From contig NIVC01002242.1 of the NCBI GenBank assembly GCA_002269645.1, positions 70,633-134,632 of the forward strand: a stretch of DNA of 64,000 bases, given 5' to 3'. Numbering within the stretch: position 1 is the first letter of the stretch; each line of letters begins with the position of its first letter. Both the position numbers and the translations under genes were made by a program. Origin of the DNA: Macrostomum lignano. Taxonomy: Eukaryota. This document shows, one piece after another, positions 1-64,000 of this stretch. The notes beneath the pieces were generated by a model. That model ran no database searches. It had not been told where the DNA came from and worked only from the letters and a program-made list of their open reading frames with translations.

Positions 1-221
1 CGAAAACCGAGTTTGTACCGAGAAACTTACATCAAGTTTTTCCGTTCGGATTCCATTGCCAAGGACGCGCACTGTCCTGTGCCATGCCAGCTCTCTGTGC
101 GCGAGGCTTTCCCGTGCTGTTTTCGATACAAAAATAGCAACCGGGGCTTCGCGCGCAGCTGCAGTATAAATTTATGGTACCCTGCTTCATCCATGCTTAA
201 GCTCTGGACCCGAAACTCGCA

Positions 222-1853
222 ATGCAGCTGGACGCGACCCCATCATTCCACCTCGTCTTCCCCATCCATCAGGTGATGGTGCAGCCGCCGCGCCGAGTGA
301 AGCTGGAGGCCATCAAGAAGGCCGCCTTCAAAGAGAAAAGCCCCGACGTCTCCAAGGATATCGGCCGGTGCAAGACCAACTCGGAGACGCGCCTGGACCT
401 GTCCGGCCAGCGGCTGCTCGCCCTGCCTTCGACTGTGCGCGACTTGAACTTCGTCACCGAGCTCTATCTCTATGGCAACAAGCTCAGCCAGCTGCCTGAC
501 GAGATCGGCGCCATGGTGAGCCTGGAGAAGCTGATGCTGCAGCAGAACCACCTGTCCTGCCTGCCAATGTCCATGCAGTACCTCACCAAGCTGCGAGTGC
601 TGGACCTGCGCCACAACAAGCTGGAAGGCCGCCTGCCGCCAGTGATCTACAAGCTGTACGGCCTCACCCAGCTGCTGCTCACCTACAATAAAATCAGCGA
701 GATCGACCCGGAGATTGGCAGCCTCATCAGCCTCATGGTGCTGGTTGTCAATAGCAACAACATTAACGGGGCCATACCGTCCAGCATCGGCACCCTGCGC
801 CAGCTTGTGAAACTCGACCTGTCGCATAACAAAATCAGATCGGTGCCGGAGGAGCTGGGCCGCTGCCTGCTACTCTCTGACTGCAACCTGCAGCACAACT
901 GCCTCACCAGCCTGCCGGACCACATGGGCGACTTGCGCAACCTCACCCGCCTGTGCCTGAAGTACAACAGCCTCACCCAGCTGCCTCGCACTCTGGCCAA
1001 CTGTCAGAAACTGCAGGAGCTCAACATCGAGAACAACAGCGTGCAGGCGATGCCAGACGGCCTGCTGGCCTCGATGCGCGGCCTCAGCACCATCGTGCTG
1101 TCGCGCAATCGCTTCCGCCGATTCCCAACTGGAAGCAGCGCGCAGTTCACGCAGACGCAGAGCCTGGCGCTCGATCACAACCAGATTGCGGAGATCCCGC
1201 CCGGGGCCTTCGCTGCTGCCCGCCAGCTGGCCAAACTGAGCCTCAGCTCCAACGAGCTGACCCAGCTGTCGGCCGAGACTGCCGCCAGCCTGCGCAATCT
1301 GGTGGAGCTCGACCTCAGCGGCAACGGGCTCGAATCCCTGCCGGAGGAGCTCGGCCACCTGAGGAAGCTGCGCAGCCTGTTGCTAAGCGACAATCAGCTG
1401 ACTGGCCTGCCGGACAGCATCGGGAACTGCGCCTCGCTGCGCTCTCTGCTGCTGGACTACAACCAGCTCACCGACCTGCCGCTCGACATCAGCCAGCTGG
1501 GCGAGCTGCGGGAGCTCAGCCTCACTGGTAACCGCATGGCAACCGTTCCGCTCGGAGTCACCCTGCTGTCCCAGCTGACCCTGCTCAGGCTAAACGAGAA
1601 CAAGCTCACCGAGGTGCCGCGCGAGATTAGCCGAATGACCTCGCTGCAAGAGCTTTACCTGAACGACAACCACGAGTTGGACAATCTGCCGTCGGCTCTG
1701 TCGCAGTGCGCCCGGCTGGAAATCCTCAACATCGACCAGTGCCGGATGAGCCACGTGCCAGCTGAGATTGTGAGCTGCGGCTCCAACGTGATCATGCGGT
1801 TCCTCAAGCAGGTGTTTGTCTACGAGAAGAACTGTCTGGTGCATGAGATTTGA
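222..1853 (+). CDS. SHOC2: SHOC2/Sur-8-like leucine-rich repeat scaffold, single coding exon (start ATG 222 or 276)
   Basis: 543-aa ORF of continuous LRRs. Segments ELYLYGNKL, LRVLDLRHNKL, LQELNIENN, LQELYLNDNHEL and the C-terminal IVSCGSNVIMRFLK parallel SHOC2 as I recall it (ELYLYSNKL, LRMLDLRHNKL, LEELYLNDNPNL, IVAGGPSFIIQFLK). Confidence 0.88.
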   Translation: MQLDATPSFHLVFPIHQVMVQPPRRVKLEAIKKAAFKEKSPDVSKDIGRCKTNSETRLDLSGQRLLALPSTVRDLNFVTELYLYGNKLSQLPDEIGAMVSLEKLMLQQNHLSCLPMSMQYLTKLRVLDLRHNKLEGRLPPVIYKLYGLTQLLLTYNKISEIDPEIGSLISLMVLVVNSNNINGAIPSSIGTLRQLVKLDLSHNKIRSVPEELGRCLLLSDCNLQHNCLTSLPDHMGDLRNLTRLCLKYNSLTQLPRTLANCQKLQELNIENNSVQAMPDGLLASMRGLSTIVLSRNRFRRFPTGSSAQFTQTQSLALDHNQIAEIPPGAFAAARQLAKLSLSSNELTQLSAETAASLRNLVELDLSGNGLESLPEELGHLRKLRSLLLSDNQLTGLPDSIGNCASLRSLLLDYNQLTDLPLDISQLGELRELSLTGNRMATVPLGVTLLSQLTLLRLNENKLTEVPREISRMTSLQELYLNDNHELDNLPSALSQCARLEILNIDQCRMSHVPAEIVSCGSNVIMRFLKQVFVYEKNCLVHEI

Positions 1854-1970
1854 GTAGACTGAGTTTTTTGGTTGACTGTGTTTTTGTTTTTGCAACACGT
1901 GATTTTTAAAATCAGTTGACCTTTAAAATTTGAGTGATTTCGACTTATAGCTGCTTTCTGTTCAGTACCA

Positions 1971-2507
1971 GGCTTCAAGATTCCAAGGTTTCAGAGCACC
2001 TGGGTTCCAGAATTTCATGGCTCCAAGGTTTCAGAGCACCTGGGTTCCAGAATTTCATGGCTCCAAGGTTTCAGGGTACCTGGGTTCCAGAATTTCATGG
2101 CTCCAAGGTTTCAGAGTACCTGGGTTCCAGAATTTCATGGCTCCAAGGTTTCAGATTTCCAAAGTTCCATGGTTCCGGAGTTCCATGGTTCCAGAGTTCC
2201 AGAGTTCCATGGTTCCAGAGTTCCATGGTTCCGGAGTTCCATGCTTCCGGGGTTCCATGCTTCCGGGGTTCCATGCTTCCGGGGTTCCATGCTTCCGGGG
2301 TTCCATGCTTCCGGGGTTCCATGCTTCCGGGGTTCCATGCTTCCGGGGTTCCATGGTCCCGGGGTTCCATGCTTCCGGGGTTCCATGCTTCCGGGGTTCC
2401 ATGCTTCCGGGGTTCCATGGTCCCGGAGTTGCATGGTTCCGGAGTTCCATGGTTCCGGAGTTCCATGGTTCCGGAGTTCCATGGTTCCAGAGTTCCAAGG
2501 TTCCAGA
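1971..2507. repeat. Tandem repeat built on an 8-bp subunit: 40-bp units then 16-bp units (ATGCTTCCGGGGTTCC)
   Basis: Periodicity read directly. Explains the PEFHG/PGSME ORFs in several frames. Confidence 0.92.
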
Positions 2508-3392
2508 AACCCACAGACTTTCTTGGCATTTCATTTCCTAGAAATAAACCAGCAACAACCGGCCTTCAAAATTTCTACTAATCAAGCATGCATTGTTTCG
2601 CTTCCGTTTGGGTTGGAACTTTGCCAAAAAACTTTCCAAACAATTTCGGAATGTTTGAAATGTTCAGTGACAAATGAGTCTTTTCAATTTATAGGCCCCT
2701 AGAATCATGTTTTGACGTATGTCATATGTAATCAAAACGTATGTCATTCTTAAGTCTTCATGTTTGACTGCAACAATCATTTTTTATTTAGCAAATTCCA
2801 TTCCTTAATTCTAAAACATTTTGCAGCCAGCTTTCAGTAGTTTTTGTGCAATATTAATGCGCCTAACAATATTTATTGCTCATACAGAAGTGCTCAGTTC
2901 GTTCACAATCGTTTTTTTATTGTATTTTAAATTCGTTTCAATTGTAAAGACGCGCAGCTTTTAAAAGGTTGCAAATTTCAGTCACGTGACAACAATATCA
3001 ATAAACGGGCAAATCCCGTGACCACTAATATAAAGTCTGACAACATGAGGAAATTGACAACTTATCTATGCCAGTTTTGTTCAAAATCATCAGCTAGCTC
3101 TATAAACTTAGGCCTACCTATAAATAAACTTCCTGCTAACCCCATATTTTCATCTTATCAATGACCTCACTTGACCTCCCCTCGAGACCTTCCTTAACAT
3201 ACTTCCCACATAAACTCTATCACTATGACCTCTCTCAATCATGACCTTTATTGTGACTTTCGATATGACTTCTCAAATACCTTTCTATGACCCCCTATAA
3301 GATCTCTCTAACGAACCATTACCCACCATTACCTACCTAATTACCCTCATGACTTCTCATGATTTCCCAATGACCTCCCTAATGATCTCCTT

Positions 3393-4817
3393 CATGACCG
3401 TCCCTCATGACCGTCCCTCATGACCGTCCCTCATGACCGTCCCTCATGACCGTCCCTCATGACCGTCCCTCATGACCGTCCCTCATGACCGTCCCTCATG
3501 ACCGTCCCTCATGACCGTCCCTCATGACCGTCCCTCAAGACCGTCCCTCATGACCGTCCCTCATGACCGTCCCTCATGACCGTCCCTCCTGACTGTCCCT
3601 CATGACCGTCCCTCCTGACCGTCCCTCATGACCGTCCCTCATGACCTCATGACCTCCCTCATGACCGTCCCTCATGACCGTTCTCATGACCTCATGACCT
3701 CCCTCATGACCGTCCCTCAAGACCGTCCCTCATGACCGTCCCTCATGACCGTCTCTCATGAACGTCCCTCATGACCGTCCCTCATGACCGTCCCTCATGA
3801 CCTCCCTCAAGACCGTCCCTCATGACCTTCCTCATGACCGTCCCTCATGACCTCCTTCATGACCGTCCCTCCTGACCGTCCCTCATGACCGTCCCTCATG
3901 ACCGTCCCTCATGACCGTCCCTCATGACCTCATGACCTCCCTCAAGACTGTCCCTCATGACCTTCCTCATGACCGTCCCTCATGACCTCATGACTGTCCC
4001 TCATGACCGTCCCTCATGACCGTCCCTCATGACCTCATGACCTCCCTCATGACCGTCCCTCAAGACCGTCCCTCATGACCTTCCTCATGACCGTCCCTCC
4101 TAACTGTCCTTCATGAAGTCCTAATGACCTCCTTCATGACCGTCCCTCCTGACCGTCCCTCATGACCGTCTCTCATGAACGTCCCTCATGACCGTCCCTC
4201 ATGACCGTCCCTCATGACCGTCCCTCATGACCTCCTTCATGACCGTCCCTCATGACCGTCCCTCCTGACCGTCCCTCATGACCTTCCTCATGACCGTCCC
4301 TCATGACCGTCCCTCATGACCGTCCCTCCTAACTGTCCTTCATGAAGTCCTAATGACCTCCTTCATGACCGTCCCTCATGACCGTCCCTCATGACCTTCC
4401 TCATGACCGTCCCTCATGACCTCATGACCTCCCTCATGACCGTCCCTCATGACCGTCCCTCATGACCTCATGACCTCCCTCATGACCGTCCTTCAAGACC
4501 GTCCCTCATGACCTTCCTCATGACCGTCCCTCCTAACTGTCCTTCATGAAGTCCTAATGACCTCCTTCATGACCGTCCCTCCTGACCGTCCCTCATGACC
4601 GTCTCTCATGAACGTCCCTCATGACCGTCCCTCATGACCTTCCTTTATGACCGTCCCTCATGACCTCCTTCATGACCGTCCCTCATGACCGTCCCTCATG
4701 ACCGTCCCTCATGACCTCCCTCAAGACCGTCCCTCATGACCTTCCTCATGACCGTCCCTCCTGACCGTCCCTCATGACCGTCCCTCATGACCGTCCCTCA
4801 TGACCGTCCCTCATGAC
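3393..4817. repeat. 13-bp minisatellite (CATGACCGTCCCT)n, about 1.4 kb
   Basis: Roughly 100 direct tandem copies with variants. Confidence 0.96.
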
Positions 4818-4836
4818 CTCCATTGCAATCTTCTCT

Positions 4837-6103
4837 TCAAACTTCCACGCCGCCCTGGCCGCCATCCGCGGCTTCAATCCGCTGCCTGCTGCTGCCTCCC
4901 CGAAGCGACGATGCCGCCTGCCCGACGTTGGTCGCCTGCTGGCCGCCGCCACCGCCGCCGCCGCAACAGCCGCCGAAACGGCACAGCGGCACTCGCATGA
5001 GAATGTCTACAGGGCCTCGAGAGAGCAGGCAAGCGATGGCCAGGTAGATGGACTGCATAGCCTGCAGCATGTGGAACAGGTACCACAGGCAGAGTGCCTC
5101 GCAGTTGGGGTGCAGCGCCAGCGCCACCAAGCCACAGGGCCAAACAGCCGCCTGACTGGCCGCCAACCGGCAGAGCAGCTGCACCGCGTTAGCGGCCGAT
5201 TCAGCGCCTGCGGCGGCCGCGGCGGCTGCGGCGCTACGCGCGGTGGCGCTGACAACCCCGGCGCGTCCAGCCGTCGCTGCTGCCGCCGCCGCTGAGGCCG
5301 CCGCCGCCTCCTCAGAAGCAGCTTGCGCTTCCGGAAGCAGATCGTCTCGCAATAGCAGCAACGGCGGAAGCAGCAACCAGTAGATGAAGGTGGCTGGACC
5401 GGCTAAAAGCAGGGCGTAGCCAACTGCGGCCGGGTGATCGGAGCCGCTGCCGCCGCTGCAGTTGCGGAAGAGAAGAGCGGTGCTGACCCGGGTGTAGCCA
5501 GTGTCCAGCGACTCTGTGAATGGCAATTGTTGCGTTTTATGAGCCGTCTCAAGGTTCAGAGGGTGGGGTTGTGTGTTTGCTGGGTTCAGAGATGGGTCAA
5601 AGCTATCATTGCTGACCGGAGATCCAGCGACCTGTCGCTCCCAGCGCCACCGGCACTCCGGCGAAGATGCCGCAGGTGGCGAGACCCGCAGCCAGTCGGC
5701 GACGCCAGCCGCTCGAGTCCATCACTATCAGAGCGGCCGTCGAGGAAGGCGGCGGCGGGCGCCGGACCAGTCGACTTCGGACCCGCCGGCGGCGCCGATG
5801 CCCGATCCGGCGCCACAGGCTGGCGGCGCCCATGGCAACCAGACCGGCGCACAGTAGGTGACAGAAATGCCCGACGGAGTTGCCGACAGCCAGGAGAACC
5901 GGCGAACTGGCGATGCCGGCAATCAGATTGGCGGCTCCGCCGGCTGCGTGAGCAACCAGTGCGGAAACCTGCGCCCAGCCGTACAGTCTGCGCAGTTCGG
6001 GCAGGTAAGCCAGCGGCGCCAGGTGCAGCGCCATCGCCGCTTGGCCAACTGCCAGACACGTGAGCGGCAGCTGCATGTAGAAGTTTCTATCTGCTATCAG
6101 CAT
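4837..6103 (-). CDS. Seven-transmembrane protein of family-2 (secretin/adhesion GPCR) type; exons 6103-5617 and 5513-4837, about 387 aa
   Basis: A phase-1 GT-AG intron (5616-5514) joins RWIS/ESLDTGY. Seven hydrophobic segments. TM3 VGHFCHLLC, TM6 AAVWPCGLVAL and TM7 YLFHMLQAMQSIYLAIACLL resemble 7tm_2 motifs (HYF..A, LTW.FG, F...NSLQG.FI...C). Start codon uncertain (6103 or 6076). Confidence 0.62.
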
Positions 6104-6264
6104 CCTTTGGGAGCCAAGCATCCCTATTTTATTTGAATTCTCAATCTCCCAACACTGAGCCAATAGTGTCTCGTAAATCTCCGGAGCAATGAAAGCAGCT
6201 CCTAGCTGGATTGTGTGGGACTCTACTACCCTACACACTGTTCTACTTCCACTGCGCACTCCAC

Positions 6265-6606
6265 CCCATTCTGTGCCACCCCTCCCCACTCAGCACGTAC
6301 CACCTCATTCTGTGCTACCCCTCTCCACTCAGCACCCACCACCCCATTCTGTGCTACCCCTGTCCACTCAGCACCCACCACCCCATTCTGTGCTACCCCT
6401 GTCCACTCAGCACCCACCACCCCATTCTGTGCTACCCCTCTCCACTCAGCACCCACTACCTCATTCTGTGCTACCCCTGTCCACTCAGCACCCACCACCC
6501 CATTCTGTGCTACCCCTGTCCACTCAGCACCCACCACCCCATTCTGTGCTACCCCTCTCCACTCAGCACCCACCACCCCATTCTATGCTATCCCTCCCAC
6601 TCAGCA
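6265..6606. repeat. 39-bp minisatellite
   Basis: About 8-9 copies of CCCATTCTGTGCTACCCCTGTCCACTCAGCACCCACCAC. Confidence 0.93.
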
Positions 6607-7134
6607 CACAAGCTGGAAGAACTATTTAATTAGCAGACTATGATACCCTATATGCCAAACCTACGCTCGTAGACTCTAGCGGCAAAAAATCTTGCAATTT
6701 TCCTAAACCTTTAGCGAGTACAGTACAGTGCAGAGTTTAAAAAGTTTCACCCAACCCAAGTAGAAGTTCCAGCTTCTTGAGCCGTTCTAAGAAAGTTCCC
6801 TGATTAGTCACGCACTGAGGGAAAATATTCGAAACGATAATTGCCGGATGAAGCATGAATTCAGCCTGAGAAGAGACAAAATTATTCAGCCGAAGAGCAG
6901 ACAGAACTTTTTTATAACGGATTTCGAATTCTTGTCGTTTTGAAGATAGAAAAAATTCTTGTTAGGAAAGACTGAGAAGAAAATGATTTATATAAATTAG
7001 TAATAATAGCATTTTTAATTTCAAAGTCCCTTTGAGGAACCTCTGCAACTGTGGGATTACTTCAGAATAATCCCCGTATTCGCTAATTTTTTTCATTAAC
7101 AACTTTAAGAAGCTTCATAGAATTCACTTCATCA

Positions 7135-7310
7135 CGGGGCCACAGCAGTCAACGCGCCTGACTCGGGTAGCCCGGGGTTCGATGTCGTGCGCGGCCATAT
7201 TAGGAGCAATTTGGGGCTTGCGAACGAAAATTTACACATAGCTGAGGCTTGTGAGGTGAGGGCCAACCCATTAGGCACAGAGAGTGTGCATGTCTGACGA
7301 TTAGAAAGTC
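7135..7310 (+). mobile_element. Diverged copy of a tRNA-derived SINE
   Basis: B-box-like GGGTTCGATGTC, then ATTTGGGGCTTG and GGCACAGAGAGTGTG. These segments are shared with 43725-43810, 28955-29050 and the SINE copies at 24.7-25.5 kb and 54.3 kb. Confidence 0.55.
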
Positions 7311-7583
7311 GGGGCCGTGGTACAACCAAGGATACTCAAGTAGAAAACTTTCATATACAAAAAGCTTCTATTCTAATTATATATATGCTACGTACAGGTC
7401 CTGTGCCTAAAAATCATTTTAAAAGTGGCACGACTTGACTCATTGGTTTTATGAATCTACTTTTATCATTCTGTTACACAGAATTATCAAGCTAAGAATG
7501 ATTGTTACTATAATATTACTTCCAGTAGCAAGACTGGCTTTGTTGAAAAATCGTATGTTTTTTATTTATTTAACCGCATGTAA

Positions 7584-8333
7584 TATAGCATTTTGCAGCC
7601 CATTTGGGCTTACGCGCATTTAATTTAATCCAAGATACGTTTGCCAATGTAACAGAGCTTTTGTCTATGGTAGCAAGGCTGGCGCAGCGGCATTTAATTT
7701 GGTCCAAAAAGCATCTATTTGGTCCAAACACTCGTGAGCCATTGGACAAACTCTTGCCTTCTCTCAACCGTCTGCAGGTTGTTGCGCACCGCTGGAATGT
7801 CAGCGTCTCTACCAAAAGTTTTCAGTTGCTTTTCTAGAGCTCTGCTGATAGTCGAAATCTGATAACCAACTGGAGCTGTTCCCTCAACTTCTGCTGCATT
7901 TCGGCAACGTCAACAAAGGGTTCGTCTCCACTGCATCGAGTAGCAGTTGGACCTGAGGCTCTCGAGCAACTTTCCTTGGCGATTGCCACCCTTTCGCAGG
8001 CAATCTCTGCCGGCAGAGTTTCAAGACGCTGCTGGATGCTGTAAACCACCTTTTCTTTTACATTCAGCAATCTTGCAATGTCCTTTGGGTGTTCACCTCC
8101 GTCGAGTGCTTCGATCACAAGCCAATGACATTCGTTCAACAGCCTAGCATATGGTCCACAATTCTGGGACTGAGCTGCAAATGAACTAAATGGACCAAAT
8201 TGATGCTTTTTGGACCAAATTAAATGCCGCTGTGCCAGCCTTGCTACCGTAGACAAAAGCTTCATTACTTTGACAAACATATCTTGGATTAAATTCGATG
8301 CGCGTAAGCCCAAATGGGCTGCAAAAAGCTATA
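7584..8333 (-). mobile_element. Non-autonomous Tc1/mariner-like element with about 143-bp TIRs and only the transposase DNA-binding region
   Basis: 7584-7727 and 8190-8333 are inverted repeats with TA at both outer ends. The internal minus ORF LVIEALDGGEHPKDIARLLNVKEKVVYSIQQR...VAEMQQKLREQLQLVI resembles the Tc1 paired-like HTH. No DDE domain. Confidence 0.8.
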
Positions 8334-8732
8334 CTCTGATTTTTAATAAATGAATAATTAAGTAAATATCCGCCATTTAATTCGTATTCTATGTTTAAAA
8401 CGTCCTCAGCAGCACTCAATGGTTCTCGGCTCTCGGGATGCAGCCTCGTTCATTGAAACCATAGACTATATGAATTTTTAACCTACAGATATGACGGTTC
8501 ACACTAAATTCCTAGGCTCCTTCTTTTCTAGTAAAACGATAGTCTATGGCCAAACCTCACTAAAAAACGAAGCCTGAGAACTCAAAACGAGGCCTAAGAA
8601 CAAGGCCTGAGAACTCAAAACGAGGCCTAAGAACAAGGCCTGAGAACATTTTAGAACGACTATAATTTGTCAGTTAGTCCGTTAGAAGTATAAACTATCA
8701 ACAGCAGTAACGACCGATTCATTCTTGCCGAT

Positions 8733-10010
8733 TCACTCGAACATGATTTCTACGGTGTTGGTGTCACCGTGGACAGTCATGCGCATCTTCTTGGTAGTAC
8801 CCTCAGACACGACATCTTGCTCATTGGTCCACCCGTTGGACTCCACGGCTCCTCCGGCGTGTAGAGCGTAGGTCATACGCGAATGGTTCTGGACGTCTAG
8901 CCGTATGTGCCTCTCAATTGCGTTGGATGAATGTCCAGTGACGCGGGCTATATCGTCCCTAGCCAGTCCAGCCCGATGCAACGTGCTGGCACAAGTCTTC
9001 CTTAGAGACTGGTTTGAGAATTTACCATCCGTAGACACGGGCTTGGTGATATTCGCCACAATGGAGTCGAGAGTATGCCGGCCGATAGGTCCATTCTGGT
9101 ACCATCTGCCGCTGTTAATGGCAGACTCACTTCGAAACCAAGTCAGAAAGAGGTTCTCGTGCTTACATTGCTCCGGTCGTTAGCCGTCGTAGATTTTATA
9201 GATGCACGGAAGGCAGCGCTCATGATCTGGGGTGTGCGAAGCCATGACAACCTTCACAGGACGATTCTTGCTTCTGATCCCAGCGTTGTTGATTTTCGTG
9301 CTCCGCTCCTCTCTGTAGACCAACATTTCCTGGCCATCGTGTAGTTCCAAGCAAATCTCTTTGCTCTCTCTTTAGACTGTGCAGCTCTGTACCACCACGT
9401 ATGGCGAAGTTTTTTCTGATATAGAACACGAGCGTATACACCAGAGTCTTGGGATCGCCTGTACCAAGGAGTTTCTTATCCCATAGATCTTTTTCCATGT
9501 CGAACGGAATCGGGTCAGAAGCAAACTTTCCAGCAACGTTGCCCTCCTTGGTCGTCTCCTTCATCGCAGCATCAAGCGCTCTTCGAGCACCCAGAAAATC
9601 GTCATCTTTTCATAAATTCCAGTTAGTGCCAAGTCCAAAATGTACGTGTCGCTGCAAAATGTTAAACATATCTCTCAGACTGCTCGAGTTATAATTGGTA
9701 CTGTGTAACCTCGAACAGGAAGGTCTTTAGTACGAGCTAGATAGTTCCAATCCGATTTTCCCCATTCGGAACGCTCCTTAAACACAAAAAAGCAGGCGTC
9801 TCCATGAAGCAGTTTGGTTTGCCTCTCCTGAAACCAGTCGTCAAATTGCTTTAGTGCCCATCGTTCCTTCCGGCGTGTCGATTCCGGCACAGCAGCGTCA
9901 ATCCTTTCAGCAACCTCGTTATCGGACAGTAAAGCAAATCTAGAAGCCTCGTTTTCTCTCAATTCAATGTCATTCAACCAGTCGAAAGCGAGTTCCAAGT
10001 CGTGTTCCAT
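8733..10010 (-). pseudogene. Decayed Crypton-type (DUF3504-like) tyrosine recombinase transposon ORF
   Basis: Frames join into AVPESTRRKERWALKQFDDW...FLFEV...SSLRDMFNILQRH...FAIRGGTEL...LVYREERSTK...WYQNGPIGRHTL...FSNQSLRKTCAST...IARVTGHSSNAIERH. In-frame stops at 9612-9610 and 9182-9180, frameshifts near 9720 and 9360. Confidence 0.88.
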
Positions 10011-11388
10011 GATTCTCAGTTCTCTCTGATTTTCTCTAGCTGCCCAAACCTTTCCTTTCTCGCTTTTAATTTAAGCATCGAATCTTTTACTTTAATTTTT
10101 GTGTCTATGGTTAAATGTGGGGGGGCTGCGCCCCCACACCCCCGCTTTTGACGAATACCTCACTCGCACTCCCAGTCGCTTCCAATATCTGTAGATTAAG
10201 TACGATCTTCGTCTGTTCTTTTGGTGTCTATGGCAGAAAGACCTCGGACGCAATTCTCGGCCTTTCTCTGCCATAGGAACCAAAAGAACAGACAAAGATT
10301 ATATACAACAGCGTTTATCATACATGAAATACGATTGCTTATTTACATGAAACTCCCTCGTCAGCAGTGTCCCCGTTGGGAATTGGGGGTGTAGGCACGA
10401 AGACGCACATTCTGACCATAGACAAAAATATTCATCAAGAAAACTTTACAGTAACAGTCACAAAGGTCCGAGAAACGCAGGCACACGAAAGTCAAGAACA
10501 CACGGCCTGAATCTTGTTGCACCACCTTCTCAAACAAGAAGAAAGTCGTCAGTCGTCCAAGATCGTCGAGATTTTCAACGATTCTGCCAGAAGGTCGGAT
10601 TTGTGCGCCAATCAGCATTGCGCCTCGGTGCAGCCTTGCCAAGCCTCCAAATTTCAAACACGTCGTACTCTGCTGCTGTAATCCCCATTTCCCCTAAATA
10701 AGGGAACTCCCCCTTGGTATAGTTCGACGGGCGAAAAAATGGCTTGGTATTCCTACTGTTCCGTCATACTTCCACAGACTACTGTACAGTATAAGATCCA
10801 AATATTAATTAATTTAAAACGACTTCTGTTTACCGAATTGTGATTACTTCAAGTATCGCTTTTTTATTGGCCATGTGTAATGCCAGAATTTTTAAAAAAT
10901 TTTTGTTATAATTACAGATAAAGATCAGCCGACCAGCGAACTGACTGATTAAGTTCTCAATCAGCAATTATTAATCAAAATACGATAATTTTACAGAGCA
11001 GACAATTTTTGCTTCTCGTGAATAAAAATACATTCAGCCTAAATAGAGTGAAAATCCTTTCGCTATGAAAAATGCACCACATACTACTTTAAGACGTTTG
11101 ATCATTAATCTTAAGGATGAGTGAATTACTTATAAATACTAATTTTAGCTGAGTAGTACAACGCTTGCGGGGAATTTTTTATCGGGTCAAGGTTGGTCAC
11201 GTGATATAGCAGGACCTCTAGATTGTCTGGAGCGAAAGCTGCAGACTCGTAAGCAATGTAAAAAATCTTTCTAGCGAATTGAAACTTCGGCCTGGCTTCT
11301 AGTCCAAGTTTCTAGAGATCCCTGCTAGTCGGCTTTCATATAGTATTTCACATTTAGTCCCCGCGGAATCCGGCCTACGGGTGGAGAG

Positions 11389-11949
11389 TCATCGGATGGT
11401 AGCCAGAGTGGCGATGGCCAGCAGGATGCCGACCCCGTGGAAGGCGAGCGCCACGCTGCAGGTGACCAGCTCAGCCGTGAGGGTGTAGCTCTGCCACAGG
11501 ATCAGGTAGATTGAGCCGATAATTGGCGGCACCGCGAAGCCGATTCCCAGCGCCAGGGACACCCGATTCTCGGCCAGATTGCCGTGCATTGACAGGCCGA
11601 TTCGGGCCAAGTCGAGGCCGCAGATGACGAACACGAGGATCACCTCAGACGCCAGGATGCCGTTGGCGAATGGCAGATTCTCTCCTTTCCAGGCGAAAAT
11701 GAGTATCTGGCAGAGGCAGAACAGCCCGACATAGTACTTGTTTAGGTACAGAATGGCTTGGAAGATCATTAGCGAGCGGACATCGCTGTTGGCCCGTTGC
11801 GCCGTAGCTGGCGCCGGTGAAGTCCCGGATGGCCCGGTCCCAGACCCTGCTGCCGCCCCCGCCGCCGGAGCGGGTGCCGCTGTGTCGGCCGGGGCTGCCG
11901 CTGCAGCCGCCGCATCGCCGGTGAGTGGAGCCTGCTCCTCGCCGCTCAT
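11389..11949 (-). CDS. TMEM216: TMEM216/TMEM80-like ciliary transition-zone membrane protein (Transmemb_17 family)
   Basis: Four TM segments. QAILYLNKYY, AWKGENLPF, HGNLAE and LWQSYTLTAE match family motifs (LFFLNGWY, YKGVLLPY, KGNLCQ, LLQTYVLRLE). Paralogue assignment uncertain. Confidence 0.8.
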   Translation of the reverse strand: MSGEEQAPLTGDAAAAAAAPADTAAPAPAAGAAAGSGTGPSGTSPAPATAQRANSDVRSLMIFQAILYLNKYYVGLFCLCQILIFAWKGENLPFANGILASEVILVFVICGLDLARIGLSMHGNLAENRVSLALGIGFAVPPIIGSIYLILWQSYTLTAELVTCSVALAFHGVGILLAIATLATIR

Positions 11950-13743
11950 GACAATTCTTTCACTGCTGCAGTGGACTGGAATTCAAAAATAAAATACATA
12001 AAATTTACTTTTATTATGACTCTGGCTGCACCAAAAATAAAATAACGCAAAAATCTCCAATCCATGCACTTTGTTTAGCAATTCGAGTTACATATAAATC
12101 TCAGTAGAGCTTATATACATTTGAAAATAGAACAAAACTTAAAGAGCTTTATCTTGTACTAATCTCTACACTACAGAATTACTGTGCTGCTTTTTTCATT
12201 AGAAGCATTGCAATATGTTAAAAACCTATACATACTAATACCATCCCTTTTAATTTTGGCTTTTGTAGTAAAACCAGCAATATACTATTTTTCGAATTTA
12301 GTACGCATTTTTATGGTATAAAAATTACTGTGAGAATTCAATCAATAATAGATGAAATTTTCTGTTTTGAGTGCTTAGATTAGCGCTAGATAAATATGTG
12401 TTCATAAAGTATATTTAGAAATCAGAACATCTGTCTAAATTTGCATGTAAAAATAGAATGAAGTATGCAGCTGGCTGTATTATAAAAATAATAACCCAAT
12501 AAATTCCTCGAAGAACCTATGAATTTTTCTTCTTAAATCCTGAATCAAACAAATATTGCCTAACTGTGTACGGTTGAACAGAAAACAAAAAATTGTTGAA
12601 TTTACTAAAATTATAGAATGACTAAAACTAATGAAAATAAAGAATTTATTCAAGTTGATTTAACTTTTATTTGCATAAAAACTAAAACTTGCGGAAGTAT
12701 TGCTTAAAAATGTGTCAAGCTCGTTAAACAATAATATAATTTTAAAAAAGTTGTTATAACGCTTAATTCCGTAGTAACACGACACCCACAAATCGGAACA
12801 AAGGAGTTTCAATTCACATGTTTTAAATTTATTTTTTGTACGGTGCGGGTTAGATAACTAGGTACGTACAATATATCATTATAAATCTCATAATATCTTT
12901 TGTTGAGAGATTTTACAGCTGCTAGGTCAATATTATTCGCTGAACCTTTTGTTCGCGAATTGGAGCTGAAGTAATGGTTGTATAGCTAAATTTGAAAATA
13001 TGAGAATATTTCTTCAGATATTTTTGTGACACTATACTAGGTAATATTATATATAATTAGTTTGTCTGGTGAATTAAAAAAAAACTCTTATGAAAATTTT
13101 ACTGCAAGATTTAGTTAAAAGAATGGTATCATATCACATGTTGATATAGACAATTGATGGATAAAAAAGTATTTTTTTAAATGTATTATTAATATTACAT
13201 TTAAAGCTTAAATTCTTTTTCCACAAAGAGCTATGTTAGCCCCCAAAACTCATTCCACCACTACTATTGAATAGTATAAAAAGTTTTATATTTCTCTAAT
13301 AGCTGTCAAATTTCCCAGAGTCTGTTTCACTTGCTAGTTTAAATTTTATTTTGTATTTTAATGTAATATATTATACATCTTAATAATACATGAAATATGG
13401 GTTGCAAATAGTATTTATTTATTTACTCTGATGAATTATATTTAATTAGTTGTTTTAGCTTTGCATTCAGATATTTCAATGCACCCATGTCAATAAATAT
13501 GCCATTTAAATAGACAAACTTATGGATTTTAATATTTTTTGTCAATCTATCATTTGATTTAATTTTTAAACTGCCAGTATGCTGTTTCCTCTATACTCTG
13601 AACATGCAGTTACCTATATGTGTTCTATATTGGAGCCAAACGCATTTTATTAAATAAAAAATAGTCATGTTAATAATGATACAGACTAGTTAGGTGACGA
13701 TGCATTAATAAAGTTCTAGCTGCTCACGCCATTAACCCACAGA

Positions 13744-13757
13744 GTTCCTATAGAGAT
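13744..13757 (-). promoter_or_regulatory. Candidate RFX X-box ATCTCTATAGGAAC, 21 bp upstream of the CDK20 ATG
   Basis: The reverse complement of GTTCCTATAGAGAT fits the relaxed X-box consensus RTHNYY-WT-RRNRAC at all 14 positions. Confidence 0.5.
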
Positions 13758-13777
13758 CCTAAATTGAATCGCCGGCA

Positions 13778-16030
13778 ATGGATCGCTACACTATACTGGG
13801 CAGGATTGGCGAGGGCGCCCACGGCATTGTGTTTAAGGCGAAGCATATTGAAAGCGGCGAGCTTGTCGCCCTAAAAAAAGTCATGCTTCGGCGCATTGAG
13901 GAGGGCATCCCAAATGCGGCGCTGCGCGAGATCAAAGCGCTGCAAGAAATCGAAGACAATCCCTACGTGGTTCGGCTGCGCGACGTCTTCTCGCACGGCG
14001 CCGGCTTCGTGCTCGCGTTCGACTTCATGTCCTCGGATTTGGCTGAGGTTATTCGCAACTGCGATAAACCGCTGGCCGAATCCCAGGTGAGAAGATATTG
14101 AGAACATGATTGCCTCCCATTTATCCCCACCAACTTCCCATATCTCCAGGTAGGGAATCTTTAATTTATCCCCACCGACTTCCCATATCTCCAAGTAGGG
14201 GATCTTTAATTTATCCCCACCGACTTCCCATATCTCCAGTAGGGGATCTTTAATTTATCCCCACCAACTTCCCATATCTCCAGGTAGGGGATCTTTAATT
14301 TATCCCCACCGACTTCCCATATCTCCAGGTAGGGGATCTTTAATTTATCCCCACCGACTTCCCATATCTCCAAGTAGGGAATCTTTAATTTATCCCCACC
14401 AACTTCCCATATCTCCAGGTAGGGGATCTTTAATTTATCCCCACCAACTTCCCATATCTCCAGGTAGGGGATCTTTAATTTATCCTCGCCGACTTCCCAT
14501 ATATCCAGGTGAAGAGCTACATGGTGATGCTGCTGAAAGGCGTCCACTTCCTGCACTCGAACCAGATCATGCACAGAGATTTGAAGCCGGCCAATTTGCT
14601 CATTTCGGCCACTGGGATGCTGAAAATTGCCGACTTCGGACTGGCCAGGGTTTTCCAGCGCCTGCAAGGCGACCGGCAGTACAGCCATCAGGTTGGTTGC
14701 TCTCGAAATAATAATCGCTCGTACGAAGTTGATTGGTTTTCGAGTACAAAGTACTTAATGTACTAATTTTATTAGTTCGTGACCACAAGCTGGGCGCGTG
14801 ATTCTAAGAATACATTCGGCTCTAATTAATGTCCAAGAACCACAAGAAGCTGCAGTTATATCAGGACGTTACAGTCTTTATTTAAAGGCCAGTGTCGCTT
14901 AAAAATTCGGCCTTCAAATATATTGTCCATTTTCTACTATAAGTACACGAGTATTATAGATACGTCCCGATACAACAGTAACTTCTTGTAGTCCTTGACA
15001 ATATCTTTGTCAAGACGACTTACTATTTACTAGTACATAGAGTGCATCAACACCTCCCCTCACGTCAATACATAGCCTGTAAAATTTTTATTTTACTCAA
15101 AATCGTCTGATCAAACTCTCAGCTTCATCCGACAGAAGAAAGTAGCCGGTCAGCCCCAACCCCCATCAGCCCCAACCCCACCAGCCCCAACCCCCACCAG
15201 CCCCAACCCCACCAGCCCCAACCCCCACCAGCCCCAACCCCACCAGCCCCAACCCCCACCAGCCCCGGCCCCCACCAGCCCCAACCAGCCCCAACCCCCA
15301 CTAGCCCCAACCCCCACCAGCCCCAACCAGCCCCAACCCCCACTAGCCCCAACCCCCACCAGCCCCAACGTCTCCGTTTTGCTCTAAATAAGTTGTATTT
15401 GGGGGATGACAGTTTGTTAAACATTTCTGGGAACTTTTAAAAATCAAAATGTACTTGAAAACGACAAGTACCACCACCCTCCCGCAGGTGGCCACCCGCT
15501 GGTACCGGGCACCGGAGCTGCTCTATTCCGCCCGTCGCTACGACGAAGGCGTCGACCTCTGGGCTGTCGGCGCCGTGTTCGGCGAAATGTTGGCCAACTC
15601 GCCGCTGTTCCCCGGCGAGAGCGACATCGAGCAGCTGTACTGCGTCACGCGGGTGCTGGGCACGCCGAGCGAGGCCAGCTGGCCTGGCATGGGCGACCTG
15701 CCGGACTACAACAAGATCAGCTTCGACCAGCTCAGCCCGGTGCCCTTCGAGGAGCTGCTGCCGGACGCCAGCCAGGCGGCCGTGGACCTGTTGAAGAAGT
15801 TCTTGGTGTACAGGTCCGACCGGCGAGTCCGGGCGGGCAAGGCGCTGCTGGATCCGTACTTTTTCACCGAGCCGCTGCCGTGCCATCACAGCGAGTTGCC
15901 GCTGCCAGCGCTGAGCAAAACTGGGCCGCTGCATCACGCGTTCGAGTACAGCACGGAGGCGCCGCTGGAGGACTCGCTGGTTGATCCGGCGCTGCTCATC
16001 GACGGAGCCGCGCTGTCGGCACTGTACTGA
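13778..16030 (+). CDS. CDK20: Cyclin-dependent kinase 20 (CCRK/LF2); exons 13778-14086, 14509-14691, 15488-16030
   Basis: [18 protein letters not shown] (human PNQALRE), [27 protein letters not shown]. Both introns are GT-AG and phase 0. Confidence 0.95.
14116..14508. repeat. 45-bp minisatellite filling CDK20 intron 1
   Basis: About 8-9 copies of CAGGTAGGGGATCTTTAATTTATCCCCACCGACTTCCCATATCTC. Confidence 0.95.
15150..15368. repeat. C-rich repeat (CCCCACCAGCCCCAA-like) in CDK20 intron 2
   Basis: Dense C4-C5 tracts, i.e. G4-G5 tracts on the minus strand. Confidence 0.9.
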
Positions 16031-16089
16031 ACAGTGTACTTAGCAGCAACTTTGTAGGTCATATTAATGGGCAGATGTGCAACCGACAG

Positions 16090-16293
16090 CTCAGCCGCAG
16101 CTATTATACGGCCGGCTGTTCAGTCCAAACACTGGGGAGTCGCCACACACACCCTCAATGGTACCCATTTAACAGCTGGGTGAACTGAAGCAATGCAGAG
16201 TTGAGTGTCTTGCTCAAGGACAAAAGTTGTTTCGAGTGGGTCGAGAATCGAACCCCCGACTTTTCAGTCGGACGCTCCAGCCACTGGCATTAG
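16090..16293 (-). mobile_element. tRNA-derived SINE with a CORE-like central domain
   Basis: The minus strand reads TAATGCCAGTGG (A-box-like), GGTTCGATTCTC (B box), then TGTCCTTGAGCAAGACACTCAAC...CTTCAGTTCACCCAGCTGTTAAATGGG, which resembles the MIR/CORE consensus as recalled. Confidence 0.75.
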
Positions 16294-17239
16294 AAAGTTT
16301 GAGAAGAGTGATTGTTCAAAGAGCGGTAAGGCTCAAAATACAACTGATTGTTGTGTTTTCTGAATGGGGTCTTGCCAAAGACAAATCTGGTCGAAAAACA
16401 CCCGCGCTAGATAAAAAACACCGGAACTTAGCTTTCTTGTCGGGTTCCGGTAGTTTTTCAAAGGAAAAACACAGAAAATCGCATCGTCTATATACTGAGT
16501 CTTTGTTCATACTTTTAATGCAGCCAATGTACTTATCTGTACTGAAATTGTTCGTTAAATTTTTTGTAGTGTCTTCTGGTTGCATTTTTGACCATGCGAT
16601 CAAGTGCATATGTAATTTATGCCTATTAGTAATTTCGAAATCAATAAAAAACGGAATCTCATATCAATTGTACATACTTGCAAGTAAATCTGGCAAAGTT
16701 ATTTTTGTTCGTTTCTTATTTGCAAGACAAGGCAGCAAGACTGGAGTAAATAGATGCAGCAGTTTCAATAGAGCAATATTAAATACAATTTTAACTGGGA
16801 ATATTTAGCCGAGCTACTAAAATATTCGTAATTGTATAAATAAGATGCATTGCAATTATGTTTAAAATGAAAAAATAAATAGAAAAGCGATACGTGATAA
16901 GCACGGACTAATTATTTAGTACACGCATGTACTTTGAAACGGAATGAAATTCCGGAGAGGTCAATAAAGTGAAAAAATGATGCATTGAATGTAACTGTAC
17001 TTACAAAAGTTCTAATGTACTTAAAATCACTAGTTTTTGCTCTCTAGTCAGAGGGACAGTAAAATTGTAAAGTTCACCGAGTACTATCAAAACGCCTACA
17101 CATATCCACCGTTTTATTCTGTCTATCTTTGACGTATTTGATTGATTAAAGAGAATCAGTGAAACGCACTCAAATGTACACCTGTCCTTATCCCTTAGCG
17201 AACAATTGTATCACTTAGCTTCAATAATTTGCTCCTTAG

Positions 17240-17480
17240 CACAGAATGTTCACAGACCCAATTCCTTACCCCTTCCCCGCGCAGAATGTACATAAGCTCT
17301 CTATTCCTTACCCCTTCCCCGCGCAGAATGTACACAAGCTCTCAATTCCTTACTCTTTCCCGCGCAGAATGTACACAAGCTCTCAATTCCTTACCCCTTT
17401 TACCACCCAGCGCAGAATGTACAAAAGCTCTCAATCCCTTACCCCCCCCCCCTCCACCAGCGCAGAATGTACGCAAAAGT
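17240..17480. repeat. About 40-bp minisatellite (GCGCAGAATGTACACAAGCTCTCAATTCCTTACCCC...)
   Basis: 5-6 direct copies. Confidence 0.85.
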
Positions 17481-17520
17481 TACACGTAAACTTCTAAACT
17501 CTCCAATGAAAGTACAATAG

Positions 17521-22698
<5,178 letters not shown>

Positions 22699-24740
22699 TG
22701 CTGTTGTCACTTAATTAAAATAAATGATAAAGCCAATATCGAAACTGCCGAATTAATTTCAATTATACTAACTGGATCTGGCTGGTCAGGGAAACCGCTC
22801 TTCAATCTATTTATAATATCTGCGCAGAGGCTGATGCCCCAGCCTTCTCCACGCTTTGACTGACTGACCGCACGTGATGACCCCGCTTCGCCCTCGCTCC
22901 GAAGCTGAGGTGGGCGCCGCTGACCCCTTTCTCTCTCCCCATCTGTCGACCCCATTGTTTAGCAAAGATTCGCGTCTCGGGTTAGGAAGATCTATTTTTA
23001 GCATCGTCAGCCCCGATGACGTCATGGAAAGGAATAGAATCGGATAAATGTGAGTGCTTTTCTCCGTCTGGCTAGGCCCTGCCTCTCGCCTCGGAAGACT
23101 CCGCCATGGGCCTCGGTGTCCCGCTAGGGTCAGGCTCGGGTCACGAGGGTAAATGGAGCTCGAGCGGCCAGACGGGGGTCTGACTAAAGAGGGCTCCCGG
23201 GATTGGTGGGGAGCAAACTGGGATTTTCCTATCCGCCCTATACTTGCAGAGAAATTGAGGGCACTGGGTTTAGGGAAGGTGGGCGAGGGCCCGGGAGGGT
23301 TGAGACGCCCTTTGGAGTAGGTGACCGCGGGCCCTGAACTCAGACTGTGGGGTCGCGCCTGGGTTTTCTAGGCGTCAGGGTCCAACCAACATCTCTACCC
23401 AACCTCTTTGGCCCACAGAACTGTTGCAGAAATCTGCAGACTCCAGCTTAGAAAAAGCAGAGTGCCAATTTTGACAACCGGGATCCAAATCCAGGATGCC
23501 AACAATTAAAGGTTGATGTGTCGTGACGCTCGCTATGACTCAGAAACCCAGGGTCACGCGGACTGATTCAAACTGTGTAAATGGTGTTAGTTGCTTGTAA
23601 CTGTGCGGTGATGTCAAATTTTATGCCTAGCATTGACTCATCGGACAACGGGGGGGGTCACCAGTCGTGTAGCTTAGAGAATTTCTGCTTTCAAGGCTTC
23701 ACAATTTGAAGAACAATGTCCATCTCACATAGGTGTGAAAGTTACAAGATTGCTCACGTCATATGTAAGCCCCTCAGTGCGCAGTTTTGCGATAAATTTT
23801 TACTTAAGAAGCGAATCAGCTACTCGTTTCAAATGAATCAGTAGTAGTATCGAGCATCAATACTGATACAACTGAAATTTATTTATTTTATTCATCATTT
23901 TATTTTTCATTTATCAATTTTGTACATTTTAACTACTGCATTTTTTATCCTAGATACAAGATTTAGAAGTATTATTCTCTCAATACTACTGAACTTACAA
24001 TTTCTGAAAGTTGATTTCGTTATAATTTTCAAGGAAGATTCCGCATGACCGCCCATATCATAGCTTCCGGGAGTCAAAGATTGATCAAATCAATTTTAAA
24101 ATGAGTCTAAACCAATTGTACACTGATTTGAGCAAAAGTATGTGTACATTGTCAGAACACTAATTTATTGTAGTGATAAATATGAAACGAAAATTTCATT
24201 GGATGTTTTACCTAAGAGAATAATATCATAACACATCAGAAAGCTTAATGACTAAGTACATAGTTAATGTCACATACTCGTATCTGGGTGGAACTGCCTG
24301 GTTACAGAGCAAGTTCATTTCAGACCCGTTGTTTTTGCCAACGAATGCTCGGAGCAGACGGTTAGCCTCCCCCCGTGACCATCTGATAATAGGTCGAGTT
24401 TGTTGATGCGATTGCAAAAGTCTAATAGCCTTAATCAGTTCCTGTTGTTCAGCATCGAAACAGCTGTTACAAGTGAGCAGAAATGCTCATTAGTGCTCTA
24501 AAACTCTATCTAGTCCTAGTCAGTCCTAGTTCAGGAACTACTCAATACTCTGTCCTAGTTGCTTGATTTTGTTTATGTATAGGAAATGCTCTGGTCCTCA
24601 GAGCAATGGCAAATTGTCTATCATATTGAGCTGAGCTGTTTTGGCTATGCATACTATCACCCAGACACAATAGCAATCAGTTTTGGCCATTATTCCACAG
24701 CTGCTACCCACAGTTTTTATAGTTAGTAGAGGCCCAAGGG

Positions 24741-25035
24741 CTGGCGCACTTTAAGCGACATTGTCACACAACTGGCGAGAGGCATTGCTGCCCATTCCGT
24801 ACGCAGTCATACGCACAGGCTGTACACACTCACACAGGAGTGTACAGCGGCCCTAACTTTATTTATCGCTAGGCATGTACACTTTGTGCCTTGGGGGGGT
24901 TGGCTCTCAAGGCCGTTAATTGCACGAGCAGAGCCAAGCCGAGATTCCAATTCAGCCCCAAATTAATGTGACTGCACTTGGAATCGAGCCTGGGCCGCTG
25001 GCACATCAGAGCGCCGCACTGGACCACTGGGCTAC
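24741..25035 (-). mobile_element. tRNA-derived SINE, copy A
   Basis: The minus-strand head has TAGCCCAGTGG (A box) and GGCTCGATTCC (B-box-like). The body matches 25218-25484 and 54307-54634. Confidence 0.8.
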
Positions 25036-25217
25036 ACCCCCCCGGTGGAAGGGAGAAATCCGCATGTAAGATGCACTTGTTGAGCCGATTTGAACATTGT
25101 AAGAAACAATTTACCATTTCCACACATGGCAAAAGCTGAGGGGTGGTCAGGTGGATAAAAATAGACATGCAAAAGCAGTCACGCGATGAACTTTGTACAT
25201 GGGGGTTAACTGTACAT

Positions 25218-25484
25218 TAGCCCAGTGGTCTAGCGCGCAGCGGCCCAGGCTCGATTCCAAATGCAGTCACATTAATTTTGGGGCTAAATTGGAATCTCGG
25301 ATCGGCTCTGCTCTTGTAATTAACACCAACCCCAAAGGCACAAGGAAGTGTACATGTCTAACGATAAATAAAGTTAGGGCCGCTGTACACTCCCGTGCGA
25401 GTGTGTACCTGCTCCGGGGAGTCGGTGGAATGGGCAGCAATGCCTCTCGCCGGATGTGTGACAATGTCGCTTAAAGTGCGCCAG
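25218..25484 (+). mobile_element. tRNA-derived SINE, copy B (inverted relative to copy A)
   Basis: TAGCCCAGTGG...GGCTCGATTCC...CACATTAATTTTGGGGCT...GCCGCTGTACACTCC...GACAATGTCGCTTAAAGTGCGCC. Confidence 0.8.
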
Positions 25485-26595
25485 GGTGCACACAGCCCCC
25501 CTGCCTTTAACTAAAAAAACTGCACATTGGGAGCAACTGTAAAACAATTGTCGGAACTAATTGCTATTGACGTCGCGTGTCGAAAAGCCAGGTGTAAGCA
25601 AACAAATGATGTAAGCAGAACAGAGTACAATGAGCAACCTGCGACATCAAAATTAAGATCCGCGGTAGTTATTGGTACATTGGTGCATTGTATGCAATAT
25701 TTATACTTTTACCCAGCACCATGTCATTATTCCACACTTTTTGCCGCCATTATTCAACACTTTGGCTCTTGCGATTGGCTGTTTTGCGATTTAGTTTACC
25801 ATAGACGAAACACACGAGCGCTATACGAGGTCTACCGTATACTTAGATGGGCCATAGACAAAATTTCCCCAAAGCTGTCTTTGATTATCTCATGCGGTTC
25901 TCAAAAATTAAAACTCCCTCTCTACAAAGCAACTATGGTTGCATGCGCTTATTAATGCAAACATCTTCCCGCGGACTCGCTAAACGGAGTCAAGATGGAC
26001 GAGTTGCAACTGCTGTCTGAGCTCAGTTCAACGGACCACCACGATGACCAGGCCTGGCGGGATTTCATTGATTGGATTGAGAACGACCACGGAACTGAAG
26101 AACTGCCGGACCTGCCGGAAGTGAGTGGCTTCATTGAGCAGATGGGTACTGCCGCTTTGAGAACTGCAGCTTTATTTCGGGGCGATAAGTAAACACTCGC
26201 TGTAAAATGTTGACTATACAAACTGATGAAGTGTGTTGCAAAAGTTAAGCTTAAATCTTTTTTCATGCAATTTGGCGTTTTCAACATTGCATTTGTTCAA
26301 TATCAACTAATATGTATATAATATTTCAAGCAAGCCTCTACTGTCAAATGGTTCACGGGCTTATCTGTTAAAATACACTTAATAACGGCTACGTTATTTC
26401 AAATCCTTATGTCTATGGCCTAGAACCTGAAAAGTGTGGAATAATGGCCAAAAGATTTTGTTATTGCGTCTGGGTATAAGTATAATTACAATGACCCATA
26501 GACAAGACTATAGAAGAAAACCTCTAATATAGGCATATCAAGTCTGCTAAGATGAGACTATATCGATCCACAAGAGACATTACCAAGTAGAGCCG

Positions 26596-29500
26596 GTGAT
26601 GACGGGCCCGCACGAAGAAGACAGCGGCGGATTAGTCATGAGGCCGGCCAATTCCGACGCCATTCTGCCGACGCCGCCGCCGCCGCTGCCTCAGTCGAAA
26701 CTGACGACTGCCGGAGACAAAGCGATGGAAGAAGCCGATGGAAGGAAGGTGCTGACGTCTCCTTACCTGGCGGAGGCTTGCTGCTCAAGGCTGCTCAATC
26801 AGTTCTCTGGCAGACTGGGCCTCTTCGTTGCCGGCCGGCCAAGGAACTATGCCTTCAGAGCTAACAGAAACGCGTGAGCTGAGACTTTTTAGATGCTCAT
26901 GAGACTTATTGGCTCTGCCCTACTCTATCCCGAACCTTAAGTGAGCACTGCTACCCTCCCCAATTCTTTAGTGAGCACTGCTACCCTCTCAAATTCTTTA
27001 GTGAGCACTGCTACCCTCCCAAATTCTTTAGTGAGCACTGCTACCCTCCCAAATTCTTTAGTGAGCACTGCTACCCTCCCCAATTCTTTAGTGAGCACTG
27101 CTACCCTCCCCAATTCTTTAGTGAGCACTGCTACCCTCCCAAATTCTTTAGTGAGCACTGCTACCCTCCCCAATTCTTTAGTGAGCACTGCTACCCTCCC
27201 AAATTCTTTAGTGAGCACTGCTACCCTCCCCAATTCTTTAGTGAGCACTGCTACCCTCCCCAATTCTTTAGTGAGCACTGCTACCCTCCCAAATTCTTTA
27301 GTGAGCACTGCTACCCTCCCCAATTCTTTAGTGAGCACTGCTACCCTCCCCAATTCTTTAGTGAGCACTGCTACCCTCCCCAATTCTTTAGTGAGCACTG
27401 CTACCCTCCCAAATTCTTTAGTGAGCACTGCTACCCTCCCAAATTCTTTAGTGAGCACTGCTACCCTCCCCAATTCTTTAGTGAGCACTGCTACCCTCTC
27501 AAATTCTTTAGTGAGCACTGCTACCCTCCCCAATTCTTTAGTGAGCACTGCTACCCTCCCCAATTCTTTAGTGAGCACTGCTACCCTCCCCAATTCTTTA
27601 GTGAGCACTGCTACCCTCCCAAATTCTTTAGTGAGCACTGCTACCCTCCCAAATTCTTTAGTGAGCACTGCTACCCTCCCCAATTCTTTAGTGAGCACTG
27701 CTACCCTCCCCAATTCTTTAGTGAGCACTGCTACCCTCCCAAATTCTTTAGTGAGCACTGCTACCCTCCCAAATTCTTCAGTGAGCACTGCTACCCTCTC
27801 CTATCCTTCAGTGAGCAGCAGGATTCTCCAACGTCAAATTGTCTTTCCAGAATAATGGAAACAGTCAGCCACCTTGGCTACCGAGTCCTTGACTACAGTT
27901 CCCTGCGCGAGAATCTGCAGCTTCAGTTAGACAATGGGGATTTAGAGAAAACTGAGGCCGCTGCAACTGAGACTGAGGCCGCTGCAACTGAGGCCGCTGC
28001 AACTGAGGCGGCGGCAGAGGCGGCAGCGGCAAGTTTGGCTAGCAAAATTTCCTCACTGCCTGAGACCACATTAAGTCTGGTGTTTCTGAAGCCGCAGAAA
28101 CTCGACTGGAACTGTCTTGGTAAAAAAGCTGATTGAGTGAGATATCAATTGCCATGATGAGTTAAGCAGTGGTTTTGAACAGATCAGCGAGCCGCCCATT
28201 AAAGGACCCGGGAAGCGAAAGATCTAAGAAATTGGGGAGCTATCTCAAAGGGTTTGCCAAGAAATGACCCGTTGTCAGTATAATCAATAATAAATGTAAG
28301 TACAAACGCTTACCCACAGGCAACTGTTTAATATTCGAGCCGTACCACCAGCCCAGCCTGTTCGCCTCGGACAAATGGAACATGGCCAGAATTCTCAGCC
28401 GAAAGGCCGGCCAATCCGGCCTGAAATTCTTTGACGCCTCTGGGGCCGAATTCAATTATCGCCGGTTCACGATGTACACAGCCAATCCCGGCCTGGGGGG
28501 TAGGCAGCAGCTGATAAGGCATCTTGGTGAGCGCGAAGAAAGAGGGTCGGGGGTTGGGGTTTGGCAGGATGAGATAAGAGTGGTGTACATTTACGGCGTT
28601 CGTAGATGAATAAGGCATCTTGGTGAGCGCGGAGGAAGGGGGATTGGGGTTGGGGGTTTGACGTGCTGAGAGAGAGGGAGAGAGGGTTGTGTACATTTGC
28701 GGCGTACATTAGATGGATAAGGCATCTTGGTGAGCGCGGAGGAAGGGGGATGGGGTTGGGGCCTGGGGTTTGACGTCCTGAGAGAGAGGGTTGTGTACAT
28801 TTGCTGCGTAGATGCACATTCTCGTCCCCACGAGAAAGTTTGTGGCAGCCAATAAGCGATCAGGAGTTAAATCCTATCTAGGACTGCGTTTATAGTTTGT
28901 TTATACATCAATGAAGTAATTTAAATAGCATGCACTTTGGCGGAATACGTTTGACCCACAAGGGCCAGCCCCAAGGCACAGAGAGTGTACGCTGTACACC
29001 TTGTGTGAGCGTGTGTATGAGCGCATGACTGGAATCGCCGACTTCTGTGTTAGCTCGTACTTTGTTTGAGAAGTCTCAATGCTAATACTGAGGTTTTGAT
29101 TTATTTCAGACGCAAACCCAGGAGTCTACGTACTCAAAAGGACCAAGTAAGAGCTGACTTGTTTAATTAGTTGCTTTGCTTACCTGCTGCTATACTCTCT
29201 TTTGATGCTAACTCTTTGTTGGGAGTAATTATATAACATTTTTATCTGCCAACAGTCTATCCATTTAGCTTTGATGACAGCAACATCTCTTAGAAATTCT
29301 AACATCAAACACATCTGTCAATCTTGCTGATTGTGAGTATATACGAGGGTAACTAGTAAGTAGCTAGTAGATAGTAACTAGTAGATAGTACTAGTAGATA
29401 TAGCAGCTAGTAGATAGAAGTTTTAAATTCAAATCGGAATATGAGTAAATGCTAAAAATACTCGTAGAATCTGAGTTATGAGTATATAATTTGTTAAATC

Positions 29501-31097
29501 CAATGAGAATGACATGCTTGAAGGTGACAAATATGCGAGGTGAGATGGGACGGGATGAGCCGAGGTGACAAAGTGAGGTGAGGTGAGGTGAGATGAGATG
29601 AGATGAGATGGGATGAGCTGAGCTGAGGTTAGGTTAGGTTAGGTTAGGTGATGTGAGGAGAGGTGTGGGGAGGGAGATGAGGTGAGATGAGATAAGGTGA
29701 AATGAGGGAGATGAAATGAGATGAGGTGCAGTGAGGTGGATGAGATGGGAGATGAGATGAAGTGAGGTGAGATGAGATGAGGTGAGATGGGGGAGATGAG
29801 ATGAGATGAGATTCTGTCAGTCACTGAAATGTAAGCCAAGCTCTGGCAAGCGGGGCCAAACCCGCAGTTCATCGCAGGGCATCGGCATCCACATGTACCG
29901 GGCCCAGCAGCCCAACAGCATCGATCTTCTCCAGCGCTGCATCGGTCAAAAAGCTCGCCTTCAACGCTACGTACTGCAAAAGTACATCGAGCGTCCTCTG
30001 CTAGTTGATAAGAGAAAATTCGATCTGCGAGTCTACCTGCTGGTGCTGAGCTGCTCCTGTCCCGGCCGGCCAGGCGACCGCGGCTACTTCGCCTTCTGCC
30101 ATCCCGGCTACGTGAAGGTCAGCAGCCGGGCCTACGCTGGCGACAGCCGCGACCCTCGCGTTCACTTCACCAACCAGTGGGTGCAGCGGCGCGGCGGCCG
30201 GCAGTACGAGTGCGTCAAGGAGGCGACAACCTGGCTGCCGGACGAGCTCGACGCCTACTTGGAGCGACGGCGACGGAATGGCAACGGGCCGGCTGTGCCC
30301 GAAGGCTGGTGCCGGCAGAAGCTTTACAGACAGGTCGGTCAGCATTGTTGCAAGCCGAATTGGAATGCTGAGAGGAGATAGGAGAAAGTAGAGAGTAGGG
30401 AGTAGAGAGGAGAGTGGAGAGAGGAGAGAGAAGAGAGTAGAAAAGTAGAGAGGAGAGAGGAGAAAGGAGAGATTAGAAAGGAGAGAGTAGCGAGTATAGA
30501 GTAGAAAGGAGAAAGGAGAGAGAAAAGAGGAGAGATTGGAGAGTGAGAACGGAGAGAGAGAGAGAGGAAAGGGACAGCGGAGAGAGAAAGAAGATAAGAG
30601 ATCGGGGCGCATGGATGGACAGGCCATTGTGCAATTGTAAGCCGAAAATTCCTAGAAACATCCAACCAAAATATTTATTTAAAGCAGCCTAATTTCAAAA
30701 TATTATACAAATAAAATGCTAATGAAATAGCCGGATTCCCCTCAAGGTGGCGGCCATCGCAGGCTACCTGGCCTGGTCCTGCCGGCCCTACCTGGCCAGC
30801 CGCAGGCCCGGCTGCGTGTTTCGAATCTACGGGCCCGACCTCATTGTTGACGAGGATCTGCGAGTGAGCCTGCTAGAATTCAACTGCTTCCCCTGCTACG
30901 CCAAGAATACGATGGCTCTGTCTACTAGCCTCGGCTCGATGTGGCGCGAGGCCGTTGCCATAGCAACCGAAGCCTCGCTGCGCTACCGCGACGGTCTGCC
31001 GGTGGCGGCGCCGACAACGGCTAGAAATTTTTGCCAGGTGTTCAGCTCGCAGAATCCTGCCGTACTGGGGAAATTGATTAGCAGCTGTTTTCCCTGA
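26596..31097 (+). CDS. TTLL10: Tubulin-tyrosine-ligase-like protein, closest to the TTLL10 glycylase; exons 26596-26873, 27851-28119, 28320-about 28499, 29110-29146, 29868-30333, 30747-31097
   Basis: TTL motifs YVLKRTN/SSQGIGI, QKYIERPLLVDKRKFDLRVYLLV, HFTNQWVQRR and GPDLIVDEDLRVSLLEFNCFP. Splice phases are consistent. The end of exon 3 and the start codon are less certain. Confidence 0.72.
26938..27830. repeat. 30-bp minisatellite (GTGAGCACTGCTACCCTCCCCAATTCTTTA)n in TTLL intron 1
   Basis: About 29 near-identical head-to-tail copies with no spacers. Confidence 0.97.
28515..28812. repeat. Three copies of an approximately 95-bp repeat in a TTLL intron
   Basis: ATAAGGCATCTTGGTGAGCGCG...GGGGTTGGGG...GTGTACATTT recurs three times. 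Confidence 0.8.
29540..29812. repeat. GAGAT/GAGGT pentamer-derived low-complexity tract
   Basis: Read directly. Confidence 0.85.
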
Positions 31098-31214
31098 GCT
31101 CAGGTGCATGCGGGCGAAGGAATTACAGTGTTTGTCGGAATTTGCTGCGATTTTGGGACAGAGAGGAGTCACGAAATACGTGGGACAGAAGGCCAAAAAC
31201 ATCTAGGAAAGAGG

Positions 31215-31520
31215 GCCATAAACACCCGGGCAGAGGGTCATAAACACCAGTGACAGACGGCTATAAACACCCGGGACAGACGGCCATAAACACCCGGGAC
31301 AGACGGTCATAAACACCTGGGACAAAGGGCCATAAACACCAGTGACAGACGGCTATAAACACCCGGGACAGACGGCCATAAACACCCGGTAAAGAGGGCC
31401 ATAAACACTCTGAACAGAGGGCCATAAACACAAAATTCGTACGAGCGTAAGGTCATAAACACCTGGGACAGAGGGCTATAAACACCCGGGACAGACGGCT
31501 ATAAACACCTTGGACAGGGG
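31215..31520. repeat. About 22-bp minisatellite (CATAAACACCCGGGACAGACGG)
   Basis: About 12 variant copies. Confidence 0.85.
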
Positions 31521-32108
31521 AGAATACATGAAGTAGACGGTTATGAACACCAGATGCAGTGTAATAAGCACACGCAGCTAAAAACGGTCACGAGCATCGG
31601 AGCATGGATTCTCAAATGTCTGAAGCGGAGGAACACAAAACAGCTGTCATAGCAAATAAAATTTCTAGACTCAAACAGATCCCAAACCAATTAAAATCGC
31701 AGACGGTACCGGCAATAAAAAAGCAATGGCAGACGTATCGCTTCTTAACTCCATTTTGTTCATCATCTTTAAATTTTTCCAGTCGCGCAACTTTGCTTCT
31801 TTTGTAATTTGCCGCAATTGAAAAGCAACGATTTAAATAAAAAAGACGACATGCTTTGGAAATTTCGGATAAAATTGATTTTGCCTTCGTAATTTCTCAA
31901 TTCTAAATGGTATTAAACCGTTGGTCATGACACTCCGGATCCTGATAAAATTGTCTGCGACTGCGCCAGCCGAGACACCCATTGTTTGGCCATAGACATT
32001 CTAAGTCACTACACAGAGCACAGATTCTACTTCGTATACACCCCTAGATGGGCCACTCCAGCCGCCTGGCTGCAGCGCAAAAACACCCGGGTTAAGACCA
32101 TAGACTAT

Positions 32109-32302
32109 GGGCCGTATGCAGAAAGCTCTGTCTAGGGTAGTCCGGTCTTGAAAAGCTAGTCTGGACTTGGATTTGGTATGCAGAAACACAAAGTTAGACC
32201 GGTCTACTATAGACAGAACTAAGGTAGCTAGACCATAGACTATAGAATGAACTACCCAAGTCCGGACTAGCTAGTCTGGACTAAGCTTTCTGCATACGGC
32301 CC
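32109..32302. mobile_element. 194-bp MITE with 19-bp TIRs and a 3-bp TSD (TAT); PIF/Harbinger-like
   Basis: TIR GGGCCGTATGCAGAAAGCT at 32109-32127 and its reverse complement at 32284-32302. TAT flanks both sides. Neighbouring repeat units show the empty site CCATAGACTATAGC. Confidence 0.82.
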
Positions 32303-32680
32303 TATAGCTTCTGCTGCTCTCAAGCATTAGCAGCAGCAGCTGGTGTCTGTGGTCCTAATATCGGGGTTCAGACCATAGACTATAGCTTCTGCTGGTCTCA
32401 AGCATTAGCAGCAGCAGCTGGTGTCTGTGGTCCTAATATCGGGGTTCAGACCATAGACTATAGCTTCTGCTGCTCTCAAGCATTAGCAGCAGCAGCTGGT
32501 GTCTGTGGTCCTAATATCGGGGTTCAGACCATAGACTATAGCTTCTGCTGCTCTCAAACATTAGCAGCAGCAGCTGGTGTCTGTGGCCCTAACCCTGGGG
32601 TTCAGACCATAGACTATAGCTTCTGCTGCTCTCAAGCATTAGCAGCAGCAGCTGGTGTCTGTGGCCCTAACCCCGGGGAT
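32303..32680. repeat. 78-bp tandem repeat, about 5 copies
   Basis: Units begin TATAGCTTCTG at 32303, 32381, 32459, 32537 and 32615. Confidence 0.92.
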
Positions 32681-33732
32681 TTCGGGATCTCGGAGACGGC
32701 CGCTAAATACATTAGCGAATGTTGGAGTGACGCATCTTAGTAGTATAGAATCCGTGACTCATAGCTTGTAACTTTTGTCGTTAGATTTACAAATTAGTCC
32801 ATGAAACGCAACTCCGTAGCACTATATGAAACTTTTTTTAACTTTTCGCTTCCCACTATTTACCAGTAACTTGTAGCATCTATGAAACACTCCCTCCCCG
32901 GCAGGCAACAGGAAAATGAGTTCATAGAGGGAGTGGCGCAGGTTCAGACAAAGCAGCAATTAGTTTGTTGTCTTGGAAAATCGCCGGCCTCTTTAGACAG
33001 GAAAAAGCCATTGTTAAGTAGTAATTGTTGCTTTTGAGTTGTACAGCTGCAGGCTAATTAGTGGCAATCGGGGTATTAGCAAAGCTAAGCTGTGTAATTT
33101 CGTATTTTGCATTCGATTGCAGTCAGAGCCTAGAAAGTTTTGTACAAAGCGAATCTCTATTAAAGCTAAACGAGCATTTAATTTAGGGTTTCAGCTTTGC
33201 CGAGGCACTTAGCCGGTTGCTAGGGGAAGTCTGCCTATGCAGTGTCAGCTCTTATCAGCTTCAATCCGCGTAGCTTCCAAAAATCGCAGGTATAGCCGCG
33301 TGCCCTATGACGTCACTTGCCTAATATGGCAAGTTTTTTATTTCAATCAATATTTTTACATACAAGACAAAGCGACTCAATAAGTAAATTAATATTTATT
33401 GTTTACATCTATGTTAATTACTTCAGGCAAGCCTGCTGCCCACAGATAAAAAACATGCTATCAATGTATTTTTAACATCAATTAAAAAAAGTGCTACATG
33501 CTGTTTAACAAACCCTGACACACGGTGAAATATAACAAAATTTGAGTATAAAAAATACATTTAAAAAACAAATTACAATGCTTTTATTTAAAATGAGCAC
33601 AGCCATCTGTACGCTAACAAACGTACTGTAAGGTCCCGAGTTCGATTCCCCGGCCATGGACTTTTCTAAATTCTGTCAGTATCTCGTGCGATTTTCGCGG
33701 ACCAGCAAAAAGGCAGCACTCATTCGAAAGTG

Positions 33733-36700
33733 TCACCGCAGCGCCGACTCAGCCAGGTCCTGGGCCACCTGGTTGAACGCCGACGTCAGCTGGCGAACCT
33801 TCGCCTCCAGCCGCTGCTTCTGCGCCTCCGTGTCCTTCAGCAGCTGCCGCATCTCCTCCTCGACTTCGGCAACTCGACTGTCGGCGTCTGACCGCGCCTT
33901 GGCCAGCTGGCGCTCCAGCTGCTCCACCTGGCGCCGGTGCCCCGTCTGCTGGGCGTCCAGCTGAGCCCTGAAGGCGTCGTCAGCTGTCCGCAGCTGCTCG
34001 GTGGCGGCGGTCGCCGCGGCCGCCGATTTGTCCCGTTCGGCGCGCAGTTCAGCCTCGCGTCGTTCGAATTCCGAGCGCAGCTGCTCAACCTGCGCCTCCA
34101 TGCGGCTGATTTGGTCGGATTTGTCCCGCCATCGGCTCGTGAGCTGCGCAGCGTTGCGCTCAGCCCGCTGGCACCGGTCGGTGAGCTCCTCAACCTGCTG
34201 CTTCAGCTCGTCCTTGCGCTCAGTTAGCGCCTTCACCTGGTCCTGTGGTAGGGGCGGAGGCAGGGCTCCCATTATGATTATCCCATTTCTCCCCAATCCC
34301 AATGTAAATTATCCCATTTCTCCCCAATCCCAATGTAAATTATCCCATTTCTTCCCAATCCCAATGTACATAATCTCATTTCTTCCCAATTCAAATGTAC
34401 ATTATCTTATTTCTTGCCTATCCCAATGTACATAATCTCTTTTCTTCCCAATTCCAATGTAAATTATCCCATTTCTTGCCAATCCCAATGTGCATTATCT
34501 CTTTTCTTCCCAATTCGAATGTACATGATCCCATTTCTTGCCAATCCCAATGTACATAATCCCATTTCTCCCCAATTCCAATTTGCATTATCCTATTTCT
34601 TCTCAATCTCAATGTACATTATCGCATTTCTTCCCAATTCAAATGTACATTATCTTATTTCTTGCCAATCCCAATGTACATTATCCCATTTCTTGCCAAT
34701 CCCAATGTGCATTATCTCTTTTCTTCCCAATTCGAATGTACATTATCCCATTTTTTGCCAATCCCAATGTACATTATCCCATTTCTTGCCAATCCCAATA
34801 TACACTATCCCATTTCTTCCCAATCCCAATGTACATTATCCCATTTCTTCCCAATCCCAATGTACACTATCCCCTCTCAAGGCTGCGATCTCTCACCTCG
34901 GCATCCCGCCGGCTCTCAGTCTCCAACTGCAGCTGCTCCTCGAGCTGGCGCGTCCTCTCAATGCCCTCCTCTTGGACCCGTTTCACTGCGGCGTCCTTCT
35001 CAGCTAGGCTGTCCTTCAATTTCCGGACAGTGTCCAGCAGGTCCTCGGCCACTTTAGTCTTGATCCGCAGCGCGTCAGTCTCCTGCTCTAGCTGGCGCTT
35101 CAACGAGGCCACCTCGGACTGGAGCAGCTCCACCCGGCTCTCCAGCCGCCCCCTGTCCTGAGCCAGCGCGCTGCCCTGCTGCGCCAACTCGTCCGCCCAC
35201 AGGCGTTTCTCAGCTCGGAGGCCCTCGATGAGGGAGTCTTGAGCAGCCAGCTGAGCTGTGAGCCGCTTGTTCTCCTTGCGCAGCGACTCCATGTCCGTCA
35301 GGCGGCGCCTGGCATCCTCCAGCTGCTCCTCCTGCTTCTGGTCCCGAGCCTGCCAGGTGCGAGAGTAGAGAGAACTGGGGTGAGATTATTGGGCTAGAAT
35401 GGTGAGATTTAGGGAGTAGATAGTGAAATAGAGATAAAGTAGATGGAGATAGAGAGAGTAGATGGTGAAATGGAGTAGGTAGTAGGACAGAGACATCGGG
35501 AGGGAGAAAAAGAGAGAGAGAGAGTAGACGGTGAAATTGAAGGATAAGATAGTGAGATAGACGGAGTAGATGATGGGGGTAGAATGATTAGACAGTGAGA
35601 AAGAGAGAGTAGACTGTGAGATCAAGAGAATAGACGGTGAGATCAAGAGATTAGACAGTGAGATCAAGAGAATAGACAGTGAGATCAAGAGATTAGACAG
35701 TGAGATCAAGAGAATAGACAGTGAGATCAAGAGATTAGACAGTGAGATCAAGAGATTAGACAGTGAGATCAAGAGAATAGACAGTGAGATCAAGAGATTA
35801 GACAGTGAGATCAAGAGATTAGACAGTGAGATCAAGAGATTAGACAGTGAGATCAAGAGATTAGACAGTGAGATCAAGAGAATAGACAGTGAGATCAAGA
35901 GAGTAGACAGTGAGATTTAGTGAGACTTGAGTAAGAGACGTAACTCAGCAGCAATCTTAACAATCTTCTAAAACACAAAATGAGCCTCGCCTTCTGAGCC
36001 TTGATCTCCTCCTGTCGGGTTTTAGCCGCAGTCTCCAGTTTGATTTTCTGCTCCTTGGCCAGCTGAAATTTGAAGTTAAAAACAATCAGTTTAGGCTAAA
36101 ATCTGAGACACGGAGAAATAATTCAAATGGTAGAGGTGAGCGCACTGGAGACCAAAACAGGATAGCGGAGGGTCGACGGTAAATGGGAGGTTTAAGGATG
36201 AATCACGGGACGCGAACATAGCGTTAAGCAGAGGGCGGTTATTAAGAGTGTGGCCTGGATTCTTCTTCTGGACCTCTCATTTAGCGTCAGGAATTTTAAT
36301 TACGGGTGCCTGACATCAGGTCGATGGCCGACAAATGAGCCACCTGGGCCCGCTTTGAGCTGCGCTGTTCTTGGAGCGGAATCGGATACAGTAGAGACGG
36401 GACCGATGCGCACAGACAGACAGCCAGACACACAGACACTAAGACAGACACTAAGGCAGACAGACAGACAGACAGACACTAAGGCAGACAGACAGACAGA
36501 CACTAAGGCAGACAGACAGACAGACACTAGGGCAGACAGACAGACAGACACTAAGGCAGACAGACAGACAGACACTAGGGCAGACACTAAGGCAGACAGA
36601 CAGACAGACACTAAGGCAGACACTAAGGCAGACAGACAGACAGACACTAAGGCAGAAACTAAGGCAGACAGACAGACAGACACTAAGGCAGACACTAAGG

Positions 36701-36895
36701 CAGACAGACAGACAGACACTAAGGCAGACAGACAGACACTAAGGCAGACGGACAGACACTAAGGCAGACGGACAGACACTAAGGCAGACACTAAGGCAGA
36801 CGGACAGACAGACACTAAGGCAGACAGACAGACAGACACTAAGGCAGACGGACGGACAGACAGACAGACGGACAGACAGACAGACGGACAGACAG

Positions 36896-36933
<38 letters not shown>

Positions 36934-39900
36934 GGACAGACAGACAGACGGACAGACAGACAGTCAGGCAGACAGACAGTCAGGCAGGCAGACAGACAGT
37001 CAGGCAGACAGACAGTCAGGCAGACAGACAGTCAGGCAGGCAGACAGACAGACAGTCAGGCAGACAGACAGTCAGGCAGACAGACAGTCAGGCAGACAGA
37101 CAGTCAGGCAGGCAGGCAGACAGACAGTCAGGCAGACAGACAGTCAGGCAGACAGTCAGGCAGACAGACAGACAGTCAGGCAGACAGACAGGCAGACAGA
37201 CAGACAGTCAGGCAGACAGACAGACAGTCAGGCAGACAGACAGTCAGGCAGACAGACAGTCAGGCAGGCAGACAGACAGACAGTCAGGCAGACAGACAGT
37301 CAGGCAGATAGACAGTCAGGCAGACAGACAGTTAGGCAGACAGACAGTCAGGCAGGCAGACAGACAGTCAGGCAGACAGACAGTCAGGCAGACAGACAGT
37401 CAGGCAGACAGACAGTCAGGCAGACAGACAGGCAGACAGACAGACAGTCAGGCAGACAGACAGACAGTCAGACAGTCAGGCAGACAGACAGACAGTCAGA
37501 CAGACAGACAGTCAGGCAGGCAGACAGACAGACAGTCATGCAGACAGACAGTCAGGCAGACAGACAGTCAGGCAGACAGACAGACAGTCAGACAGACAGG
37601 CAGGCAGTCAGACAGACAGACAGTCAGACAGACAGACAGACAGACAGACAAAACAGACCTGCGACAGCTCAGCCAGCAGCTTCTCCCGCTCGGCCTCGCG
37701 GCCCCTGGCAGCCTGGTACAATTCGCGCAGTCCGGCCGCCTCCTCGGTCGCCTCTGCCGCCTGCCGCTTCAGCTGCTCCTCAGACTGCGCCTGCAGCCGC
37801 AGCGCCAGCCGGAACTCATCCTCCAGCGCGCGGTACCGCTCGCCGGCCTCCGCCAGCCGCTCCTCGAGTCGGCGAATCGCCTGAGCCGCACATCGCCTCT
37901 CCCTGTCAGCCTCCTTAGCAACCAGAGATTCGAGCTCGGGACTGCCCAGCCGGTAGCAGCCGGCCAGCTGGTGCTGGAAGTCCCGCTCCCGTTCCGCTAG
38001 CAGGTGCTCCGCCTGGCGCAGCGACTCCCCTAGGCGCTCCGCTTGGTCGCGCTGCGTCGCCGCTTCCACCTCGGCACGGGCGGCGCGCTTCTCGGCTTCG
38101 GCCGCCGACTGGGCGCGCCGACGCTCCTCACCGCTGGCGGCGCGGCGCAGGCGCTCCAAGCCGGCGCGCATCTCCTCGACGCGGCGCTCGGCCTCAACGC
38201 GCGCCGATTCCGCTGCGGCGCCGTCGGCCTCCGCTTTGGCGGCGCGAGCCTCAGCCGATTCGCGCATCTCGCGCTCGTCTGCCGCGGTCGACTTCAGCTT
38301 CTCGGCTGCGTCGACGGCGGCGGCGCGAACGGCGGCGTCTTCGCGGCTCTGCGCCTGCAGCAGCTGGGCGTGCTCGGCGAGCCGGCGGCAGGCCGCTTCG
38401 CTTTTCCAGCGCCGCTCGCGTTCGAGGTCGAGCTCGCGGAGCAGCTCCTGGGTTGGTGGGAGGCGGGGGTTCGAGCGTAAGGATTTCTCCCTTTTGGGGA
38501 TTCGAGTTTGAGTATTTCTCCTGTTTGGGGAATCGAATTTGAGTATTTCTCCTGTTTGGGGATTCGAGTTTGAGGATTTCTCCTGTTTAGGGATCCGAGT
38601 TTGAGAATTTCTCCTATTTAGGGATTCGAGTTTGAGGATTTTTCCTGTTTGGGGATTCGAGTTTGAGGATTTCTCCTGTTTGGGGATTCGAGTTTGAGGA
38701 TTTCTCCTGTTTGGGGATTCGAGCTCTGGGATTTTTTAGGTTCAAAGATAAAAGAGATTACTAGTGAAAAAATGCGAGGCTGTGGGATTTAGTATGCAGC
38801 TGTGATGATGGGGCAGTTGTGATGCTGGGGCAGTTGTGATGCTGGGGCAGCTGTGATGCTGGGGCAGCTGTGATGCTGGAGCAGTTTTGATGCTGGGGCA
38901 GCTGTGATGCTAGGGCAGTTGTGATGATGGGGCAGCTGTGATGCTGGGGCAGTTGTGATGCTGGGACAATTAACAAATGATAGAAAAGCCATCGGAATAA
39001 CCGGAGGCGATAAGAGCGTGAGCCAGCGGAATCCGGGGGGGGGGCGGCTCAGGTGTGAGTAATTACCGAGCACTCAAAGCCACAGGTGCGCGGGTTGCTA
39101 ACGGAGGCTAATTCCGTCATCCCAGTAAGCCCGTATGCTTCTGTTTGGCCACAAAGGGTCCCTAAAATACACATCGGCTGGGAATTGAATCAGGAAGGGC
39201 GCGGACGAGGATTCGGCTTCTCCCTAAAAATCCCCAATTAATTAACCGAAGCCAGAATTAGAGGGACGCAATTGACGGTTTTTGTCTAATTGGGAAAGAG
39301 CATAGAGTGAGGTCTGCGAATTTATTCGAAGTAGATATGGGGAATAAATTTCATTCTCAGTTAATACGATTAAACTGCAGTCTTGAAAAGGTCCGAAGCT
39401 ACCTGTATTCGGGTGAGAAATTGCGTGATGGGAAGTGATCTCGTTTGGCACGTCTCGGCGTCTCTGCCTTCATGAGTCTACCTCTCTAACTAACCTTCCC
39501 TTGCCTACTTCTCTGACTACTTATTCCTATCAATTTCTCTGACTACCCATTCCAGTCTACTTCTCTGACTACCCCTTCCAGTCTACTTCTCTGACTAGCC
39601 CTTCCAGTCTACTTCTCTGACTAACTCACACTTCCTACTTCTCTGGTTACTTCTACGTGTCTACTTCTCTGACTTACCCCTTGCTATCTACTTCTCTGAA
39701 TAACTCTACCTGTTTACTTCTCGTCCTCTGTCTGTCTACACTTCTCTGACTACTCTTTTCTGCCTACTTCTCTGACTACCTTTCCTTATCTACGGCTCGC
39801 ACTTCCAACTACCTCCCTTGTCTGCTTCTTTGATTAATTCTACTTTTCTATTTCTCTGACTATCTATCAAGACTACCTTTTTGACTACTTCTCCCTATCT

Positions 39901-42900
39901 ACCTCTCCTTACCCACCTCTGTCTACCCTTAATCTATTAAAAGGACAACTGAAGAAATCATTTTTCCGATATCAGGTAACAAATGAGCTTGGAATTGAAG
40001 CAGATATTCTAAAAATATTCTAACAAAAGACCAATCCACGAAACTTTGAAACTTTTGTTCAACTTATCCACTCGAAAATAAAAGGGATAAGCTAAGCAAG
40101 CTGAGTGAGTGGCCCCCTAGTAGCTGAAAGCAACAATCATTGCCCTTGTTCTATAGAATGCGGCACAATAGCCACTGCGCAAGTGAATTCGACACGTCAA
40201 ACAATAGATAATTTACGCTGCCTTTGAACTTTGCAGCCCTATTGAAATCCTGCGCAAAGAAAAAGCCTGCGTCTAAAAATAAAACACAACTGCCATTCTC
40301 TACTGTGTGTAGCATGTGTGTGCCAGTCATTCCTTGTGTCCCACTATCCATGTGTGTGTCTGCCTCTCCATGTCTGTCTGTCTCTCTATGTGTCTGCCTC
40401 TCCGTGTGTGTGTCTGCCTCTCCGTGTGTGTGTCTGCCTCTCCACGTCTGTCTGTCTCTCTATGTGTCTGCCTCTCCGTGTGTGTGTCTGCCTCTCCGTG
40501 TGTGTGTCTGCCTCTCCACGTCTGTCTGTCTCTCTATGTGTCTGCCTCTCCGTGTGTGTGTCTGCCTCTCCGTGTGTGTGTCTGCCTCTCCACGTCTGTC
40601 TGTCTCTCTATGTGTCTGCCTCTCCGTGTGTGTGTCTGCCTCTCCACGTCTGTCTGTCTCTTTATGTGTCTGCCTCTCCGTGTGTGTCCACGTCTGTCTG
40701 TCTCTTAATGTGTCCGCCTCTCCGTGTGTGTCCACGTCTGTCTGTCTCTCCATGTGTCTGCCTCTCCGTGTGTCCACGTCTGTCTGTCTCTCTATGTGTC
40801 TGCCTCTCCGTGTGTGTGTCTGCCTCTCCACGTCTGTCTGTCTCTTTTATGTGTCTGCCTCTCCGTGTGTGTCCACGTCTGTCTGTCTCTCCATGTGTCT
40901 GCCTCTCCGTGTGTGTCCACGTCTGTCTGTCTCTCCATGTGTCTGCCTCTCCGTGTGTGTCCACGTCTGTCTGTCTCTCTATGTGTCTGCCTCTCCGTGT
41001 GTGTGTCTGCCTCTCCACGTCTGTCTGTCTCTTTTATGTGTCTGCCTCTCCGTGTGTGTCCACGTCTGTCTGTCTCTCCATGTGTCTGCCTCTCCGTGTG
41101 TGTCCACGTCTGTCTGTCTCTCCATGTGTCTGCCTCTCCGTGTGTGTCCACGTCTGTCTGTCTCTTCATGTGTCTGCCTCTCCGTGTGTGTCCACGTCTG
41201 TCTGTCTCTCCATGTGTCTGCCTCTCCGTGTGTGTCCACGTCTGTCTGTCTCTCCATGTGTCTGCCTCTCCGTGTGTGTGTCTGCCTCTCCACGTCTGTC
41301 TGTCTCTTTATGTGTCTGCCTCTCCGTGTGTGTCCACGTCTGTCTGTCTGTCTCTCTATGTGTCTGCCTCTCCGTGTGTGTCCACGTCTGTCTGTCTCTC
41401 TATGTGTCTGCCTCTCCGTGTGTCCACGTCTGTCTGTCTCTCTATGTGTCTGCCTCTCCGTGCGTGTGTCTGCCTCTCCACGTCTGTCTGTCTGTCTCTC
41501 TATGTGTCTGCTTCTCCGTGTGTGTCTCCCTCTCCATGTGTGTCTGCCTTTCTATGTGTCTGCCTCTCCATTTGTGTCTTCCTCTCCATGTGTGTCTGTT
41601 TCTCATTGAGTCTGCTCTACTGGGTCTGTCTTAGCTCTAGTAAAATTATAAATTCCAGGTGACAGAAACCGAAAAACGCCCATCAAAAGTACAATAAGCA
41701 CTGTTATTAAGGGCACTCACACCGTAGGTGAGACTTTCGCCTCTCTTTTGAGCAGCAGCCGGTTGGCCTGTCACGGCCAGATTGACAGCTCCGGCCGTTG
41801 CTGACGCTGTGGCGGCTCCGCTACCGCTCGATCCGCCTTTGTCGTCCTTCTTTGTCGCGGAGTCCCCCTGCGGCTGGCGGCTGGAGTGAGTAGTTTAACG
41901 ATTTTTGCTTGACATATGATGCTTAACGTCCTTCAGCTGGCGCCAAATCCTATCCTAATCCCTTCGGTCCTTCAGCTGGCGCCAAATCCTATCCTAATCC
42001 CTTCGGTCCTTCAGCTGGCGCCAAATCCTATCCTAATCCCTTCGGTCCTTCAGCTGGCGCCAAATCCTATCCTAATCCCTTCGGTCCTTCAGGTGGCGCC
42101 AAATACAATCCTAATCTCTCCGGTCCTTCAGATGGCGCCAAATCCTATCCTAATCCCTTCGGTCCTTCAGATGGCGCCAAATCCTATCCTAATCGCTTCG
42201 GTCCTTCAGATGGCGCCAAATCCTATCCTAATCGCTTCGGTCCTTCAGATGGCGCCAAATCCTATCCTAATCGCTTCGGTCCTTCAGATGGCGCCAAATC
42301 CTATCCTAATCGCTTCGGTCCTTCAGATGGCGCCAAATTCTATCCTAATCCCTTCGGTCTTTCAGATGGCGCTAAATCCTAATCCCTTCGGTTCTTCAAA
42401 TGGCGCCAAATCCTATCCTAATTCCTTCAGTCCTTCGGATGGCGCCAAATCATATCATAATCTCAGTCCTTTAGATGGCGCCAAATCCCAAACGACTCGG
42501 CCCTTCAGTGAGTTTCCCAAATTTTTTCTCCGTAAGACATATATAAATGGAATTCTCCCAAGGAATTGGCCGGGCTACTTAATTAGGAGATTAATAATAC
42601 TAGTAGGAAAAAGGAGGAACGAGTGGGAGGTTCCTGTGTTCCTGTTCATGAATTCCGCTAGGACTGCAGCTTTGACCGAAAGCAAAGGAGAATGTCTACA
42701 TTAATAAGTGGGCATTTACACCCATATTAGTAGCAGACTAGCAATCAGCGCCCCCCAACGGGGGGCCAACAAAGAATGGAATAATTTTTTTGAATAAACT
42801 GCATGTAGCTTCTGACCTTAGCCTTGACATAAAAAAATCCCGCCCCCACTAAGCCTTAACATCTCAGCTATTCCTCCTATAAGCCCTGACACCTCAGAAA

Positions 42901-44701
42901 TTCCTTCCGTAAGCCTTGACATCCCAGAAATCCCCCCGTGAGCCTTGAAATCTTAGTAATTCTCCCCAAGAGTCACAGCATAGTTTCACGTGACGTTTTT
43001 TTCTGTTTTATATGACGCTTATTTTATGCCTTCATGAAGCTTTTTTATTTTTTACATGACGTTTTTTTATGTCTGACATGACGCTTCTTTTATGTCTGAC
43101 ATGACGCTTCTTTTATGTCTGACATGACGTTTCATCTATGTCTGACATGACGCTTCTTTTATGTCTGACATGACGCTTCATCTATGTCTGACATGACGCT
43201 TCTTTTATGTCTGACATGACGCTTCATTTATGTCTGACATGACGTTTCATCTATGTCTGACATGACGCTTCTTTTATGTCTGACATGACGCTTCTTTTAT
43301 GTCTGACATGACGTTTCATCTATGTCTGACATGACGCTTCTTTTATGTCTGACATGACGTTTCATCTATGTCTGACATAACGCTTCTTTTATGTCTGACA
43401 TGACGCTTCATCTATGTCTGACATGACGCTTCTTTTATGTCTGACATGACGCTTCTTTTATGTCTGACATGACGTTTCATCTATGTCTGACATGACGCTT
43501 CATTTATGTCTGACATGACGTTTCATCTATGTCTGACATAACGCTTCTTTTATGTCTGACATGACGCTTCTATGTCTGACATGACGCTTCATCTATGTCT
43601 GACATGACGCTTCTTTTATGCCTACACCACGCTTCTTACATCATCTTCACATCACCTGTCTTATCTCCAACACCAAAAGGAGAAAGGGTTCAAGACAGTA
43701 GAAAAGCAGAGACAGGCCAAAGTTATAGGTTCGATTCCGTGCGTGGCCCACATTGATTTGGGGCTTGTGCATGAAAATTATTGCCTATGAAGGCCAGCCC
43801 CCAATGACAATATCAAGGCTGCTGTGTCGGGCTTTCTGATTGGCTGGACAAAATCAGGCCCAGTAGGGCTACACGGAGAGACATTGTCGCAGAGCAAACG
43901 CATAGGTATAACATCGTTAGTGTCTATCCATTCCCAGACTTACAAATAATTCTTAGTTACCATCTCTATTCAATATCCAGAATAAACAAAATAGCATCCA
44001 CTATAAAAGTTTCAGGAGCAGCAATGCAGCACGATTGGAATGGCACAGTGCAGGAGCAGCAACGGCTAGTCAGACTGCAGCTCTATCTGTGGGGCTATTT
44101 CGGCACCGGTCTCAGTCTATTAGGCATGGCCGGCAATGCTCTTAGCATTCGAGTACTCTGCTCACGCAGAATGTATTCGTCCACTGCGCTGTACCTGGCG
44201 GCGCAAGGCTTCTTAGACATTATTGTGCTGCTATTGTTCGACATCTGCATGGGCCTGCCGCTTGTGTCGGCTGTGTTTGCCCGCCTAGCCAGGCCCGACT
44301 CGCTGCTGATCGGCATACTCTACCCGCTGTCCCTGTTCATTCACATGTGCGGCATGTACGTCACAGCCTGCTTCACTGTGGAACGCTGCCTCTCAGCAAA
44401 ATTCCCACTTCGCTCCACTAGCGCCTGCAGCCGCAGACGAGCTCGAAGACGCCTAATGGCCATCTTTCTGTTCTCTTTAATCTACAATGCGCCTCGAGGC
44501 TTCGAACGAATGCCATTCGGGAATGAGACTGAGAACAATTCGAGGAACGGCACTTGGACTCTGATTGACAATTGGTGGTATCGCGGTATCTACAGCGGCG
44601 CAATGTACTCGCTATTTATGTACGTGCTACCTCTAACTCTAATCACTGTGTCTAATGCTGTTCTTGTTCACACTGTACGGAAGTCAACTCGCAGGACTAC
44701 T

Positions 44702-44774
<73 letters not shown>

Positions 44775-47563
44775 TGATGCCCAGTAGCCCAAGGGGACCC
44801 AGCAGGCAATCAAGCCAACAGTTGAAACGGCTGGAACGGGACCGCAGCATCAGCAGGATGCTTGCCGGAGTGGTTGTTGTGTTCGTCCTCTGCCAGACCT
44901 TCGCTCTAGTGGACAATTTGGCGGCAGTGGTGCTGCAGACTCCGCCTAACCCGTTGGCGCACTGGCAGCAAGCGTTTTACATCGTCGCCCAGTTTATGAT
45001 TGTCCTCAATTCGTCAGTAAATTTCATTCTCTATTGCTTTTTTGGCCAAAGATTTCGGAGGGAATTGCAATTGACTCTGTGCGCCGGCGGTGGCGGAGTC
45101 GGTGGACAGCAGAATGCCGGACGTCAAGCCGGAAGCAACATAGCTTTGCAGAATATGAACGGAAGTCGAACGCCCAGCCAGTTGCACGGCAGTGCCAGCC
45201 CGTTATGGAGCAGTCCTAGTCCGCAGCACGGCTGCGCCAGTCTGCTGGCCAGTCCCGAACCAAACCGATCAAAGCTTGCCCGAGCTGTCTCAAGCAGGCG
45301 AGAGCAGCGAAATTGGCTGATGGCCGAACAGGAGCCAATGCAGATTGATGATTCGCCTCCGGCGTCAATTTGACTTTCTGATGCTTTGCTAGGCTTTTGT
45401 ACTATATTATATTCATTCTCATAGCAGAGTTCCCCTGTCTTTGTTCGCTTAGCAGTGTATCTCAATGCTACCTCACAAGAGTCTTTGTTGTTCGCTTAGC
45501 AGTGTCTCTCAATGCTACCCCACAACAGTCTTTGTTGTTCTCTTAGCAGTGTCTCCCAATGCTACCCCACAACAGTCTTTGTTGTTCTCTTAGCAGTGTC
45601 TCCCAATGCTACCCCACAACAGGTCTTTGTTGTTCGCTATCCCAGATTTCACAAGTCTTTGTTTACGCAACAGACTACAATTATTATCTTTGTGATTAAA
45701 AAACGCAGGTTTATTTTAATCTGAAATAAGAATACCTTAATTTAGCACGCTAGAACCTGCCTCGCCGCCTACGAGCACTTACTTAGCTTACGGCCACTCC
45801 ATCCTAATGCTGGAATTTCTTTATACCATACTTTCTGCTTGTTTTTTTCTTTCACCACTCAGTTTCTGTTCGTGACTTTTCCAGACTTTTCCTGGCAAAA
45901 ATTTTGAGCACAACTCCTAAACCAAATTGTTGTGATAATTGTCTCAATTTTGAGTCGAGACTGACATCCATTCTTTATTACATCCGCATAGAAAAAATAC
46001 ACGTGAATAGCACTGAAAAAAATGGTAAATTTCTGGAAAGATAAAGTTCAAATCGCTAGCAAACATGTACATCTAAATCGGATAGAGGGCATCAAAGATT
46101 GAACTCACTGTTTTGTACTTTTTTGCTGCCCTCTGGCCGACTTTGCTTCAAGTTGCTTGTTGTCCTCTTCTGCGAGAGTTTGAGGAGAGGGAAAGGATTA
46201 AGGGGAGAAGGGAAGGATTAATCAGATTTGGAAGGAATGAGAAGAGAGAGAACAATTACGGAGAAAGGGAGGAATAATGAGGGATTAAGTAATGATTAAG
46301 GGGAAAGAAGGATTAAGGAGATTAAGGAAGGATTAAGCAGTGGGAATCGAGAATCAGGAAATATCGGTGTTGAAAAGGTGACGCAGAGCAAGATATCTAA
46401 TCTGGCCTAAAAGTTGCACAAAAGGCTTCAAGACAGGAGATAAAATATTCGAGTGGGGGGTGTCGGTGCAAACTTGGCAGACCAGGTTTGCGAAGTTTAA
46501 GGGGCTAGGGGAGCTAGACAAGAGGGTAGCGGGATAACAGCTCGTGGAAGATTTACAGGCACGGGATTAGAGGCCTTTAGCTTTTCTATCTAATGGCTAC
46601 TGTGAAAGGGCTAGTGTTAATTGCTTAATGCTAATAGGCTAATGCTAATGGACTAATGCCGATGGACTAATGCTACTGTAAAAATGCTAATGGACTAATG
46701 CTACTTGAAAAATGCTAATGGACTAATTCTACTGGACTAATGCTAATAGACTAATGCTAATGGACTAACGCTACTTGAAAAATGCTAATGGACTAATGCT
46801 AATGGAGTAATGCTAATGGACTAATGCTAATTGACAAATGCTACAGGAAAAATGCTAATGGACTAATGCTGATGGACTAATGCTACTGGAAAATGCTAAA
46901 AGACTAATGCTAATGGACTAGTGCTAATGGACTAATGCTGATAGGCTACCAAAAATAATCAGGAGCAAATATTCACCCTGCTCAGCCCTCGGCGCCGCGC
47001 CGCCCTCTGCCAGCTGCTCAAGCCGCCGCTCCAGCTGCTCCAGCCGCTCTCGATAAGCCTTCTCACCGTCGGCTTTGCCGGCCTCGTCACCTTCGCCGCT
47101 CCGACGCTCGTCAGCATCGGCTCCGTGATTGTCGTCGACACCATCGTCGTCCAACTCGCCAGCCGGCCTCCGACTGCGGAACCGCTTGTAGGCCGCGTCA
47201 ATCTTCGGAGTCGGCAGCCTTCTCGACTTCGATTCATCTTCGTTGCCGCCTCCTCCAGCGTCGGTGGCGGCCGACGAGGAGCCGAGGAATTCCAGGAATT
47301 CTTCCAGTCCGGGCACATCGGCAAGAACCTCGACGGCCGCTCGATCGCCCTGACGGTCCAGCTGGTCAAGCGAGTCGAGCTGCGGCAGGCCGGCAAGCAG
47401 CTGGCGCCGGTAGTCCCGCTGCCGACACGCCGGGTTGTCCGCCGACGCCAGGCTGAGCGTCAGGTGGCGCAGGTTGCGGCACTGCCTGAGCGACTTCGTC
47501 AGCTGCGACACCGCGCGAATCTGCCGACGTTTGGGGAGCTGCTACGGTTCACTGAATTGCCTG

Positions 47564-47596
<33 letters not shown>

Positions 47597-47719
47597 GCCT
47601 GTCTGTCTGTCTGTTTGTCTGCCTGTCTGTCTTTCTGCCTGGCTGTCTGCTTGCCTATGTGTCTGTCTGTCTGTCTGTTTGTCTGCCTGTCTGTCTGCCT
47701 GGCTGCCTGCTTGCCTATG

Positions 47720-47757
<38 letters not shown>

Positions 47758-47898
47758 CCTGTCTGTCTGTCTGCCTGGCTGCCTATGTGTCTGTCTGTCT
47801 GTCTGTCTGCCTGTTTGTCTGTCTGTCTGCCTGGCTGCCTGCTTGCCTATGTGTCTGTCTGTCTGTCAGTCAGTCTGTCTCCTGTCTGCCTGCCTATG

Positions 47899-47937
<39 letters not shown>

Positions 47938-49931
47938 GTCTATCTGTGTGTGTGTGTCTACCGTATCTGTGCCTGTCTGCATCTTTGTGTCTGCATATGT
48001 ATCTTGTCTGTGTGTCTTTATCTGTCCATGTGTCTGCATTCCTGCCTGTGTTTGTCTGTCGGCCTGTCACGGTGTCTGCTTGCCCATCTTTCTCCGTTGT
48101 ATCAAGAGAACTCGCACAAGCAGTCAGTTGGTAATTACAAAATGAAAGCCTTGCATTCACACAATAGCTTTTCACAGGTGTCCATTAAAATTCGCCATTT
48201 GAAGAGTTTCGACCGACCTTATCCTTCGCTCTCCTATCCCTGCGCAAGACCGTAGCTATTGTTGCAAGAAAATTTCAAAGAGTAACTTTCGATATCGCAA
48301 AGAGTTGAAAGATTTGGTTTAAAAGTTTAATTATCGGTTTAGTAGGAAAAAATCCCTTTCAGCCGCATCTTAGTTCTTATGGATTGACCTGAACCTTCAA
48401 TGCTCAGAACAGAAATGCTCTTCAGTAAAGTTCATTTCAATAGAAGATCACTCAATAAATTATTTTGAATAAAAGAAAAATCACCAATAGCTAACTGTGT
48501 TTTGAATCCCAATCTAAATATTCCTCTATTGGGGAAATCCCAATCTAAATATTCCTCTATTGGGGAAATCCCAATCTAAATATTCCTCTATTGGGGAAAT
48601 CCCAATCTAAATATTCCTTTATTGGGGAAATCCCAATCTAAATATTCCTCTATTGGGGAAATCCCAATCTAAATATTCCTCTATTGGGGAAATCCCAATC
48701 TAAATATTCCTCTATTGGGGAAATCCCGATCTAAATATTCCTCTATTGGGGAAATCCCAATCTAAATATTCCTCTATTGGGGAAATCCCAATCTAAATAT
48801 TCCTCTATTGGGGAAATCCCAATCTAAATATTCCTCTATTGGGGAAATCCCAATCTAAATAATCATCAATTAGGAAAATCCTAATCTAAATAATCGTCAA
48901 TTGGGGAAATCCCAATCTAAACAATCGTCAATTGGGGAAATCTCAATCTAAATAATACTCAATTGGGGAAATCCTAATCTAAATAATCCTCAATTGGCAA
49001 AATCCCAATCTAAATAATCGCCAATTGGGGAAATCCCAATCTAAATAATCGTCAATTGGGGAAATCCCAATCTAAATAATACTCAATTAGCAAAATCACA
49101 ATCTAAATACCTCGTAATCATCAATGAGAAAAATCCCAATCTAAATAATCGTCAATTGGGGAAATTCCAATCTAAATAATCCTCAATTGGGGAAATCCCA
49201 ATCTAAATAATACTCCATTGGGGAAATCCCAAACTAAATATTCCTTAATTGGGAAAATCCAAATCTAAATAATCGTCAATTGGGGAAATCCCAATCTAAA
49301 TAATCCTCAATTGGAGAAATCCCAATCTAAATAATACTCCATTGGGGAAATCCCAATCTAAATATTCCTTAATTGGGAAAATCCCAATCTAAATAATACT
49401 CCATTAGGGAAATCCAATTAGATTAACCCCCAATTGGGAAATCTCCTAAAGCCCCGCCTCGGGCGCAAGACTCGCCTGATTTCCATGCAGCTCAATGCAG
49501 GTGAGCCGATACGCCGGGCCCCGCATCTCGGCAAAGCCGGCCACGTCTCTGATGGCATTGTAGGACAAGTTGATTCGAACCAACGACTTCAATCCGGCCA
49601 GGCCTTCAACCTTTGCCAGGCGATTGCCAGCCAGATTAAGAGTTCGCAGGCTGGCCAGACAGTCGAGGTCACTAATCCGGCTGATCCTATTAGAGGACAA
49701 ATCCAGGTGGCGCAGGTTGGGGGCGCGGTCCAGGCCGGCCAGGGCCTCGATTCGGTTGCAGTGGCAGTTGAGCACGGACAGCCGATCGTGCAGCGGCAGG
49801 TCCAGCAACCGGCCGACTCCGCAGTCGATGTAGCTCAACTCTGAGGCTTCCGTCGGGTCCGCTTTGAAGCCGCGAGCGCCGCCGGGGCGCTTGACCACCT
49901 CCTGCTGCTGCCGCTTTGACTGCTGGGTCCG
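33733..49931 (-). CDS. LRRCC1: LRRCC1 (CLERC/VFL1) centriolar LRR and coiled-coil protein; exons 49931-49476, 47520-46977, 46169-46109, 41880-41721, 38447-37659, 36062-35991, 35349-34897, 34242-33733; ATG exon lies further upstream and was not fixed
   Basis: N-terminal LRRs ([44 protein letters not shown]), LRR cap [36 protein letters not shown], a long coiled coil and C-terminal EEEMRQLL. Phases are consistent if two donors are GC. Confidence 0.88.
34270..34870. repeat. 31-bp minisatellite filling the last LRRCC1 intron
   Basis: About 19 copies of CCCAATCCCAATGTACATTATCCCATTTCTT. Confidence 0.93.
35600..35918. repeat. 21-bp minisatellite (GACAGTGAGATCAAGAGATTA)
   Basis: About 14 copies. 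Confidence 0.92.
36411..37650. repeat. (GACA)n-derived compound microsatellite
   Basis: GACA/GGCA/GTCA units with CACTAAGG inserts. Confidence 0.95.
38480..38722. repeat. 31-bp minisatellite (TTTGAGGATTTCTCCTGTTTGGGGATTCGAG)
   Basis: About 8 copies next to the acceptor at 38448. Confidence 0.9.
38795..38965. repeat. 17-bp minisatellite (GATGCTGGGGCAGTTGT)
   Basis: About 10 copies. Confidence 0.88.
40340..41600. repeat. TG/TC compound microsatellite-derived array
   Basis: Recurrent GTGTCTGCCTCTCC and CCACGTCTGTCTGTCTCT blocks. Source of the CVCLS ORFs. Confidence 0.94.
41930..42490. repeat. 39-bp minisatellite (CTTCAGCTGGCGCCAAATCCTATCCTAATCCCTTCGGTC)
   Basis: About 11 good copies decaying rightwards. 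Confidence 0.93.
43065..43620. repeat. 23-bp minisatellite (ATGTCTGACATGACGCTTCTTTT)
   Basis: About 24 copies. Confidence 0.94.
44024..45373 (+). CDS. Intronless rhodopsin-family neuropeptide GPCR (FMRFamide-receptor-like) with a polyQ tract in ICL3
   Basis: 449 aa with seven TMs. [38 protein letters not shown] and [10 protein letters not shown] are typical of invertebrate peptide receptors. Confidence 0.92.
46625..46940. repeat. CTAATG/GACTAATG-based short-unit repeat
   Basis: Read directly, next to the donor at 46976. Confidence 0.85.
47560..47940. repeat. (CTGT)n compound microsatellite
   Basis: Read directly. Confidence 0.92.
48530..49420. repeat. 31-bp minisatellite (CCCAATCTAAATATTCCTCTATTGGGGAAAT)
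   Basis: About 28 copies in two variant blocks. Confidence 0.95.
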
Positions 49932-49967
49932 CTGAAGCGATGCCAGCAACTCAGTTCATATATTGCC

Positions 49968-50580
49968 CTCCCAGTTCCAATCTCAATGACAGGGGAGATG
50001 TCCCTCCCAGTTCCAATCTCAATGACAGGGGAGATGTCCCTCTCAGTTCCAATCTCAATGACAGGAGAGATGTCCCTCCCAGTTCCAATCTCAATGACAG
50101 GGGAGATGTCCCTCCCAGTTCCAATCTCAATGACAGGAGAGATGTCCCTCCCAGTTCCAATCTCAATGACAGGGGAGATGTCCCTCCCAGTTCCAATCTC
50201 AATGACAGGGGAGATGTCCCTCCCAGTTCCAATCTCAATGACAGGGGAGATGTCCCTCTCAGTTCCAATCTCAATGACAGGAGAGATGTCCCTCCCAGTT
50301 CCAATCTCAATGACAGGGGAGATGTCCCTCCCAGTTCCAATCTCAATGACAGGAGAGATGTCCCTCCCAGTTCCAATCTCAATGACAGGGGAGATGTCCC
50401 TCCCAGTTCCAATCTCAATGACAGGGGAGATGTCCCTCCCAGTTCCAATCTCAATGACAGGGGAGATGTTCCTCTCAGTTCCAATCTCAATGACAGGAGA
50501 GATGTCCCTCCCAGTTCCAATCTCAATGACAGGGGAGATGTCCCTCCCAGTTCCAATCTCAATTACAGAGGAGATGCCCC
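49968..50580. repeat. 36-bp minisatellite (CCCAGTTCCAATCTCAATGACAGGGGAGATGTCCCT)
   Basis: About 17 copies. Confidence 0.96.
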
Positions 50581-52650
50581 TCCGTTCTGCAGCTGACTGT
50601 TTTATAGTTCCCTGGCATCTTTGTTAGTGCACCACACGAAAATAAAATCAGGGTTTCTATGTATTTTAGGATTTTGCAAGATTGTGCAAACAATGCTAAC
50701 CATACTACTGTCAAGCATATAAGTTGTTGATGACACTAAAAACCTTTTTTGAACAGAAAAGCAACACTAATTGATAGTCGAGAAAAATCAATATGCTTTT
50801 GATTTAGTATGCTATTTGTCTTAGTTTTCTTAGTCAAAGCACTTGTCAATATGTGTTTGTTATAGTTATATTTAAACTTTTACTTCATTCAACTATTGAT
50901 ATGGTTAGTTTTCTATTAGCTATGTGTTAAAATTTATATCAGTTTGTTTCTCAAACTCAATACATTATAGCCATATGAAATTAAGAAAAATGGTATAAAT
51001 GGATGATAGTTAATATGACAAAATCATATGACAAATGTGCTAATGATAAATTTGACCCAAATCTTCATTGTCCAAGACAAATAAGACACAACAAGAAATC
51101 CTGAAATTTTTCTTGTCTTTTGATAAAATTACCTAGTAAAAATTATTTCAATTTATTTAAATAAAAATGCTTAGACAAAATTGTCTTATTTTATATTTTT
51201 TATTATTTTGGATAATTATAGGGTATCTTTATTACTTATTTTTTAAACTAGCCACTTTTTCCTAATCCCAATTTCTGTTAATGTGCATTTAAACAAATTT
51301 GTAACTTTTTTACTATATTCATGTAAGTTTAAAAAAACTTTCTATAAAAGTTCATTACTTTTGTTGAATAGATTTTTCAAAAATACAAAATGAATAGCTT
51401 TATGTATATTTGGTAATCTTTTACTTTACTAAAGGTTTATTTTTTCTTGGAAAAGTTGCAATTATAATAGGTATAGAATGACATGGCTTGAAAGATTTGT
51501 TTTTTGCATAAAGTCTCTGATAAATTGTCTAATAGGTAGACTTAGCCTATGCAAGATAGATACACTAGACTTAGCTCATATAACTAAAGCAATCAAATAA
51601 GTCAATTATCTTAGTCCAGCTTCATCTATAGCTCTATCTATTATACTAGTTGATAACTTGCTTGACCTTGTTTATGACCTTGATATTACAATATAGCTTC
51701 CTATAAAGTTTTTGAAACTTATCAATCTATCTATTGAACCTATTTAGTAATAAATCTAGGAAGAGAGAATGGGGGTGGCTGCCCTCCTTTTTTGCTATGG
51801 CTAGACTAGACTTGTATGTAAGGAGGGTATTTTAATTTTCGACTTCTTCTAGCCCAACCTGAACATTTTGGCTAATCTGCCCCCCATATTTAAGAACCCT
51901 AGATTTTTTGCTACTGAATCCAATATAGTATTCATCATTAAACTAAATGAAATAGCAAACTTTCAAAATAAAGTACATTTTAACAAGTAAAGATAAAAGA
52001 TTGCCATAATGCTATATATATTTATATGCTTTAAGGCCTCAAAATGGTTGATTAAAATAAACAATTTATGTATTATAATTTATAAATGCCTATAGGGCCT
52101 AGGCTATATTTAAATAAGAGATAGGCCTAGGCTAAGTGAAAATGATACGAAATAGGAAAAATCAATTTTAAATCAAGAAATAAATAATGGCCTTTAAGAA
52201 GGTATTCAAATTATATAGTGAAATCTTTACAAAAAAGAAAAAATCTTATTTATACATAATGTTGTTTTCAAATAACAATTAATCATAATAATAGGCATTA
52301 ACTAATAGTTACATGATAAAATTGAAAAATATAGAGTTGAAGCATTTTATTTCAACTTTTAAGTACATGTTTTTAAATTGATTTAAGAATTAACAACATT
52401 GAATCATTATATAGGCTTTTGATACACAGGAAGTGGTTTAAATTTTTTGGCTAGTAGAAAAATGCAGCATTTTTGTTTAAATCATATGGAATGCTACTAA
52501 ATTTTATTAAATTGCCCAAGACTTTAAGAAAATAATATAATTTAGTTTGTAGCTGTAGAATTAAATTTAATAATACACTAATAAGATACATGCAAAATTA
52601 ATTAGAAAGGGAAGTAAAATAGGCCTAGTAAAGCACAAAGTCTCCAAAAA

Positions 52651-53030
52651 TAGGCTTTTCACGAAGATCGGTTCTAGAACCAAAATAATTCTGATTCCAG
52701 AACTAGAATCGGTAGGAAAATGAAAAGCTTCGAACCCATTTTATGTTTGTCAGTCTTTACAGTTTAATTTTGTTTTTCCTTGACTTTGTTTCCTTTTGGA
52801 TATTACAAAAACGGAATAATTATATATATAAACCAAAAATAAAATTTGACGATTTCAAATAGATTTCACTGTTAAAGTGTACTTCAGTAAACATGACAAC
52901 GGATCAAGAAAATTTCTCGATCCAAATTCCAGATCCAGAACATGGTTCTGGAACCGATTCTGAAAACGGAACAGACAATATGAAGCTTCGAACCGATTCT
53001 GGTTCTGAAATCGGTAATATGAAAAGCCTA
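52651..53030. mobile_element. Putative 380-bp MITE
   Basis: TAGGCTTTTCA at 52651-52661 and TGAAAAGCCTA at 53020-53030, with subterminal GGTTC/GAACC motifs at both ends. Confidence 0.55.
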
Positions 53031-53469
53031 AAAGACAAAGAGCAGCATTGTTAAAAAATCGTCAGATGGATAGAAGTTGAACATAACCAATTTAGTGAGA
53101 GAAGCCTTTCTTTCTTTAACAATATTTTACAATTCATTAGCTTTTTTTTAAACGAAGACAAACATACGCAGGAAAACGTTTAAATTTGACTGGTTGGTAC
53201 AGTCCGTACGTTTTTGTTAAACTGTTAAGGTCTAATATAAAATATTGAAACGATCTCAGCGACAGGCTTATACACTCTAATTGTTTTCGGACTATATAGG
53301 TTATAGGTTACAGGCCGTTTGTAATTTTATCGAATCTTTTACGACTGACAGGGTATTTGGAACTCTTCTCATGATGGTTAAATTTGCATACACTAGTGCA
53401 GTTTGACACGATTCAGTTGCCAGGAATACGCGCGTGTACGTCATGCATTATAATAAGTTTTTGAGTAGC

Positions 53470-54288
53470 TTAGCGGTAAACACGTCTGACTCTCTCGCAC
53501 CACGATCGTGCGTTCGATACCGATAATTTAGCCCTTGTGCGAAAAATGGCTAGGGTTGTCGTGCGATTCACACACAAGAATCCCCCAATTGCGCCAATCC
53601 CCAAGGCCCAGCTAAGGGTGTACATACCTGTGACGTAATTCGGGCTGCATGAAAACACCTGTGCAAACCCTTGGGATATATGAGTCATCACGGGGGGCAC
53701 AGGGATCACAACTGGGAGGAAGTGAGGGTGCGCAAACATTAGTGGGGAGGCCCACCAGGATTTCCCCACGCAATAATATGTCATAGCTGCAGCCTGCAAA
53801 ATTCAGTGTACTTGTGCTTTATTAAAAACAAATAAACGAATGCGAAACGAAAATTAAATTTTATTTTAAAAAGAGGAACTTTCAGATATGTGTTACGAAC
53901 GTGGACGTTTGTGTTACACAATTTCTTAGACTATTAAAAAAGTAACATTTCACATACGGAAGTGGAGCTGCTGATGTTTTTCGAATGTTTCATTCGAAGC
54001 ATTCTATATTTGTAAAAGTACGATGGACTGTATAAATTAGCGAACTATAAGGAACTAATAAGAACTATTTGATTTGTGACTTCTATCACAGAGACGCCAG
54101 CGCTGTAGTATCGGAAAATAAGTCTAGAAAAGATTTCGCATTTCGTGATCAACAGAGCAAAATTAAAGGAAGAAATTGCATGGCTTTTCATTTTCTTCAT
54201 TTGGATTCGACTAATTGTTCTCATGCTACAGTGTAGTTCTTACCTGGTGTGCCGCTTTTCTGAAGAGTAGGAGGCATTTAGGAGGCAT
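53470..54288 (-). CDS. Candidate 122-aa orphan membrane protein; exons 54288-54244 and 53793-53470
   Basis: The ATG exon ends CAG/GTAAGA in phase 0 and the acceptor TTTTGCAG/GCT is phase 0. One hydrophobic segment (GMYTLSWALGIGAIGGFLCV). No family recognised. Confidence 0.3.
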
Positions 54289-54306
54289 TTTAGGATTAGA
54301 GTCAGG

Positions 54307-54634
54307 GGCGCACTTTAAGCGACATTGTCACACAACCGGTGAGAGGCATTACGGCCGATTCCGCAGACTCCCCTGAGCAGGCACACAAGCGCGCGGATCC
54401 GTACGCAGTCATACGCACAGGCACACACTCACACAGGAGTGTACAGCGGCCCAAAAATTTATTTATCGTTATGCATGTACACTTCACGGTGCCTTGGGGT
54501 GGCTCTCAAGGGCGTTAATTACACGAGCAGAGCCAAGCCGAGATTCCAATTCAGCCCCAAATTAATGTGACTGCACTTGGACTCGAGCCTGGGCCGCTGG
54601 CAAATCAGAGCGCCGCGCTGGACGCACTGGGCTG
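54307..54634 (-). mobile_element. tRNA-derived SINE, copy C
   Basis: Long identical stretches with 24741-25035, e.g. GAGCAGAGCCAAGCCGAGATTCCAATTCAGCCCCAAATTAATGTGACTGCACTTGGA. Confidence 0.82.
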
Positions 54635-54947
54635 ATGGTATCCTCCCTCCTCTGAACTGGTGGACGGGAGCAATCCACCGGTGAACCGGGGATATTTAGA
54701 AACCCACACCAGTGAAACGGGGAATCCGCAGGGTAATCGAAGAAATGGGGCAATGGCCACATCTATGGACTGGGGTTAGTCTAGCAACTTTAGACTGCAT
54801 CGATATGATCCAAATGAAGAAACACGTCAAGCTTGATTGCTAAGAGGAAATTCTACTAACCAATTGAGAGAAGTGTAAATGAACAATTGTGACTCGTAGG
54901 TCAAAAAATGTAAGACAACCATCGCCACTTTCAAACGATCCAATTAA

Positions 54948-55467
54948 TTACGATCGAAAGTCCTCCACGCCCGCCTGGGTCATCAGGTCGGCGACGCTGC
55001 GCTCGAGTTCGTCAATCCGCCGGCCCATTTCGTCGATTCGGCCGGTGATGCGGTCGCTGGTGTGGCCGAAATTGTCGGTCATGCCCTGCAGCATGGCCTG
55101 CAGCTGCAGGTGGCGAGGAGGGTAGCGGATCGGTAAGCATATCCCGGACTACAGATATTAAAAAACCATAGACAGTTCGTTAGTAATACTCGTTTAAGCT
55201 AATCTTAATTTAGTAGCTTGAACGAACAGGCAGATCCACGCAGACTGTCGCTTTAATTTTCGACAGTGCCCAAAAAAGCAAACGCTAAAAACTGTTGGCT
55301 TGAATCCGGTTCTAACATGGTGTTCCTTAAAGCTTTGTGTTTTTGCCAACTTCGGGTTCGTAAAGACGTCCCCAGACCCACAAGCCCCAGCTTACGTGAT
55401 TCGTGAGCTCTTGGACATTGTGCGGATCAACAACTCCATATGATTTATCCTTGGCGAAGTCGGCCAT
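54948..55467 (-). CDS. HSBP1: Heat shock factor binding protein 1; exons 55467-55396 and 55103-54948; 75 aa
   Basis: [58 protein letters not shown] aligns with HSBP1 (DPKTVQDLT...[28 protein letters not shown]). Phase-0 GT-AG intron. Confidence 0.93.
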
Positions 55468-56035
55468 GCTGCAGTAACTGTCTGTCAGCTGCTAGTCAAG
55501 TCTGGAGAGCTTGAAAAGAAAAATTTTAATTTCTCTGCTTTCCTTCCTTTATTTCTAAGCCTCTCTCTGCTGCTGCAGGTAAGCTTTTAGGCAGGGGGGA
55601 GAGGCAGTGAGAAGAGGGAAGCAAGTCAACGGTAGAGAGACGGTTTGCGTTGCCATTGGTTACGACAGGCACAGCTGAGGCAGGGGTAGCGTTCGGGGAC
55701 AGAGAATTCAGAAGAGAGAAAAAGAGACGGAGAGACGGAAGGGTGGAGCAGGGGATGAATCAGCTGCGTGCCTGATGCCCACTGTGCCGTCCCTGCACTC
55801 AGCTAGCAGTGCAACTCTCATGCTTCCACTTTGCTCTCTCCTCTGTCTCTGACTGCTTCTCATATGGCGCCCCGGATCGAGGGCAAACATTGCCAAGTGC
55901 AAATATTCGCAAGACTCTCTACGAGAACCAGCTGGGACAGCGCGACCAATGCTAGCTACTTAATGCGTCCAAATTTTATTGAAAAATGCAAACAAAAACT
56001 TTTAACGCCAATTCTTTGCGCCATTCACTCGAACT

Positions 56036-57144
56036 GACTGACTGACTGACTGACTGACTGACTGACTGACTGACTGACTGACTGACTGACTGACTGACTG
56101 ACTAACTGACTGACTGACTGACTGACTGACTGACTGACTGACTGACTGACTGACTGACTGACTGACTGACTGACTGACTGACTGACTGACTGACTGACTG
56201 ACTGACTGACTGACTGACTGACTGACTGACTGACTGACTGACTGACTGACTGACTGACTGACTGACTGACTGACTGACTGACTGACTGACTGACTGACTG
56301 ACTGACTGACTGACTGACTGACTGACTGACTGACTGACTGACTGACTGACTGACTGACTGACTGACTGACTGACTGACTGACTGACTGACTGACTGACTG
56401 ACTGACTGACTGACTGACTGACTGACTGACTGACTGACTGACTGACTGACTGACTGACTGACTGACTGACTGACTGACTAACTGACTGACTGACTGACTG
56501 ACTGACTGACTGACTGACTGACTGACTGACTGACTGACTGACTGACTGACTGACTGACTGACTGACTGACTGACTGACTGACTGACTGACTGACTGACTG
56601 ACTGACTGACTGACTGACTGACTGACTGACTGACTGACTGACTGACTGACTGACTGACTGACTGACTGACTGACTGACTGACTGACTGACTGACTGACTG
56701 ACTGACTGACTGACTGACTGACTGACTGACTGACTGACTGACTGACTGACTGACTGACTGACTGACTGACTGACTGACTGACTGACTGACTGACTGACTG
56801 ACTGACTGACTGACTGACTGACTGACTGACTGACTGACTGACTGACTGACTGACTGACTGACTGACTGACTGACTGACTGACTGACTGACTGACTGACTG
56901 ACTGACTGACTGACTGACTGACTGACTGACTGACTGACTGACTGACTGACTGACTGACTGACTGACTGACTGACTGACTGACTGACTGACTGACTGACTG
57001 ACTGACTGACTGACTGACTGACTGACTGACTGACTGACTGACTGACTGACTGACTGACTGACTGACTGACTGACTGACTGACTGACTGACTGACTGACTG
57101 ACTGACTGACTGACTGACTGACTGACTGACTGACTGACTGACTG
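56036..57144. repeat. (ACTG)n microsatellite, about 1.1 kb
   Basis: About 277 units with only two visible ACTA variants. Confidence 0.99.
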
Positions 57145-57299
57145 TCATGAGTGCTGTATGGACGCCAAAAAGATTATTAAAGAGAGCCGATAGAATAAGT
57201 TTTGAATTAATATATTTTGATCAAATTGAAAAACTCCACCAAATGTTAACTTTTCACCAAATTTGTCAGATAATCAGAAAAGGAGAATCAGTTTCACAG

Positions 57300-60200
57300 T
57301 CATTTGCAGTAGCCGCAAGTCCTGGCGCACAGACTGCGCATTGAGCGGCACATGTTGCTCTTCTTCACGAACAGGCAGTCAACAGGGCGGATTTTGTCTT
57401 TGCATTCTGGAAGACGTGCGGGATTTGTGGGATTTGCCAGAAGGTATTTAGGAAAGATTTAGTTAAGAATGACAGCTAGTGAAAGCTTTGACTCACTCTG
57501 AGTTGAGGCGCACTTCTCGCTGGAGGTGTATCGTTTAGGCACGCAAACGTTCGATCCGGGATACGTGACGTAATACATGAAGCAGCGGATTCGCTTGCCG
57601 CACTTGCACTGAGACACGGTGGACCGATCGCGCGGACATTTCGGCGAGCAAGAGAAAACGGCGAGACTTCGGCGAACAATGCAGTGACCCTTCACACGGA
57701 TTGTGTACAGTGTGACTACCTGCCGGATCCATTTCTTGCCGTGACGATAGCACTTGCTAATCAGCTTTCTGGTGACTAAGCCGCAGTTCTTGCAGCTATA
57801 AGTCTTAGCATGAGAGCTGATGCGACATCGGCCATTGACAAAGCGGGCGACGATCTTTGTAATTTTGCGTTGGCCATTTTTGCACGGTCCGATCAACTGG
57901 TAAGAGCCGACTTGGCAACGGACGCAGCGCAGGTTTTTGATTCTGACAGAGACGCGCCACAGACGTAGTTTTTTATCGTAGTAGACCTGAACTCTAATGT
58001 CCTTCTGCCAGCCGGACTTGGAGCAGCGGCTGCGCCAGTGGTAGCCTCTCGGTTGACGCTTGCAAACACCGCAAGTGTAATTGCACAGATGACGTACGAG
58101 GTGCCTGGAACACTTCGACTTCTTGCAGAATTCTCGTCTGTCCTCGCATTTGCGACATGGCACTCGCAGTTTGTGCACCCGCCTTTGGCAGCTACCGCTG
58201 CGATTCCGCTTCCACGTAGCCACCGCTGCTGTCCTGTAGCATACGCGCTGCTTGCCTAATTTGATGCAGCTGCACTTGTATTGCTTCAGGATGCGGCGGA
58301 AGGGACATTTAGTAGGACAGATTCGCTCAAACAAAATACAGTCTCGCGTCTTGCGCAACTTCAGCGACGGGAACCGCAGGAGGAGACCCCTGCGATTGAT
58401 TCGCAGAAGGAGACACTTTCGCGTTGAATGATCATAGTCGAATGCCCGGCATTTGCTGTTTTTCTGACAGCTGCTCATGCAAACGTCGAAAGAGGTGCGC
58501 TGAGCCAAAATGAACGAGCGTCGGAAGTGCCGCTGCTTGCTGAGGCAGAAATTTTTGGCATAAATGAGCCGCGTTTTGGGGCAGCCTGTGGGAGAATTGG
58601 TTTTGAATCACAGTTGAAAATATCAATATTCGTGTTCTATAAAGCAAAGTTAGTGCTTACCATAGCAACGATGGCAGGTCCTCGCGCAAAGACGCTTGGC
58701 GAAATACGGGTATTTGTCGCACAATTGAATCTTGTTAGAAGCGGCCCACTTTCTGCATATTCCAGTGGGTAGCAGGTCTCTACACTTGGACTTGCATTGC
58801 ACCACGCGTCTGTAGATCTTCGATACGCATTTACATTTTACAGGCTTGTGAATGACAACAATAACTGCTTGAGTCTTGCCTGTACATTTTGATACCTTTG
58901 TGCGCGCCTTTGGACAACTTATAAGTCTGTAGCTTGTAAACTTTCGAAGCTTGCAACTGTTACCACTTACAAAGAAGCGATACTCAGTTACCACTAAGCG
59001 GTTGTTTCTAAGGCAACTGTAGCGTTTGTATGGCTTCTGACAGGCGCACAGCTTCAAGAAAGAATTGGAAACGGTTTTGCAGCTGCAACCGACGCGTCGC
59101 TTCCATGTCTGCACGACTCGCGCGTACTTTTTATTTCCCTTAACGATATTACAAGGACCAACTACACTATGGCGCTTGGAGCTGCACGTCACACGAATTC
59201 TTGAGGTGATCTTGCTGCGTGCAATGCACTTATTTCCAGACTTCTGCCAATAATGGTGAATGTAAACCCACGAGCCGGAGCGGCACTTCTTGGTTGCGTA
59301 ACCGCGCCTACATCTGCAAAGCTCATAGCGCGACTTTGTGTACTTGATGCAGACACAATTTCTCTTCTTCCAATAGCACTCGACCCACTTTCGATAGAAT
59401 CCATTCTGTCTGGCAGCACATTTGGATTTTTTCGTTCGAGGTGAAGGACAGCGGACTGGTCGGTAAATTTTGCGAGACACGCGGCGACAACTGCGTTTGT
59501 GGAATTCAAGCCAAGAATGGACTTCAACATGCTGCTGCGAACGTTTGTCGCAGTAGCGGTATTTCTGAAGTTGCCGCTTGCAACCTGAAATAACATAACA
59601 CTTAGGGTTTGTAACTGTTTGATTGAGTAGAAAATTAACTACATTGGTAGAAAATTGAACTTACAGCAAGTTTCCTTCCACACTTTATAATGACGCTTGC
59701 ATTTGCAGTTTCGCACAGTGTACCATATGCTTCCCATACTTCTCTTGCAGCTCGAACGATTGCATTTACCCCTGACTATTTTTCGAGTCTTGCACGTTAC
59801 GCGAGAAGTGCGGCATCTGCGGTTTTTGGTGCACCCAGTCGGTTTGAGAGTGTAAGTATAGTGGCAGCGCTGCTGGTGATTTCCCCGAACGCAGGTGTTG
59901 ACAACGTGCTGCTTAGGACAACGGCAGCGTATGAGCTGGTGTCGGCGGCCAACCTTACAGCGGCACTGTGCAACATGCCGAGTTACTATCGTGTCTTTCC
60001 TCCAGCCATCTTTGCGACACGGTCCTCGGTGAAGCTTGGAGCGTGGCCGACAGGCTGCATGCACTTGAGCGGAAATGTCATACCGGCGCACGCTTCGATG
60101 ACAGGCGTGCTTCTTGAATCGGTATGAGGTGACAACTCGGTACAGTCTGTTTTTGTAACACTTCTTTTCAACGCTGTCTCTGTGAATGCAGCAGCACAGC

Positions 60201-63200
60201 TTCCACCAGCTTTTGGATCTGCGCACGCATTTCTTTCTACGCCGATCCAAATAGAATGTGGTGCGTGTATACACTCTCCTGCAGTTGTGTTTGTGACAAG
60301 CGGAATGCTTAACGACCGGCTTGGCACAAGCTTTCTTGCAGATTCTCTCAAACAGGCGCGTGGCGGAGAAGTGATACCTACAGAATGTATGAGTTGAAGC
60401 ATCTTAACATTGAAACAAGTGTCATAAACTTAATTCAAATACAGAAAATTTGCATCAAAAAGAAATGGTTAACCTACTTGCGGCGAATTCCAAGTTCCAT
60501 GTAATGCATTTTGATTGGTTTTGAAGCCAGCCACTTGACGTATAGACCGGATTTGGGAATCGGACGGAAGCCAACAACGAAAACGCTGGCTTTGCGCTTA
60601 ATCTTGTCGGCCAGTGCGACTGTCTTGTGCTGCTTGCTATGTTTGCCGCAGGTAATGATTACTACAATCTTTTCTACACCCGGTCGGGACTTAGCGTGTA
60701 GACGCCTATTGACTTCCTTAAGAGCCCCGCACAAATCGGTTCTTGTGTTGGTAAATGCCTTGATAGGTAGATTTTTCAAATGCTTCAATTTGTGAACGTG
60801 TACATTCCAGTTGTAGGAAACCATAGTAATGTGAACACTTGCAGAGGTGTGCAAAAAGTAGGTGGAAACGGTCTTTAGGAAGCTGACTATTCGTTTCTTG
60901 TAGCCACGCCTGTCTTTTCCGTACAGGTCAACTACCAAGAAAAGATCGACAGCTTTGTGGGCACAAGCGCACTTTCGGAATTCAGAGCGGACACGGCGCA
61001 CACAACGGCAGCCAATCTTTACCCAGTAGTGCACGATGTACCGTTGTTTTCCTCCTTTGCACCTTCCCTGGATAGCCCTGAGCACGCGGCGTGTGCAGTT
61101 CACACGCCTGAAAGAGTCCTTTGTTTTTGAGTAACAGCGACCATTTCTTAGCGTGTGAGTAATCCGTCTGATTCGTATCGCACCGCGAATACAAACTCGG
61201 GTCGTTGTTGCCTTGTTGCAACAGCATTTGCTCTTCTTCACTTGCTTCTTCATAATGCACTTACACTTGCGAACGCTGTATTGCTTGATTATTACTGTGC
61301 GATTACAGCGCTTGCAATTTCGTTGTATGGTCGATTTAGGACATGACACACGCTTTCTAGAGACAGTTCTATAGCTGACGCAACGACATCCAACCAAACG
61401 CCAACAGTTTCGAATGGCCGCAACTTGATTGCCATTTTCGCACCTGTATGACAAAGTGCACCGACGACAATCAGAGTAGCACAGCACTCGTTTGGTTTGC
61501 CGTATGCATTTGCATCCAGATCGGACAAAGCGCTTGTATACCTTATAGTATTTTGGTTTTCCTGCTGTACTGTGTGACAGCCGCCAAGTTGTGTCGCATC
61601 GAACCGCCTGTGATTGACGCTTAACGTCCCGCACACAGCGACCACGACTTAATCGGTAAGAATAATGGAATGTAACTATATGTCCCCGGTGGCAGATCTT
61701 CTTTTTGTGTGGCTTCAAACAGCGGCAGACAACCGAACGAGTTTGAACTCTTTTATGACAGCGACATGCCTTTTGATACCAGGAGACGGTTGTCTCAACC
61801 AAATAAAATCCGTACTTCGTTGGTTTACTGCAGCAACTACGAGTCATTTTTTTCGGTTTGCAAAGGATCGGTTTATCCACGCGACGTGTCTGCTTGAGGC
61901 ATCTACCATTCGATAGTCTCCACACGGTGATGTAGCGCTCCTTACGACAACGGCCACGAGAACACTTGCAAAGAACTCTTTGCACTGGCTTCTTGCATTC
62001 TGTAATGTTAATGTTAGAAAAAAACGATGTTCATTCGCTACCTTGCCTGAGCGGAAGAAAAATGAAAATAAAATTTTAAACGGGACTCACTGTATCTCAA
62101 GAACACAGTTTTGCAGCTTTTCACGCACTTGCAATTCTGCCGCTTAACCGAGCAACGGGTAACCTTCAGCACACCGCCAGGAAGCTTTTGTTTGGAAACC
62201 GTATTATGACGCTTGCACTCTGAAAATATCATGAAACATTTTATATTGCATGTCAAATACTTAAGGTAACATTTCCAGTATTAAGAGCTAAAAACAACAG
62301 CACATACTAATTTTCCTGCTGCTCTTAGTAACCTTCTTGATACACTTCCACTGTTTGAGAACTCGCTTGGTGATAGTTGTGATGACGTACCCTCGTTTGC
62401 GGTCGCATTTAACTGTGCGTCTGTAACCCTTGCAGCAACACACGCGATGCCGATGGTAACTCTTCCAAATGCATTTTTCGCCACTGAGAACCTGTTTCTT
62501 AAAAAGCAGCCTCTGGCGACACGATTTCTTGTTGCACGGTGCAGTCGAAACTAGTTTGCTACCGTGATGACAACCTGAAAGTATTTTGTTTGAGTGTGCA
62601 TTGTTACTTAAAAATAAGATACGTTTGACGCCATGATTTGCACGAACTAAGCTAAAAATTTAAACGCAATACTTACCACAACGGCGTATGTGCCGCGTTA
62701 CTTTTTTAAGCATCTGCAGTGCTTAACGTATGGCCTCGTCACAAAAACGTTAAGCTGTCCAGACTTCTTGTTGCAAACCTTTTTCACTTTCACCTGACCA
62801 CAGCTCAAGCGTTGGCGTCGCTTGCCAACGAGAATTCGTCGACAACGACCACGTACCAGTCGTCGTTCAGTGATTTTCGTGACCTTTATATAGCCAGCCA
62901 GACAGCTGTTCTTAACTTGACGACGCTTGTCACAGCCGCAGAGTTGATGAGTAACTTTGCGAACGCTTCGGCATTTGCAGTTCCGGACTGTCCATTGAAT
63001 GTGCGTCAGCTTGCGGTACTTGTCTCCATTACGTCCTCTCCTGCACGGACCACGAGTTTTAGTAGACTTTCTTACAGCGCACAGCTTTGCGGGAAACTTT
63101 GCTATCTTTATAGCACGCACAGTTACGAAGCTTAGATGCTGTTTTCACTGTGACGCAAAATGCGACCATTTTTACAGAAGCGTCGATCAGGTATCTTTCG

Positions 63201-64000
63201 GCAGTGAAGCGGCAGCTGCGTCGGGTCACACGCTTACGACAGAGGCAGTTATTGAGGCTGATTTCGGTCGTTTCAATGTGCTTGACCCCTTTGAAGTTGC
63301 ACCGCGATTGTTTTACATATCGACCAACTTTGCACGGCACCTTTCTTTTGTGAGTACGTTTTACAAGCTTGCAGTGGGCCTTCAGCTTCTTGCCAACAAG
63401 AAGCCACTTCTTTGTAACTGTCACAACTTCATTGGATATGCACTTCTTTGTGACGACCGTTTTGCGGCACCTGAATTGGTGAATTCGGTAATTAAGCAAC
63501 TAGAAAAATAAAACTATGACAGCCACTCATATCAAGATACATTTTCTAATGTTTTTCTTACCTGCATGGAACAGTCACGCGCTTCACGAGTACCCAAATA
63601 CATTGGCATTTTTTCGCCCGCCGCTGGTACAAATAATAGATGCGGAAACCTTTCCGACTGCAATTTCCGGGCACAATCTTCGCGCCCTTGCAGCGCACAA
63701 GTCGCACCGATTTATGAGACATCTTTTTGCAACCGTAGTCCTTGGGCACGGCCACCACTCTGTGTAAGTCACCACTTTGTTATTGCCCACGCATTTAACC
63801 AGCTTTTTCGACCATGCCTCTTAGCGCAGTCACATATACGCGTGGTGTTTTCGAGTCACATAGAGGCACTTTGCAGTTCTTAGCATAGACGTAGATTTTC
63901 TTAATAACTTGAACGTATTTATTTCGACTACTGCAGGCACGAGGCATTACCTGTGTGCGAACCCATCGAAGTTTTGTAGAACACGGTAGTCGATTATTGC
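57300..64000 (-). CDS. 3' part of a giant Lys/Arg/Cys-rich modular protein with degenerate vWA, PAN/apple and 3 ShKT domains; exons >64000-63562, about 63499-62677, 62574-62308, 62219-62091, 61999-60478, 60377-59665, 59584-58661, 58585-57497, 57406-57300
   Basis: Seven downstream exons join through phase-consistent GT-AG introns of about 75-100 bp. ShKT: CRDLLPTGICRKWA...CARTCHRC, CEDRREFCKKSKC...CNYTCGVC, CKDKIRPVDC...CARTCGYC. PAN: CMSSCQKNSKCRAFDYDHSTRKCLL. vWA: VDLFLVVD...KIVVIITCG...VFVVGF. Frameshifts occur above 62690. Confidence 0.85.

What the first reader, a model, noticed from the sequence alone, without database searches (positions are those of the whole stretch)
57300..64000. Giant, very basic, disulfide-rich repeat protein carrying vWA, PAN and three ShKT domains
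Seen: about 6 kb of coding sequence (about 2000 aa, N-terminus outside the window) made of dozens of diverged Cys-patterned modules (e.g. K-C-x(n)-V-I-T-x-Y-x(n)-C-K-C-V...C-x-C). It is very rich in K, R and C and poor in D and E. A vWA, a PAN/apple and three ShKT domains are interspersed, one ShKT being C-terminal. The modules diverge at DNA level, so this is an old protein repeat and not a satellite. Established: these domain types occur in extracellular adhesion, mucus and toxin proteins, and K/R-rich secreted proteins take part in flatworm temporary adhesion. Inference: a secreted structural, glue or mucus component with a repeat module I cannot assign to a named family.
Basis: partly seen in the sequence, partly recalled or inferred. 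Interest (0 to 1): 0.78.

Follow-up and report, generated by a model that had tools for sequence, protein, structure and literature searches.

The report
Giant basic flatworm hairpin-repeat secreted protein
The window ends in the last ~1,900 codons of a giant, strongly positively charged, disulfide-rich secreted protein of the flatworm Macrostomum lignano, built from an uncatalogued ~88-residue beta-hairpin module; equally uncharacterised orthologues occur across flatworms, parasitic tapeworms and flukes included, so it is probably a phylum-wide structural matrix protein and probably not the worm's glue.

Summary
On the minus strand, 57300-64000 holds about 5.8 kb of coding sequence in 10 exons with 50-100 nt GT..AG introns. 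The conceptual protein is 1,920 aa: 27% K+R, 9.5% Cys, 3% D+E, net charge +463. The window is the end of M. lignano contig NIVC01002242.1, so the N-terminus is missing from the assembly contig itself.

The protein contains 14 full and 3 partial copies of an ~88-aa, 8-Cys unit (C-x8-C-x18-C-x12-C-x10-C-x17-CxC-x10-CxC), made of two related ~43-aa halves. It also has a VWA domain that has lost its MIDAS site, a PAN domain and three ShKT domains.

The module has no match in Pfam, PDB sequences or PDB folds, yet AlphaFold2 models it at pLDDT 95 as long beta-hairpins. A profile search finds 81 proteins. Every named one is a flatworm protein annotated only by prediction (Echinococcus 5,275 aa, Paragonimus 4,817 aa, monogeneans, M. 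lignano paralogues), several share the same C-terminal cassette, and many have signal peptides.

The secreted, structural reading is supported. The glue reading is not: the architecture differs from Mlig-ap1/ap2, and orthologues exist in parasites that lack adhesive organs. Three frame breaks lie within 1.3 kb of the contig end. Tissue and function remain untested.

The parts
57300..64000 (-). 3' part (about 5.8 kb CDS, at least 1,920 codons) of a giant gene. It runs off the end of the window, which is also the end of contig NIVC01002242.1. Stop codon at 57300-57302.
63562..63779 (-). Exon (unit 1). Coding very probably continues upstream (63780-64000) after a 1-nt frame change at about 63747-63752.
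   Evidence: P0031 covers this exon
63471..63561 (-). Intron, 91 nt, GTAAGA..TTCAG
   Evidence: junction PCR|CRKT reproduced by P0031
62702..63470 (-). Probably one exon containing a 1-nt frame break at 63064-63071 (A-rich run). The alternative is a 52-nt intron at 63024-63075, which deletes a conserved Cys.
   Evidence: 137.9 bits for the frameshift reading against 113.3 bits for the intron reading
62575..62701 (-). Ambiguous junction. Either a 50-nt intron at 62652-62701 (GTAACG..TTTTAG), or one missing A in the A6 run at about 62700-62705 followed by the intron 62575-62676 (GTAAGT..TTTCAG). The second reading completes a CxC-x10-CxC unit.
   Evidence: scores tie at 91.4 bits
62308..62574 (-). 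Exon (degenerate units)
62220..62307 (-). Intron, 88 nt, GTATGT..TTTCAG
62091..62219 (-). Exon (half unit)
62000..62090 (-). Intron, 91 nt, GTGAGT..TTACAG
   Evidence: junction RY|KCKK in P0001
60478..61999 (-). Large exon: four full units (61988-60963) followed by the VWA domain
60365..60962 (-). VWA domain, interrupted by the 100-nt intron 60378-60477. The MIDAS site is lost (DLYGK..TCG instead of DxSxS..DG).
   Evidence: (30.4 bits against a cut-off of 23.8)
60378..60477 (-). Intron, 100 nt, GTAGGT..CTGTAG
   Evidence: junction RRK|YHFS in P0001
58788..60364 (-). Middle module array: one half unit plus five full units (aa 982-1480), crossing the intron 59585-59664 (80 nt, GTAAGT..TTTCAG)
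   Evidence: junction TCC|CKRQ in P0001
58665..58796 (-). ShKT 1 (C-x8-C-x11-C-x10-C-x3-C-x2-C). Below the Pfam cut-off, but conserved in position in orthologues.
58586..58660 (-). Intron, 75 nt, GTAAGC..CCACAG
   Evidence: junction CYG|CPKT in P0001
58317..58505 (-). PAN/Apple domain
   Evidence: (PF00024, 34.5 bits, E 1.8e-8)
58062..58190 (-). ShKT 2 region. The six-Cys core is CEDRREFCKKSKCSRHLVRHLCNYTCGVC. Below the Pfam cut-off (13.6 bits).
57642..57905 (-). Last full hairpin unit (aa 1750-1837)
57407..57496 (-). Intron, 90 nt, GTGAGT..TTCCAG
57306..57404 (-). C-terminal ShKT 3, followed by Lys and the stop codon
   Evidence: (PF01549, 24.1 bits against a cut-off of 20.9)

Best explanation
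This is the C-terminal ~1,900 residues of the Macrostomum lignano member of an uncharacterised giant secreted protein family (roughly 3.7-5.3 kaa in full-length members) that has so far been found only in flatworms. Most of the chain is a string of disulfide-locked beta-hairpin modules. The unit is ~88 aa and has two halves; each half is a lead strand plus a 12-14-residue hairpin. The unit has 8 Cys, which would make 4 disulfides. By inference this gives a long, stiff, protease-resistant rod. A conserved C-terminal cassette follows: VWA, about 7 modules, ShKT, PAN, ShKT, 1-2 modules, ShKT. It probably provides protein-protein or protein-glycan docking for assembly or anchoring. In M. lignano the whole protein, named domains included, has become a polycation (+16 to +26 net charges per 100 aa), and the VWA domain has lost its metal-ion site. 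The most likely mode of action is therefore that of a structural scaffold held in an extracellular or secretory-granule matrix by multivalent electrostatic binding to polyanions (sulfated or acidic glycans, negatively charged surfaces) and by disulfide chemistry, without metal-dependent VWA ligand binding.

Shown here: gene structure, composition, the repeat, the named domains, the family and its orthology, and MIDAS loss.

Inferred: secretion of this particular protein, the rod shape, disulfide connectivity (C1-C2, C3-C6, C4-C7, C5-C8), polyanion binding, and tissue.
For: Gene model and composition. Organism and contig. Module statistics: (half A against half B, hhalign P 2.5e-4). AlphaFold2: pLDDT 95.1 for a single unit and 91.6 for a tandem pair, all-beta with long hairpins. 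Family: 81 proteins at E<=1e-3 and 44 at E<=1e-10, with up to 45 copies per protein. All named hits are Platyhelminthes. The model aligns colinearly with the C-terminal ~2,000 aa of Echinococcus W6UV63 and with the C-terminus of the M. lignano paralogue P0083. The VWA/ShKT cassette has conserved spacing. Signal-peptide-like N-termini occur in P0002, P0006, P0010, P0020, P0071 and P0085. MIDAS is intact in the parasite proteins and lost here. The positive charge is uniform across regions. There are 678 family-wide module instances with 8 Cys columns conserved at 79-99%, and Cys loss is correlated in pairs.
Against: The N-terminus of this gene is not available, so no signal peptide has been seen for it. 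No transcript or expression data could be reached. The only supporting proteins are automated gene models. Three or more frame breaks lie in the 5'-most 1.3 kb, so a decaying copy cannot be excluded. Model coordinates could not be inspected, so rod geometry and disulfide pairing are inferred only from secondary structure, pTM and co-loss statistics. Signal peptides were judged by hydrophobicity and not with SignalP. Polyanion binding is inferred from charge alone. The iterated HMM was trained on the units it scores, although the seed-only round and the independent 1.84-billion-protein search do not depend on that.
Confidence: 0.6

Rival explanations
1. It is a component of the duo-gland temporary adhesive. 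It would act as a polycationic cohesive or surface-binding glue protein secreted by the adhesive glands of the tail plate and released by a polyanion, like Mlig-ap1.
For: It is very large, K/R-rich and Cys-rich, as the M. lignano adhesion proteins are. In that system positive charge is functionally central, and K/R-rich proteins are hard to detect by tryptic mass spectrometry (PMC6410801).
Against: The domain architecture differs from Mlig-ap1/ap2 and from Theama ap1-3. In those studies two proteins accounted for the footprint and for the RNAi phenotype. Colinear orthologues exist in cestodes, trematodes and monogeneans, which lack duo-gland organs. The KR regions of Mlig-ap1 are Cys-poor low-complexity sequence, whereas here the charge sits on folded Cys modules.
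Confidence: 0.08
2. It is a matrix protein of epidermal or gland secretory granules (rhabdites, mucus, cement or shell glands). The polycationic rods would be condensed with acidic glycans in the granule and would swell or cross-link on release.
For: ShKT and PAN domains are common in secreted and mucus-associated proteins (general knowledge). M. lignano paralogues combine the same module with VWD and CTCK, the polymerising domains of mucins and vWF. The uniform polycationic character suits co-packaging with polyanions. One family member carries a Tyr-rich N-terminal repeat, HRRYYSNYY.
Against: There is no PTS or mucin region and there are only 6 N-glycosylation sequons. There is no VWD or CTCK in the available part. 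Neodermatans lack rhabdites yet keep the orthologue, although it is charge-balanced there. There are no localisation data.
Confidence: 0.25
3. It is a flatworm-specific extracellular-matrix or basement-membrane scaffold, functionally analogous to collagen VI, hemicentin or fibrillin. It would be conserved across the phylum for tissue mechanics, and the basic charge in Macrostomum would be a secondary adaptation.
For: The architecture is conserved across the phylum and full-length members are 3.7-5.3 kaa. The parasite orthologues keep a MIDAS-competent VWA. Automated annotators named the Echinococcus protein 'collagen alpha-3(VI)' because of its VWA domain.
Against: That name is only a VWA-based automatic label. 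No Schistosoma orthologue was retrieved, although other schistosomatids have one, which would be odd for a core ECM protein. No expression data are available. No link to the planarian matrisome literature was established (only listed candidate papers, none was read, and no planarian sequence was identified).
Confidence: 0.25
4. This copy is a decaying pseudogene (M. lignano carries many recent duplicates), so the locus makes no functional protein.
For: At least three frame disruptions lie between 62700 and 63760, with further frame changes up to 64000. NCBI's annotation splits the locus into a 150-aa and a 1,595-aa product at about these points.
Against: The remaining 5.4 kb is clean: uninterrupted exons of 1.5, 1.1, 0.9 and 0.7 kb, with all conserved Cys and all splice sites intact. 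All breaks lie within 1.3 kb of a long-read contig end, and two sit in A-rich runs, which is the pattern expected of consensus indel errors. A second assembly's models (P0001, P0008) differ by only a few residues.
Confidence: 0.1

Closest known systems
Echinococcus granulosus W6UV63 / EUB62272.1 (auto-named 'collagen alpha-3(VI) chain', 5,275 aa), Paragonimus A0A8S9Z4W8 (4,817 aa), and other uncharacterised flatworm 'VWFA/ShKT domain-containing' proteins
   Same: They share the ~88-aa 8-Cys hairpin unit (36-46 copies by my unit HMM). They share the C-terminal cassette of VWA, about 7 modules, ShKT, a gap, ShKT, modules and a terminal ShKT, with similar spacing. They align colinearly with the window protein over about 2,000 aa.
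   Different: The parasite proteins are charge-balanced (K+R about 15%, D+E about 11%) and keep the VWA MIDAS motif. The M. lignano protein has K+R 27%, D+E 3% and no MIDAS. None of them has been characterised experimentally, as far as the searches could show.
Macrostomum lignano adhesion proteins Mlig-ap1 and Mlig-ap2 (Wunderer et al. 2019, PMC6410801)
   Same: Same species. All are giant, secreted and Cys-rich, and Mlig-ap1 is strongly K/R-rich. A polycation-polyanion mechanism is plausible for both.
   Different: Mlig-ap1 has Cys-poor KR low-complexity regions plus C-lectin, vWD, C8, TIL and 17 EGF domains. Mlig-ap2 has vWD, TIL, LDL, TSP1 and 46 repeats of 221/255 aa. Neither has the hairpin module, VWA, PAN or ShKT. 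The paper reports no significant homology of ap1 or ap2 to any known protein in NCBI nr.
Gel-forming mucins, von Willebrand factor and SCO-spondin (giant disulfide-rich modular secreted polymers)
   Same: All are very long secreted chains of small Cys-rich modules. M. lignano paralogues of this protein carry VWD and CTCK next to the same hairpin module.
   Different: There is no VWD-C8-TIL, CTCK, PTS, TSR or LDLa in the available 1,920 aa. The repeating module is a different, uncatalogued domain.
Elongated disulfide-capped three-stranded modules such as the thrombospondin type-1 repeat, fibronectin type I and the N-terminal subdomain of VWC (comparison from memory, offered only as a lead)
   Same: They are similar in size (about 40-55 aa per half-module), have an antiparallel three-strand layout with Cys at the ends, and occur as tandem arrays in extracellular proteins.
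   Different: There is no Pfam match at E<=10, no match in a PDB sequence profile search, and no Foldseek match (best E 0.18-0.9, TM<=0.3). The Cys pattern differs, with no WxxW, CSxTCG or CxxCxC signatures.

Membership tests
ShKT / ShK domain-like (PF01549) | Pfam profile match above the gathering score (20.9 bits) | tested here: met
   The C-terminal copy (57306-57404) scores 24.1 bits, E 5.6e-5, over profile positions 1-37/37.
ShKT / ShK domain-like (PF01549) | The same test for the two internal candidates | tested here: inconclusive
   They score 9.7 and 13.6 bits, below the cut-off, but align over the full profile length and have the six-Cys C..C..C..C-x3-C-x2-C pattern. ShKT-pattern motifs occur at equivalent positions in the Echinococcus and Paragonimus orthologues.
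PAN/Apple (PF00024) | Pfam profile match above the gathering score (21.4 bits) | tested here: met
   34.5 bits, E 1.8e-8, profile positions 19-76/76, at 58317-58505.
von Willebrand factor type A (PF00092) | Pfam profile match above the gathering score (23.8 bits) | tested here: met
   30.4 bits, E 5.6e-7, profile positions 16-146/174. The domain is shorter than in the orthologues.
von Willebrand factor type A (PF00092) | MIDAS metal-ion site (DxSxS ... T ... D), required for metal-dependent ligand binding | tested here: not met
   The sequence is D-L-Y-G-K and ..ITCG here, against D-E-S-V-S and ..SDG/TDG in the Echinococcus, Paragonimus and Sparganum orthologues.
Flatworm duo-gland adhesion proteins (Mlig-ap1/ap2 type) | Domain architecture: C-lectin, vWD, C8, TIL, EGF and KR low-complexity regions; or vWD, TIL, LDL, TSP1 and 221/255-aa repeats | tested here: not met
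   Pfam finds none of these domains in the 1,920 aa. The architectures are as described in PMC6410801 and PMC9229212.
Flatworm duo-gland adhesion proteins (Mlig-ap1/ap2 type) | Expression in adhesive gland cells, presence in footprints, and a non-adhesive RNAi phenotype | not testable with these tools
   No expression or proteomic data for this gene could be reached.
Gel-forming mucin / vWF-like polymers | VWD-C8-TIL assemblies, a C-terminal cystine knot, and PTS regions | tested here: not met
   All are absent from the available C-terminal 1,920 aa, and the C-terminus is an ShKT domain and not a CTCK. The missing N-terminus is untested. Paralogues do carry VWD and CTCK.
Flatworm hairpin-repeat giant proteins (unnamed; W6UV63-like) | Tandem ~88-aa units with the 8-Cys pattern C-x8-C-x18-C-x12-C-x10-C-x17-CxC-x10-CxC | tested here: met
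   There are 14 full and 3 partial units here and 678 instances family-wide, with Cys columns conserved at 79-99%.
Flatworm hairpin-repeat giant proteins (unnamed; W6UV63-like) | C-terminal cassette: VWA, modules, ShKT, (PAN), ShKT, modules, terminal ShKT | tested here: met
   The order is the same and the spacing similar in model1, P0002 and P0100.
Flatworm hairpin-repeat giant proteins (unnamed; W6UV63-like) | N-terminal signal peptide | not testable with these tools
   The N-terminus lies beyond the contig end. It is present, by hydrophobicity, in P0002, P0006, P0010, P0020, P0071 and P0085.
Any curated or solved Cys-rich repeat domain (TSR, FN1, VWC, TIL, EGF, TB and others) | A sequence-profile or structural match of the module | tested here: not met
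   Pfam gives only single-member noise at E<=10. The PDB profile search gives 0 hits at E<=10. Foldseek against the PDB gives a best E of 0.9 (single unit) and 0.18 (tandem), with TM<=0.3. AFDB, InterPro and ECOD were not available.

The most novel reading that the evidence does not exclude
The ~88-aa unit is a new disulfide-locked double beta-hairpin fold that evolved within flatworms, as far as current sampling shows. It builds a phylum-specific class of giant extracellular rods. In Macrostomum the orthologue and its paralogues have been converted wholesale into polycations, abandoning the VWA metal site, to work by charge-driven condensation with acidic glycans. That would make it a second structural polycation system, independent of the one described for Mlig-ap1 adhesion. 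In parasites, the conserved 4-5 kaa secreted orthologue would be an unstudied major matrix or secretory component.
Probability: 0.3. Interest if true: 0.75.

Novelty: new variant of a known kind. Interest (0 to 1): 0.55.

Why it matters
The finding defines an uncatalogued protein domain. AlphaFold2 models it confidently, and it has no Pfam or PDB counterpart. The domain makes up most of a family of 2-5 kaa secreted proteins found so far only in flatworms, including medically important cestodes and trematodes (Echinococcus, Paragonimus, Opisthorchis, bird and mammal schistosomatids). No member of the family has a known function.

For flatworm biology it points to a major unstudied extracellular or secretory structural component. 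M. lignano offers in situ hybridisation, RNAi and transgenesis, so the function can be tested directly there.

For biomaterials, a disulfide-locked polycationic rod with about +24 net charges per 100 residues is an unusual natural design. It can be compared with the K/R-rich flatworm adhesives.

For annotation, the finding shows that 'collagen alpha-3(VI)' is a misleading label for the Echinococcus protein, and that this M. lignano locus is split and truncated in the current assembly.

Tried and rejected
1. An intron-only model for the 63024-63175 junction was rejected. The 52-nt intron removes a conserved Cys and scores 24 bits less than a 1-nt frame correction. My first test of this site used the wrong frame and was discarded.
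2. For the junction near 62700, the intron and indel readings tie in score, so it is left open.
3. The look-up of encoding contigs with P0001 found nothing.
4. The search for homologous proteins with the whole protein found only the gene's own database model. With the module alignment it found nothing, because the word index is too insensitive. The exhaustive profile search was what revealed the family.
5. Alignment A2 of overlapping unit pairs was mis-registered by MAFFT and was replaced by A3.
6. Literature searches by accession (W6UV63, EUB62272, XP_024353468, KAF8567424, OON22972) and by SRA run returned nothing. Searches on rhabdites and on the planarian matrisome gave no link to this family.
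7. I tried to reach a Schistosoma mansoni gene ID for cell-atlas look-up through the Heterobilharzia homologue. No Schistosoma protein was retrieved.
8. Logan contigs carrying full-length basic homologues (L001, L003, L004) have no organism label, so their taxa remain unknown.
9. I considered identity with Mlig-ap1/ap2, a classical mucin, a DNA satellite and a chance ORF. All were rejected on the evidence above.


Full report
WHAT IS THERE. Region 57300-64000 encodes, on the minus strand, a series of long Cys- and K/R-rich reading-frame blocks. The blocks are separated by short canonical introns of 50-100 nt, with GTAAGT/GTGAGT-type donors and YAG acceptors. Joined together they give a conceptual product of 1,920 aa that ends at a stop codon at 57300-57302. 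Its composition is K 13.6%, R 13.6%, C 9.5% (183 Cys), D+E 3.1%, pI about 10.6, and its net charge is +463. The only close database hit is an automated Macrostomum lignano gene model (UniRef A0A1I8HV10, 'VWFA domain-containing protein', 97% identity), which identifies the organism. That model and a second one (P0031, 100% identical over aa 11-160) independently reproduce five of my splice junctions. The window is the last 64 kb of contig NIVC01002242.1 of assembly GCA_002269645.1, and position 64000 is the contig end. The N-terminal part of the gene is therefore absent from the assembly contig as well as from the window. NCBI's annotation splits the locus into a 150-aa and a 1,595-aa product.

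FRAME BREAKS. The 5'-most 1.3 kb cannot be read with introns alone. At 63064-63071, an A-rich run, a 1-nt frame correction restores a near-complete repeat unit. The total is 137.9 bits, against 113.3 bits for a 52-nt intron that would delete a conserved Cys. At about 63747-63752 a frame change turns a partial unit (50.4 bits) into a complete one (58.6 bits). At the A6 run near 62700, adding one A gives a perfect CxC-x10-CxC ending and uses a GTAAGT..TTTCAG intron (62575-62676). This ties in score with a 50-nt intron alternative, so the site stays open. Upstream of 63780 there is weak coding signal with further frame changes. The remaining 5.4 kb is clean. All breaks lie within 1.3 kb of a long-read contig end, and two of them sit in A-rich runs. 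I therefore infer consensus indel errors as the more likely cause, with decay of this gene copy as the alternative. This is inference, and no reads were available to test it.

THE REPEAT. The gaps between successive Cys residues are periodic. The unit is about 88 aa with 8 conserved Cys: C-x8-C-x18-C-x12-C-x10-C-x17-CxC-x10-CxC. An HMM built from five seed units found eight further units at iE<0.01. After iteration there are 14 full units (44-67 bits) and 3 partial ones, covering 72% of the protein. Thirty shuffles of the same protein never exceeded 3.5 bits. The two halves of the unit (A with 3 Cys, B with 5 Cys) are weakly related to each other (hhalign P 2.5e-4), so the elementary building block is a ~43-aa module. 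The module occurs nowhere else in the window. At DNA level there is no self-similarity (0 BLASTN HSPs) and no tandem array. Units share 21.5% amino-acid identity, or 14% outside the shared Cys. Six of the nine provisional introns fall at or within a few residues of a unit or domain boundary.

NAMED DOMAINS. Pfam supports three domains above its cut-offs: VWA (30.4 bits against 23.8), PAN_1 (34.5 against 21.4) and the C-terminal ShK (24.1 against 20.9). The two internal ShKT candidates are below threshold (9.7 and 13.6 bits). They do align over the full profile and keep the six-Cys signature. ShKT-pattern motifs also occur at the same relative positions in the orthologues, so I accept them. The VWA domain has lost its MIDAS site: it reads D-L-Y-G-K and ..TCG, whereas the Echinococcus, Paragonimus and Sparganum orthologues read D-E-S-V-S and ..SDG/TDG.

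STRUCTURE. AlphaFold2 models one unit, using only the 11 window units as its alignment, at mean pLDDT 95.1 (pTM 0.66). It models two tandem units, with 4 alignment rows, at pLDDT 91.6 (pTM 0.51). Both models are all-beta. Each half-module is a lead strand followed by a hairpin of 12-14-residue strands. Foldseek against the PDB finds nothing significant (best E 0.9 and 0.18, TM<=0.3). A profile search of all PDB sequences gives no hit at E<=10. Pfam gives only unrelated single-member noise at E<=10. I could not inspect coordinates, so the rod-like arrangement is inferred from the secondary structure and from low pTM combined with high pLDDT. Disulfide pairing is inferred statistically from correlated Cys loss across 479 near-full-length family modules: C4-C7 (phi 0.49), C5-C8 (0.33), C3-C6 (0.28), and C1-C2 by elimination.

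THE FAMILY. An exhaustive profile search of 1.84 billion representative proteins finds 81 proteins at E<=1e-3, 44 at E<=1e-10 and 12 at E<=1e-30, with up to 45 matched stretches per protein. Every hit that carries a name is a flatworm protein. The cestodes are Echinococcus granulosus (5,275 aa, auto-named 'collagen alpha-3(VI)') and Sparganum. The trematodes are Echinostoma, Paragonimus (4,817 aa), Dicrocoelium, Opisthorchis, Trichobilharzia and Heterobilharzia. The monogeneans are Cichlidogyrus and Protopolystoma. There are also several M. lignano paralogues. All are annotated only as hypothetical or by domain. The window protein aligns colinearly with the last ~2,000 aa of the Echinococcus protein (21% identity) and with the C-terminus of a 3,733-aa M. 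lignano paralogue (27%). The order VWA, about 7 modules, ShKT, gap (PAN here), ShKT, 1-2 modules, terminal ShKT recurs with similar spacing in Macrostomum, Echinococcus and Paragonimus: VWA to ShKT1 is 662/676/791 aa, ShKT1 to ShKT2 is 177/243/241 aa, and ShKT2 to ShKT3 is 232/249/251 aa. The complete M. lignano protein is therefore probably about 3.7-5 kaa. Many full-length relatives begin with a clear hydrophobic signal sequence. Some M. lignano paralogues join the same module to VWD, VWA_4 or CTCK domains. Extreme basicity is not a family trait. The parasite proteins have K+R about 15% and D+E about 11%, whereas this gene, other M. lignano members and some unlabelled transcriptome-derived members have K+R at least 25% and D+E at most 8%. 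In this protein the excess positive charge is uniform over all regions, the VWA, PAN and ShKT domains included.

HOW IT MOST LIKELY WORKS. Gene structure, composition, the repeat, the named domains, orthology and MIDAS loss are shown. The following is inferred. The protein is secreted, as its relatives and its domain content indicate. Its ~40 or more disulfide-locked hairpin units form a long, stiff and protease-resistant rod. The conserved C-terminal cassette mediates assembly or anchoring. In Macrostomum the protein acts as a multivalent polycation that binds acidic glycans or negatively charged surfaces electrostatically, because the metal-dependent VWA site has been lost. I hold this at 0.6.

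Where it acts is open. A secretory-granule or mucus matrix (0.25) and an ECM or basement-membrane scaffold (0.25) are both compatible with the evidence. The duo-gland glue reading is unlikely (0.08). The characterised adhesion proteins have other architectures and were reported to account for the footprints and the RNAi phenotype (PMC6410801, PMC9229212). Colinear orthologues also exist in parasites that have no such organs. A pseudogene reading for this copy is held at 0.1.

COMPARISON AND NOVELTY. The general kind is well known: a giant secreted mosaic protein made of small Cys-rich modules, as in mucins, vWF, SCO-spondin and fibrillin. The sequences are already in public databases as unnamed predictions. 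Three things appear to be undescribed. The first is the module itself, which has no Pfam, PDB-sequence or PDB-fold counterpart despite a confident model. The second is its role as the main building block of a giant protein family that, among all hits carrying a name, is restricted to flatworms. The third is the conversion of the Macrostomum members into polycations, with MIDAS loss in this one. I rate this a new variant of a known kind, with interest 0.55.

LIMITS. No transcript, expression or proteomic data could be reached. AFDB, InterPro and SignalP were not available. Signal peptides were judged by hydrophobicity. The taxa of unnamed hits from Logan, JGI and MetaClust are unknown, so restriction to flatworms rests only on the named hits. 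The lack of a retrieved Schistosoma orthologue may be an annotation gap.

Noticed in passing
window 56033-57144: A near-perfect (ACTG)x278 microsatellite starts about 150 nt downstream of the gene's stop codon. It produces spurious 230-380-aa 'SVSQ' ORFs in all three minus-strand frames.
   Followed up: partly
window 1-56000 (e.g. 3370-4818, 20815-22635, 26936-27817, 36412-37650, 40347-41598, 48505-49443): The rest of the window is packed with mini- and microsatellite arrays: 49 TRF rows, with units of 4-146 nt and up to 116 copies. Base-composition skews are strong, for example AT skew +0.50 at 36-38 kb and -0.48 at 40-42 kb. Low-GC stretches (31-35%) occur at 12-14 kb and 50-54 kb.
   Followed up: no
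window 54948-55467 (minus strand; L002 8534-9053): The next called gene downstream encodes a 75-aa product with a precomputed Pfam HSBP1 (heat-shock factor binding protein 1) hit.
   Followed up: no
window 62575-64000: At least three 1-nt frame disruptions are concentrated in the last 1.3 kb before the contig end, two of them in A-rich runs. The public annotation splits the gene at about these points. This probably reflects long-read consensus errors at a contig end.
   Followed up: yes
relatives: (query P0063, Heterobilharzia americana): Orthologues were retrieved from the schistosomatids Heterobilharzia and Trichobilharzia and from other trematodes. None came from any Schistosoma species, although those proteomes are expected to be in the databases. 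This is either a lineage loss or an annotation gap.
   Followed up: no
P0007 (Sparganum proliferum BHF74423.1), residues 3555-3689: This family member ends in a lysine methyltransferase domain (Methyltransf_16, E 2.5e-13). It is probably a gene-model fusion with a neighbouring gene.
   Followed up: no
P0016 (MetaClust UPI000865A87B), residues 1-49: This family member begins (N-terminally truncated) with five copies of a Tyr-rich basic repeat, HRRYYSNYY, ahead of 14 hairpin units. The repeat resembles the Tyr-rich motifs of tanned or DOPA-type structural proteins. The organism is unknown.
   Followed up: partly
L001 (Logan SRR8820788 contig, 12,864 nt): One uninterrupted 12.5-kb ORF (4,171 aa, signal-peptide-like N-terminus, K+R 27.6%, 35 hairpin units, 3 ShKT motifs) is flanked by short UTR-like ends. 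It is probably an mRNA of a full-length basic family member from an unidentified organism.
   Followed up: partly
M. lignano paralogues P0085, P0090, P0071: The same hairpin module is combined with VWD (E 1e-26), CTCK (per the UniRef name) and two VWA_4 domains in other M. lignano genes. This suggests a lineage-specific expansion of polymer-forming relatives.
   Followed up: partly
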